Assembly: GCF_000150275.1 (NCBI RefSeq)
Contig: NW_002060946.1
Span: 5,618,597 to 5,682,596, forward strand
DNA length: 64,000 bases
Direction: 5' to 3'
Source of the DNA: Trichoplax adhaerens
Taxonomy: Eukaryota > Animalia > Placozoa
Part shown: one piece after another, positions 1 to 64,000 of the stretch
Position numbering within the stretch: position 1 is the stretch's first letter
How the letters are laid out: every line of letters begins with the position of its first letter
Notes under the pieces: model-generated
Seen by the model: the letters and a program-made list of their open reading frames with translations, nothing else
Told to the model about the DNA's origin: nothing
Database searches by the model: none
Program-made: the position numbers and the translations under genes

Positions 1-3000
1 CGTCCTATGGCCGTTATAACTGGCTGAAAAATGACCAGAATCATAATTGGCATGCGATTGGACTACAGAGGTTGGATTCGTTGCTATTGCCTCCTGATTT
101 TCACCCATATTGAGTAGATGATCATTCTTCGTTATAGAATCGTCCTGATGACTTTGGTTATCACGATAGCCGTTAGCATGTGTGTTTAAAAATGGATTCC
201 CATATTGATTAGAATTATATTCTACTGATTTCTCGCTGAGACTTCCTTTTCCATCAGGAAGCGTGTTCTTACCTTCATTAAAATTAGCATGACTGATATC
301 TCGGTTATGAAGATGATGATTATCGTTCTTGATACTTATAAATGGATTATGATGATACTGTTGGCTAGAGAAATATTCGACATGGGTTGTCCTAACAGGA
401 TCATTTCCGTTGGTGATGGAGTTCATTTCGCTCTCTTCTATTTTCGCTGTCATGATCGATGATGGAGCAGGATCATGTTTTTCTACCATCGGTAAATGCA
501 AGTTTGCAGCTTGATAAGTATCTTGTGTTGTCGTTGATGATGGTCCTATAGCATTGCTAGGAGCTTGGTCATCCATATTAAAACTGTTGGTTAACGAATG
601 GAATGCAACTTCGGTATCTCTTAAACTACCGGATAATAATTTATTCTCTCGCCTTAAGTCATCGAGACGAATTTCAATTTCTTTCAACTTGGTGGATTCT
701 CTTGACAAGGTAGATAGATCCGTATCCAATGTTTGATTGAAATGATTATCATCATTTCCTTGGCCGTTAACTAAATGAGAATGATTTACAGGTGATGAAG
801 GGAGGCTATCCGTAGGTTCCAAATCTTGATGATTTAAATTAGGATCCAATGTAGTCGCTACTGTTGATGATTGTATTGGAGCAACGTTGTTTTCACCATC
901 GTTTTGATGATCGAATAAAAGTTGATTCTTTCGGTGTAATTGGCCGTTCTCCAATTCTAACTGATCTAATTCATCTTTAATTTGCGATACATAGGATTGC
1001 ATTTGTTCAGCACTATCTAATTGTTGATGTAATTGATTATTTTCCTGTAATATCTCATTTAATTGAACCTTAAATTGCATCCCTTCATGGCGTAAACTTT
1101 CTACTTCATGCAATGCTTCCCTTAATTGATCATTCTCTTGCTGTAATTTAGCCATTTTATCTGTTATAGTTACCTTAAAATCTTGCTGAACTTCCATTAA
1201 TTCTTGCTTAACAACATGGAAATCGTCCAACTTTGTCTGTAAGATCGTATTTTCACGGACTAACCGTTGAATTTGATCTTCATAAAAGTCTTTATTTTTC
1301 TTCATCATTTCCCATTCATCGCGTATTTTATCGACTTCAAAGTCTTGATTTTGACGATTTTGTTGCGTACAACGTTGTAAATTTTCTTCTAGTTTAATCA
1401 ATTTCTCTTTAAGTAGGATATTTTGTTTTCCCAACTCCAACTGAATTTCTTTTTCACTACCTAATTGTTGATTTAATCGTTGTATCCGTTGTTCTAATTG
1501 CGATTGCTTAGCAATCCAATCCTCTTTCTCTTTTTTTACCTTGATTAATTCAATCTGTTGCTCATCAAATTGGTGTTGCAATTCTAATTTACCATGATAT
1601 TGATTTAATGTCGATAGAGGTTGAAGTTTATCGTAGCCGATGGAAGTGTTGTTTTCTATAATAGCAGTTGATTCTAAATGTTGTCGATTATCGACCGGTT
1701 TTACTTCAACATTATTCTCATAAAGTTGATGATTTTGTATACGATCATTCAATTCTAAATCGAGTTCTTGGGATGATATTAATAATTCTGTAACGCTATC
1801 TGGTTGATTAAAACGTTGCTTACTGGCATGCAATTGTTTCTCTAGTTTTTCCAATTCTTGTTGGACTTTTCGGCTTTCATTTTCAATTAAATAACGGCTA
1901 TCATGATGACTATCATGTAATGTAGAAGTTCCATTGGGTTCATTCGAGCCATCCTGTCCAACTCGATTCAATAGAGGATAGGAAGAATCGACTTTTGAAT
2001 CAGCCATATTTTGATACTGCGAAAGTTGATTAGCATGTCCATTTATCTTTGAAGCTAGAGCCTGTTCATCATCATTATTATCTGCTGATTTTACAGCTTG
2101 AGCTGGCTCTGACATTGGAGTTCGCTCACCATATGGCTTGCTATGACTATCCTATAGGACAGAGTGGAATATAAATCGTTGATGCTTAATAGAAACAGAC
2201 AGTTAATTTAACAAGTGTATACGAAATAGAAAGGTAATCGCTCACAGATAATTTGGAGTACAAACTTCTAATGTAATCAAATTTTAATAGAAATTTGAGT
2301 CTTTGTTCTACTATTTCGAAGATATTTTATTACAAGGCCATTTCTAGTTATCCGTCTCAAAGAAATTCCTTAAATATGATATACCGTACGACAGGCATAG
2401 GTCAACATTGATCGCTAAGTTAATGCTTACTCTTGAGATGCCTAACCATTTCATCCGTTGAATAGAAAGATTTTTATTTTATTAAAAGCATTTAAGCTCT
2501 TGCTGATAACGATACGTTTCTCTTATGAGCTGGCATTAATAGCTAAGTTTACTTGCTCTCACAGGGCAATTATCAGCTTCAGTCATTAAATAGAAAGATT
2601 TTTATTTCAGCTATGCTGATTGAACTACAGCATGCTGCTATTAAGTTCGGCGGTCGAATTAATACCTTGCATAAGGATATACTACAACTACTATAGGCAT
2701 GGATCAACATTGATTGCTGATTTAATGTGCACTCATGGAATGGTTATCACTTTCAGTTGTTAAATAAACAGATTCTTAATTTATCTACAGTAATTAAACT
2801 ACAGTAGGAACGTTGCTATCAGTCTAGTAATCGAATTCATACCTTAGATATAAATATATACCACAAGTACTATGGGCATGGGTCGACATTTGACTGCTAA
2901 TTTAATGTACACTCATGGGATGATTATCACTTTCAGTAGTTCAATAGAATGATTCTTAATTCAACTTAAGTGATTAAATTACAGTAGGTATGTTGCTATT

Positions 3001-6000
3001 AGGCCCAGTAATCGAATGGATACCTTCAATATAGATATACCATGAGTACCATAGGCATAGGTCGACATTGATTGCTAATTTAATGTACACTCATGGGATA
3101 ATTATCACTTTCAGTCTTTCAATAGAAAGATTCTCATTTCATCGAAAGCGATTCAACTAGAGTAAGCATATTTCTATTAGGCCGGCAATCAAATTCTATT
3201 GCTAATTAACTAATTAATAGACTGATTCTAGTAAAAATAAATATGATCATAGCTATCTGTACGACCAAGATATTCAGATTGAAAACTGCATGTTATAGCT
3301 ACCTGATTTGATTTTTGAAAAGTTTCAAGTCGAGCATCTTTATAGAAGTGAATACGCTGATGTAGAGTCTGCAATATGTTGAAGAGTTCAAGTTGTAGAA
3401 AAGCATTAGATCAGTGATAGACAAGAGAGGCAATCTACCCTACCAATCCAATTCAATTATTAACCTTCTTACTCCTATAGCCTTACTCGGCAACTGCTAA
3501 AAGTACCCTACATACCTTTAGAGCTTCACTAGTGACTTCATCTTTATTAATGTCGTTCATTTTAACTAAATATTGCAAAGGAGAATTTTATTGCTAACGA
3601 TTTGAACATTGAGTACTTGCCTAAACGAAATATTACCTTTGGATGGAGCTGATGTCGTTTTTAGTTGATTACGTAGAGGCTTAGTGAGATGGTTTAGTTC
3701 CGTCCATGATGAGTTATTTCTTGTTTTTATTTCATATTTATTGCGTCCCTTATTTGAATTAGAAAAAATATAAAGATTAACTTATAGGAGGATCAATTAG
3801 CCCAATTTGAATTAAGTGCCTACTTCAGCTATGGAGTCTTTTACTTGTTTTTCCTTCGTTAAGTTATCTTCTTCCACCTATAGATTTATGCATATTAGAT
3901 CAGGTATTCGATTTATAATTAGGTGAAAATATATAAAGTAAAGAGCAAAGAGTAAGTAGTTCGATTTCTAACCCGGTGTTTTAGCAATGCTAAGAAAATA
4001 AGTAGGATATGTTCGTCAGCCTTTCCTTGGAGAATATCACTGGGTCTAGAAGTATAGTGCTAGCAAGGTTAAGACTATCGTACTAATTAAAAACAATATA
4101 AATTCATTGATTATAGTGGTATATAAAATATCTAAAAAATAGTTTAGCTTAAAACGGTACTATGAGAAGTATTTTATTTAAATTGATTGACTTCCTACAA
4201 ATCTTACTGGATTAACTTCAAATTCAACGATATAAATCCCTCATATTATTACACTACCCGACTTTAAGGTTATTGATTGCTTCAAAACCTTATTAGGTTA
4301 ACTTCAATATCAATGATAGAAATATCCTAGTAGTATACATTATTTATGCTCATTAGCTACTTTAAAGTACTATTTAATTGATTTCAATTTCAATGACTGA
4401 AACTTGCCCATGTCGTAGTTAGGTTCATGAGTTACTGTAAAAATTTAACTTGATTAATGCGAATATTCCTGTGGCATCATCACACTTTATTTATTTCAGA
4501 TAGTTAAGTTAGGGATAGGTAAATGATAATGAATTAGTTACGCATTAAAAGGTTTTTATAATTTGGGTTTAGTCTTACCGAATTAAATTATTAGGTATCC
4601 CCAGTTGATTTTCAGCAGCTTCTATTACGCTGGTAAAATGGCGCAATTTATCATTCGGCTATAGTAAGATGGCGATTGTGAATGACAGCATAAGTATCAG
4701 TAGCCGAGATTTCATTCTTAATTAATGTATAACTACAGTATCTTGAGTTCATGTAGTATCAGTTCTAGGAGTTATTAATTGTAAAATATTCAATAAAATT
4801 GAGAAATGTATCTATAGTTTAATTTGCAAGCATACCGAACCACCATAAGAATCGGCCGTAGACGATGGTAGTTTACAATATTTTTGAATCACTCCAGCTA
4901 AAAGTTTCCCGTCTTGATAACTAAAAGCCAAAATTAAATTCATAAATGAAGATTGATCATGATGTAAATCTATTAATTTATTAATGCAGCTCAAGGTAAT
5001 TTTAGTAATTGATTTTAATGTAGCTGTTTATTATTTTTATGAAAATATTACCATTTTACGAATGGTGTTCTCTTCATATCCAATTTATCCGTTATATTTA
5101 ACTGATCGCGACACCACTTGGTTAATTTTTTCATGGCCTGGGCTGTTGTGCGTAAGTAAGTCGTAGAATCTGTGGGTTTAGGCAAGAACGAATTAAATTA
5201 AAATGCGATTTGGTTCTATGAATTTAAAAATGTGTTGTTTTTATCGGATTTGCTAATCTTAGGATCTTATAAGAAGCGGCATAAAATTTGTTGACGATAT
5301 CCATGACTGAGATAACCCAGTCATTATTATACAAGTATAAAGCTGATCATTTGTAATAACTAATAGCCAATGCTAGCTCTTTTGATCGCTAGCATGTAAG
5401 GTAGATGTGAAAGTACATGTAGTCGGAAAATAGCACGATAATCGGGATTACTTCAACATTTTTAAGTAATTTATTTAATCTATTAACTATCAATTTAGCG
5501 TGAAAGTCCTTGGATAACACCATAAGCTACATTCTGTAACATTATATTCCTTTTAAGAATATTAGTTTATGTGTAACATGAAATATCGGTAAGAGTAGGC
5601 AACTCAATATGAAAGTACGGAAATATCCCTGACTACTGGGTAACAACGAATAGTTAAATCTGCTTAAACTAGGTAAAAACATAGCTAGAAATATTACAAT
5701 AGGAACCAAATTTAAACTAAACCTTGCTAGGCAAAAATAGAGTGATAAATTTATATAACATGAGTATAGGAGCACACTGCAAACGAACGCATTCTACTAT
5801 CAGCAATTAGACGTTAGAACAGAGAGTTATTTACCGTTTCCATGGACATCAAAATGGATAAATATTGCCCATAATATGCTTAAAATGGATCTAATATCAC
5901 CTTTAACAATGTCTACAATAAATAAAATAATGGCCAATAATTAATATCCCAAGTGATTTTAATTAGGATTTTAAGGCGGAGTACACAAGAATAAGCATAA

Positions 6001-9000
6001 ATTAAATTACTTACCTTCAGGTTTTGTGGTTAATTTGATTCCACAATTTTTCATAAACTCCAATAATATAGCGACATTATTAATTTGAGACATGACTGAT
6101 TGTGATTGCTAGCAGTGAGAAAGACTGATTTAGCTATTCAGCTGATAAAAACTGAAATAATATAAGTTTTAATGCCGTAATTATTTTTCCTATGCTGTTC
6201 CAACCTGGACTTTATGCAATAATTGATGATTGGATGTCAATTCAATCAAATGACATAATAAAATTCCATCGCAAAAGTCATGTTGGATCTTTTTGATCTT
6301 TAGATCACGATTAGCCAAATGGAAGTTTGCCCATGTTAAATAGACCTAAATGAGATCCATAAGGCAATGAAATAGTTTACATTATTATACAGTATTAACT
6401 CTATTCTATACATTTTAGAGGACTTTTATTTTAAACTGAACTATATTACTTATTATCCTTCATTGTCTGAAAGCTTTAATAATGGCCTTTCATATCCAAA
6501 ATTAAAATTTTAAATGATTTGAAGTTATCAGAATAAATGATCGTTCATTCATAGCTTCATCTGTTAATAAAATTGTTCCGACCAATACACTATATTAAAT
6601 TTATTAACAAGCCAATCTTGGTGAGGGAATGAATCGGAAATAATCCTCAAAATATGTGTAATTACAATGCTAACGAATGGGAAGATAAGAGCATAATTCT
6701 TAAAATGATCTATTTTGCTAGCAGTTTTAATTTAACTTTATAATTACTAAGGTATGAAATCAAGTCTGAAGGTATAAGTTTATACAGAAGTGAATCGAAG
6801 ATATTTGAGATTTTCGTAGCCCATATAAACTTCTTACGAATTACTAATCCTTATAAAATATTATAATTTTACTCTTGATGGTGATGAATGGAATAAAAAG
6901 AGTAATTAACAAATAAGTAATTTGTCTCTATTAGCATCGGAAGCTGGAGACTAAAGTAGTATAATGTTAATATTTGAATATAGGTATAAGCTCGTTTGAA
7001 AGTTAATCGAATATATTTAAAATTTTTAGAGGACGTGTACAGTCCCTACAAACAAATAGTCACCGTAATGTTTACGACGATAGATAGGATTAGTGAAGGG
7101 ATAATTTTACTTTTAATATCACGAGAAATAGAACAGTAAAGTAGAATAATATCAAAACTAAAAGTGTAATATTGTATAAAAGTCGATCGAATATATTTGA
7201 GATAGCATGCATTAAGTCCGTACAACTTACTCATCGTCGTAAAATATTTTTTTAATCTACTTTATGATGATAGGTAGCATTCATGAACGGATAATTTTAT
7301 TTCTTTCACCATGAGAAATAAGAGAATAATACATTTATAATCTTAAAGCTGAATATGTATAAGTATAAGACTGACAACAGTCAATCGAATGTAACTGAGG
7401 ATTTTTGATGGCCTTCGTATGAGTTAATAAATATAGTTGAAATATCTTTAAGATATACTTGATGATAGATAGAATTAATGGAGAAACAACTTTGTTTCTA
7501 TCAGCATTAGAACTAAGAAAATAAAGTAATATGACGTTAAAGCTGATGTACAACAATCAACTTGTACATTAGTCAATAGGATCTATTTGTAAATTTCTAG
7601 CATACGTGTATGTACAGTTCTTACGAATAATTAATCTTCGTAATCTATTTTAAAGTTTATAATACAATGATTGGTGGAATTAATGAAGGAATAATTTTAT
7701 ATCTTTTTAGTCTAAGCGGCAGAATATGAGAAATTGACAGTATTGTAAATGGTAAGTAGATTGATTGAATATTAAGGTCTTTAAATCCATAATCATGGTA
7801 ATCAAGGAACTACTACATTTATAACTTAAGGATACTGAGATAAAATTAGGTTCATTTAGGATATTTATGTAGCAAAGACATGAATGTCTTTTCGTAAAAT
7901 TTCTATCATAATCTGCATAGAAAGGCGAAAATTAGAAGAATCACTCTTCTAAATTCTATTCGTTATTAATATAACATGATGGAGGGACTTTCCTCTAGTT
8001 GGATGTTTGTAAATATACAATCTACTCATTCACTGAAATAGATACTACTTTCTACCCTTCTGATCTTTACTTTTCGCCGCTGCTGTTCGTAGAGGCAATG
8101 CAGCGTAGAGAATATACTCAGCCCATGAATTAATCGACATGATTATTTGGTAAACATTATTTTAGGCTATCAATTCACGATTCTCAATTCATAATCTATT
8201 TTAGTGTCATCTCTTAATGTTCTCGAAGACAGGAAAATTATCACCATGCAAGCTAATGATATTTATGATGCTATCTACAGTAGTTTGAGTTTCCCAGCAA
8301 TATTTTTATGGCGGACAGTTTAAGGTATATCTACACTAGTATTATCGTGATTGATTTAATAAAGTTGTCAACTTTGTCATAATCTGCTAAATTTACTATT
8401 TATAGTATTCCCCAAAAAGAACAAAATAGAATAGCCAAAATAGTCGGATCATTTTATCTTTATGCCAAGGATTAATTGTTATTCGATCATGAATATATTG
8501 ACATTTCAAATACTCTCTATGGTTAACTGCTAGGATAGTACTACAGTAACAAGTTGAAAGAGTGCAAAATTTGATTCCCATGTCGTAGTAGATCATCGAC
8601 AATTCGAGTGTTTTGTTTCCTTTTTAACTGTAGTAAGCATAAACTGTTCCAATCAGCGCTAGCTATATCAATAATTTGTAACATTGGAATAATGATGTGC
8701 CTCGACATGATTTCAGAAACGAAATTCAATCACGCTCACTACCATGTCAAGGTACGAATGCAATTAAATCTATTGCAATGATGGCAAAAATATGAAGAAA
8801 ATAAAACGTATTTCAATCATCAAAGCTGCAGTAGGATAAATTCAATCCGAAGAATAATAATGGGCATTAGCTCTTGAGTTGTTTAAGGTTACCATGTCCA
8901 TTGATTTCATGGTAGTAACTAAATCATTTGGTAACCTCCGATTGCAGCTGTAAATGGATTGGCTTACCTCTGTTAAAGTTTGATATTTTTTCGGTCTAGT

Positions 9001-9009
9001 ATTAGCCAT
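1..9009 (-). CDS. Tandem calponin-homology (CH1-CH2 actin-binding type) protein with long coiled-coil region; multi-exon, 3' end beyond the window
   Basis: In-phase GT-AG exons: 8968-9009 MANTRPKKYQTLTE; 6205-6345 VYLTWANFHLANRDLKIKKIQHDFCDGILLCHLIEL; then NNVAILLEFMKNCGIKL and DIVKGDIRSILSILWAIFIHF (CH1). CH2 is LTKWCRDQL, YQDGKLLAGVIQKYC, AAENQLGIPNNLI, DEHILLIFLALL. The large exon 1-2151 is open and Q/E/L/K-rich (e.g. LEQRIQRLNQQLGSEKEIQLELGKQNILLKENLIKLEENLQ). Confidence 0.85.
2390..3190. repeat. Degenerate intronic tandem repeat, ~180 bp unit
   Basis: Motif ggcat(a/g)ggtc(a/g)acattga..gctaatttaatgtacactcatgg recurs at ~2394, 2696, 2875, 3054. Confidence 0.75.
6740..7720. repeat. Highly degenerate intronic tandem repeat, ~190-200 bp unit
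   Basis: gt.aatcgaa.atatttgaga-like motif at ~6790, 7001, 7182, 7380, 7572. Confidence 0.55.
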
Positions 9010-10859
9010 CTTAGAATATCCAGTCTAGCAAGGCGATGATTAATCTAGTAAATTAACAAAATTGTATTGAACCAATTGATAATAGTAAAACCTATGCAGA
9101 TGGAATAATTTTAATCATGATTGCACATTCGTTATTGTCTAACGAACAAAAACATATCAGCTTTAAATCCATCAACTTTACTCGTTCTTAAAATTGCAGT
9201 TAGTACATTGAACTAGAATCTATTCAATTTCATGGATACATTAAATAACTATAGATAATTTTATTCAAAATCGAATAGAGTTATTATTCACCTTCGATGG
9301 ACGCCAGTAATCAATCTGTCCCTGTCTCTCTTTTTCTGTCAATGTCTTTCTACTTTGTTCAAATGGGTAGCAAAATGGCTATCGGTAATAATAAAAGTAA
9401 TGCTTGCTTTAATAATGTTGAAAAAAGTAACGGATTTACTTGGATAATACTATTTTCTCGTTATGAACCTTTCAAAGTTGATTTGCTGTTAAAGATCTGA
9501 AATCATTATTAACGGATTACTAGGATGGGCAAATTCTTACTGGACTTTTTATTCAATATCGAGATGCGAACATACGTTAATCAAGCATCTTAATCAATTT
9601 GTTAGCGTAGTTTGTGGGGTGTTACCTATTCTAATTTGACACTAGCTAGCTAGCAGTTATTACAGATAGGACAAGAGCCAATTCTGCTCCGTCAAACTAT
9701 TATTTAATTAGCTTTTTATCTGCTGTTAGACGCATTAGAATCATAATAACGATGATGGTTGAAATTGCTTTATAAACCTGATTACTATTCCATTCTAGAG
9801 CATGGAAACAATACTTTTGTCATTCTAATCGATTTGAACTATTGTCTATTTTCATCAAGGATAATAATAGTATCGTCCCTTATGCGAAGTTTTGTTCATC
9901 ATTTTTGCATATAATTTATGCTATTGATGGAAACTGTAGGACGCTAATCCTGCTTAGTATAATAAATCAGAGTAGAAGATAAAAGACTAAATATTATCGA
10001 GGATTGCTATGGATGATGATTATTTTTATTCTTTGCATAATTTTTTTATTCTAACATTTGCTTCCGTTCCAAGTTACATGATGATGTATGGATAGAATTG
10101 GTAGAAGTTTATATATTATTATGAGGGAACAATGCAGATGCTATATATTACTATAAATCTATTGAAAGAAGAGAGAAATAGAGGAAACAGTAACTAATTT
10201 GTTGTTTTATAATCGGTTGGACTAGAAAAGCTGATGGAAACAATATGAAGAACAATTTTAATCAAGTGAATAAATGATATTGACCAAGTCCAAATTAATT
10301 TGCATAATAAATAAGTCAGCTCAGTAGTTAATCTATCGCTATTAATTTAAAAATTATTCCAGAGGTAAAAAATTATTCTACCTTGTTAAGATTAGGTAGA
10401 GTTAAGTTGACGTGTTCAATTATTCCATTGGGTCTTTACTACGTACTAGGGAAAGGATTAATTCTAGCATAATTTATAAATTGTTTACTATGAACACAAA
10501 CGTTCAAATGTTTTCCTTGCTTGTAAACAATTATATAACATAACATGTAGTGATATCCAGGTGTACATTAATAATTGTCAAAAGATTGATAGATGTACAC
10601 TCACCTGTCCATTCATTGAGTACTTTAGATTTGAAAGCAATTGCATCGTTTACAAATTTATGGGCTAAGGGGATGAATGTTGAAAATAAATCAAATAATG
10701 ATATTATAGACTTGTACTAGGGTTAAGAATTGATTTATGCTCAATGACTGATTTTCTTTTATTTAGTCTTGTAATTTATCCCTAGTGATAGTGTAGTAAA
10801 CAAGTGCATAGGAAGAAATGAATATTCAATGTACATTTATATAATCACTCTATTTTATT

Positions 10860-11530
10860 ATTTACTCTTCCTTACTCATTGGTGGTGATTTAATGTAAGA
10901 TAGCAGGTAAATAGGTTGATAATTTTGAAAAATAAGCTAGCAGAACAGCATTTTTATTGCCTAATTTTCTACCATATTGATTCTACTTGTAAGCGATGGT
11001 TTAAATCTATTTGGTGTATGTAATACACATGTGTAAACATCTAACTTGAGACAGCAGGTCAATAGACGCATAGCTATTAAAAATAAACTGGCAGAAGAAA
11101 ATTTTGATTGCCCAACCTTTGACTATACTGATTACACGGGTAAATGATGATATAACTCGATGTGGTGTGTACTATGTAATATACGTGTGTATATGATGTA
11201 TATTACTCTTCTCTACTCACAGATGGTAATGTAAGACAGCAGGTAAATGAATGGATCACTTTTTAAAATAAACCGAGTAAACAGTATTTTTATTGCCTAA
11301 TTTTTAGCCCTACTGACTACACCCGCAAACAATGGTATTAATGTAGGTGGTGTGTATAATATTGCTTTTCTTTCCTCAATGATGGTGATGTAGTGAAAGA
11401 CAGCAAGTAAATGGACCCCTAACTTTTAAAAATAAAGTGGTAAAAGAGCATTTTTATTGGCCAATTTTTAGCTATTCTGATCATACTGGTAAGTGATGGT
11501 ATACAAGTAATTATATGTGGTGTGTATAAA
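10860..11530. repeat. Degenerate tandem repeat, ~150-180 bp unit
   Basis: aagacagcaggtaaat...aaaaataa...tttttattgcc.aattttt motif at ~10896, 11048, 11232, 11397. Confidence 0.65.
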
Positions 11531-11620
11531 TTTGCATTTATTGATGACAAGACTAAGATTTTCAATGTATCATTGTGTAGTCAGAAGATAATACTCAATA
11601 CTATTGTATAGTCGTTAATA

Positions 11621-11860
11621 AACAATTTTAAGAGCAACTTCTTTTACATAGCTATAATATATTTTTAAAACCGATGCCTATCGATACGATTTGCATATAC
11701 TGCTCAATTTTAATATCAATTTGTTGATGAGCAATTTTAAAGTCAAATTCTTTTACATAGTATAAGATATTTTGAAACCGATGCATATCGATGCGATTTG
11801 CATATACTGCTCAATTTTGATATCAATTTGTTGATGAGCAATTTTAAAGTCAAATTCTTC
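11621..11860. repeat. Tandem duplication, ~107 bp unit
   Basis: ccgatgc.tatcgat.cgatttgcatatactgctcaatttt.atatcaatttgttgatgagcaattttaaagtcaaattctt occurs twice (~11671 and ~11778). Confidence 0.8.
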
Positions 11861-12399
11861 TATATGTTTATTATTATTAACCCAATGTATAAGGATGGTG
11901 CATATTATACCTAATATTAATATACAGTTGGTAAAAAAACTTGAATACTCAACTCTTATGCATACTAATAATGAATTATCAATCTCGTGTATATCGATAG
12001 GATGTGGATATCCTACTCAATACCAGTATTGATTGATAAATCACTTTAGTATCCAATTGTTATTTAAACTGATAGTAAATGGAATATATATGGAAGTGAC
12101 GTGGATCTACTGCCCAATATGGATATAATAGAATGGCGTTAATAAATGATTTTAACAGTAAATTGTCGGCCATGTTGTATTGATTCTCAATTTCGTGTAG
12201 TGTATGTGGATGTAAGGTCAATGCCATATCCGATACTGCTATGATAAATATGCAGTCATTAAGAAAGATTTTCAATATCCAGTTGTCATGTACTGATTTA
12301 AAATGTAGTCTACGCGTATATGGATGTACTACTAGGTTTGGATTTGTATTTATTTGCACCAATTTGAGGATCCAAAGTCGGCCGCCATTAATGATTGCA

Positions 12400-13350
12400 G
12401 ATCATATCGATGACAAGAGTACAGTGTACAGTGCATGCAGTAACACTTTCGACCAGGCAGTATTGTACATTGTAGACTGTAGACTCGGTGGCAGGACGGA
12501 CTGTGTGACAAGGCATGATAGTGAGTGTAACTGTACAATGTACATGAGAATACCTGTACTGTAGAGATTACATTCAGGACGGACTACGTGACAAGGGCAT
12601 GGCTGTACAGTGTACAGTACAGTATGAACTCCTTTATACTGTAGTGAAGCTAAGAAATACTGTCAAGAAATACTGTACTGTCAAGAAATTTTGTAGACAT
12701 CACGTCCACCAGTCCAGCAATCCAGTACAGTCCGATCTGGTCACAATCGCTTTCCGTCCGACTGTACACTGTACTATACTGTAGTACTGTACACTGTACT
12801 GTACAGGACACAGTTTAACAGTACAGTACTGTAGTCTACAGTACTGTACAGTACACTCTACTATTTACAGTACTAACTGGAACAGTACCGTAAAAAGAAC
12901 CACTGTAGGACTATTCCCCTCACCTACTCAACTCTCATTCTACCGTACACGGTACAGTATAGGAATCAAGGACACGCTTGCGGTAGCGACTAGTAGCGAC
13001 TAGGGTGGAGGAAAAAAAAAAAATCACCACAATCAATGTCACCCATGACAATCGCTTGTGGCCGTCACTGTGGTCACGTTGTCATGACATTACTTTAGCC
13101 AGCGATGCGATACTGACGTCAGGCTACTGTATCATCAATGACTTTATTCTATCATATATCGTATGATGATCCAAGACAGCCAAACAAGGTATCCTTCGCT
13201 GGCAGAAAGAATGTCACCGATAAAGGAGCCCGAGGGCCATCCACGTGACGTCATCTCTTTGGCGCAGACGATAGGACTGACGTCGGTCGGACCATCCGCC
13301 TCTTGCTGTAGGTAAGTCGGTTGCATCACATTCTTTTCTAGGTCTCTTTC
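12400..13350. promoter_or_regulatory. Putative bidirectional promoter (CH gene / DEAD-box gene), GC-elevated with dense ACAGTAC/GTACTGT motifs
   Basis: Lies between divergently oriented genes; locally raised GC and CpG; many tacagta/tactgta copies at 12420-12960. Confidence 0.5.
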
Positions 13351-13518
13351 TACTCATCTTTGCTATTATTTCAAGGTAGCATTTGACAACCTGCAATCCA
13401 TTCGTGCAATTCCTCCTCCAGACGTCGTCATTGTAGAGGGAAAGATTGCAGCCATTATAGCTTTAGCATTACAAGGAATTGTCTTATTGGATCAACTAAC
13501 TGTAAACGACAGAAGAAA

Positions 13519-16500
13519 ATGATTGCAAGGCATTTCTATTCAGCAATTCATTTGTACTCGCGCAGCTTAAGGTTGCCACGTGTGCTGTCACCAGGTATGC
13601 TGCTGCATCTTGGTCACAAGTCCATGAGCAGAGTTTTAGTTTTGCACCATCTTTGCAATTCCAATGATAAATCATTGCTTAGATGGAAAGTGTTGCAGGA
13701 TAGCTGAATTGTTGATACACATCATCAGTCTTGATAGATCCAATCATTGTCTACATAATCATCTTACAATAAATCGTGTGTATATTCATCCTAAATTTGT
13801 CATTGATATCTGCTGTGCAGGATTAAATGCTTGGTCTACCTTTCGACTGGCAGCGACCACGACCATGAAGTATAATAGTAAGTAGACACACTTTTCTACA
13901 TTAAATCATGCGTTCTATAGATACACTGGTGGACAGGAGTTGATTAGGATGCAAGCATTGATAATCCTCATCGGGCAATAGTTCAAGGATACGGTATCAC
14001 AGGCATACAATCAATCAGTCCTCCATCAAAAACTTTGATGACTTGTAGATACAGGCTTATAAAATAGAAATAGCGATTGCAGCATTCATGCCATACTTGT
14101 ATTTTTATACCAATCACACAGTTGAAGTAGACACTACATCCAACTTACTTGATATTCAAGTGTAAAAAGTGATCAAGACCTTTTAGAAAGCAATTTTCAA
14201 AGTGTGATCCTATTCGTTGGCAATAGGACTGTAGACTAGAAATAGTAATACGTAAGGAATGCAACGTTTTGGTCACCTTTACAAGGCTGAGAATACAGCC
14301 CATGATGAGGTAGACGTATAGAGGTAGTTATCATCAAGTATGGCATAAGCAAGGATGCCATAGTGTACATCATGATAAAGTCATTATACAGGAAATACAT
14401 GCGTGCATCACTTCGTACAACTTCACAAAGCTGAGAAGAGTAGAAATCCATGATGAGGCATATGGATGCAATAGGAAGGAAAGGAGTCGTTATACAATCA
14501 TGTCTTATCATCAAGGATAGTAGTATAGATCATGACTGAGTGATTATACCGTAAATGCCCTACGCCCATAACTTAGTAAAATGCAATAGACTAATGATGC
14601 TTGCAATTGCTTCGTGATGGACAGATACTGCATTAAAACAAGATTCTAGTCACCATTTTGATGCACCAACTCAACATTTGAAAAATCGACTACAGCCCAT
14701 CGATGAAGATGTGTAAGTCTTTTCTGACGCGTATATTAACGGTTGATAAGTAGTGGATATTGGCTACACAATGGATCTCGAGATATCATGATAGAATTTT
14801 GATGGCTTCGCCTGTTTTCCAAACTAATAGTAGTTATTTTGAATGATTGCAGTGACAACTTTGCACAGTTTCCATTAGATGAAACATTGGTATCCAGACT
14901 GCATCAACTTGGTTTCAATCGTCCTTTTCAAATTCAAGCAGTTAGCCTTCCTTATACATTGAATGGCAGGTGATGCATAAATGCAGTATTGCAAAACTAC
15001 TTTCTTGTATTGTTTGCCGTGTTTGCAGATTTGTAATCATATCTAACTCTGGATGATTTCAAATGCTATTGTAGAGATGTATTAGGGAAAGCCCTTACTG
15101 GTAGCGGTAAAACGTTAGCCTTTGCTTTACCAATTATTCAAAAATTATCGCAAGGGTAAAGGGATTAAATTTGCTCGATAGTTAGTGCTATATTGTTCTA
15201 CAGACTGTGTTATTGATAAGGTAATACTAAGCAAATGGATGTAAATATCAATTGTAGTGAGAAAACGGGTAATCCTCGAGCCATCGTCATTGCTCCTACA
15301 AGAGAGTTATGTAGTCAAGTTCATGGGTAAATTGCTTATTCATCATGTTGACAAGCCTAGTTCAATAAATTCTTGAAGTGACATAAATCAAGAAACAGTT
15401 GATTTAAACGTCATAACCATAGATGCAATATCAATTACTAATAATCATATCAAAATGCAGGTGTATTGCTGATTTATCAAGTACAATAAAATCTGTTGCA
15501 TTGTATGGTGGTACTGCTTACGGTCCTCAAGTAATTGGCTAATGAATGATACTAAGCTTTTTTACTTTACGAACGACTATTATACGCGTCTATTTGTCTA
15601 ACAGTATCAAATATTTCATTGTAGACCTCAAAGCTAAGAAGAGGTGCTGATGTTATATGTGCTACACCTGGACGATTAAACGATCACCTGAAGCGTAACA
15701 ATTTTGTAAGTTACTTTTACCCTTATTTAAATAATATCGCGGAATAGACAATGCGGTATGATGGTGCTGCTATCTTTTTAAATAGTGTCATAATACTGGA
15801 TTTTTTTACATGTTCTAATCGATCGCAGGTTTTAGATGATGTTCAGTTATTAATTTTGGATGAAGCTGATGAAATGTTGACCCCAAATTTTAGAGTAAGA
15901 GTTGCATTCCCTTCATAGCTTTTATTTTTAACTATACCATAAGCACTAAAAGACATGATTTTGTTAGGAACAAATTGAAAATATTCTACAGGATAGCCCC
16001 CAAAACAAACAGGTTTTAATGTTTGGTGCAACAATGCCACGATATATCAAAGAAATTGCCAAGAAGTATGTATGTTAGGAGATGCATCATTTTTTTTTGC
16101 TACGATAAACGCTAGTCGAATTACCTCAGGTGCCTAGAACATAGCTATAATATTAGCATATAGTGATGTTCCATAGCCTGAGGGAAATCATTTTTCAGTT
16201 GTTTTTCACACGGGATACATAACATGAGGTATTCTCGTATAGTTCTTGACTGATACACTTCCTGCTCCAAATATTATGATGATTTTATAATCCATGTAAT
16301 GTGCTGTGATGTCTTCTCACTATTTCTGATATTGGTTCATTTAAGATATTTAAAAACTCCAGAAGTAATCGACATAACCAAAAAGGGTTCTCCATTTCCC
16401 AAAACTGTAACCCATAAGGTAGATGCTTAGTTCCATACCAGATGATGCCTTTTAAGGAGTATTATATAGTTAAACACATGAAGCCTAGTTTTAGGCTTCA

Positions 16501-18385
16501 TATTTTTACCATTGTGTCTTGCTGATCATTCTTAAAAATTAACTTTTGGCATATATAGGCCGTCAAACTATTAAACTGGAGTTGTCGTTCATTAGCAGTT
16601 AGAAATATTATCGAGGAAGAGGGTATCCAGCGGTCGGTTGTATTTGTAACAACAAAAGGTCAGCCAAGTATACCTATTAATCACCTTACATTTGGTAATA
16701 GTTTTATGACTAATTTTTATATCTTGACTTCAACCATTAAAGTGGAAGCCAACGATTTAGCTCAAAAGATCAATGGTTTTGGCTTACCTGTTAAACCATT
16801 ACATTCTGATTTAAGTCAGAATAAAAGAGAGGAAATTATAGAAGCATTTAGAGTTGGAAAATTAAAGGCAATCGTTGTAAGTTTATTGTTGACATTTTAA
16901 CCTTGTGATTACCGTATATGTAGTACAATACGCTTAGTGATAATATTGGGAGTTCCGGAAACACTTGAAATGTGTCTTATCTAATACTCCACTCGTTTTG
17001 CTATATATAATTAGGCAACCGATGTAGCTGCTAGAGGATTAGATATTCCTGAAACTGATTTAGTAATTCAAGGTAAGAAATTACTAAATATTTCAGCGTA
17101 TAATAATGATCAGTATGTCATTTGCGTAGCTTTACCACCCTTTACCATTAACATATCAACGTTCTTTTTTTTATAGTTGCTCCACCACCTAACGGATTTG
17201 ACTTTTACGTGCATCGTACTGGTCGCACAGGCCGTGCCGGTCGTTCTGGAGTTGCTGTACTAATTTATGGATCCGATCGCAAAGATCGATTATTTTTAAA
17301 GGAGGTAGTATAAACGGAATCTGCAGATGTTTATCTGAAATTTAAATTTTATGTCTAGATATTGATGTCGTTTACAAAAGTAAACTTTGATTTAAAGTCA
17401 TATACTTATCAATGATGATAGCTCAGACAGCAAGTACAAGTAGAGGAAAAATCACCGTTAAAGTTTGAAGAAATTGCAAAATATGCAATTAGTGCCGCGG
17501 GTGATAGACTTCAAGAGGTAAAGTAGTGGCATTGTTATCATGATAGCATACTGTACTCTTTTGAGATAGATTTTACCAGTAGCCGCACGCTAGATGCTAG
17601 CCATGAATACAGCTTAACCATTGTGAATTTTATTTGGATGTAATAGGCTGATCAGAGATCGATAAAATTTGCTTTACCAAAAGCGCAAGAAGTAAGTTGA
17701 AGATACTAAACAACCAAAATTTGCTATATACACTTCATTCTCTCGTATACAGTGTGCAAAGAGTAGCACATAAATCTGATCTCAATATTTGGATATATTT
17801 GACGTTTTAGCTCTTACAAAAAGAAGAAACTACTGACGGAAATGGTCCTGCTGATGTTTTAGCAAAAGCGTTGTTGGTTTTAGCAGATTTACCGAGCTTA
17901 AAACCAAAGTAAGTTTTGATAATCGTACACAGCGTAGCAGCGACTCTATACCTATAAAGTTGGTAAGTGTACTAAAATAGATATTATCTTTTAGATGGAG
18001 TTCAGACGATGCAGATGACGACTGGGATAGAAAGCGTTCTAAAAGGAAATTTTCGAATAAGGACGATAATTACTCTAGTAGGAGATATGAAAATTTTGGT
18101 AAGAGTGATCGCGATTCTAGTAGGAGACGTGAAAATTTTGGTAGGAGTGAGCGCGATTCTAGTAGGAGACGTGAAAATTTTGGTAGAGGCGATCGTGATT
18201 TTAGTAGGAATCGTGAAAATTTTGGTAAAGGTGATCGAAATTCTAGACGTCGAGAGTTTGGTAAAGATTTTGAATACACACGTTACCGAAAAGATGGGAA
18301 TAGGGATTCTAAAATGGGTGAAGGAAGAGGAAGATCGAAAGGAGACTGGGGTAAAAAATTTAGCCGAGAATTTTTTGATGAGTAA
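13519..18385 (+). CDS. DEAD-box RNA helicase, DDX21/DDX50/plant PMH-like, with putative mitochondrial presequence and repetitive Arg-rich C-tail
   Basis: Spliced motifs: Q (GFNRPFQIQA), I (ALTGSGKT), Ia (APTRELC), GG, Ib (ATPGRL), II (LDEADEML), III (FGATMP), V (ATDVAARGLDIP), VI (HRTGRTGRAG). Stop TAA at 18383-18385. The 5' exons starting at 13519, 13821 and 14643 splice in phase; the start codon is less certain than the helicase core. Confidence 0.9.
18074..18270 (+). repeat. Coding 42-nt tandem repeat (SSRRRENFGRSERD-like) in the helicase tail
   Basis: tctagtaggagacgtgaaaattttggtag... repeated about 4.5 times in frame with the helicase last exon. Confidence 0.85.
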
Positions 18386-18858
18386 TAATTATAATAATCC
18401 AAATGGAATTGATAGCTTGAATTGTATAGTTCAGTAATTTAAAGAAATCGACTTCTTTCAGGACAGTATTATTTTATGTTATCTGCTCTATAGCATTATA
18501 ATAACAAAAGACACCTGTTATATATAAATTATATGGCGAGAAAAAGTAGGCTAAACATTATTATAGCAAGAAAGATCTAAAATTATGCTTGCTTTAATGT
18601 GAAATTGTCACTATCGGTATCAAAATTTAATTTATAACATTATCTTTGATTAAAAATATTTGCATTACATTCTTGACTTTGATAATTACATTTTAGGAGA
18701 GGATTTTTTACTTTTTTTAAAATGTGCATTTGAGTTGATATATAAGAGTATGTAAAGTTCGAAGATGCGTCTTAAGCTATTCTCATGTTAGGCAACATGA
18801 TGTATAATTAATTTGTTAGTTTGTAATAGATATCTCTTTTCATGACGCTGTAAAGATA

Positions 18859-19686
18859 TCAGTCTTCATCTTTTAAATCCGAGTTTGCGATATCAATATA
18901 CAACTGTAGTTGGCCGTTGATTTTCTTTGCTATAGATAAATACCTGTTAATAAAACAAGTCTGTCGTTATGAATACCAAAGAATCACTCTTGATTATATT
19001 TTGCTACATACAAAACGGTGTTTACTCGTAAATCAATCTTGGTCAATCAAATTATCTTTGTGCAATCGAGCACTTGCAAGTGTATTGTAGCTTCTCAATC
19101 TAGTTTAAATTTAGTAGGCAATCTGTCAATACTGCATTACTTACTTTCCTTTATCAATTACAGTGGCATCTTCACGATGAAGGATATAGCGACCACTAAT
19201 ATAATACATTGAATCTTTGATGATGACTCCATAACCATCGTAAAAATATCGACTTTGCAAGCCATATTCTTTACCCATAATGACCACTTCATCAAAATAT
19301 TCCGTAATGGCTAAAGATAGAACAAAAAAAACTGAAAATTTTCATAATAAAGACAATACGATATAAAATAATCAAGGAGTAGTAATTGATAGCCACACAG
19401 ATTCAATTAGTACAACTGATAATATCTGTTAACTTCTTATCTCTTCGACATTTTGAAATAATAGCAAAGTCATCTTGATGCTTTTATTTTGCACATTGAA
19501 AATCTTACCTTGCCTACCTACAATTTCGCAATGACCCGGAGGTAATAATACGGCGTCATCAGTAAATAAATGATGGATAGCGCCTAAGTCTTGTTGATTA
19601 AAAGCATCTTGTAACATTTTATTAAAAGCACTAATTTCCTTCTTCAGTAAAGGATCGACAACAAAATCAGATGTTTCACTTGACAT
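18859..19686 (-). CDS. NTF2/SnoaL-like (DUF4440/YybH-type) protein, paralog 1 (3 exons)
   Basis: MSSETSD...FNQQDLGAIHHLFTDDAVLLPPGHCEIVGRQ / AITEYF...DATVIDKGK / YLSIAKKINGQLQLYIDIANSD. Matches the family pattern F-N..D......Y/F-TDDA-x-L-PPG....G...I..Y and GKY....K...G.W....D..NS. Confidence 0.85.
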
Positions 19687-22600
19687 GATTAACTACAACG
19701 TTGCAGGTGTTCAAAATGCTCGCTATATAAAGAAAGGCCAAAATTTTGACAGTATTAGCAAATTATTCCATTGCTGCAATTAGACTATTTGTACTGTAAG
19801 ATTATGCAATAAAAGTATAATATAACTCAACTATTCATAAACGCATAGCAAGATGGCATTCATATCACCAATTCATGGTAGCATTGCAGCAGTAGCAATT
19901 AAGCGATTTCGCTTCTTTGCAAAACCTTGCAGTTTTTAAGTTGAAACAGAGTACAGACATGGACAAAATATGTAATTTGCAAGCGAAGATAGTATTCTAA
20001 ACTATGTATTTTAATTTTAATGCATTATTTTAGCTCACCTTAGCCTATAAAAGAGTTATTAACCTGATTATTTTATAAGTCTTTCCTTTCTAGTAGATAT
20101 TTACGAGGTGATGTCCTATTTTGCTGATGCAATAGGGGTTTTTATTAATTAAATGACGATATTTTCAGAGTTTTAGACGGCATGGGACTCAAAGGAGGAA
20201 CAAATAGTTCAATGATCTAACCATATGTTATGATGTACGGTTATTACTTCATTAAATATTAGTAATATTCCTTATTAGCATAAAATGATGATATAAATTA
20301 TATTATTTAACTGGAAGAAATTTTGCCTCCGTTACTGCAGACGCTGCGGATAGAATTAGATTTTCTATTTTACAGTATATGATTGGAATGTATAATTTCT
20401 TATTTTTAGGCATTAAACTTAGATATCAGTGTAACTGTAGTCTAACTAGCAAATAAACTTTGATCTAATACACGTTTATACGTATGATTAAGTAATACTA
20501 ATTCTATTATTAGCAGTATCGCTATGTCTGCATTCGCAGTTAGTTACACACGCCATTTCTAAAGTGACGAAAGTATTTGATTTTTATCGTAATGTTAAAT
20601 TAATTATCATCAATAAATGAAAATAGATCTAAATTGTATCGTCTAATCTAAAATTTAAAATAGATTTTATGAAGGAAGAAAACAGATCTATCGCATACAA
20701 ATTACTCTCTATTGCACTATCATACAGCGATTGATTAAAATTTCATCGATTTATTTGCCATATAATACTTGAAATGGAACTTACATCAATCTTAACGCAA
20801 TCACAGCCGGTATTAACGTGCCAGAATAATTTAATATCGTGCAGAAATCAAGCAGGTATGGTAAAATTTCAGATTTTCCTTCTTCCGCATTGAATATAAG
20901 AAAAGTATTTAGATTAGGGTAGTATCCCAATTCTTTACGGGCTACCTATGCAGGTCGTTTAACTGAAAGGTAATTTATTACTAGTAGCACTGCTTCCTAA
21001 GCATTTCAGCGAACACGGTATGCTGAGATTTATTTCTCTAGAAGGTGGCCAATATTGCAAACCATCCCTGTTGTAAACGCCCTTACCAACAATAGAGCTA
21101 TAGTAATTAATTAAATTAAACGAATCAAATTAAAAAATCTCTCCACTTTAGGATACACCTGAACACTATTTTTGCTCTATCAAATAAATCCATACAGATT
21201 GCTGGCTAAATTTAGCTTATACTATCCATTAATTATCAGAAAAATTCATTTATCAGCAATCATCATAGCTTGATAACGGCGTGTAAGAGAGCTCAGGAAT
21301 AGTCCTTTTCCTATTATACAATCAATATTAAACCTTTTATGACTAAGAAATGCAAATAGAATATCAATTGTTTCATGATAACTAATTTTAATTCTTAGCT
21401 GTATAGATTGAAATAGGCAATTTGGTTGAATTATCACAATTAATTTAACCATTAAGATAAATATCAAGGAAATATCTTTTTATGGCAATATCCTAGCTTT
21501 TATGCGTTAGTAATCAATATCATTCGTCGGATATAGCATTGCAGTAAAATATGGAGCTAGGATTATACTGAGATAGTTTTGCTATTCTTTCTTTATTTAC
21601 TATAGCTATGCAACGTGTTTACGATTTTTGTTTGTCATCCAACAGGTATGATCGGAGCACCCATTTGTAAATTGGGACTGACTGTTGCAATATTGCCGTA
21701 CAGTAGAGTAGTAATTCTTCAAAATACAAGGTGATCAACTCTTAAAATTAGCTCAAGATTGCTATAAGTGGATGTTACTTTATCCACTGTATAGTCTATA
21801 TAATTACTAGAAATGGCTATGATTACAACTATTGATAGCTATTGTAAGGTTGTCCTTTTTATGGCATGGTATCAAAAACTTTTTTGGCGTAATATTTACC
21901 TTATTATACAGATGGAAATGTTTTATATTTGATTTAATGATCCAATTAAAAGACGATAAACACGTGTGGAACAGAGTAGGCCAAATCAATACAGAGTAAT
22001 TCGTTAGTGGCTAAATGTAAAGATATTTATGTATGTATTGATATTGTGTTATTGGAACCGTAGGCCTACTACTAGGTAATACTTTGAGCTATGACATTAA
22101 AATATCAATTTATAATTAGAGTTATGTTTGATTAAAAGGCAATTATTTACGCTATAGTTACTTTCTTTACAATCTTTAAGGAACTTTTTAAGCTTAGACG
22201 ATATTATTTCATCTTGAGCTTACACCTATTGTCCCTTATTGAGTTAGTCTGCAGGACAGTACAAAAAAAAATTGAGGAGTGGGTTTTTATTTCCATCATT
22301 AGCATTTAGATTATGTCGCCCTCTTTTACTTGTATTAGACTTTATTCACATTGTTGATAGTCTAACCCTTGAAAAGTAGAAATAAAATTCTACTACGATG
22401 ATAGCAAGGTGAAATGGCGTCTTTGATATCTAACAGTACTTATAAATAACTTGTTCTTGATCTAGAGAAGTAGATATGAATGGCATTCGATCCTTTCAAT
22501 AGATTAAGGTTAACTAAACAGTTTAAGTCTTCGTGGCATCTCATGAAAGTAATTTATTGGTCTGCTTATTCTTTTCAATATAGAAAGACTTCGATACTAG

Positions 22601-23260
22601 TATAACGTAGCCAAAATTAGCTTTCTGTTGCTATACTAGTATATTGCTAAATTACTATTACAATAAGGAATCTCATCTATCGATACAACAGACTAAATAA
22701 ATAACCAGTAATCCTCTTACACCATAGATATGCATAGAATCATGTACAAAACGGCAATCACAATCCCTATTGCCAATCTATATATTTTATCCTTTTTTTC
22801 ATGGATCATCCTACATTCTACTTTTATCAAGTGTATCAAACCCATGGCAATCATGTCCAGACTGAATTAAGATAGCGACATACTTCAAGTTGGAGAGAGA
22901 CTAATGTAATCAATCATGGCTAAATCAGTCGACAAGTTGGATTCTATCTATCCGCGATAGAGCAATAATTGATATTTTCTAGTCTCCAAATTATTCATAT
23001 ACCATTGAAAACTTAATTATTGTGAATAGCTTTTTAAGCTTGTAACCTGTCATGATTGGTTCCCTAAATATATTAATAATTTAGATTGAATAAAAGAATA
23101 ACAATGATCATTTTAATTATATTGCTATTTTTTAAAAGTGATGGGGATTTAAAACTGTCCTTTCCAACAATGAGAAAGTTCTTTGTTTATTTAATTTAAT
23201 TAGAGTTATGTAAATAATACCGTACGATCTCGTGAAGAAAGAACCGATATTAAATATTAA

Positions 23261-23826
23261 GAAAGGTTTACCCGAAAATGTCCACTTATTAACATTGCAA
23301 AGATTTGATAATAATATATTATTGCGGTTGGAACATCAATTTGCTGTTAAAGAAGACAGCAAATTGTCTAAGCCAGTTACTGTGTCATTAAAGGTCAGGC
23401 ACATAAAAAATATTAATTGTAGTAAACATCTTTTATAATAAAATCAAGCCCAATACAAGAAGTGTGTGACATTCATAAGCTTAACTTAATTTTCTATCTT
23501 TCTTCAACAGAATTTGTTCAAATCTTTCAATATAACTAGTATTTCTGAAGTGACTCTGTCAGCTAATGCTGAAATAGGCCAATTAAAACCGCTTCAATGG
23601 AAAACACATGACACAAGTTCAGGTTTGATTTACCATTAAACAATAAATCTTGCTAAAGTATAATTTATTGGTCTTCATGTTTGGTAGTTTATGAATTCTG
23701 AAATTCGATAAAATTTTATCTTACATAGATAAGCTAAATTTGGAAAAAGTGATAGCTGAAAATCTAAACATCGATCTAAAAGCTATGCAGATTCGAACTT
23801 TCAATGTCACATTTACCCGCTATAAC
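23261..23826 (+). pseudogene. Duplicated 3' fragment (last three exons, first truncated) of the alpha-mannosidase gene
   Basis: [44 protein letters not shown] ... [14 protein letters not shown] is near-identical to 39292-39856; the rest of the gene is absent. Confidence 0.85.
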
Positions 23827-24764
23827 TAACAGAATACAACTAAATCTGTTTTTTAACCTTATAAAAATTATTCAAGTATACCCTAGTTGGATATTAACTA
23901 AAGAAATTATCGTTGAATTTCTTATGTTTGCATATTTTGTCGCTTGACTTAAAATATTAATTGTACTAGTTTATCAATTCTTTAGTGAATTATACTAAGT
24001 CACAAAATTAAGATTTATGTTTTTTCATAAAATGTTCTTTGTACTACTACTACTATCCTTTTAAACTAACATCAATTATTGATAAAACCTAAGTTTATTA
24101 CTAGTATTCATGAAATACTCATGACATGAAAACTGATATGATTCATTTTAGTCACCAATATTAAATCTATTTTTATCAGGTAAAACAGGTCTAGTTAAAT
24201 TTTGTGGAGTATTTCCTAATAATATAATCAAAAGAGCACAGGCAATATTTGTTACTACAATAGGATACATTTCAATTGCTTTATTTCAAGAGTTGCTAAA
24301 AGTTTCCAAAAGCTAATCTTTTAGTTACGTCTACAGCAATTACTAGCTACACCAAAAATGTAGCAGGTAACATAGCATCGACGATAAGACATTACAACTA
24401 ACACCAATAAGTACGAATCACTACACAATAAGTATAAATAATCAATGATACTACAGCTACGTTTAGGAAGCTGAAGCAGCATTGGAATTAGCTGAATCAG
24501 CGTAGATCTTCCATACACCGTTGTCTTTGTAGTATAAAGCAAGACCCCTAAGAAGACGTATTAATAAGAACAGATTAGGTTTCTTATCTACCCATTGCAT
24601 TCAAAATGCTATCAAGTAGCATAAATACGATATACTGTCTGACTGTTGATGTTGGACGATAAAAATTTTCAATATTGGCATCTCTACTTGTATATTGTTC
24701 TAGAATACTTACTTTCCGTTATCAAAGACAGATCCATCAGCCTTGTATAAGGTGTTGTTATAGA

Positions 24765-26628
24765 TTACGAAGCCTCTGTTGGCTTCGGCTCCGACTCCAA
24801 GACATCTTTCATCGATATTTCAGCACTGACAGCATTTACCTGTTGCTTTACCAAATTTGGATCCTAATAAATAATGAAATAATTATCATCATATACCGTA
24901 CAGTAACTGATTTAATAAGATCAATGGATGTCTCAAATATCTCCAATCATTGAATAACTACAGATAATGTTTAGTTAGTATTAACACATTCGTCGATAAA
25001 TCTAATTCATTATGGAGCTCACCAACCTCGCAAGGTTTCTTAGTATCGATTTTGTTTTCAGCCACGGTATTACTACCCTTATTTACGATCTGGCAACCGT
25101 TTTCAGGGGCTTTGATTTGTTCATTTATCGCTAAATTGGAAAGAAGAATAATGTATTAATTTCTATAAAATATCATTCCACCATTACAATGACTAACTAG
25201 ACACGTCCACAATCGATGTGATCACGACTAGATTCAATTAAAATAATAGCAATCTTAATAAATGACATCAGGCCAGACATTTTCTACGTATCCAGTAGGT
25301 AAAGATTGACAATAATATAGAATAGTTTCAATAGATTACAATTAACTGCACTATAGAGCAACTCCATCTCCATTAACTATGGTACCTCATCCTGCTCTAT
25401 AGTGCTTAAAATAATTAAACTATCAATAGTTTGTCTCAGCTAACTATTTAAACAATTCACTTTGATTCATCGAGAACTTTGACCTCTAACAATAAACGAT
25501 TCATGTAGGTTCATGATAGTAACCTCTAGGGACTGATGAAATATTTATATTGCAACCTTTTAATATTTAATAATATCGTCTGATTAATATGAACGTCATG
25601 CAAGTAATTTATCTACGCTCTCGATAGTCAATTAGCTTAGATTTAATTAACGTAGCGTGATTTTAAAATTATGACGTCTTAATAAATGACATTTTATCTA
25701 TTAACATTAGGTGGTAAAATAAGACCATAGAATAACCCTTCTATCCACGTGGATTACGATCGAAGTATGCATAAGAAAAATTTTTTTACTATGAATGGCC
25801 TAGATGCTCAATTTTCTATTACTTTATGAGGTATAAAAATTGAAATAATTATTATACCACGGCTTATCTTTTAGTGTTAACCTTAACCTTGATCGAACTC
25901 TACCGCGTAAAAACTTCTTTCTTACAAAAATTCTAAGCTTAGACTATTAAAGATGTAGCGATTTCATACGTCTTTAATACCGGCATCTTTAATTTCACTT
26001 TTTATCATTAATGCTGACACTCTATTCTATTGACATTCATACAGTATGTCAGATACTATTGTATGATAGTTACGTAGAATAAGCTAAAATATAGAGTGCA
26101 ATCAATATTCTAATAATTCCATCAGTTAGCAGCATATAGAATATGTTACATATCCTTTCCACTAAGACAATCCAAGACTATTACAAATAGGATATTGTAC
26201 ATGTTTAGGATTGAGATGAAATTTACTTGACTCTAGCTTCTATGTGTCAATATACCCTAATAATGATTACAGGATGTACAACTTAAAATTGATGGATATT
26301 TCTAAATTATCGCTACTAAAATAATAAAAATAGGTTCGATTGATCACCAAAAATACAATCCATTCAGCATTCAACAGGTAGGATAAATTAATCTAAGTCA
26401 GCGTATGAATAACTTATCCCTATTTTAATTATCTTACTTTTCGCTGTGTAATAAAGTCATGGTAAAATAAGATATTGCCATAAGTATATATCATTATTTT
26501 ATTGGAAAAACTGGAAGCTCAACCGATTTTAAGGATATCCCAAAACAAGAACCTGACGATTTAAAATGGCTTATCATGGCTAAACAGTACTCCTAATCTA
26601 TAATAAAAATTCATGACTTACCAGACAT
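24765..26628 (-). CDS. Remodelled duplicate of DUF4440 paralog 3; predicted novel 69-aa protein (alternatively a pseudogene, or TGA readthrough to 24463)
   Basis: Exon 1 ATGTCTG (26622-26628), exon 2 25130-25027 using donor GAG|gttggt, exon 3 from 24863. Translation: MSAINEQIKAPENGCQIVNKGSNTVAENKIDTKKPCEDPNLVKQQVNAVSAEISMKDVLESEPKPTEAS*. Confidence 0.55.
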
Positions 26629-26761
26629 GACTTTCTTGTATTCGAAATCAATTAGCAATAGTGTTCGGAAAAATGGATAAACAACTTAGGGGAAAGTTGT
26701 AGGAAACTATTGAACTGGCAGAGATTGGAGGAGAAGTGATTTTTTCCAGTAGTTGTAGGTC

Positions 26762-26768
26762 TTATATA
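26762..26768 (-). promoter_or_regulatory. TATA box of the duplicated gene
   Basis: TATATAA about 135 bp upstream of the ATG; copy of 36317-36323. Confidence 0.55.
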
Positions 26769-28084
26769 GCCTTAGGCCGGCATCATGTTGACGCCTTATG
26801 CTAATTTTTATTCTATTGCTCCTCCAGAAAGAGCCAATTAAGCATATACCATTTCAGTGGTGTCTGAAGAGGGGGGAGTAAACTAGTTATGGCTAACAAT
26901 TATTGTCCGATTATTGACATATCGATTAAACAAATCCTTAATATTTCATTGCTAGTGTTCTAAACCATTGAGTTGAACTTTTAGTACTGAATCTATTCTA
27001 AATAAGCCAAGCTGTCCAGATGTTGCTTTAGTTTTTACTTAATATTTCTGTTCGCCTTATTTCGATGCGTTGATATTAGCAATAGAGTTATACCATAAGA
27101 CGGTTTGTTGTTTAAGTCATTCCGATGAAAAATGTTATACAGGTTGGCATCGGATAACAATATTCTTAAGATATGAATAGAATTGAATGGTACAGCAATA
27201 CCTTGAGTGCTCATTCTTTAACAGCGAGACTTATAACCAATATTGACATAAATGAGGTTAGTAAATATACGGAAAAGTTAAAATATATCCAATTTAAATA
27301 ATGTTGATATATCGACGAATAATTTTTTAGTTTTAAAGTAAAATTTATTATTAACCCTTACACTTACAATGGAATTCTTTTTAATTTTACTCGAAGTATT
27401 TAGGTATAAGTAAAATTGTATAGTTCATGCTTGCAGTTTCGTTTAATCTTTCAATTTTATCGATTTATTTTTATTCTATTTTAACCGATAAAGTATTGCC
27501 ATGGCACTTTGTTTAATAACGTAATAACACTTCATTTGCTAATTATATTATTATGACATATGCTGATTTTATTTCCGGTAAATTTTTGCAACCAAAATCA
27601 ATCTAATTATCGTATTCAGAGTCTTTGCATGGCAGCATATGTACTATTAATGCCAATAGCTTATAAGTATGAGTGATTTAACAGGAAGGCTAATGGATAA
27701 AGATAGATAGATTGTTGTTTATTTCTCAATCTCAAAATGTCAATCTTTGATTAGCAATGGAAAGTAAGGACGAATTTTATTTGTCTAGTGAATAAGATCG
27801 GGCTAAAATCGAGAGAGCAATTTATTTATGTCCTGGGTAGTTAAGTATCATGAGCAATCTTATCGATTATTTAATCATTTCGATTGCTTTCCACATAGAA
27901 TTGCATTATTGGCCGTCAATGATTCATTGTTAAAATTATAATATAATTCAAAATTTTCAATGGTTTAAAAATTCCATTTATTTACTTGTACTCACGCAAC
28001 TAGTTGTATTTAATTGCAACATCTGTTAAAATTATTTCTCACTTTTTGTCATATCCGAGCAATACAGAAACCACCCGATCAAAA

Positions 28085-29049
28085 ATGGCAGGTAATTGAA
28101 AAAAATTCCCTTGAAAATTAATACAGTTATACTAGTTACAGCAATCATTAGAAAGAAGTTGATGTCAGAATTATGAATAGTAGCATCAACAATCCATTTT
28201 AAAAGCAGTTTTTTTAAAGTCAGCTGATGTTATTAGTAGTTTTTTTTAACCAACTGATGTTATTAGCAGTTTTTTTTAACCAGCTGATGTTATTATCTAC
28301 GATAGCATAAAATTAAATTAAAAATAACTGCAGCTAGTTAATGGGTGTAGCTCAACATAGCTGAAAATGAAGAACGTTAAAGTCGATTTTTGAAGCCATT
28401 TTTTAAATAGGAATTTTTATTAATTACTAGATATCAAGACTGCAATCATTGCTGCTGAGGAATCTTATGAAGCTGCCATCAATGGCACTGACCTAGATGC
28501 CATCGTCAACCACTACACTGATGATGCACGTGTATTACCTCCAGGTGCAGAAACAATCTCTGGAAAAGAGGGTAAATATTATTTTTCGATCACTCTTTTG
28601 CTCCTATCACTGAACTATGCGATTCTATCCTCTGCGACAAATTGTTGGCTTAAAACTAAACGGTATGCCTTTATATTTTTCAGCTATTAAGGAATACTTT
28701 GCTTCTTTAGCTGCATTGGGTATTGCTAAAAGTGAATTTGTAACTGAAGAATGTGGCGGTGAAGGCACTCATGGTTTCTTGCGTTATAGCAGCAAACTGT
28801 ACAAGGAGGATGGATCACTTTTCGAAGAAGGAAAGTACGTATCAAGAGTTGATGGTATCTTTCACAGGATATGATTCTAGTTTTCCTAATTTATAAATCT
28901 TTTCTAATCTAACAACATGGATCATTAATCCACTATTCATATTATTATCATGCTTTTATTTTCATTGCAGGGGTGTTGTCTTGTATAGCAAGGACAGTGA
29001 TGGCACATGGAAGATCTTCCTCGATGTTGCCAACTCTAATAAGCAATAA
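28085..29049 (+). CDS. NTF2/SnoaL-like (DUF4440/YybH-type) protein, paralog 2 (4 exons)
   Basis: ATGGCAG|gt; DIKTAIIAAEESYEAAINGTDLDAIVNHYTDDARVLPPGAETISGKE; AIKEYFASLAALGIAKSEF...DGSLFEEGK; GVVLYSKDSDGTWKIFLDVANSNKQ*. Confidence 0.88.
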
Positions 29050-30417
29050 ACACCATTACATAGGTGTAACTTGGTCATGTTGAAAAATAACCAACAAACA
29101 TGACCAATTAAGTAGCTATTACTATTATCGTATGCCTTTCATGATTGAGATATTAAGCATCGAAATGCATATTTCTAAAAATATGTATGTATGATGTTGC
29201 TGTGTGATGTACTATTACGGGTAATTTTATATTTCATTAGCAATTGGTTTAGAATGACAGTAGTCCAATTCTAACTTACTTTATTCTATACTAGTTTGCA
29301 GATATTTAATGATCACGATACTCTGGTAAAATTAGTGTAGCTTGTATTACAAATGGAAGTGATACACAGAATGAGGCAAGATATAATCAGATAACGCATT
29401 AATTTTCTCAATGACTGCTATTAGCTATCGATCGCGTTAGATCAATAGTACCGTATATCAAGATTTGAATTACAACAAGAGCTATGAAGATTCTAGCTCT
29501 GTTTCAGCCTCTTTAAAGTAATGATAGCTAGCAAAATGTGATATTGTTTATTGCAAATTAATGATTTTGATACTCACTTTGGCTTAGTATAGAAGATATT
29601 CCAATTTTTAGAGCATCATCAAGTGTGTGTTTTGAATTGTCAGTCAATGTGAAGAGTGATCAAAAATAAAAAAAAAATTAAGGCAATTTGTCTATGCATT
29701 TTATATTTCATGGAATGGGTTTCCCATAGTAAAATTTAAAGTTGAATAAATGATGAAATTTTTGCTTAACAGCTCTACAAATTACGATAGAGAAATTACA
29801 GTCTTGAACTATAAATCAATCGTGTTCTATATTTAAAAACTTGTCAGACGTTCGGTCGATGTCTGATAATTAGAGAAGTGGTATTGAATCGATACTATAC
29901 AATTATAAATCTTTACTAATTATAGATCTGTAAGTCCAAGTTTAATCTATTTTATATTCGAACTTAATATAATGTTACAGAGCTTATGTCTACGAGATAT
30001 TACTGTTCCCTAGTCCTTGACCTCTTCTAAAATCCGAAAATTGATGATATGATTAATGCATAGTGTACTGCGGTATATGTAAACTTAATGATTGATCTAA
30101 TTTGTTTCAGAATCTATCGGTGGACCAGATCGATCGATTTAATTTTAAAATTCTTTTTCTTAGTCCTGACAGGTGATCAATTTATTTAAAGGCTATTACC
30201 AGTCTATCAATTTAAATATCCGTTTTAAATAAACGTTGTAACGCATGGCCACAATTATAGTAAAATATACGAATGCGAAATAGAATTATTTCCCTGCCTT
30301 AAGTAGGATCGCAGCGTATTAATTTATATGCCATACTGGGATAGTTTACTAATATAGTCGCAGAAATTCGATTCCCGATACTATATCTGATATGTAGCAG
30401 CCATTCCTGAATCATGA

Positions 30418-30660
30418 AATACATTTGATGTTGTATTAGCGTGCTAAAAGATAATACTTGAGTCAAAACTCACTAAGATTGCAGTCTATAGCCCAACATG
30501 CTCTTCTCATCATCTTATCTGCTGTGCACTTTAAAATACTGGCGAATACCTTTGATGTTGTTTTAGCATGCTAAAAGATAATATTTGAGTTAAACTCACT
30601 AAGATTGTAGTTTACAGCCCGACATGCTCTTCTCATCATCTTGTCTATTATACACTTCAA
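30418..30660. repeat. Tandem duplication, ~128 bp unit
   Basis: tttgatgttgt.ttagc.tgctaaaagataata.ttgagt.aaactcactaagattg...catgctcttctcatcatctt occurs twice. Confidence 0.75.
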
Positions 30661-30829
30661 ATACTAACAATCCCCTATAACTAGGCTGTAGTTAACTCAC
30701 CCTGCTATTCCGACTAGATTAATAGCCAGCAATTTCACAAAAATTACTACTATTTCTAGTGGAGTATGTCAACATCAATTCGTGTAACTCAAATAACATT
30801 GTCTTAATGATATTACCTATACAGGGTAT

Positions 30830-31445
30830 AGTCGGAAACATAGATAAAATTGTTATCGATCAATGATAAAACAACTAATCTAGTGATAAACCATCGTAGT
30901 GACGATGGTTGTTCAAGTCGAATTATTTTACTAAGATACTAAGCGTGCAGTAGTCATTATTGCTGTAAAAAGTTGTTGATCTGATCAGTATTGATGGAAG
31001 AGTCCAATTTAACTCGAATTACCTTGCTAAGATACTAGGCCTAAAGTAGCCATTATTAGATAAAAACATAGATCGGATGACTATCGATCAATTACAAAAG
31101 CAAGTTATCCAGCCATAAGCTACCTTCATTACGATATTTATTCAAGTCGAAGTACTTTGTTAAGATATTTTTTGTAACTATTAAAAGGTGATGATCCGAA
31201 CAGTATTAATGGATGAGTCTACTTCAACTCGGATTACTCTGCTTGGATTACACGTAAAGTAGCCATTATGAGATAGAAACATGAATCAAATGGTTATCGA
31301 CTAATTACAAAACAAGTTCTATAGCGATCTTCACTACAATATTTATTCATGTCCAATTGCTTTACTAAGATACTAGGCGTAAAGTAGCGATTATTACTAT
31401 AAAAAGGGTGTTGATTCAATCACTATTAATGAAAGAGTGCAGTTC
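30830..31445. repeat. Degenerate tandem repeat, ~220 bp unit, about 3 copies
   Basis: aaacata/gat...tatcgatcaatt..aaa.caa and ctaagatacta.gcgt.aagtag.cattat motifs recur. Confidence 0.55.
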
Positions 31446-34400
31446 CTTTTCGATCGAGCAATTTCTGCCGTAAGGAAGGTTAGTAATCTCGAAGATATGA
31501 GAGATGAACATAGAGCTTCGGATACTTATTTTATCTGATCTGATCATGGATTAAAATCCATGATCAGAATTATAGGAAAATGACCTTCAACTATTTTTCT
31601 CAAGAAATAAACAATCCCTGCAAAACAATTAGACTCTGATTTAGAAGATCAGGAGACTTGAGTCATGATAAAGTGTATCGCGACTTTAATATAGTCCAAA
31701 AGTAACTAATTCAACTGTAATCGACTACGTTTTCTATTTAGAATATAGTATTTGTTTTAATTAATGGCCATTTAAATAGAACAGTTATAGCAATTGGATG
31801 CCCGTAGGCTATGCTATCATCAAATAATATCATCGTCAAGTATTATTCTCATCTAGATTGCTGCTATTGCTAGTGGGTTGATTATCAAACTAGGAACAAA
31901 GCTTTTGCTCGCTTTGAAGCAACTATTGATCAAGTTATCGTTGTACCTTTTCATTTCGCTATTATCCTACCATCACTATCGCTGAACTTTGAGAATAGAA
32001 TCAATGAAAATGAAATAATGTCATTTGTTATTGAACGATAAGAACTGATGCATAAGCGTAAAAATAAAATTGCATTTTAAGCAGTGCTGTTAGAATCGAA
32101 ATTGTGTTACTATCTTAATTTTATCGCTGAATTGGTTAATTATCGGTAGAAAAAATTTTCATCACGACTAGACGATTGTAGATAAGTTTTAAATTAACGA
32201 ATGGATTATGAAGTCATTGACTTTAGTTTTCGATCCTGTTACGGTAGGATGTCTATCCGTTGAGTATGCTACTCAGCGTCGATATTGGGCATCTACGTTC
32301 AATATTTAGTCACTTGCTTCATGGGTAATATACTTTCTTGGCTATAGTATAGAATGATATTTCTTGTATCTGTTGATAGAAAAATTTCTGACTTAGCTAT
32401 TCAGAAATTCCTATATTTCCTCTGAATAAAAGCATTTTAAATAGTCCTACTTAATATTAATAATGTTATTCATACGATGTTGATTTTCGACGTATGATCA
32501 TTTTACTATAGTACTTTGCTACAAAATATCATGGATTGAGACTAGTTTATTTATTATTGTTATTAAAGGCTTAATATGAGAGATCTAGCTCTATCTCTTG
32601 ATTTTCATCATACTCACATTTATATTTAAAGTCAGCACTCAATTTAAAATGTATCTTTGATCTAACTTGAACTATTAATCGAGGAATATCGTATAAATAA
32701 GAATATGACTACTTCCATTACTATTCTTGTCGTTTATGCAATCTATACAGGCTATATAGAAATAATTAGCAGATGATTGCGGTTAACAACACTTATTGTA
32801 TATTAGTAACATGTAGGGACATTGTATTTCATGATCTTTTATTTATAATCTAAGAATGAGATTAGCATCGGATGGTTATAAATCAAGTTAAATCGATGTT
32901 ATTCCACATATAAATATTAAAGCTTTACCCGATTAGTATAGGTCCTAGATGATCAATCATCAAACGAGTTATTGTATGTAATCATGAGTAGCCGATACTA
33001 CTTGTCTTATGGATTAATAGCTTACTTTTATCTCAACCTACAATTAATGCTTGTATTGTCATCAACATGGTTTAATGCTTTGCACGGCTGATTAACCATT
33101 AAGTGCGAGTATTGATCATGAAATGATACGATTTAATTATGAACCATCGATGCCACTCGTCTTATGATAGGTTATTAAGCTCTAGATTTCTCATAGATAA
33201 TCATAGACTACCTCTAGTTGTCAATGTAAGAAATATTTTATTACTGTCAAAGCTAAATTTTTACTGTTGCACGCCGGGTGCACTTTGATTTTGCCTCATT
33301 TCTATAGCTAATAAATCATAAGAATAAGTCATGAAATAAACGATTTATCCGTGGCCTATCAATGCTACTTGTCTCCTTTGGATCAAATTGTCTATTTTTA
33401 CCTTGACCTATAGATAATACTTACATAATACGTTCCTATGTTGAAAAGGATATTATACAATTAAAATAATAAGTTCAAAGTGATATAATAGCGAAGTAAG
33501 ATATTGGAACAAAATCCTTGACAACTAGAGTAATTTTCTTAATTAAATGGAATGTAAGTAGCTATTAAATGCTCGAAGGCATCAACAGTTTATTTAAAAT
33601 AAAACATCGATGAACATGTATTACAATGAAGTAAATAAGCTGATAATAGCATAGAACTATCGTCCTGATTGGTTTACAAGCTTTAAAGACTTTAAATTCT
33701 ATTTACCTTATTTTACTTTCCCTGTAGATGATAGCGAATCATTTTTCTAATATAGCTATCAGCTACTTTGTACAGTATGTTTTAAAATCTTTTTTTTAAA
33801 TCATAAAAACACGTTTTCTCTTTCGAAATAGCCTCAGAAATAGATCAAGAATGTTCCGCTAATATCTTTTTTACTATAGCAAAGATCGTAGCGAACTTTG
33901 ACTGCATTCTCGCTTGTGATTTTACCTCATCGTCATTGTTTAATAGACTTGATTTCGATAACGGAAAACTTTAAAGTTTTCCTCTCTTAAATTACCCTTG
34001 GGATATCTTAGGAATGTCCTATAAAATTCTTCTAGAATGACAATGATGGTAGACGATAACGGACCTTGATCACATTTCCACCTCCTATTTAATCTTATTT
34101 GCAATCGATTAGATTTGAAAATTTTGTACTTGATTTATATTATCTAGGTAGCTGATTAAGCAGTTATCATTTTAGCTTGGCTATAATATGATACTGGTAC
34201 TGTAGATCAAGCATTGACGAATGTATCTATGATTGAAATCTACTATCGCATTAGGAACTAATAAGCCCGAGTAATATTATGGTGGCTTAGTTACACAGTA
34301 AAATGATGCAGTAGAAGAAGCAAGAATTAATATAAAATAGCCTTAACAGAATTCTCTTGATGTATTGATAACTAATCAATCAGGGTAGTCATCATGATCT

Positions 34401-36316
34401 AGCTAAGTTATAACACAATTTTGTTGATCAAGCATTAATTAATCGAGAGCATCAGAACCTGAAATTTTTTGTCGTATTGTAAATTATTTAATCTATAAAT
34501 TCGAGTAATCGTCATTTTAGCTTAATTGTAATAGGATATTGCAGATAAAGCAGTTATTAATGTAAAACATTCATCACTAAAAATCTGTTGTTGCATCGAT
34601 GATAATTAATAGAGCTCTAGATAAAATTTTATTAATTAAAACTAAAATATCGATAGGAGATAACGTAACTGCTTTAAAATTAAAGCGATTATCGGCAGGT
34701 GAAGATTGATTATGTTCCATGTTATCATAATTAGGCTATTTCTGGCTATCAATTCAGTTTTCGAGCTATAGTTGCTATCGTGCTATTCCTAATTTTATAT
34801 AAATTAGAAGAAATTGATTCAATTCCAATTCGATGATTACGTCTAGACCTAACAGGTTAGTTTATTGCTTTGCAGTTGATATCAAGAGAATGATGGAAGT
34901 AGGCAGATCTCAACTTATAATTGGTAAGGGAGGAAGTGATTATCTGCGTAACTAAGTCAAGCAGACAAATTATTGGTAGCAGATCTTAAGCATTATTGAT
35001 TTAATATTTAATATCGGTTCTTTCTTCACGAGATCGTACGGTATTATATTCGTATTTAAATTTAAAGCTTTTACATAACTCTAATTAAATTAAATAAACA
35101 AAGAACTTTCTCATTGTTGGAAAGGACAGTTTTAAATCCCCATCACTTTTAAAAAATAGCAATATAATTAAAATGATCATTGTTATTCTTTTATTCTATC
35201 TAAATTATTAATATATTTAGGGAACCAATCATGACAGCTTACAAGCTTAAAAAGCTATTCACAATAATTAAGTTTTCAATGGTATATGAATAATTTGGAG
35301 ACTAGAAAATATCAATTATTGCTCTATCGCGGATAGATAGAATCCAACTTGTCGACTGATTTAGTCATGATTGATTACATTAGTCTCTCTTCAATTTGAA
35401 GTATGTCGCTATCTTAATTCAGTCTGGACATGATTGCCATGGGTTTGATACACTTGATAAAAGTAGAATGTAGGATGATCCATGAAAAAAAGGATAAAAT
35501 ATATAGATTGGCAATAGGGATTGTGATTGCCGTTTTGTACATGATTCTATGCATATCTATGGTGTAAGAGGATTACTGGTTATTTATTTAGTCTGTTGTA
35601 TCGATAGATGAGATTCCTTATTGTAATAGTAATTTAGCAATATACTAGTATAGCAACAGAAAGCTAAATTTTGGCTACGTTATACTAGCATCAAAGTCTT
35701 TCTATATTGAAAAGAATAAGCAGACCAATAAATTACTTTCATGAGATGCCATGAAGACTTAAACTGTTTAGTTAACCTTAATCCATTGAAAAGATCGAAT
35801 GCCATTCATATCTACTTCTCTAGATCAAGAACAAGTTATTTATAAGTACTGTTAGATATCAAAGACGCCACTTCACCTTGCTATCATCGTAGTAGAACTT
35901 TATTTCTACTTTTCAAGGGTTAGACTATCAACAATGTGAATAAAGTCTAATACAAGTAAAAGAGGGCGACATAATCTAAATGCTAACGATGGAAATAGAA
36001 GTCCACTCCTCATTTTTTTGTACTGTCCTGCAGACTAACTCAATAAGGGACAATAGGTGTAAGCTCATGATGAAATAATATCGTCTAAGCTTAAAAAGTT
36101 CCTTAAAGATTGCAAAAGAAAGTAACTATAGCGTAAATAATTGCCTTTTAAATCGATATGTCAATAATCGGACAATAATTGTTAGCCATAACTAGTTTAC
36201 TCCGCCCTCTTCAGACACTATTGGAATGGTATATGCGTAATTGGTTCTTCCTGGAACAATACGGAGCAATAGAATAAAAATTAGCGTAAGGCGTCAACAT
36301 GATGCCGGCTCAAGGC

Positions 36317-36323
36317 TATATAA
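36317..36323 (+). promoter_or_regulatory. TATA box of paralog 3
   Basis: ggcTATATAAgacc about 135 bp upstream of ATG 36456. Confidence 0.55.
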
Positions 36324-36455
36324 GACCTACAACTATTGGAAAAATCACTTCTCCTCCAATCTCTCCCAGTTCAATAGTTTCCTACAACTTTCCCCTAAGT
36401 TGTTTATCCATTTTTCCGAACACTATTGCTAATTGATTTCGAATACAAGAAAGTC

Positions 36456-38654
36456 ATGTCTGGTAAGTCATGAATTTTTATTATAGATTAGGAGTGCTGT
36501 TTAGCCATGATAAGCCATTTTAAATCGTCAGGTTCTTGTTTTGGGATATCCTTAAAATCGGCTTAAGCTTCCAGTTTTTCCAATAAAGTAATGATATATA
36601 TATACTTATGACGATATCTTATTTTACCATGACTTTATTACACAGCGAAAAGTAAGATAATTAAAATAGGGATAAATTATTTATTCGCTGACTTAGATTA
36701 ATTTATCCTACCTGTTGAATGCTGAATGGATTGCATTTTTGGTGATCAATCGAACCTATTTTTATTATTTTAGTAGCGATAATTTAGAAATATCCATCAA
36801 TTTTAAGTTGTACATCCTGTAATCATTATTAGTTTTTATTGACACATAGAAGCTAGAGTCAAGTAAATTTCATCTCAGTCCTAAACATGTACAATATCCT
36901 ATTTGTAATAGTCTTGGATTGTCTTAGTGGAAAGGATATGTAACATATTCTATATGCTGCTAACTGATGGAATTATTAGAATATTGATTGCACTCTATAT
37001 TTTAGCTTATTCTACGTAACTATCATACAATAGTATCTGACATATGAATGTCAATAGAATAGAATGTCAGCATTAATGATAAAAAGTGAAATTATAGATG
37101 CCGGTATTAAAGATGTATGAAATTGCTACATCTATAATAGTCTAAGCTTAGAATTTTTGTAAGACAGAAGTTTTTACGCGGTAGAGTTCGATCAAGGTTA
37201 AGGTTAACACTAAAAGATAAGCCGTGGTATAATAATTATTTCAATTTATATACCTCATAAAGTAATAGAAAATTGAGCGTCTAGGCCATTCATAGTAAAA
37301 AAATTTTTCTTATGCATACTTCGATCGTAATCCACGTGGATAGAAGGGTTATTCTATGGTCTTATTTTACCACCTAATGTTAATAGATAAAATGTCATTT
37401 ATTAAGACGTCATAATTTTAAAATCATGCTGCGTTAATTAAATCTAAGCTAATTGACTATCGAGAGCGTAGATAAATTACTTGCATGACGTTCATATTAA
37501 TCAGACGATATTATTAAATGTTAAAAGGTTGCAATATAAATATTTCATCAGTCCCTGGAGGTTACTATCATGAACCTACATGAATCGTTTATTGTTAGAG
37601 GTCAAAGTTCTCGATGAATCAAAGTGAATTGTTTAAATAGTTAGCTGAGACAAACTATTGATAGTATAATTATTTTAAGCACTATAGAGCAGAATGAGAA
37701 ACCATAGTTAATGGAGATGGAGTTGTCCTATAGTGCAGTTAATTGTAATCTATTGAAACTATTCTATATTATTGTCAATCTTTACCTACTGGATACGTAG
37801 AAAATGTCTGGCCTGATGTCATTTATTAAGATTGCTATTATTTTAATTGAATCTAGTCGTGATCACATCGATTGTGGACGTGTCTAGTTAGTCATTGTAA
37901 TGGTGGAATGATATTTTATAGAAATTAATACATTATTCTTCTTTCCAATTTAGCGCTTCAAGAAGAAATCAAAGCCGCTGAAAAGAAATGCAACGAGGCC
38001 ATTAATAAAGGTGACGTTGATGCAGTCGTTGGTTGCTATACTGACGATGCTAAAATCTTAGCACCTGGTAGCCCAATGATCTCTGGCAAGGCTGGTGAGT
38101 TCCATAATGAATTAGATTTATCGACGAATGTGTTAATACTAACTAAACATTATCTGTAGTTATTCAATGATTGGAGATATTTGAGACATCAATTGATCTT
38201 ATTAAATCAGTGACTGTGCGGTATACGATGATAATTATTTCATTATTTATTAGCAATCAAAGAGTATTTCGCTGGCTTAGCTGCTCTCGGTATTGGAAAA
38301 TCGGAAACAGATGTCCTTGAAGTTGGAGGTGGAGGCAACAACGCCTACGTAATCTATAACAACACCTTATACAAGGCTGATGGATCTGTCTTTGATAACG
38401 GAAAGTAAGTATTCTAGAACAATATACAAGTAGAGATGCCAATATTGAAAATTTTTATCGTCCAACATCAACAGTCAGACAGTATATCGTATTTATGCTA
38501 CTTGATAGCATTTTGAATGCAATGGGTAGATATGAAACCTAATCTGTTCTTATTAATATATCTTCCCAGGGGTCTTGCTTTATACTACAAAGACAACGGT
38601 GTATGGAAGATCTACGCTGATTCAGCTAATTCCAATGCTGCTTCAGCTTCCTAA
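36456..38654 (+). CDS. NTF2/SnoaL-like (DUF4440/YybH-type) protein, paralog 3 (4 exons)
   Basis: ATGTCTG|gtaagt; 37954-38094 ALQEEIKAAEKKCNEAINKGDVDAVVGCYTDDAKILAPGSPMISGKA; 38254-38404 AIKEYFAGLAALGIGKSETDVLEVGGGGNNAYVIYNNTLYKADGSVFDNGK; 38570-38654 GLALYYKDNGVWKIYADSANSNAASAS*. Confidence 0.88.
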
Positions 38655-39291
38655 ACGTAGCTGTAGTATCATTGATTATTTATACTTATTGTGTAGTGAT
38701 TCGTACTTATTGGTGTTAGTTGTAATGTCTTATCGTCGATGCTATGTTACCTGCTACATTTTTGGTGTAGCTAGTAATTGCTGTAGACGTAACTAAAAGA
38801 TTAGCTTTTGGAAACTTTTAGCAACTCTTGAAATAAAGCAATTGAAATGTATCCTATTGTAGTAACAAATATTGCCTGTGCTCTTTTGATTATATTATTA
38901 GGAAATACTCCACAAAATTTAACTAGACCTATTTTACCTGATAAAAATAGATTTAATATCGGTGACTAAAGTGAATCATATCAGTTTTCATGTCATGAGT
39001 ATTTCATGAATACTAGTAATAAACTTAGGTTTTATCAATAATTGATATTAGTTTAAAAGGATAGTAGTAGTAGTACAAAGAACATTTTATGAAAAAACAT
39101 AAATCTTAATTTTGTGACTTAGTATAATTCACTAAAGAATTGATAAACTAGTACAATTAATATTTTAAGTCAAGCGACAAAATATGCAAACATAAGAAAT
39201 TGAACGATAATTTCTTTAGTTAATATCCAACTAGGGTATACTTGAATAATTTTTATAAGGTTAAAAAACAGATTTAGCTGTATTCTGTTAG

Positions 39292-42200
39292 TTATAGCGG
39301 GTAAAGGTGACATTGAAAGTTCGAATCTGCATAGCTTTTAGATCGATGTTTAGATTTTCAGCTATCACTTTTTCCAAATTTAGCTTATCTATGTAAGATA
39401 AAATTTTATGGAATTTCAGAATTCATAAACTACCAAACATGAAGACCAATAAATTATACTTTAGCAAGATTTATTGTTTAATGGTAAATCAAACCTGAAC
39501 TTGTGTCATGTGTTTTCCATTGAAGCGGTTTTACTTGGCCTATTTCAGCATTAGCTGACAGAGTCACTTCAGAAATACTAGTTATATTGAAAGATTTGAA
39601 CAAATTCTGTTGAAGAAAGATAGAAAATTAAGTTAAGCTTATGAATGTCACACACTTCTTGTATTGGGCTTGATTTTATTATAAAAGATGTTTACTACAA
39701 TTAATATTTTTTATGTGCCTGACCTTTAATGACACAGTAACTGGCTTAGACAATTTGCTGTCTTCTTTAACAGCAAATTGATGTTCCAACCGCAATAGTA
39801 TATTATTATCAAATCTTTGCAATGTTAATAAGTGGACATTTTCGGGTAAACCTTTCGTAATGGCTGACATCTAAATTGATAGTTATTAAAATTCAGCAAG
39901 CACCACGGAGTCGGATATTTAGATTATTATTACCATGATTGCACCGTCTAAAATGGATAAATTACCTGAGCGTTAGAATTGCTCATCCAGCTTTGTAAAC
40001 TGCTATAGGAATTTGAGAAAGATACATAAGGCCTTAATAGCAGCGCTTCTCCCTGTTCTCGGTGAAGTTTAGCAGAGTCTGATGGTGGGGCCAACGTAAG
40101 ATAGTGAACTCCTCGAATGATTAAACCTTTACCGGTAACACCCTTTTCGTTAAGTGGCTCTCCTACGCCACGTGCATCATCATAAAGTAATCTTCTATGA
40201 ACCTTTATTACAGTGCAAGATTTTTTCAGTATCAAAAACCTATTGGTTGTAAAGTTAGCTGGATCATACTTACCATTAATTCCATTTGTCCATCTTTCAA
40301 ACTTGCGCCACCCTGTGACCTGTCCGTCAAAACAGTCAACTGCATAGAATTATCCTTTATGTACATTCTGCTATTAACTGGATAATAATTTTGAGAGGCT
40401 GGCTCAGTGGATCTTAATTTCCAAGTAGGGCGATAGTTTCGTTTTCTCTTTTGCATTTCTCTTCCATTTGCGTCGGTATAATACAATCCGGCACTCTTGA
40501 TTTGACTTGTGAATCTGCTGATAATCTCCTTACCTAATCGGTCCCTACACGTAGATAGAGTAAGATTGATAAAAGCGTGTTTTAATATGATAATATCATC
40601 AAATTTTGTAAGCGAGAGCAATTGATCTTTTTGATATACCCAATTGGGATAGAGCCAACGGTGTATTCAAATTCGGCAAATTTCCAGTTTTCTTGTAAAC
40701 GGACAACCTGAGTTACCCATGGAGAAAATTTTTGATGCACTTCTTGGATTACTGACCCTTTCTAATAATAGACAAAAACATTGATGAGCTAGTAGACGAT
40801 TGTAAACCCTATAAAACTAGCTTATTACCGTAATCTGGGTTATTTCAACTTTGTCACTGGATGCAATAGGTATTGGGTCCATTACCGCAGGTCGAAATAT
40901 GTAAGCGCCAGATGCTTGACTACTCTCGTCGTTGCCTTTACTTGCGTTATACCACAAAAAGTCTTGATCGACATCCATAGTCTTTGATTGTTTTCCAATT
41001 TTAGTCGTAATAGATTTTAAACGTCCGGTGGCATTCGAGAAGGTGAGTTTTAGGTACTAATATATGAAAACAAAGATATAGTCAATTAATTTTGCTTTAT
41101 TTTCCATGATAGTATCGTTAGAATGATAATAAAAGTATAGAAATGTGTGCAGTTATCATTACAAGCTATGATATTAATTTGAATTTACCTTATTCTCCAT
41201 GACAATATCTTTGTTTGACAGATCAAACTTAATAGTTTTCGCGAGTTCGGCGGAACTGTAAAATGATGGAGACTTGATAGTTTTTACGTAAAATTCGCTA
41301 TAGCCAAGAGCGGGTAAAGTTGCCTCGAAGACCAAGGTATATGGAGCTTGTCCGGGATATTGCATTTGTGATTTGTAATGCATATTCTTATTAACCTTTG
41401 AAGATTAAAAACAAGGATAAGCGATATTCATTGGCAATATAGAAAATGCTCTTGCTGAAACGAGTTAATATAGAAGTCTGCAGTTAACCTGGGCGTGAAT
41501 TGGCTTTCCGTTAGGTCCAATAACAGTTACATGAGATGCCGAAATAGGTAAATAGATAGTACTACTCATAGATCTTGCTATAGGATTGTAAACATTAATC
41601 GTAAATGATTTCGATTTTTGAGTTATAGAGCAGATACTGATATTGCGATAATCACAATAGACATAAGTAGCAGCCTTGTTAGAACTTGATTTCTTGGCTA
41701 AGTTGCCAATGGCATCACTAATAACGTTCTAAAATTTAAAATAGTTTGCAATAATAACATTTAATTTCAAGTTTCCAAGAAGAAAAAAACATTAAGTGAA
41801 AATCCCACTTCGATCGATATGACTGATTTGCTTACTTTACATTCCTTACGACCATCCGCTAATCTCGATGCATAGTCAAAATCAACCAATTGTTTAGCAG
41901 TACCAGTAACAGAATCATGATGCTGTGCTACTCCCATAGCTCTAGTAAGTGCTTCAGATGATGAGTTACCCGTCGACTTTGATATGACTTCTAGTTGCTT
42001 GCAAACCTTTAAATAACGGAAGCAAAACATACTTTGTTAGTATAATATTCTTAATCTAAAATGAATTGAAGACTTTATTCAATGTTATTTTGTTAATCTA
42101 CTTTATTAAGTATGCAAACCTGTAGAATGCTGTTAGAATCTCTAACATAGCCTTTATAACCTGGTCTACTGGTAAAATATCCAGTCCAATAGCAATGATT

Positions 42201-45200
42201 ACAATCAGAATATGGGAAAAAATCGTCGGTTTTAACTTGCCATGTTAGATTGGCAGCATGGACAGCTTTGAGATATACTGAAGGAGTTGAATAGAAGATA
42301 TTGACGTTCTTATGAGTATTTTTGACATGTTTTATTAATTTGTCAAGATTTTTGAACCAATGTCGCGCATTTTCATAGTTAAAATCATTGCCCATCGTTA
42401 TCATGATGTTGTTGGTTCGATAGCCGGAAGCTTGCATCATCACTAATTCCATGAAAGTCTTTACTCTTTCATCAGCATTGTATCCCCTTAGGTTTTTATC
42501 ATCCTGTATTGGTGGATCATTACAACCTTGATCGAAACAGAATCCAGGGGGTGGGCTATACCGATTATACAAGACACCGGTAAATAATTGAGTTTTTTTA
42601 CCCAAGCTTTGACTTGCACGCCAAATCATCTCCATTTCTTTTTTGGATAATCTTGCACTTTTATCATCATGATCGATTCTACCTAAGAAAAATGCATTAA
42701 ATCCCATCTGCCAAAGGATGGATGGGTTGATCAACCGAAAATTAGTAATAGATTAGTGGTTATGTAGAAGATTAATTGAAGTGTGCTTGTACAATATAGA
42801 TAGAGGTCTTTGCTTTTCGATTTCGGTGCTAACAATTATTTATAATATTTATAGTATCGATACATACAGGATGATAGCATGATCGATACCTACCGGTATA
42901 ATATAAAGCGAGTAATTGCTATACCGTAGGAAAGCATGATTAACATTTACAATAGAGTGATAAACTACGTAAACAATAACATTAAGTTGTAATTTATAGA
43001 GGCTTCCAACTTTATGCTAATTATTTATAGTGTTTTCTCTATCGATGTATAGCATCACAACATAATCAATACATATGTCTAGGGGTAACATAAGTAGCGT
43101 CTTTTCAATCATGAGCAGTCATTACAATCTTGAATGGCTCTTCCCCACATAATGTAGATTATATATGTGTTAACATATGCACGTAAAGCAATCATGTAGA
43201 CAGAAATGGACGAATTGCAATATTCTTTATTACATACACGTATATCTACCTGTGCAAATAAAGATGCCTGAGCAGCTGAATGGCCGAAAGGATCGATATG
43301 CCAAGCGATTGTAGGTCGTGCAGCATCACCAAAAGTATCTCGAATAAATTTTAATCCTAGGGTCATTTGATCAATGATTGCATTATAATGCGTGGCAGCT
43401 TCATCATTCATGGACCAGCCTCCATTGATAAATTCTAGACGACCTAATTATGCAATCATTTCCGATATTAGATGATTGCATCTACAGTTATACCGCAAAC
43501 TAACAGTGATAAGTTGGATAGTAAACAATATCTATCTATCCGTTCTAACCAGTACTACTGTATCCAAGTGATGAAATTCAATCTTCTACACTACAGTAAA
43601 CAATATCTGTGCGTTCTAACCAGTACTACAGTATGTAAGTGATGAAAAATTTAGTCTTATAAACTACAGTAAACAATATCTTTCCGTTGTAACCAGAACT
43701 ACCGTATCCAGTACTACTACTGCTACTGCATCCAAGTGATGAAAATTCAATCTTGTACACTACAGTAAACAATATCTGACATTCTAATCAATACTATTAC
43801 TGCTACTGCACCCAAGTGATGAAAATTCAATCTTATATACCACAGTAAACTATATCTGACATTCTAATCAGTACTTTTACTGCTACCGCATGCAAGTGAT
43901 GAAAATTCAATCTTATACACTACAGTAAACAATATCTGTCCATTCTAATCAGTACTACTGCATCCAAGTGATGAAAATTCAATCTTATACACTACAATAA
44001 AACAATATCTGTCTATTCTAATCAGTACTACTGTATCAAAGTGATGAAAATTTAATCTTATACACTACAGTAAGCGGTATCTGTCCGTTGTAACCAGAAC
44101 TACCGTATCCAATTGATGAAAATTCGATCCTATACACTACAGTAAACGATATCTGTCCATTCTAATCAGTACTACTGCTGCTACTGCATCCAAGTGATGG
44201 AAATTCAATCTTATACACAACAGTAAACAATATCTGACATTCTAATCAGTACTACTACTGCTACTGCATCCAAGTGATAAAAATTCAATCTTATACACTA
44301 CAGTAAACGATATCTGTCCGTTGTAACCAGAACTACCGTATCCAGTTGATGAAAATTCGATCCTATACACTACAGTAAACAATATCTGTCCATTCTAATC
44401 AGTACTACTGCATCCAAGTGATGAAAATTCAATCTTATACACTACAATAAAACAATATCTGTCTATTCTAATCAGTACTGCTGTATCTAAGTGATGAAAA
44501 TTCAATCTTATACACTACAGTAAACGATATCTGTCCGTTGTAACCAGAACTACCGTATCCCATTGATGAAAATTCGATCCTATACACTACAGTAAACAAT
44601 ATCTGTTCATTCTAATCAGTACTACTGCATCCAAGTGATGGAAATTCAATCTTATACACAACAGTAAACAATATCTGACATTTTAATCAGTACTACTACT
44701 ACTACTACATCCAAGTGATGAAAATTCAATCTTATATACTACAGTAAAGTCGTCCTCTCTCTGCCTTCAATTTGAACCAGATAAATGCACGCTATACCTT
44801 GTTTGACCAACATCTTGACATTTTCACGCGTTTTCTTATCTTGTTCACGCCACCATCTGGTAAAGAAAGCAATTTCAACATAAATGAATTTCTTGGATGG
44901 ATCAGCCATCAATTCTTGTACGACTGTATCTAGGATATACTGGACACCAGCATGAGCGACTTTATCCTTGGCTGAAATAAGATGATATGGAAGAACAAAT
45001 TATGACAATAACCAGGATGAAAATGAACTACTTAAGTTGATGAATCAAAATGAAGTCAAACAAAACATTGGCTGTTGATTGCAATGGCCATTAGAAAGCC
45101 ATCTACTCTACCTCCGTAGTAGTATTGATCAAGTGTTTTTAACCAACCAACATCGTTGTGAGTATGAGAGACAAGATGGATATTTAGTTTGTTATTAGCA

Positions 45201-45304
45201 TCAAATTTCCATTGCTTTTCTAGCTGATCGCATTGTACCAGGTTGAAACAAGCGAAAATCGCCATCCAACAAAGTACGCTTGCCAAGAATCTTTTACAAG
45301 CCAT
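39292..45304 (-). CDS. MAN2B1: Lysosomal alpha-mannosidase (GH38)
   Basis: Signal peptide [25 protein letters not shown]; motifs [74 protein letters not shown]. Confidence 0.95.
43520..44747. repeat. Intronic minisatellite (~72-85 bp units) in the mannosidase gene
   Basis: cagtaaacaatatctg...ttctaatcagtactactgcatccaagtgatgaaaattcaatcttatacacta repeated roughly 16 times with variable tac/tgc microsatellite. Confidence 0.95.
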
Positions 45305-45774
45305 TTGCAATCAATACCAATCCAATAAACAACTAGGAGATCGCTCGTGAGCGAGGAAACGATAGCCTGGCCACAAGATGTGGATAAATATGTAATGGCT
45401 AGCAGGCTAACAGCAAGAATAAACGTTGAAGGAGGAGAATTGCGTTCGGCTCGATAGGTGAGAATTGTCAATAGAAGAAGATTGCCCTTGCTCCCTTATA
45501 TCGTATACCCATCGGTATTTTAACAGCGTTACTATAGAAATACAAAGTCAATAGAAGAAGTGAAGGTGTTGTTGAGCCCTTGGGTTGGGAAGGGGGGGGG
45601 GTGTCATAATAACGCGATGTTGCGCAAACAGTAGTCAATACAACAGTCAAATACTGTATTACAATGGCTACTAGCTGGTATTTGCTAGTATGTATGTCCT
45701 TCCGGTCATAATCTACTCACGTGACTAAGGTCGACCGTGATGATACAAAATGGCCAATAAATAGTGGTGATGGT

Positions 45775-46546
45775 CTGCTAGAATCCATGGCCAGGAGTGA
45801 TGGAGAGTTGGATACTGTATGGAAATAACTTACTGAAGGGAGATATAGATCTGCTAGAATCCATGGCAAGGAGTGATGGAGAGTTGGATGGGAATAACTT
45901 ACTGAAGGAAGATATAGATCTGCTAGAATTCATGGCAAGGAGTGATGGAGAGTTGGATGGGAATAACTCACTGAAGGGAGATATAGATCTGCTAGAATCC
46001 ATGGCAAGGAGTGATGGATACTTGGATGGGAATAACTTACTGAAGGAAGATATAGATCTGCTAGAATCTATGGCAATGAGTGATGGAGAGTTGGATGGGA
46101 ATAAATCACTGAAGGGAGATATAGATCTGCTAGAATCCATATCAAGGAGTGATGGATACTTGGATGGGAATAACTTACTGAAGGAAGATATAGATCTGCT
46201 AGAATCTATGGCAAGGAGTGATGGAGAGTTGGATGGGAATAACTTACTGAAGGGAGATATAGATCTGCTGGAATCCATGGCAAGGAGTAATGGAGAGTTG
46301 GATGGGAATAACTTACTGAAGGGAGATATAGATCTGCTAGAATCTATGGCAATGAGTGATGGAGAGTTGGATGGGAATAACTTACTGAAGGGAGATATAG
46401 ATCTGCTAGAATCCATATCAAGGAATGATAGATAGTTGGATACTGTATGGGAATAACTTACTGAAGGGAGATATAGATCTGCTAGAATCCATATCAAAGA
46501 ATGATGGATAGCTGGATGGAAATAACTTACTGAAGGGAGATATAGA
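45775..46546. repeat. 69-bp minisatellite, about 11 copies, in the MAN2B1/PPA intergenic region
   Basis: Unit ctgctagaatccatggcaaggagtgatggagagttggatgggaataacttactgaagggagatatagat. Confidence 0.95.
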
Positions 46547-47907
46547 AAGACAATCAATTGGGCTAGAGGCTCTGGATGTGTTAAAGGGATTGCTGATGAC
46601 AGCATTTGAACGTTACAACTGGACTAAAATCACTGTCGTAAAGCAGTGAATGACTTGATAAAGACGAGAGAGCATATCATTTCGTGCAGAACAAGAAGTT
46701 ATAGCTTGGTTGATGGATTGCATGGACTACTTTACCGATTACGATACCAACCAAGATTCATGGTTACTATAGTTAGTTAAACAGAATAAGTTCGAGTCGC
46801 AGTGAGCTTATAGTGTAGAAACTGTATCAATTAAGGAAGATGTCATTTCGTAACACCTAGTAAATATACTTGCACGATTTTATACTGCGCCATAAACTGT
46901 TGTAGGCTAATGTATAGAAATGACATAGAGAAACTTGATCGGCTACCGTATTGAAATGGCTTTTGTACTGAATAAACAATTGCATCAGTTATTTTAAAGG
47001 CAAAAGAAGGCAATTGACAGTTTGTGTATGAAAATACAAATGGATCATTTCTCTTATTGAACCAGGATGGAATGGACTATTTAAAAGGCTTCGATATTAT
47101 TAAAATGATGACTAGGTCAACATAGATTATTGTGCGCAATGCTCTAGTATAATACAAACTGTTGATCACGACATACTTGTTTTAGTTTGTTATTATCTTG
47201 AACTCAGTGTTGTCGTAATTCGATTGCCTGTCTTGATATGGATCTGTTAGATTAGTAAATTGTGTATTCCATTGGACTCGAATTTTAAAATCAATATCCG
47301 CCTTGTTGACTACTGTACTAGGAGATGATGATCACTCCAGCATGGACTATCAAGATGCACTAGTTGGAAGGATACGACGTCGATACAGTAAATTGAGCTC
47401 ATGAATTGACGACGATTACCGTGCAGACTTTCCATACCATTCATAATAAATTTCTGTTATTTGATCGTGCAATGGCAAACTGATAGGGGATGCTTTGTCA
47501 TCAGTTTACTGTATATCACAATACAACCACTGCATACTCTAGACCGCAATGCCGGCTGTTGCTACAAGTTGGTACGCCATATTGTTCCTTCCTGCAACTT
47601 GCAGAATAGCCCAACACGATGGATCAACTGGTGTGTTGAGTCTGCAATAGTGATCCCTAAAATCGTATCGACTCTATAGTCTAAGCAGATTCGAGTGTAT
47701 TGGCAAGTGTTTTGAATCTTTAATAGACAAATAGGGATCGAAATATCATATCGGCCAGTAATTTGCCATAATTTAGCTACGCTAATCCAATCTCCGAGCT
47801 GTAGACTTTCCGCTGGCTATGGCTAAGGTTGGCATGGTGAAATTTTACTGTGGCTTATTAAAGGCAGTAAATTGAAAAGCCACATTGACGCACGCGCATT
47901 TGCATTA

Positions 47908-50665
47908 ATGTTCATCCGACGCCTTGTTTCTTCATCTCGCATTATCGGCTTGAAAACAGGTAAAAATGCAAAGGATTAATGGTGAAAATAACTTCATTTC
48001 TCACTTGAATCCATGATGATACAGTTATGCTTGTTGGAATTCATTTTAAATGATTAAAATTGATGTTGTCAGTAGTCAAGAATACTTGCCAATCTATATT
48101 TACTCTTGTATTCTATCCTCATTAGGTCGCTTACTATCTTCTACCTGTTACACATTTTCCACTCGATTGGCTATGGCAAACTATCAAGCAGTCCAAGTTG
48201 GTCAAGAATACGACTTTAGCTATCGTGTCTATTTTCGTATGTATTATTATTATTATACATGATTCCTTGGATGTGAACAGTTGTAATTCATCTGCCTCTT
48301 TATTTTTCGAAACGTATGATTAGGAAATCAAGATGGGCCTATTTCTCCATGGCATGATATTCCTTTATTTGCAAATGAAGAGGTAGGTTGGGATTGGGTA
48401 CGGCAGTATCATGTCGCTACACGATAGATTATGAGTTAAATTATAAATCAGTGCTTGGGCATATTAAAATTCACGATAGAATGGATTATATTGCTTTCCT
48501 ACCTTAGCAAAGAGTTATCGTTGATGCTTAGCTAGTCGTAGCAATCGTGACAATCAACTGTTGACATGTTGTTCTTAATTAATTCTTTTAATACATAAAA
48601 ATTCGGTAGGGTAGAATAAAAGATATGTTATAAATGAATGGTAATGTTGTATCAGTAGCAATAAATCTAATGTCTAAACATGACTTTGATATTTAACAGA
48701 AAACAATCCTAAATATGGTGGTGGAGATCCCACGATGGACCAATGCTAAGATGGAGGTAGGCTATCACCATTCTCCAATGGGTATCATCAAATTGGACGT
48801 TATCAGTCGTTCAGTATTGTAATCCAGATGTCTCCTAGTCATTTCCGACAATATCAATCCTAAATGCGTAAAATAGTGACGTTGAATTAAAGTGTTTTAT
48901 GCATGTGCCATGATGTTATAACGGTTGTTCTACACTGCAGAGTGCTAGTACTTGAGTGGGTGCTATATGTTTGGTGGTGTTATATTTCATAATAATAAGC
49001 GAAATGATGATGCCAACTAAACTAAACAATTATCACATGGTACTGATGATAGATTGCCACCAAAGATAAACTGAATTCTATCAAGCAAGACATTAAGAAA
49101 GGAAAATTAAGATTCGTTCACAACATATTTCCACATCATGGGTATATGTGGAATTATGGAGCGTTCCCTCAGGTCTTAATAAAGATCAAATTGTTATTAT
49201 TACAATATTTTATAAAGGAGATCGTAATTTAGCTCAGTTACTTTTTATTCATTAATCTCTAACAATTTTGTTAGACATGGGAAGATCCAAATCATGTTGA
49301 TGCAAATACCTCTTGTAAAGGTGACAATGATCCCTTGGATGTCTGTGAAATCGGCTATAAGGTGAGCATGTTTCATGAGAATTGTGAGTATTCAGTCTAC
49401 GATATGAGGCTATATCGGAGTCAATTATCATCGTCTAATATTTGAAATTTTAAATAGGTGGGAAAGCGCGGAGAGATCAAACAGGTTAAAGTCCTAGGTG
49501 TAATGGCCATGATCGATGAAGGTATACTCAATACGTTTAAAAGGATAAACAATCGTAAAAAAATATTGTAATGCTTCATTTTTTGAAATGAATATAGGTG
49601 AAACCGACTGGAAGATTCTCGCAATTGATGTCACCGATCCTCTTGCTGATAAAATCAATGGTTTGTAATGCCTCAATCAATTCTTGCTTATGAATGTACC
49701 CGGACTTTCTACGCAGTGTGGTCTCAGAATGAGTTATCATTTTTCTTGATAGACGTGCTTCAAATTGTTGAAATATCTAATATATTCTTTTGCTATGATT
49801 AGATGTTGACGATATCCCAAAGTATATGCCAAACTTTCTCGAGGTTCGCGGTAATTTGTATCATTGCAATGTTGGCTTATTACAATTACACATAAACTCA
49901 TAGTTCAGACGGACTTTAGTACGATTTTGGTTTATTGGATTCGACTACTACACTTATATAGTAACTGCCCCATTTTCAGTAACACTGAAATTTGGAATGT
50001 TTGTTTAGGCAACTCATAATTGGTTCCGTGATTATAAGATCCCGGCTGGCAAGCCACCCAATCAATTTGCTTTTTCTGGTGAAGCTAAAAATAAAGTAAG
50101 TTGATGTGTCTATTGAAGTAAAAGCCAACTAAAATTGATATGATAGCAACATGATGGTGGAAAATACTGCGAATACAAATGTATTGGATTTGTTGTTAAT
50201 TTTAGCAATTTGCAATGGGAGTTATTCATGAAACTCACAATTATTGGCGCGATCTTGTTAATGGCGCATGCGATGATGGTGGAATGAATCGGTAATATTA
50301 TAATCGCATATGCAGCTATATAGTTATATCAGTATTATATAATATAGTATTTTTTATCATCATAGGGCTAATACAGCGACTACTAACAACAATCATAAGA
50401 TATCGACGGATGAAGCTCAGAAAGAAATCGATGCTGTATGTTTCTCCAACTTAATGTATTTTAGTTTAAAATTGATTAAAAGACTATCATATCATGCAAT
50501 CATATTGATATCATCACTTCTTAAAATATAGCAACCGAGTTGCCAATCCCCTGCTTCTATTGATCAGTCAGGTAACGTTAATTTGATTGATTAGGTAAAT
50601 ATCATGGTTAATTTAAATATGCATTTTTTTACGTTTTTTTAGTAAACAAATGGCAGTACGTTTAA
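47908..50665 (+). CDS. Family I inorganic pyrophosphatase (PPA1/PPA2-like) with mitochondrial-type presequence
   Basis: [37 protein letters not shown]...; motifs [72 protein letters not shown]; stop at 50663-50665. Confidence 0.93.
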
Positions 50666-51340
50666 CTTGGCAAACTGTCATTCTGACATGTTCTATGTCG
50701 CATATTCTTTGAAAGTGAAGGCGATACATCCTCCTTCTTAGCTACAATTTCTGAGATTGCTTTAACTGTAATATCGTAAATAAATGATAATATGATCGAT
50801 AATATACATTTCGTAATCGATAAAGAATTTCGATACAGCTTTGACTTCCAATGACAAATTCTAGAGTGCCGATATTAGCTTTCATCGTGTTTATTTACTT
50901 TTTAGTAGAGAAAAATAAGAGATGTTTTTCGAAGTTGAAAAGTATAAGACAGAACATTTTCGGAGTGGATGACCCTGAACTTCATTCATTTAGTTTACAA
51001 GAGTGTGTCAACAATCATGTACATTAACTAGTACTGTAGTAATATCTAGTCGATACCTTTTTAAAAATGAAAATATACCTCAATTAAGGCTAGTAATAAT
51101 ACAGAATCGCCCTTACAGCCCAGTTAGAAGTTGCTATTCCATAAAATAGCAGGGTATAGGCATACTTTAATTAAATGAAATTTGACCAACTTATTATAAA
51201 GGGCCATGCAACCTCAAATGAAGCAATATTTGAACCCTTACGAATAAAATATATATTACAGTAGTTGTTAAATAATTATAATGTAATAAATAAAAATTCG
51301 CGAACATTCACATTAAAAGAAAGTTTGGTTCGTAGTATAA

Positions 51341-54300
51341 CTAGAATGCCATCTGAGGACCAGCTTTCGCGACGGCGTAGAGTAACGGCAAATCAGCCTT
51401 GTCAAACCTGAAAGAGTTATCATCAGTCACTACAGCTATCTGGAACTGTACCTAATAATTTCTATCGTCAAAATAATAGCTTTATAACGCTATTTACCCT
51501 AAATGCCTAGATATTTGCTCCTCTTTAATACTAGCGTTAGCAGTGATGTATTGAGATAAGACCTAAAATAATAATTTTTATTTCTGTAAATAATAATAAA
51601 TACCCACAAATTTGGATTTACATATATCGAATTTCTTACCGTGCTTTTGAGAAATATTTCTGATAGACAATCCTCTAAATGCATCATGCACTACATAGTT
51701 GAGGAAATAACAGTGAATAACATAACAATAACATATACAGGATTATGTTGTAGTAAGCAATGATCATACAAATGCTTACAAAGTAAGGAGGAAATAATTT
51801 TCGAAGATTTTTTACAGAATTTAACATTGCAGAAACAAGCGGGGATGCGGATATTTCTTTCCTTGCTACTTCATTCCTAATTTTTAGCAATTAATTATGA
51901 TTTAGGAATGTCGGTCAATAATTTTACTATCTATAATAGTATGAATTTACAATACCTTGCATCATTGTTGTTGGCAATATACATTTCACAGGACCTTTCA
52001 AAAGAATTAAAAATTTGCTTAGCGATGATAATCTCGGCAACTGTAAGTTGTTACTTTTCATAATTTGTAGTTACCATGTATCTGTGTCCGCAACAATACA
52101 TACAGATTCAGCGATTTCTTCATCTAAAGCCGAACACTAATATGATAGAAAGATTCACGTCATACATGTTCAAAGTTTAGGATGAGCTTCTTACTACCTC
52201 TTACATACCTCAACAGAATGTTTTAAGTCATCTATCATCTTCTCCTTAAAATTCATTGCTGGAGTTCCATGCAAAACGAAATCTGGCATATACTCGTCGT
52301 TGTAACTATGCAAGAGCAAATAATAATAGTTATACGATAACACCCGGATAAAGTACTGTTAATATATGACAACTTTTTAATAATTATTAGAAATTAATCG
52401 GCGCTATTATCGTAGTACTACTTGTGAAATATCATTACTTACTCAGCTAAGAACGAGCGTCCAAAGTTAAAGCTATGATGAAAATGCGTCTCCGAACATC
52501 TAATGAGTAGAATATAGATAAGCTCAAATTAGGTTAAAATTGCGAAAATTAATCATATGTTTGAATATTATACTCACAGATTATTTACAGGTTTCGGGGA
52601 GTTACATTTTTTTGTCCTAGAATAGCGACAAAAAATAGCAACAACATACCGCTACAGGTCAGAAATTGTCATACACTTTTAAAAATTGAAGAACACTTCT
52701 TACTTTGGTAATGGAATTTCCTTAAATCCGTCATATAGAGCGTCGACATCTTCGTCAGATTCAGCTCCCTCCAATGAGGAATTATCTTGACTATCTTTTG
52801 ATGAAGATGTATCACCGCCTGCAGACTGACATCTAGCTCTACCTGTAATTTTTTCGAACTCTGTATCCTCAACAATAGTACTGTTGGCTGCTATCATTTT
52901 TTCTGCTAACTCTATGGCAGCATCCGCAGCATTTAAAGGTTTTTCTTTAACCGGATTCTTGACAATTTCATGAATGCAGTTTTCAGAGTAAGCTCTTAGT
53001 TTGAGTAATGGAGCTTTCTTTTCTTTGCATTCGGCATCAATCAAAGTTCTCTCATCATCGATTTCATTAAGCCATTCAATGGTAATTTCATCGTCTTCGT
53101 AAATTTCACTACATCTGATAAAGTAGCTTAAAAGGTATAATATATTCCTCACTACCGGAGCGTTTTTACCAACAACAATAGTTCGACATATTCTGGTATC
53201 TGAGCCAACACTACCATAGAGATCACTAATAAAGAATGATGAGGAAAGGTGTACAGCTTATTGAATAAACCAAGGCCCTAACTGAAATTACTGATAGAGT
53301 ATTAATGCTAGTTTCATACCCTAATTGAGCCCACACTGGATTGTAAGGAAGCGAGCGCGCCAATTCGTTCAACTAAGAGAATATACATGATTAACATATC
53401 TTGGTTATAATTGAAAAAGAAGTTAGGGGTAGTAACAGGCTACAATGTCACACTTTTCACACTTACAGATACAGAAAAACGTTTATCATAATAGGACGGA
53501 TAGGGCGATTTTTCATCAGGAGCAACTGTAGAGACCCACGCAAGGTGATGACGTAGGACAGCGGTGATTAACTTTGAAATGAAACTGTAAAAAATTTTAT
53601 GCAATCAGGTTAAGAAAATATTCTTTTATGAATCGTAGATGACGTGAACAATTCATCGCATTAAAAAACAAAAAACATACAAATTATATTTCGGTTCATT
53701 AAATCTTTCGACCATTTGTACTAAGGTATCCACAAAACGCGAACATATTTCGTCTCGTTGATTATTCATAGCTAGTAAATTAAGCCACACCGGTTCCTGA
53801 ATAAGCAATAATACATACTGTTACGCAATGATTTCGATGCTGAAAATACAAAGTAAAGCCAATTTCGATGACATATTTCAATATAGTCAATGCAAATACC
53901 CTTACCGGCATACGAATAGCAGAATATAACTGGCATACCGTATTCTTAAATTTGGTAACAGCCTGAAATCCATGTTTGCGTATAAAAGGAGGAAAGAAAT
54001 TATTGTATCATACTAACTGTGCAACAAGAATGACAAATTAATCAGCTTCTTACTTCAGTAATAATCGCATAAAAGTTAGATTTGTCATCAAAGTTTCTAT
54101 TAATAATTTCCTTAAGTCGGTTAATATGGGATTCCAATACCATAAAATGAGAAAAGAAAAATCTCTTGAAGGACCTAAAAAGGGACAGGGTAAACGTTAT
54201 ACTTAAATAAGAAGGACAAGACCAACAACGTAAACGAAATATTCAAATGATATGCATCCAAGTTTACTAACTTAATTTTACAGGCATTTTCTTTACTATC

Positions 54301-57300
54301 ATCCCACAAGTTAAATATGATTCCAACGGCTAATTTAAGCTTTCTTCTTCTAGTATTAGAACAATTCTGTAATAGAAAGTAATGTTATAAGTAGGAGTAT
54401 ATCACATTAAATTTGTGTAACGTAACTAACTGGAGAATTTTCTGCTTCTTGTATCTGCGAGTTGTCTTCTGAGAATCCAAATTCGAGACTTGTGGACTTA
54501 TTGCGGAACAGTCTACGCTGGTAGCTTCCGTGAAAGGTAGCCGGTGACTGCGGGTAAAATAAATAGCTACCTTTCAAAGAGCTTGATTCTATAAGATATA
54601 GCGTAAAAAATCATCCCATTTAGAGAAGAACTATCAATACGAGTATGTGATAAGTTTAAAATAATAATAATCTTATTGTTCCAATTGTATTAATAGATGA
54701 CATTATTGAATTCTTGTCGCATTTACCAAATGAATCGGCGCTACCAACTGTAAAAAAATTGAATTTGCATTAGATGGAAAATATCTTTTCATTATTAATC
54801 ATTTTGTTAGATACAATGCATGCAAGCATCTCAATGAACGTCGATGTTACGTCAATTATTAAATTTATCATTAATACTAAGCATTTATACTTACCGCCAA
54901 ATCCAGAATCACGTCTACCGGTACGAGCAGGAATATTGATTAAACCTTTAAGACCATCAATCAACGAAGTAAATCAATATAAAGTGTATGCTAGTTTATA
55001 TTAAAGATCATATATTTATACAGTTCGATAAACATGTATACATACAATCGACAGAATAATTATGCTTTGCCAGGCTAGTACGCGGACTTGCTTCTAATGA
55101 TTAAAACATATAGTGATAAAAATTGAAGAAATTTCGCTGGACGCTAGTTAATCTAAGTTCTAAAATTGTAAACCACTTTAATATAACTAGTAAAAGTAAA
55201 AATCGCTCGATATTAGAGTACCATCACTTAAAATTATTATTCAATTTTAGTATGTAAGCAAAGCGATATTTTGATTGCATGAAATAACGTTTATTGGACA
55301 ACGAGATGAACAAGCAAAGTCGGCAGTCATAAACGTTTTCATATTCTGCTAGTATACGTATAAGTAGAATTGCTTTAGTAAGGAAGGTGTTAGTACCTTG
55401 TCTGAGTATGGAAGTCGACATGGACTTTGAAGTAAGGGCTACACAAAGGTAAATAATATATTGAATTATTAATGTTACGAAAGCCGTAGTCGACAAATCG
55501 GTCAGTGACTGTAACATATAGCGTAGGCTTACGTCGAGAACTGACGCGTAGTTCATCTAGACTTGATCTTGCATAAGACGATTTAGATGACGTATCGTCA
55601 GCTTTATTATCAATTCTAAAAAAGGAGATGTAAAATTAATAATACGCCATGAGTAAAGTTAATAATTACTCATATATTAATTTTATCAAATTATAGAGGG
55701 TAGATCATTAAACTATCTGCTGTACCTATCCAACGTAAATACTTTGGTTACTAATAGTTGTGGAGGTATTCTAATTTCGTGGACTTTTACAGTGGTTTTG
55801 TCAATTTTAACGGCGACAGAACCAAACATAATTTCTTTAAACATTTTAATATCGGAATTAATTTGATTGCCTTGATTGCCATCTGAGGGGAAACGTCTAC
55901 CATTCTTTCCAGTATCTAACAGTAACGACTTTTGTCCATGATGATCTTCTTGAAATATTAAGATACGAATTTGTTTCTCGTCGAAAGGAGGAGATGGCAA
56001 TCTAAAAGTGATACAGTTTATGTCAATAATAGTGAATTGTTACTCATCAGTGCAGTACATAAATCAATCATTTACCAGGTATGTTATACATGGAATAAAG
56101 TCTATCAATCATTACTTGACTATAGCGATAACGTTGCACCATGTTGTATTAATTTAAAATATTATATTAATATCGAGAGAATAAGAAAGAGCCAATGTTT
56201 GGCATTTTAAGTCATAAAAAGTCGATTGATAATGGAACTACGTAATGTTGCTCCTCATTAATTAGGGCGTAATTGTTTGAGAATGTTCAGCCAGGGCTAC
56301 TATTTTGATATCACTGCGTTAGTTTAGTGGTAACATTTTGAAGAGTTATAGGCATTGATGTCCAAATGGTATAATGGCAAAGCAGTAAATTTAATGCCTC
56401 GGTACACATTGTAGTAAAATACTCGCATGTCAAAGGATTGAGCAGAGCGAGCTCTATGAATAGGTTAATTTTACCAACAATTAATGATTAGTACCAAACT
56501 CATGACATTCATATGTACAAATTGTAGACATATCGAGAATTTTTGCCTCAATTTCTTTTAATTCAAAAGAAATCTTTCAAAACACAATTTACTATTGATA
56601 ATTATAGTTTATGACTACAGATCAGCACGCGATATTACAAGGGTCTACTATAGTATATTTAATAGAAAGAATAACTGTTATGAGCAATACTAATTCATTT
56701 ACGTATAATTCAGAAATTGTTTATATTGCAGTAAACATGAATAGGAGCGTGTAGATGATCTAGTACACTATAACTTTGCAATTGGAGAAAAAATAGATGA
56801 ATTACGTTTTAAAGTGGATGTAGCATACACGCGTAATTTGCTTGTTTTATCCAGTAATCAATCAGTATCACTGTAAGTTACAAGTAGAAGAATATGGGAC
56901 CAATAAAATGCACATGTTTTCATTTTGGTGTTGGTAAGAATATTTACCATGGATAGCTAGTTGTAAGTTTACTGTAAGCGAGTGAATTACTTGGATTCTA
57001 CAAATTGATGGTAACGCGCTGATTATTCTACCCCATTCATTCTAACATAAACATCACTGACGTTCATATAACAACAGACTACCGTAGAATAAGAGGCCTT
57101 AAAGTCAGATTTTGTGTTGGTTCAATTTGCTTACTACAGTTTACATTAAGAAGATGTTGCATCATTATCTAGTGGATTACATCGTTTTGGACAAAAGCGA
57201 CATGTAATTCGATTTGAACCATTGCTAATTGTAAGCATTGACAAGAAGATTTTCATGTTATCAATTTAAAAAGTGTATATGGATAGGAGGCTGTAGGTGA

Positions 57301-58215
57301 TATTGCGAAATGATGAGTCGAAAAGGTGCAGACTTTAAGACGTTCATAATGATTATGGTGGAATGAGTCATCGATTGTACAGTACTTGTATTATTTTGTA
57401 TTCATGGCATAGGGAATGTAATATCGGACAACGACAAGAAGTAAGAATGAAATAAGAATATTGTAAAATCAAAAATTGTCTACTACAGTGCCATAAAGTG
57501 TATTCAACCTAGTAAGGTCGATCATGGTAGAACATTTTGTGAAGAGACTTACTTTGGTTTGGCATGGCTTTCTACTTGACTGCTTGACATTGATTGAAGA
57601 TTTATATAGCAGCAAATGAAAAAAAAAACATTCAACTTGCAATCATTGCATCATACATAATACAGTCCATACCAATGTCTATAGACATCAAGACCACTGG
57701 TAGTGCAATCAAGCAATAGGTTGATTGTAATTATCCTATCAACTTGTAGTCGACAAATTATTTATTGTCAAATAAGCACCTGCAATCACGGTTGTACTGC
57801 GCTCTAAGTTTGTTTTACTGTTTCTATGGACTACCGCCATTCATCAATCTCTTTACTGATACAGTATCGATGGACGCAGTTTCCATTCAGCAATATGGCG
57901 AGGTTGATCATTGTAAATACTGTAATACATATCTCTAACCCTTTCCACTGTCTTTTTCTGTCGACTAGCACTTGTATGTACTGTATTGGACTGTACTAAA
58001 GAATTGGTATTTTTTTCTCCTTTTTTTGTGAGGACTATAGCCATGATTGTCAATTGACTGGCCATGGCCATTACTGTATATCCTATCAACATTGTCTACT
58101 GTAGTATGGTAGTATGCAGTATGACGATGACGTTGTGTACTAATGATTGAACTTACATGACGTCTTGTTCTTCTTTATGAGAAAAGGATAGAGTTGCTGC
58201 TATCTTAGAAAGCAT
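51341..58215 (-). CDS. FNIP1: Folliculin-interacting protein (FNIP1/2 orthologue)
   Basis: FDEKQIRILIFQ, MFKEIMFGSVAV, KLAVGIIF, EPVWL, LITAVLRHHLAWVSTV, YNPVWAQL, RTIVVGK...ILYLLSYFIRCSE, NFGRSFL, PDFVLHG, CIVADTDTW, DLPLLYAVA. The first exon is tentative. Confidence 0.9.
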
Positions 58216-58999
58216 GTTGAACGGTTGATCATGTACACCAGTTGTATATAGACACTGGTTAAGCAGAGAAATTCATCCAGAAATGGAAAGGTTGTTTTTG
58301 TAGAATGTAGAGTATTTGCAGCAGTAGTAGGTCGCTATCGACAACCAATGTTTTGATTGGGAAATGACTGTCAATTGGAATAGGAAAGGTAGACTACATC
58401 AATGGATTATCTACTCCTCCTACTACCGTATAATATAAACTGTTGGCTATTGCAATACTATGTAGGATAGTAATCAGTCAAGATTGCTTGCAGAACGATT
58501 TGACCGCTATTGAAAAATGAAGGATGGAAAGCTTGACCAACACTCTCGCTGTTGTCTCCTCCACTGACAATTGTTGTATCAAAGAGATCCAATCTACTCC
58601 AACGGCTGTCCACTACAGTATCCAACAACCATTTCAATTCAATGACTTTAACAAACCCCTTTTTCTTCTTTTTAGACACAACTCTTAACAGACAAATGTT
58701 TCTCAATCTCTCCAGCACCAATTTTCAAGCTCAATTTCAAGTCGATTGGACATGCAATTCAATGAATTGCCAGAGACATGTTGGAAGATTCCACTTTGGC
58801 TAAGTGCAAAAGAATTCCTTCACCCAAGTACCTTCACCCTACTACCTTCACCCTACTACCTTCACCCTACTACTGCTGGACCGCTATGCTATTGTCAATA
58901 ACAATAAGGCGCGTCACCACAGTGGGGTTGAACACCGTGTCCCATGACTTGCACTTTATTCAAGTACGGTGAAATAAAATGCCCATAGTTTTACCTTAG

Positions 59000-60130
59000 C
59001 TCGATACTTGTGTTTCAACGCTATCGACGGAGTGACTAGGGTGGACTGTTTACAGGGGGCAGTCCGATGCATGATATCCACATGACGCTCCTCATTCAAA
59101 GCCATTTCCCATACAAACCAATACAGAGTCAGTGACCTAGACGGTACAGTACAGTACGGTACAGGAGAACTGGTTCCGAAAGTAGTGTCACGTGCTCATC
59201 CGGTGGCTTGTGCGTCAGCACATAGCTGAGTGACTGAGTCATCCGAAATACTTTCCAGTCCAGGTTAGGTTAGTCGCTGATGAACAGCTTGGACAGACAG
59301 AAAAGTCCTCCAACGACGAGAGGGTAAGGGGAGTTGTCTGTCCAACTTCTTGGTACTAGTACAGTACCGGTACTGTACCGGTACAGTACTGGTATGGATT
59401 GTGTACAGTACAGTGCAGTACGGTAGACTACAGATCGTGCAGTACTGTACAGTACTGTACACTGTAAAGCTGTCGAGAAAGTCACCTACCGATCCCAAGC
59501 TTGGGAACGCATGAATGTGTACAGCAGTCCAAAACGTCACCCATCGATCCCATTGTTGGGCGCGCATAGACAGTTGGACACTGGACGGTACGCAAACAAT
59601 TCATCATCCAAGTTTCAAACTGGACTCATTGTCTATACTTTACTGTACCATGGACGATGCAGCTGAGATTGGCGACAGTGGCCTGTCCAAATCAATGATT
59701 GCTATGCTTTTCTTTTCACCACAGTCATGGACTACAGTACCAAATGTCCTCGATAGTCCATGACCACCATTGCAACAGTAGTCTAGACTACAGTATGACC
59801 ACCGTGCTACAAGCGTACTGTACAGTACAACTCTCCTCAGGCTCATTTCCCTTATTCAACGGTTTTGTTTTGGTACTGAACCTTCGACCGATGCAATGAC
59901 AACAACATTAACACAAAATCGGTGAACCATCTCCAATCTGCTATTGTGGACCAAAATGCCGCTAGCATCCTAGGCTACAGTATGGCGAGTGGAGAAGACA
60001 GCCAGTCGCCTGTTGCACCACGCCATGGTACCGTACTACGCAGGGTCGTCAACGGCAGTCATAAGAAGCAGGTGACCCACTGGAAAGGTTGAAGCCATCG
60101 CCACTTCAACTTGGACCCGATTGCGATCGA
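59000..60130. promoter_or_regulatory. Putative bidirectional promoter (FNIP / STOML1), GC-elevated with ACAGTAC/GTACTGT arrays
   Basis: Between divergent genes; dense gtacagtac/gtactgtac at 59140-59830; CACGTG at ~59189. Confidence 0.5.
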
Positions 60131-60135
60131 GGAAA

Positions 60136-62894
60136 ATGGTGACGATGAAATATAACGCAATTCCTCTTGACGATAGGCAACTAACGGCTAACCAATTACC
60201 ATGTAAGGCAATTAAGAATGTTTTGAAAATGATTAAGACTAGCTCAGTAGACACGTTGCCTTGGAAGAGACTTGATTTCTTCTCCTTATTGATGTTATTT
60301 ATTATTATGATGGATAGCCAAAAAGTTCCATCCATGCTATTATGTCATCGTGTCGCTATGTTACCTGCTGATGCTGATAACATCGCCTTTCTCATGGTAC
60401 TTCTGCTTAAAGGTAGGCCTGATCATCCAAGCTGAATTCTATCAGTGCAATCAATGATCATTAGTCTTGCTTTGTAAACCCAATTTACTCTACTCCAATC
60501 CATCAGCCATAAGTCAACAGTTAGCGATGTCTAATTGACTACCATTGGGCTTTCAACGCTGAAATGCAACACTTCCACTTCTGCCCAAGTACAGTATACA
60601 CTTCGGTGATTCAACCCAATATCTTGCTACAGTATCCATGCATATTCGCTTTTCAGCGTAATAGCAGAAGTACAGTATACACTTCGGTGATTCAATCCAA
60701 TATCTTGCTACAGTATCCATGCATATTCGCTTTTCAGCATAATAACTGTACTACTTGCCTTAGGACTACCTTGTTGGATAGGCTAGATCCCACCTACTTC
60801 ACATTATAATTATTGACTAACTATACATTATCTTCACTGCCGTGTAATATTATCTAGCAATCGTATCAATGATTTACATTCGCAAGTTGATCTTAGCCAA
60901 TATATTTCTCAGCAAGTGAAATAAAACTCTTCAATAAATTACATAGAATTTGCCTAAAAATACTTAAAAAAAACAAACAACAATAATTAAGACGAGTGGT
61001 CGATGTGCTTCATCACAACATTAGATCAATACCGTACTGAATACCTAAAGCGAAATGACATCCATACTATGGCAACTGTGATCATTATATATTAATTATT
61101 CAAAACGATCCATTGCTGCTGCTATACTGTAAAGAGTCGTCAACATGTATTGATGCTATCGAACTGAATGATGTAGTAATGAGTGAACTTTCCCTTTAAA
61201 GTATAATGAAATGAATTGAGCTGACGTTATTCAATGATATACATAGGCGGTCAAGGAATATGAAGTATTATCCATTTTCCGCCTTGGCAGACTACTTCCG
61301 CCCAAGAAATCAGGTTAGATAATTAATTGTGACGCTACTTATCTCAAAATAACAACTTATACAACTTGGTTACTGCCGTATATCACCACAATGCTACTCT
61401 AGGCGTTAAAACATTAGTAATGATCTTGTTTATCAAGCCAATTATCGCAACCCAGGTGGATATTGTGCAATGACCTTGCACGTATTGCTAAACTCGCCCT
61501 ACAACATCTAAGCCGGTAATCGAGGATGATCCTGTTTTGAATACTAACATTACACATTTTTTCAAGGTATTAACGTAATTTTACCGTGTATTGACAACTG
61601 GACCATTTGCGACATGAGGACTCGTGCATTCAACGTACCGCCCCAACAGGTAAATAATAATGATAATCATAACGTGCGTAAGTTGTGACTGTGCTACTTA
61701 CATTCGTTTTTACTGTACTGCAAGTTGAGAAAATTGCAGTATTTCCTGTACTTTCTGAGCTGGTTCTATAATTTACGTAGTACCTGTAGATAATAGTTTT
61801 TAGCCATTTAAATGATGACGTATAACATTGCTTCCAATCTTTTTTTTCCAGATTTTAACTCAAGATAAGGCTACTATCTCTATTGGCGCATCCATCTATT
61901 ATCGTATTCATGATGCAAATACCTCTATAATGGCAACGCAGGATCTAAATTGTTCATCACGAACAATCGCTCAAACTTCTGTCAAAAATATTCTTACAAC
62001 AAAAACTGTACAGGAAATTGAATCGAAATTGCCACATTTAAATGATGAAATTCAAGTAAAGTGAATTTAACCTTCATTTATTGTAGCCTACAATCATGCC
62101 ATGATTGATTGAATTGAACTTTTCAACTCATAAATAACGCTTATTTCTCAGATTTCATTAAACAAGGAAACAACGCTATGGGGTATGGAAATCCAGCGAG
62201 TTGAGCTGTAAGTTTATAGTTTGATTTAAAAAAGCAATAGATGCATTTAAATTGATCTTACGGTATTGCACTATTTAATTGTAATGTATGTACCCTTCAC
62301 AGAACTTTGCCCCGAGTTCTACGACGCCAAGATGATACTTCCAACCCAATCTTATTACCCGATTACGCATATACTCCAAAAACTGACATCAATTTTGTTT
62401 CTCCTGGTTATAATACTACCTATGTTACTCCTGGTCACAACACTATTAACTATGATTCTACCGCATTGGAAATGTTAAATACAAGCAGTAAATCACATGT
62501 AGATTCCACTGAAGCCTACAACGCGAAAGAAAATGTAAAGGCGCGCCTTTCACCACATGATATTATTACAGCTATAGATGGCTTATGTAACAGAATCCAT
62601 GTTGCTAATGTAGGAGCTGTTTACCAATTAGATTTAGAGATATCACGAGGTGTTACGGAGACTTATTACATTGATTTAAAATATGGAGATGGATCTGCTG
62701 GTGTAGGAAAGCCAAGAAATTGTAAACCTGATTGTATCATCAGTATATCAGAAGAAGACATGGTAGATTTATTTACGAGGCAGATATCTGCTAAAATGGC
62801 TTATATGCAAGGTAGACTAAGAGTATCTGGTAACATAGGCTCAGCAATGAAGTTAGAGAGTTTCCTATCTTCATTGGCTGAGCGCGTGGTATAA
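60136..62894 (+). CDS. STOML1: Stomatin-like protein 1 (SPFH/band-7 plus C-terminal SCP2 domain)
   Basis: MVTMKYNAIPLDD (cf. GYRALPLGD); hydrophobic CYYVIVSLCYLLMLITSPFSWYFCLK; IFRLGRL; ILPCIDNW...DMRTRAFNVPPQQ; WGMEIQRVEL; SCP2 motifs YYIDLKYGDGSAGVG...AYMQGRLRVSGNIGSAMKLE. Confidence 0.93.
60587..60743. repeat. Intronic tandem duplication, ~82 bp
   Basis: aagtacagtatacacttcggtgattcaa.ccaatatcttgctacagtatccatgcatattcgcttttcagc occurs twice. Confidence 0.85.
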
Positions 62895-64000
62895 TTATTA
62901 TTTTGGTAAGAGAAAGGTATCGTCGACTAATTTATGGGCTAATAATGATTAATTAATAAGAAGATATTGCCTGTAACTTTGAATTTAATATGATGATACG
63001 CTAATTGTGCGTAATAAATTTTAATATCCATTATTTTACATTATTAGGCATCTTATGCTTGTATTTCGATTCTCAATATTCTTACAGTAATGGGAGATTC
63101 CTAGAATATTATAAATAATACATATGTATATGTCCGTATAGATCTGTACTTACATAATATACTACATGTACATTTATTTAGTATATTTAAGGCATATACA
63201 GTACATACTGTATATCTGTACATCTGTGAATATGTAAGTAATTCATACAGTTCTTGCCCAGACAGAATAGGAACTGCAGCAGTGTTAATTATTGACGTAA
63301 AACTACTGCCGTTGGGCGTTATCTTTGAAACATCGAAATAGGTAAAAAATTGTTATGGAGCTGTTTTAGCACAATCATTAGTATCTTAATTTATTATAAT
63401 TTTTCCTTTGTAATTACATATTCTGCTGTATGTGTATTGAATGAAGATATTGTATAATAATTTTGCGTTTTAAAATCATACACAAAAGAATTTATACAGC
63501 AATGCTTCTGTTTATCTATATTACAAAAATTTTGATTACTGATGGATTCCACTGAGGAAAAAAAGCTTCCTGTTGGATATAACATTCAAAATTTTTCGAC
63601 TTAGAAACATGAATAAGCTACTATCAGCAGCTATCATTTATCTACTTTTGCTAGCTTAATACAGCTTGTGATCCAATCAATGTGTAATAATGTACTACAG
63701 TATGAAACCGTAAAGATTAGCTATCGAATTTGAAGCGAGCTTTTAGCATCAATCTACTCGTCACTAGCATCGTTTTGTTATATCATTCCTGTGTATGATC
63801 TTTGTATCGTGTAAATAGCTTTTATAAATACATTGGATAGTTAACGACCGATATGTGTACCACCTGCTCATCACTCTAATTTAACAATTTCTATATATTA
63901 AGAGACGTTATGTTATAATTGTATAGGGTAGTGTTCAGGCAAATTATCGGAATATCGTACTTAGTTGATAGTTTTAGTATTACAATGTATAATCAATAAA

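Follow-up and report, generated by a model that had tools for sequence, protein, structure and literature searches.

Duplication through circular DNA intermediates is not new, being documented in humans and cattle, and the locus described here, within a window of 64,000 nucleotides of Trichoplax adhaerens contig NW_002060946.1 (the whole stretch of DNA analysed, to which all coordinates refer), adds a probable placozoan case. [quoted passage not shown] 2020, PMC7450558). Our duplication resembles these in its reversed block order, its retained donor, its microhomology or short-indel breakpoints and its lack of transposon ends, but differs in scale, with human cSDPs spanning tens to hundreds of kb and the Trichoplax unit being ~4.9 kb and local (8 kb, same chromosome), in the microhomology at integration (7 of 8 nt as against 1-2 nt), and in how donor polarity is read, which is from gene structure in Trichoplax and from outgroups in human cSDPs. 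Work on eccDNA-mediated human duplication has put forward three strong candidates of 20-130 kb, their donor mostly undetermined (Takahashi & Innan 2020, PMC7188851). The Trichoplax locus shows the same dot-plot signature and is free of the residual tandem copies by which that study recognizes false positives, and, unlike in those cases, its donor is known and its junctions are resolved to the nucleotide (the inner one by assembly). In cattle, circular intermediates gave rise to the KIT translocations of colour-sidedness (Durkin et al. 2012, Nature 482:81; cited in PMC12235870), which are similar in that a permuted, gene-bearing segment was reinserted elsewhere, reportedly with consequences for expression; they are reported to have been interchromosomal, hundreds of kb in size, serial (two rounds) and visible in phenotype, whereas the Trichoplax event is local, ~4.9 kb and single.

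Using blastn and repeat finding, we resolved exactly two blocks shared between a parent unit B (35001-39861, 4.86 kb; X at 35001-36151, Y at 36147-39861) and a derived copy A (22132-26930, 4799 nt), such that 22132-23260 is 36151-35001 reversed (X', minus strand, the reverse complement) and 23256-26930 is 39861-36147 reversed (Y'). The copy reads X' then Y', where a plain inversion would give Y' then X', and these rotated blocks bear out the inverted, circularly permuted duplication claimed in an earlier note on this DNA, whose end of Y at 39856 instead of 39861 is off by no more than the junction microhomology of 4-5 nt. Chance does not explain the match, because E = 0 in both blocks (blastn). 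Identity is ~98% with two exon tracts excepted, and substitutions amount to 1.61 +/- 0.38% in X and 1.84 +/- 0.23% in Y; because this divergence is equal, the two blocks appear to be of the same age and to represent one event. The copy spans exactly one unit, with both ends mapping to a single donor point (36151 and 36147), and the 105.6-Mb genome holds only two copies of the unit, A and B, 8.07 kb apart on the same chromosome. A self dot plot, the check that the earlier note had proposed, was clean and showed the rotated block order, and together with a sensitive self-blast of the window it revealed no tandem remnant or partial copy beside either A or B; the flanks of B (32000-35000 and 39862-42860) are single copy genome-wide. 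Among dispersed duplicates of at least 200 bp at at least 85% identity, A/B is the sole one in 264 kb, a sample too small for a frequency. The X' block is untranscribed intergenic DNA (RNA depth 0) and carries a 23-nt deletion at 23213.

The junctions can be read directly. At the left integration junction (22130-22136, plus strand; target flank and X') and at the right one (26924-26930, plus strand; Y' and target flank) stands the heptamer GATTAAA, just as the earlier note had described, and both ends of copy A trace to the donor point GATTTAAA, read on the reverse strand at 36147-36154, the opening point of the presumed circle. A three-way comparison of the middle of A with the left and right ends of B places the fusion of the parent's outer ends over TAAT at 23256-23261, the letters running ...TAAATATTAA up to 23260 and GAAAGGTTTA... 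from 23261, so that in the reference assembly this claim of the note holds as well. Microhomology is thus 7 of 8 nt at integration, GATT(T)AAA, and 4 nt at closure, TAAT; among random site pairs of the window an exact 7-nt microhomology has P ~0.0009 and a 4-nt one ~0.024, with the latter standing weakly above chance. Because the donor today, GATTTAAA, has one T more than either junction, the joining register is ambiguous, and either GATTAAA or GATAAA may stand in the empty site, which would read ...GTTTGATTAAACAAATCC... or ...GTTTGATAAACAAATCC.... Metagenome scans for the inner fusion and for one of these empty-site forms gave 0 matches.

For read support, which the earlier note had sought across all three junctions, three independent DNA studies, which carry two organism labels, yielded Logan contigs that contain both outer junctions; none of the contigs listed contains the inner fusion at 23260/23261, which comes from the reference assembly. 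The left junction is covered by contigs at 21500-22161 in runs X1, X2 and X3, and the right junction is bridged by DNA contigs at 26880-27400 (X1), 26898-27400 (X2) and 26911-27400 (X3) and by an RNA contig at 26871-27301. Depth inside the unit is ~2x that of the flanks in these three DNA runs, and A-specific contigs occur at single-copy depth in three DNA studies. One X3 contig connects the flank of B to Y; its depth does not lend itself to a breakdown.

The direction of copying, which the earlier note had assumed, is shown by an alpha-mannosidase exon (39682-39875, minus strand) that the right end of the unit cuts at 39861, 14 nt past the exon start (splice acceptor). The parent's mannosidase mRNA contig runs on across 39861 into the upstream exon (its loose end lying at 23256), and the bovine lysosomal alpha-mannosidase 1O7D_E aligns across the breakpoint (E = 1.1e-7). 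Because both the exon and the mRNA extend past the right end of B, B is the parent and A is derived, and the reverse polarity, with A as donor, is ruled out. Pfam gave PF07748 above cut-off (E = 2.4e-19) on the mannosidase and PF17677 at 19.6 bits, under its cut-off of 22, on the cut exon, and from these sequence matches we identify the interrupted gene as a predicted GH38 lysosomal alpha-mannosidase. In A, its copied 3' part (23261-24348, plus strand) comprises three exons, one of them truncated and devoid of its acceptor, together with the 3' UTR, with splice joints at 23391/23509 and 23620/23727 placed from the parent's mRNA contig.

Given this structure, we consider the copy to be the probable product of a single duplication via a circular intermediate, in the form of free eccDNA or of a circular template for replication. 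Under this scenario 35001-39861 (4.86 kb) would have closed on itself over the 4-nt TAAT, taking in a small SnoaL-like gene in its entirety, the final three exons of the alpha-mannosidase gene convergent with it and 1.15 kb of intergenic sequence; the circle would have opened 1.15 kb away from this closure, at GATTTAAA; and the opened circle would have joined in reverse into a matching GATTAAA 8 kb off, between paralogous SnoaL-like genes, through microhomology-mediated end joining or a short-homology crossover. We favour this because the copy has one-unit length, its ends lie at one donor point and the donor ends are fused, because X and Y are of equal age with no tandem remnant and only two copies, and because the junctions carry microhomology while the ends of B are free of terminal repeats. 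It is the best reading and the most economical account; what the earlier note proposed, a ~4.86 kb circle reintegrated by microhomology, stands as to structure, junctions and polarity, while the circle itself and the pathway of its joining are what we infer from them. The note's absence of transposon ends was likewise confirmed, with no terminal repeats of at least 10 nt at the ends of B and no shared 10-mers at the ends of the unit. A mobile element (DNA transposon, Helitron, LTR or DIRS) was considered and rejected, with only two copies present, no terminal repeats, ORFs that are host gene exons only and ends that are not Helitron-like. Scans for tRNA or Rfam features in 18000-42000 returned none.

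The same structure might be reached by serial template switching of the FoSTeS/MMBIR type in which no closed circle forms, the path running from the target to 36151, copying to 35001, jumping to 39861, copying to 36147 and returning to the target, with microhomology at each jump. That all three junctions show microhomology only and that the donor is retained suit such a path, and a replicative interaction is also discussed by Chicote et al. (PMC7450558), but nothing in it forces the second segment to end within 5 nt of the start of the first, a coincidence of ~0.1-0.3% for 4.86 kb, and we regard it as unlikely. We rate as quite unlikely a history in which a tandem dimer XYXY formed first, a mid-to-mid segment was copied reversed to the target and the array then collapsed to one unit. 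Tandem dimers are known to mimic eccDNA signatures (PMC7188851), and collapse via unequal crossing-over would be traceless; against this, A and B have no residual partial copy, the flanks of B are single copy, the copied segment must equal one unit + 5 nt, and three events are required instead of one. An artefact of the reference assembly, in which two diverged repeats were misjoined, could draw on the absence of the inner fusion from the listed short-read contigs and on the indecomposable depth of the X3 contig leading from the flank of B into Y, but it is highly improbable given that the outer junctions, the single-copy A-specific exons and the two-copy depth recur in three DNA studies and that a spliced RNA contig is A-specific. 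Equally remote, and with nothing specific in their favour, are two independent inverted duplications of X and Y side by side, or a simple inverted duplication followed by internal rearrangement, since X and Y are equally diverged, the donor boundaries agree to 5 nt or less and, within the copy, the donor ends meet in a clean joint.

Beyond its origin via the presumed circle, the copy is of interest for the SnoaL/DUF4440-like gene that it carried along. The parental gene (36348-38651, plus strand) has exons at ~36348-36462, 37951-38087, 38255-38405 and 38571-38651, coordinates that we mapped from the copy, with the paralogue model P0001 and the Pfam matches of exon 2 as further basis; parental exon 2 alone scores 21.6 bits for PF12680 and 21.1 bits for PF14534, under the cut-offs of 27 and 25.2, and the full model of the neighbouring paralogue P0001 has both families in its precomputed annotation. 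Copy A sits between two paralogous SnoaL-like genes, and its version of the gene (24319-26736, minus strand) is transcribed and spliced, as seen in an RNA contig that is A-specific and has shifted splice sites. Its exons lie at 26622 to ~26736 (exon 1), 25027-25109 (exon 2), 24713-24863 (exon 3) and from 24546 downwards (exon 4), with splice joints 24862>25026 and 25109>26622 (RNA contig 13, run X19) as well as 24546>24712. One RNA contig extends upstream of exon 1 by a 26-nt loose end for which the window contains no match. The sole upstream DNA that the copied gene retained is 26737-26930 (minus strand, ~195 nt, 5.9% diverged from the parent), which includes a TATA box at 26761-26768. A 1-nt deletion cuts the frame down to 62 codons, which exon-by-exon translation places over three exons at 24765-26628 on the minus strand (ATG 26628-26626, stop TAA 24767-24765), and this predicted 62-aa ORF retains too little for membership in the SnoaL/DUF4440 family. 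The "gene birth" by eccDNA that the earlier note envisaged is supported in part: transcription, splicing and signs of selection are seen in the copy, yet with its broken frame it could encode 62 aa at most.

Two hyperdivergent tracts of the copied gene are unique in the genome, one covering exon 2 (25027-25130, minus strand, ~34% different from the parent, with in-frame deletions of 27, 3 and 3 nt) and one in exon 3 (24768-24863, minus strand, ~35% different, ending 3 nt before the new stop), such that exon tracts diverged by ~35% stand against ~1.8% in introns and flanks. Between 24842 and the stop the changes steer clear of third codon positions, and according to strain variants the divergence of the copy is still under way; both observations disfavour an ancient paralogue with homogenized introns. 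Replacement of exon 3 by unrelated sequence is ruled out by its significant similarity to the parent (z = 7.7); for the exon 2 tract z is ~2. Gene conversion from another paralogue was also rejected, as the rewritten tracts match no other locus in protein or DNA and a resemblance to paralogue S3 is seen in the parental exons but not in those of the copy. Snake-venom PLA2 and conotoxin genes are recent duplicates with accelerated exon evolution and conserved introns. As in these, the coding tracts of the copy are far more diverged than its introns and flanks, mainly at replacement positions, but the contrast is much larger here (~35% versus ~1.8%) and the product is a truncated 62-aa predicted ORF, not a known secreted toxin. 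One doubtful but consequential possibility is that the circle-borne copy is a new, translated short gene of which only the coding tract is being remodelled, at ~20x the rate of its introns; if true, this would mean exceptionally strong diversifying selection on young Trichoplax duplicates, or an ORF-targeted mutational process.

The locus offers a compact example in which donor, target, closure and opening points are directly readable, with junctions to the nucleotide. Its outcomes for genes were varied: one gene was copied whole and took a minimal promoter along, of another only a dead 3' fragment was copied, and upstream DNA was displaced to the far side. The later history of the copied gene, in which transcription was kept, splice sites shifted, the frame was broken and extreme divergence was confined to the ORF, makes it a tractable case of a young duplicate becoming new or decaying. 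Because placozoans are one of the earliest-branching animal lineages, the finding suggests an old, general eccDNA route to dispersed duplicates and not a mammalian oddity.

Repeat finding and blastn agreed in placing the two blocks of parent B (35001-39861), block X (35001-36151) and block Y (36147-39861), in reversed form within copy A (22132-26930), so that X' (22132-23260) matches 36151-35001 and Y' (23256-26930) matches 39861-36147, each as its reverse complement. Because a simple inversion of X plus Y would read Y' then X', and the copy reads X' then Y', A is circularly permuted relative to B. At the inner fusion of A (23260/23261), the left and right ends of B meet over the common letters TAAT (B left end TTAAT, B right end GTAAT, fusion TTAAT). 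A is exactly one unit long, both of its ends map within 5 nt of a single point in B (36147-36154, GATTTAAA on the reverse strand), and GATTAAA flanks it on both sides (22130-22136 and 26924-26930). The block order and outer-end fusion described in the earlier note were thus seen again in repeat finding, blastn and the junction letters, and its coordinates and motifs were correct, differing from ours only in the assignment of a few ambiguous microhomology letters. Among random site pairs of the window, junction microhomology of at least 7 nt has a chance probability of about 0.0009 and that of at least 4 nt about 0.024, so that we regard the integration microhomology as meaningful and the closure microhomology (TAAT) as suggestive. 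The present donor carries one T more than either junction heptamer, which leaves the joining register ambiguous, so that either GATTAAA or GATAAA may have stood at the empty site; metagenome scans for one form of this empty target site and for the inner fusion returned 0 matches.

Since a circular permutation is symmetrical, the sequence relationship alone cannot give polarity, which comes instead from the GH38 lysosomal alpha-mannosidase gene, a minus-strand gene that comes down from beyond 42000. The right end of B (39861) cuts an exon of this gene 14 nt past the exon start. In the alignment of this exon to bovine lysosomal alpha-mannosidase (1O7D chain E, E = 1.1e-7), residues agree on either side of the cut. 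A 2,973-nt RNA contig runs from the cut exon on into the upstream exon (with a loose end at 23256), whereas in A the exon is cut short by the fusion and its acceptor is missing. This makes B the ancestral copy and A the derived one.

Given that the copy is exactly one unit with its ends at one donor point, as a circle predicts, we consider a single circular intermediate the probable origin of A. The unit would have been closed into a circle by microhomology, opened 1.15 kb from the closure, and joined in reverse orientation into a matching heptamer. Of the circle reading put forward in the earlier note, the structure and junctions are seen directly, and it is the circle and the joining pathway that we infer. 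The earlier note had also seen no transposon ends, and this stands: we found no repeats of at least 10 nt common to the ends of the unit, no transposase or integrase in the unit (all of its ORFs are host exons), and no tRNA or Rfam features in 18000-42000. Serial template switching that never passed through a circle is unlikely, as it would need a coincidence of ~0.1-0.3% to yield both the one-unit length and the coincident ends. The same coincidence would be needed if the copy had been taken from a tandem dimer since lost, which we hold to be quite unlikely, as a sensitive self-comparison of the window found no additional partial copy next to either A or B; the absence of such a residual copy is the criterion used against tandem-duplication false positives by Takahashi & Innan (PMC7188851). 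Two separate events for X and Y are very improbable, because the near-equal divergence of the two blocks from the parent (1.61 +/- 0.38% for X and 1.84 +/- 0.23% for Y, the two rewritten exon tracts left out) makes them the same age. As to an assembly artefact, we evaluated Logan contigs from three DNA runs (X1-X3; three studies, two organism labels) against 21500-27400 (5,901 letters). In all three runs one contig crosses the left junction into X' (21500-22161) and another bridges the right junction (26880-27400, 26898-27400 and 26911-27400). Read depth is ~25 in the flanks versus ~50 within the unit, and the stretches of strong A/B difference (24740-24935 and 24987-25158) have A-specific contigs of their own, at single-copy depth. 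An artefact is accordingly a very slim prospect, even though the inner fusion is absent among the DNA contigs listed, a listing that leaves out 67 more, and so is known from the reference assembly, and the one X3 contig spanning the right flank of B into Y comes with a mean depth only. In the 105.6-Mb genome the unit is present in exactly two copies, and the DNA on both sides of B is single copy.

Both the permuted signature and the inference of a circle have been published three times already, for 16 human segmental-duplication pairs (PMC7450558), for three further human cases (PMC7188851) and, as cited in PMC12235870, for the cattle colour-sidedness KIT translocations (Durkin et al. 2012). 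Unlike these, the Trichoplax case is much smaller and local, with every junction resolved, the donor known and a placozoan host. Our survey for further permuted duplicates covered 264 kb of the genome, in which the A/B pair was the sole dispersed duplicate of at least 200 bp at 85% or more.

Turning to gene content, block X is 1.15 kb of untranscribed intergenic DNA, and block Y contains a whole small gene, probably of SnoaL/DUF4440 (NTF2-like) type (36348-38651, plus strand in B), along with the 3' UTR and final three exons of the alpha-mannosidase gene that converges on it. A was inserted between two SnoaL/DUF4440-like genes, S1 (about 19144-19692, minus strand) and S3 (28085-29046, plus strand), ~1.1 kb upstream of the S3 start codon. 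S1, S3 and the parental copy form a cluster of genes of about 125-130 aa with a common four-exon plan, and the gene model of a neighbouring paralogue (P0001), named "hypothetical protein TrispH2_012007 [Trichoplax sp. H2]", has both PF12680 and PF14534. Two exon matches that are more distant come from contigs C1414 and C1412. Also in the window are two long tandem arrays downstream of the alpha-mannosidase gene (43520-44748 and 45774-46546; periods about 72-80 nt and 69 nt, unit identity 78-92%) and a 42-nt tandem repeat (18032-18241) at the 3' end of a helicase gene, encoding an Arg/Ser/Gly-rich tail of SSRRRENFGR units.

The permutation put X on the far side of the copied gene, which kept only about 195 nt of upstream DNA, including a TATA box (26761-26768). 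That the copied gene is transcribed and spliced is shown by an A-specific RNA contig, which covers tracts where B is ~35% different and joins exon 1 (end 26622) to 25109-25027 and then to 24863 onwards. Its depth is 14.5, versus 152 for a contig at 24406-24546, a stretch with hardly any A/B difference, so that this higher depth is probably for the most part parental. Relative to the parental splice sites, the acceptor of the copy is shifted 24 nt downstream and its donor 4 nt upstream. Translating the copy's exons one by one from the reference gave a frame of 62 codons (ATG at 26628-26626, 27 codons in exon 2, 32 in exon 3, TAA at 24767-24765), onto whose stop the frame is shifted by a 1-nt deletion near 24800, versus about 127 aa for the parental product counted from its exon translations. 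As read from this frame, the copy would no longer be able to encode a SnoaL-fold protein, and represents either a transcribed pseudogene or a new short ORF. The gene birth proposed in the earlier note is thus supported in part, by transcription and splicing, but with a frame cut to 62 codons and the SnoaL-fold protein apparently lost. The promoter stretch that the copy kept, 26737-26923 (about 190 nt), is 5.9% diverged from the parent (11/186 plus two indels), about three times the background of the remaining unit. An RNA-library contig of 431 nt (26871-27301, depth 8) spans the right integration junction, reaching from the promoter region of the copy out into the flank; it may reflect a transcript missing from the annotation, an upstream start of the copied gene or divergent transcription. 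At the start of exon 1 (26736), a contig from RNA run X19 continues for 26 letters with no window match at up to 3 mismatches, which may stem from a distant 5' exon, a leader or a chimeric contig.

Divergence of the copied gene is limited to particular exons: its introns, exon 1, exon 4 and flanks differ from the parent by 1-2%, whereas exon 2 and the first two-thirds of exon 3 (rewritten tracts 25027-25130 and 24768-24863) differ by 34-35%. These tracts have no other match in the genome, and that of exon 3 retains significant similarity to the parent (z = 7.7). The divergence stops 3 nt short of the new stop codon, the last 52 nt of exon 3 being identical to B, and the exon 2 indels are 27, 3 and 3 nt long. 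From 24842 to the stop, changes at positions 1, 2 and 3 of the copy's codons number 13, 10 and 2 (25 sites each), a scarcity of third-position changes with P of about 0.004 (binomial estimate). The allele in the three DNA runs differs from the reference at five ORF sites (24839, 24863, 25029, 25050 and 25107), all first codon positions and amino-acid changing, with a sixth variant (25119) just upstream of exon 2, and it has the parental base at three of the six (25029, 25107 and 25119); the flank contigs listed each show 1-4 other letters per about 500-660 nt. Together, these features resemble replacement-biased change that is still under way and restricted to the translated part, which argues for selection on a translated product over an old paralogue or plain decay; the effect size, however, is far beyond ordinary positive selection.

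What the first reader, a model, noticed from the sequence alone, without database searches (positions are those of the whole stretch)
24463..26628. Newborn gene candidate: coding exons rewritten while introns stay ~97% identical to the parent
Seen: this gene is an inverted copy of paralog 3 (36456-38654). The promoter, introns, last exon and 3' flank are near-identical; intron 2 has 5 differences in 159 nt by manual count. Exon 2 (108 vs 141 nt to the ancestral donor) and the first 95 nt of exon 3 are heavily diverged, and the divergence starts and stops at the splice junctions. The ancestral donor is weakened (gtgagt to gtgagc) and a new one appears 4 nt upstream (GAG|gttggt). Using it puts exon 3 in a frame that is open to TAA 24765-24767, giving the 69-aa MSAINEQ...SEPKPTEAS. 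Divergence ends at the codon just before that stop. In the last 11 codons all 10 substitutions fall at codon positions 1 or 2 of the new frame. The stop lies 52 nt upstream of the last junction, at the 50-55 nt NMD boundary. Inference: neutral decay would hit introns equally. The pattern instead implies intense positive selection on a new peptide (as in accelerated exon evolution of venom genes), or gene conversion between the inverted arms with the new coding sequence protected by selection.
Basis: partly seen in the sequence, partly recalled or inferred. Interest (0 to 1): 0.93.

Follow-up and report, generated by a model that had tools for sequence, protein, structure and literature searches.

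The report
Fast-evolving short gene from recent duplicate
In a Trichoplax genome, a recently duplicated small enzyme-like gene kept its introns almost unchanged. Its translated part was rewritten into a new short reading frame, which is transcribed and spliced through a newly created splice site.

Summary
**Observation: confirmed.**

- Copy A (24463-26628, minus strand) and copy B (36456-38654, plus strand) are inverted duplicates of a DUF4440/SnoaL-like gene.
- Introns and flanks are 96-99% identical. Exon 2 is 62% identical and the first 96 nt of exon 3 are 60% identical (odds ratio 32, P about 1e-65).
- The divergent block runs from codon 4 to the codon before a new stop at 24765-24767.
- No donor for the divergent exons exists elsewhere in this genome. 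An outgroup paralog places most of the change on A.

**New evidence from public runs**

- Spliced RNA contigs in two runs from two studies skip 163 nt, not 159. The new donor GAG|gttggt is therefore used.
- Other haplotypes differ from the reference mainly inside the same block. One has about 8 differences in 84 nt of exon 2 against about 1 in 950 nt of intron.
- All ten listed variants fall at codon positions 1 or 2.
- In exon 3, dN is 0.59 against dS 0.04 in the new frame. Exon 2 shows no such periodicity, and its dS is also raised.

**Verdict**

This is a real, expressed, rapidly evolving derivative gene. It is most likely under diversifying selection on a new peptide of about 69 aa. Translation is unproven, and the cause of the acceleration is not fully resolved. 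It is a new variant of the known "accelerated evolution of coding regions" pattern.

The parts
26762..26768 (-). TATA box of copy A, shared with copy B.
   Evidence: TATATAA read directly from the sequence. It lies 26-32 nt upstream of where RNA contigs end, at 26722-26736.
26629..26736 (-). 5' UTR. The transcript start is near 26722-26736.
   Evidence: RNA contigs of X8 and X11 end at 26722 and 26736. X8 runs into sequencing adapter at 26722.
26622..26628 (-). Exon 1 coding part: the ATG plus 4 nt. It is identical to copy B.
   Evidence: RNA joints start at 26622.
25131..26621 (-). Intron 1, 97.9% identical to intron 1 of copy B.
   Evidence: In the DNA-like run X1, 25131 C>T destroys the AG acceptor in one haplotype.
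25027..25130 (-). Exon 2 as spliced through the new donor (104 nt). It is 62% identical to B exon 2, with 33 nt of in-frame deletions.
   Evidence: The RNA joint 24862|25026 (cut +1) skips 163 nt in X11 and X8.
25109..25111 (-). Alternative acceptor. The AG is at 25111-25110 and the exon then starts at 25109. It lies 21 nt inside exon 2, is in frame, and is used in the variant haplotype.
   Evidence: The joint 25109|26622 has CT..AC ends in X11 and X8, with only 28-29 nt on the short side.
25017..25026 (-). The donor region. The new donor gttggt is at 25026-25021. The ancestral donor gtgagc is at 25022-25017 and is weakened at its +6 position.
   Evidence: Sequence. Only the 163-nt skip was seen in RNA contigs.
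24864..25022 (-). Intron 2 body, 96.9% identical to copy B.
24768..24863 (-). The 5' part of exon 3: 32 codons in the new frame, 60% identical to B. It carries a +1 and a -1 indel relative to B.
   Evidence: A single-sequence fold predicts a helix at residues 2-22 followed by a disordered tail.
24765..24767 (-). The new stop codon TAA, 52 nt upstream of the last exon junction.
24713..24764 (-). The rest of exon 3. It was formerly coding and is now 3' UTR. It is identical to B.
24548..24712 (-). Intron 3 (165 nt), 97% identical to B.
   Evidence: The RNA joint skips 165 nt. That joint could also come from B transcripts.
24463..24547 (-). Exon 4, the former C-terminal coding sequence. It is identical to B and is untranslated in A's new frame.
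36456..38654 (+). The parent copy B, an intact DUF4440/SnoaL-like gene. Its exons are 36456-36462, 37954-38094, 38254-38404 and 38570-38654.
   Evidence: Its canonically spliced transcripts appear as loose ends.
28433..29040 (+). The outgroup paralog used to polarise the changes. Its Trichoplax sp. H2 orthologue is P0001.

Best explanation
Copy A is the daughter of a recent inverted duplication of a DUF4440/SnoaL-like (NTF2-fold) gene in Trichoplax. Non-coding divergence between the copies is about 3%.

**How the gene was rebuilt**
- After the duplication, A lost the parental fold.
- 33 nt were deleted in frame from exon 2.
- A C-to-T change created a new 5' splice site 4 nt upstream of the old one.
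- A +1 and a -1 indel in exon 3 first restore the frame and then shift it, ending at a pre-existing TAA.

**What results**
- The gene is transcribed from the unchanged promoter and spliced through the new donor.
- It carries an open frame of about 69 codons, or about 62 codons in a haplotype that also moved its exon 2 acceptor.
- This frame has diverged at least 20 times faster than the surrounding introns. It is still the most variable part of the locus among haplotypes.

**Most likely cause (inferred)**
Diversifying or positive selection on the encoded short peptide. The peptide is hydrophilic and partly helical. Complex multi-nucleotide mutation events probably contributed in exon 2.

**Shown:** the structure, the exon/ORF-limited divergence, the polarity of change, transcription, use of the new donor, and haplotype variation.

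**Inferred:** translation, selection as the driver, and any function.
For: - **Divergence limited to the block:** 79 of 203 mismatches inside against 64 of 3324 outside.
- **Block matches the new ORF, not the exons:** 141 nt of exonic sequence after the new stop have 0 differences.
- **Polarity:** an outgroup paralog agrees with B at 46 of the A-versus-B differences and with A at 13.
- **Daughter copy:** only the B arm adjoins the intact GH38 gene.
- **No donor:** neither DNA nor protein searches of the genome find a source for the block.
- **Transcription and splicing:** spliced RNA contigs in X11 (a true RNA-seq library) and X8 join 24863 to 25027. They skip 163 nt, have GT..AG ends, and 84 nt lie on the shorter side of the joint.
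- **Codon pattern in exon 3 nt 24-95:** differences at positions 1, 2 and 3 are 13, 9 and 1 of 24 each (P = 0.001, or 0.003 for any phase). dN is 0.59 and dS 0.039, a ratio of about 15. The phase follows A's new frame across the -1 deletion.
- **Open frame:** the frame stays open in only 6% of simulations that apply the same number and spectrum of random substitutions.
- **Haplotypes:**
  - X2 differs at 6 sites in the block and at 0 in 187 adjacent intron nt.
  - The X11/X8/X1 haplotype differs at 8 of 84 nt of exon 2, against about 1 in 950 nt of A-type intron 1.
  - All 10 listed variants are at codon position 1 or 2. None makes a stop or a frameshift.
  - 3 of X2's 6 variants are the B-like ancestral state.
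- **Frame kept after acceptor loss:** a haplotype with a destroyed acceptor uses the next AG, 21 nt downstream and in frame.
Against: - Exon 2 and the first 24 nt of exon 3 show no codon periodicity. Exon 2's dS is about 0.4, more than 10 times the intron divergence, and selection on protein does not predict that.
- Four changes within 8 nt (25067-25074) look like one complex event rather than serial point substitutions.
- The peptide has no Pfam hit, no homologue and no annotated protein in public databases.
- Translation is untested.
- The stop lies at the 50-55 nt boundary for nonsense-mediated decay.
- The haplotype data come from assembled contigs, which drop variants. Twelve variant sites were not displayed by the tool.
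- The exon 1 to 25109 joint has only 28-29 nt on one side.
- The periodicity segment was chosen after looking at the data.
Confidence: 0.5

Rival explanations
1. **Concerted evolution plus selection.** A and B are older than their introns suggest. Repeated gene conversion between the inverted arms keeps homogenising the non-coding parts and the 3' exons. This happens between the paralogs and therefore also among the alleles. Conversion tracts that enter A's functional block are removed by selection or blocked by heterology. This is the opsin-type pattern.
For: - Identity along the arms is uneven: 96% in the promoter, 97.9% in intron 1, 99.1% in the 3' flank, and 226 nt with no difference next to exon 2.
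- Exon 2 dS is about 0.4, which suggests greater age than the introns.
- Gene conversion between neighbouring paralogs was already reported elsewhere in this genome by an earlier follow-up (s1-747287). It was not re-tested here.
- Introns are nearly invariant among haplotypes while the block varies.
Against: - In exon 3 nt 24-95, dS is 0.039, the same as the introns.
- Intron 2 is only 159 nt. It would have to be converted with both tract ends within a few nt of the exon borders.
- This explanation still needs selection on the block, so it overlaps with the main explanation rather than replacing it.
Confidence: 0.22
2. **A targeted or RNA-mediated mutational process.** The block is contiguous in the spliced mRNA, at roughly nt 10-210. 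It was rewritten by error-prone copying through an RNA or cDNA intermediate, or by another transcript-linked hypermutation, without any need for a functional peptide.
For: - The block is contiguous only after splicing.
- All codon positions are hit equally in exon 2, and its dS is raised.
- Clustered multi-nucleotide differences separate the haplotypes.
- The transition share falls from 67% outside the block to 47% inside it (P = 0.018).
- Unexplained acceleration of synonymous sites is on record for trappin paralogs (PMC2831891).
Against: - Intron 2 is retained, whereas cDNA-mediated conversion normally removes introns (established knowledge from yeast, not tested here).
- There is no deaminase-like or adenine-specific spectrum.
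- The block stops at the new stop codon although the exon continues.
- Exon 3 shows strong codon periodicity.
- No such mechanism is known in animals.
Confidence: 0.1
3. **An expressed pseudogene.** A is a decaying, still-transcribed duplicate. The open frame, the periodicity and the coincidence with the stop codon are chance. The non-coding similarity is due to recent conversion.
For: - The NTF2 fold is destroyed, and there are frameshifts and a premature stop relative to the parent.
- No homologue or annotation exists.
- The open frame survives in 6% of random simulations, which is not decisive on its own.
Against: - Neutral decay cannot outrun the introns by 20-fold or more.
- Three of the four block borders coincide with splice junctions within a few nt.
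- The periodicity has P about 0.003.
- Ten of ten listed haplotype variants are non-synonymous, and none breaks the frame.
- The haplotype that lost its acceptor re-spliced in frame.
Confidence: 0.15

Closest known systems
Accelerated evolution of coding regions in young multigene families, such as the trappin/REST genes (PMC2831891). From my own knowledge, also crotaline venom PLA2 genes and conotoxin genes.
   Same: - Recently duplicated genes whose introns, non-coding exons and flanks are far more similar than the protein-coding part.
- dN exceeds dS in part of the gene.
- In armadillo and pig trappins the synonymous sites are also accelerated 'by unknown mechanisms'. Exon 2 here behaves the same way.
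   Different: - Those genes keep their reading frame, fold and secretion signal. Here the parental NTF2 fold is abandoned.
- The frame changes twice, a new splice donor is used, and the product is a short peptide without a signal sequence.
- The divergence is about 40% against 3%, more extreme than the published values I read.
- The host is a placozoan.
New coding sequence by frameshift in a duplicate ('frameshift translation' origin of novel proteins; from my own knowledge, not checked in a paper here).
   Same: A duplicate acquires indels and a splice shift. Part of the product is then read in a frame different from the parent's, and a pre-existing out-of-frame stop ends the new ORF.
   Different: Here the in-frame parts have also been rewritten. 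The substitution pattern after the shift follows the new frame, which suggests selection after the shift rather than only a frameshift event.
Intron homogenisation by gene conversion with exons kept apart by selection, as in the primate L/M opsin genes (from my own knowledge).
   Same: The paralogs have more similar introns than exons. They lie close together, as an inverted pair, which makes conversion likely.
   Different: - Opsin exons differ at a few tuned sites. Here about 40% of sites differ, with indels.
- dS in exon 3 is not raised above the introns.
DUF4440/SnoaL-like NTF2-superfamily proteins (the parent family).
   Same: - Copy B and the paralog at 28433-29040 match DUF4440 and SnoaL_2.
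- A keeps the promoter, the exon structure and a recognisable remnant of the first helix.
   Different: A's exons give no Pfam hit. The C-terminal beta-sheet exons lie after the stop.

Membership tests
DUF4440 / SnoaL-like (NTF2 superfamily) | Profile match over the roughly 105-residue domain. | tested here: not met
   - A's exon 2 and exon 3 peptides give no Pfam family at E <= 1.
- Parent B's exon 2 matches DUF4440 and SnoaL_2 at E = 3e-4. This is a partial match because a single exon was searched.
- The paralog's H2 orthologue P0001 passes the curated cut-offs.
DUF4440 / SnoaL-like (NTF2 superfamily) | The C-terminal beta-sheet part of the cone-shaped fold is encoded in frame. | tested here: not met
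   In the spliced form seen in RNA, the frame ends at 24765-24767. The beta-sheet exons are identical to B but lie after the stop and out of frame.
Accelerated evolution of coding regions in young duplicates | Coding divergence significantly greater than intron and flank divergence. | tested here: met
   38-40% against 1-4% (odds ratio 32, P = 2e-65).
Accelerated evolution of coding regions in young duplicates | dN/dS above 1. | tested here: inconclusive
   - Exon 3 nt 24-95: about 15.
- Exon 2, codons 1-18: 0.85.
- Pooled over the confidently aligned codons: 3.0.

The segments are short and the exon 2 alignment is uncertain.
Accelerated evolution of coding regions in young duplicates | The gene is expressed. 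| tested here: met
   A-specific spliced contigs occur in X11 (RNA-seq) and X8.
Frameshift-derived new coding sequence | Part of the ORF is read in a frame other than the parent's. | tested here: met
   The first 8 codons and the last 11 codons of the exon 3 part are out of the parental frame. The cause is the -4 donor shift together with the +1 and -1 indels.
Frameshift-derived new coding sequence | The new frame is translated. | not testable with these tools
   No ribosome-profiling or proteomic data could be queried. The indirect evidence is the periodicity, the open frame and the non-synonymous haplotype variants.
Conversion-homogenised paralogs with selectively protected exons | Synonymous divergence in the protected exons exceeds intron divergence. 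| tested here: inconclusive
   Exon 2 dS is about 0.43, which meets the feature. Exon 3 dS is 0.039, which does not.
Nonsense-mediated-decay target | The stop lies more than 50-55 nt upstream of the last exon junction. | tested here: inconclusive
   The distance is 52 nt. A-specific spliced contigs are nevertheless present. The rule for placozoans is not known to me.

The most novel reading that the evidence does not exclude
Trichoplax has a process that rewrites the translated or spliced part of a gene much faster than its introns, and it is still active. This would be exon- or ORF-targeted hypermutation, or RNA-templated patch repair. The same pattern appears at two time scales: between the paralogs (40% against 3%) and between haplotypes (about 10% against about 0.1%). 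Synonymous sites in exon 2 are hit as hard as the others.
Probability: 0.1. Interest if true: 0.9.

Novelty: new variant of a known kind. Interest (0 to 1): 0.66.

Why it matters
**A new gene caught in the act**
- This is an unusually clean case of a new gene arising in an early-branching animal.
- The parent, the daughter, the neutral yardstick (the introns), the new splice site, the frame changes and the transcript are all visible in one 15-kb locus.
- Several haplotypes suggest that the change is still going on.

**A sharp question it can answer**
- The open question is whether selection alone can drive coding sequence 20-fold or more faster than linked neutral sites, or whether a mutational mechanism helps.
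- That question has stayed open since the venom-gene and trappin cases.
- Here it can be tested, because Trichoplax is clonal, culturable and has a small genome.

Tried and rejected
**Explanations considered and rejected**
- **Ectopic conversion from another paralog.** DNA and exon-wise protein searches of the whole genome found only the locus itself and B.
- **Assembly collapse.** Independent contigs bridge the A-type exons to the shared introns.
- **Deaminase or adenine-specific (DGR-like) mutagenesis.** All twelve substitution types are present and none dominates.
- **Introns kept similar by embedded RNA genes.** There is no Rfam match in 22000-40000. Introns are no more conserved than the flanks.
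- **Introner-type recently inserted introns.** Intron positions and phases are shared with the two older paralogs, and the flanks are just as similar.

**Searches that came back blank**
- phmmer with B's exon 3 gave only P0001, the Trichoplax sp. H2 orthologue of the neighbouring paralog.
- The open frame around A's exon 2 found nothing in 5.8 billion proteins.
- Neither A nor B therefore seems to be annotated anywhere.
- Papers on Trichoplax together with DUF4440 or SnoaL: none found.

**Steps that could not be run**
The H2 and other placozoan loci could not be fetched, so no cross-species dN/dS was possible.
It was redone from window coordinates.

**Handling of the spliced model**
- The spliced model was searched and folded exon by exon, by reference only. 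The joined model was not sent to any search or fold tool.
- A local script read the two exon pieces in series only to test whether the frame stays open.
- The single-sequence fold of the 32-residue exon 3 peptide gave a helix at residues 2-22 with mean pLDDT 76. This is weak evidence only.
Full report
**What the window is**

- The window is G000:C1411:5618597-5682596, from a 105.6-Mb genome in 1414 contigs with 33% GC.
- The only database relative of the local gene family is named 'Trichoplax sp. H2' and is 86-96% identical, exon by exon, to the window's paralog.
- An earlier follow-up note on this genome also calls it Trichoplax.
- I therefore treat it as a Trichoplax genome. From the assembly size and contig number I take it to be the T. 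adhaerens reference, but that last step rests on my memory.

**Anatomy of the locus**

Four genes of one small family lie within 20 kb:

| Gene | Coordinates | Strand |
|---|---|---|
| Older paralog | about 18877-19647 | - |
| Copy A | 24463-26628 | - |
| Outgroup paralog | 28433-29040 | + |
| Copy B | 36456-38654 | + |

- The family is DUF4440/SnoaL-like, with the NTF2 fold. B's exon 2 gives partial hits. The H2 orthologue of the 28433 paralog, P0001, passes the curated cut-offs for SnoaL_2 and DUF4440.
- All four genes share intron positions and phases.
- A and B sit in a 4.8-kb inverted repeat.
- The repeat also contains the last exon of a GH38 alpha-mannosidase. The rest of that gene adjoins only the B arm, at 40271-41056 on the minus strand. 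The A arm holds an orphan fragment at 23232-23438.
- B is therefore the parental locus and A the daughter.

MAFFT alignment of A against B, by feature:

| Feature | Identity |
|---|---|
| Promoter | 96.0% |
| Exon 1 | 7/7 |
| Intron 1 | 97.9% |
| Exon 2 | 62.0%, plus 33 gap columns |
| Intron 2 | 96.9% |
| Exon 3, first 96 nt | 60.0% |
| Rest of exon 3 | 55/55 |
| Intron 3 | 97.0% |
| Exon 4 | 86/86 |
| 3' flank | 99.1% |

- The contrast is 79 of 203 mismatches against 64 of 3324 (odds ratio 32, P = 2e-65).
- The borders are sharp. There is no difference in the 226 nt of intron 1 next to exon 2. The divergence starts at the third base of exon 2, runs up to both ends of intron 2, and stops at 24770.
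- The block is not simply 'the exons'. It is the new open reading frame: 141 nt of exon after the new stop have no difference at all.
- Transitions make up 67% of differences outside the block and 47% inside it (P = 0.018). No single substitution type dominates.

**How the frame was rebuilt**

- Exon 2 keeps the parental frame but has lost 33 nt.
- A gct-to-gtt change creates a GT 4 nt upstream of the old donor. The old donor has changed from gtgagt to gtgagc.
- With the old donor, exon 3 hits a TGA after 13 codons.
- With the new donor the reading is 4 nt short. A +1 insertion early in exon 3 restores the parental frame, and 'DVLE' is still shared with B.
- A 1-nt deletion then shifts the frame again, and reading ends at a TAA that already exists in that frame in B.
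- The result is 37 + 32 codons.

**Polarity and source of the change**

- At sites where A and B differ, the outgroup paralog agrees with B 46 times and with A 13 times. Nearly all the change is therefore on A's lineage.
- Neither the divergent DNA nor its translation matches anything else in the genome.

**Transcription and splicing**

- In X11, a true random-primed RNA-seq library, one contig lies on exon 3 (from 24740), on exon 2 and on exon 1 with the 5' UTR. The same is seen in X8, which comes from a different study.
- The exon 2-exon 3 joint skips 163 nt with GT..AG ends and has 84 nt on its shorter side. That is the new donor (25027 joined to 24863), not the old one, which would skip 159 nt.
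- No such joints occur in the DNA-like runs X1 and X2, so there is no sign of a retrocopy.
- B is also expressed with canonical splicing. The evidence is the loose ends at 26622 and 24769, which carry B exon sequence.
- The tool warns that contig depth cannot rank expression, so I make no quantitative claim.

**An unexpected result: the block is also the most variable part among haplotypes**

*Run X2*
- X2 looks like DNA. Its depth is even through the introns, and the A-specific parts sit at about half the depth of the parts shared with B.
- It differs from the reference at 25119, 25107, 25050, 25029, 24863 and 24839. All six sites are inside the block.
- It shows no difference in the 187 intron nt on the same contigs.

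*The haplotype in X11, X8 and X1*
- This second haplotype differs at 8 of 84 nt of exon 2. Four of these lie within 25067-25074.
- X1's A-type intron 1 contigs (records 4 and 5) differ at 1 of about 950 nt.
- X1 also has 25131 C>T, which destroys the intron 1 acceptor. The RNA contigs of this haplotype join exon 1 to 25109, using the next AG, 21 nt downstream and in frame. That joint has only 28-29 nt on one side.

*What the variants share*
- By my mapping onto the frame, all ten listed variants fall at codon position 1 or 2 and change the amino acid.
- None creates a stop, and no indel is listed inside the frame.
- Three of X2's six variants are the B-like state, so the reference haplotype is the more derived at those sites.

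*Background and limits*
- H1 and H2 genomes are 99.1% identical overall, and each carries two alleles (PMC6057997). Three haplotypes are therefore expected.
- Contigs drop variants, and 12 variant rows were not displayed.

**Is it selection on a peptide?**

*For*
- In exon 3 nt 24-95, differences fall 13, 9 and 1 at positions 1, 2 and 3 of A's frame (P = 0.001, or 0.003 for any phase).
- The conserved phase follows A's new frame across the -1 deletion, not B's frame.
- Nei-Gojobori estimates give dN 0.59 and dS 0.039. The dS equals the intron divergence.
- With the same number and spectrum of random substitutions, the frame stays open in 6% of trials.
- The haplotype variants are all non-synonymous.

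*Against*
- Exon 2 has no periodicity (17/34, 12/35, 17/35). Its dS is about 0.4 in the 18 confidently aligned codons.
- The first 24 nt of exon 3 behave the same way.
- The cluster of four changes in 8 nt looks like a single complex event.

*Conclusion*
- Selection on the peptide explains where the block begins and ends, and it explains the exon 3 pattern.
- It does not explain the raised synonymous change in exon 2.
- Published trappin paralogs show the same puzzle. Coding regions are faster than introns, with synonymous sites accelerated 'by unknown mechanisms' (PMC2831891).

**The product**

- A's exon peptides have no Pfam match and no database relative.
- The exon 3 part folds, from a single sequence, as one helix (residues 2-22) with a disordered tail and mean pLDDT 76. 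This is weak evidence.
- There is no signal peptide by eye.
- The function is unknown. My guess is a short cytosolic peptide that keeps a remnant of the parental first helix. This is inference only.

**Verdict**

- The daughter copy is expressed and uses the predicted new donor.
- The block coincides with a new short reading frame and is still diversifying among haplotypes.
- The best reading (about 0.5) is a young derivative gene under diversifying selection on a new peptide.
- Concerted evolution of the non-coding parts (0.22), a transcript-linked mutational process (0.10) and an expressed pseudogene (0.15) remain possible. The first of these overlaps with the main reading.
- The kind of phenomenon is known, as accelerated evolution of coding regions in young duplicates. 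This case is an extreme and unusually complete variant, in a placozoan.

**Limits of this work**

- The joined spliced model was not sent to any search or fold tool. Exons were handled one by one, by reference.

Noticed in passing
window 23232-23438 (+), and 40271-41056 (-): The repeat carries the last exon of a GH38 alpha-mannosidase (the Glyco_hydro38C2 domain, E = 0.0013). The rest of that gene (Glyco_hydro_38C, 68 bits) adjoins only the B arm. The A arm therefore holds an orphan gene fragment, which marks A as the daughter copy.
   Followed up: partly
window 22132-23214 vs 35070-36151: The two arms are circularly permuted. This 1.08-kb segment follows the gene in arm A but precedes the promoter in arm B. 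It has only these two copies in the genome, so it is not a dispersed repeat. This is a separate first-stage finding (s1-806466).
   Followed up: partly
window 26736 (run X11): One RNA contig joins the start of the 5' UTR to the antisense of B's exon 3. This is probably a cDNA hairpin or template-switch artefact of a highly expressed gene.
   Followed up: no
window 43520-44748 and 45774-46546: Two long tandem-repeat arrays showed up in the self-comparison. The first has copies roughly 70-75 nt apart at about 80% identity. The second has a 69-nt period at about 90% identity.
   Followed up: no
window 36456-38654 and 24463-26628: Neither copy B (an intact 4-exon gene with a 7-nt first coding exon and a 1.5-kb first intron) nor copy A has a matching protein in the 5.8-billion-protein collection. 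Both are transcribed, so both appear to be unannotated.
   Followed up: partly
window 24300 leftwards (run X8, record 24): A 2-kb RNA contig runs from exon 4 through the 3' flank and about 1.7 kb beyond 24300. Either the 3' UTR is long, or the contig merges with transcription of the mannosidase fragment or a neighbour. The library is unstranded.
   Followed up: no
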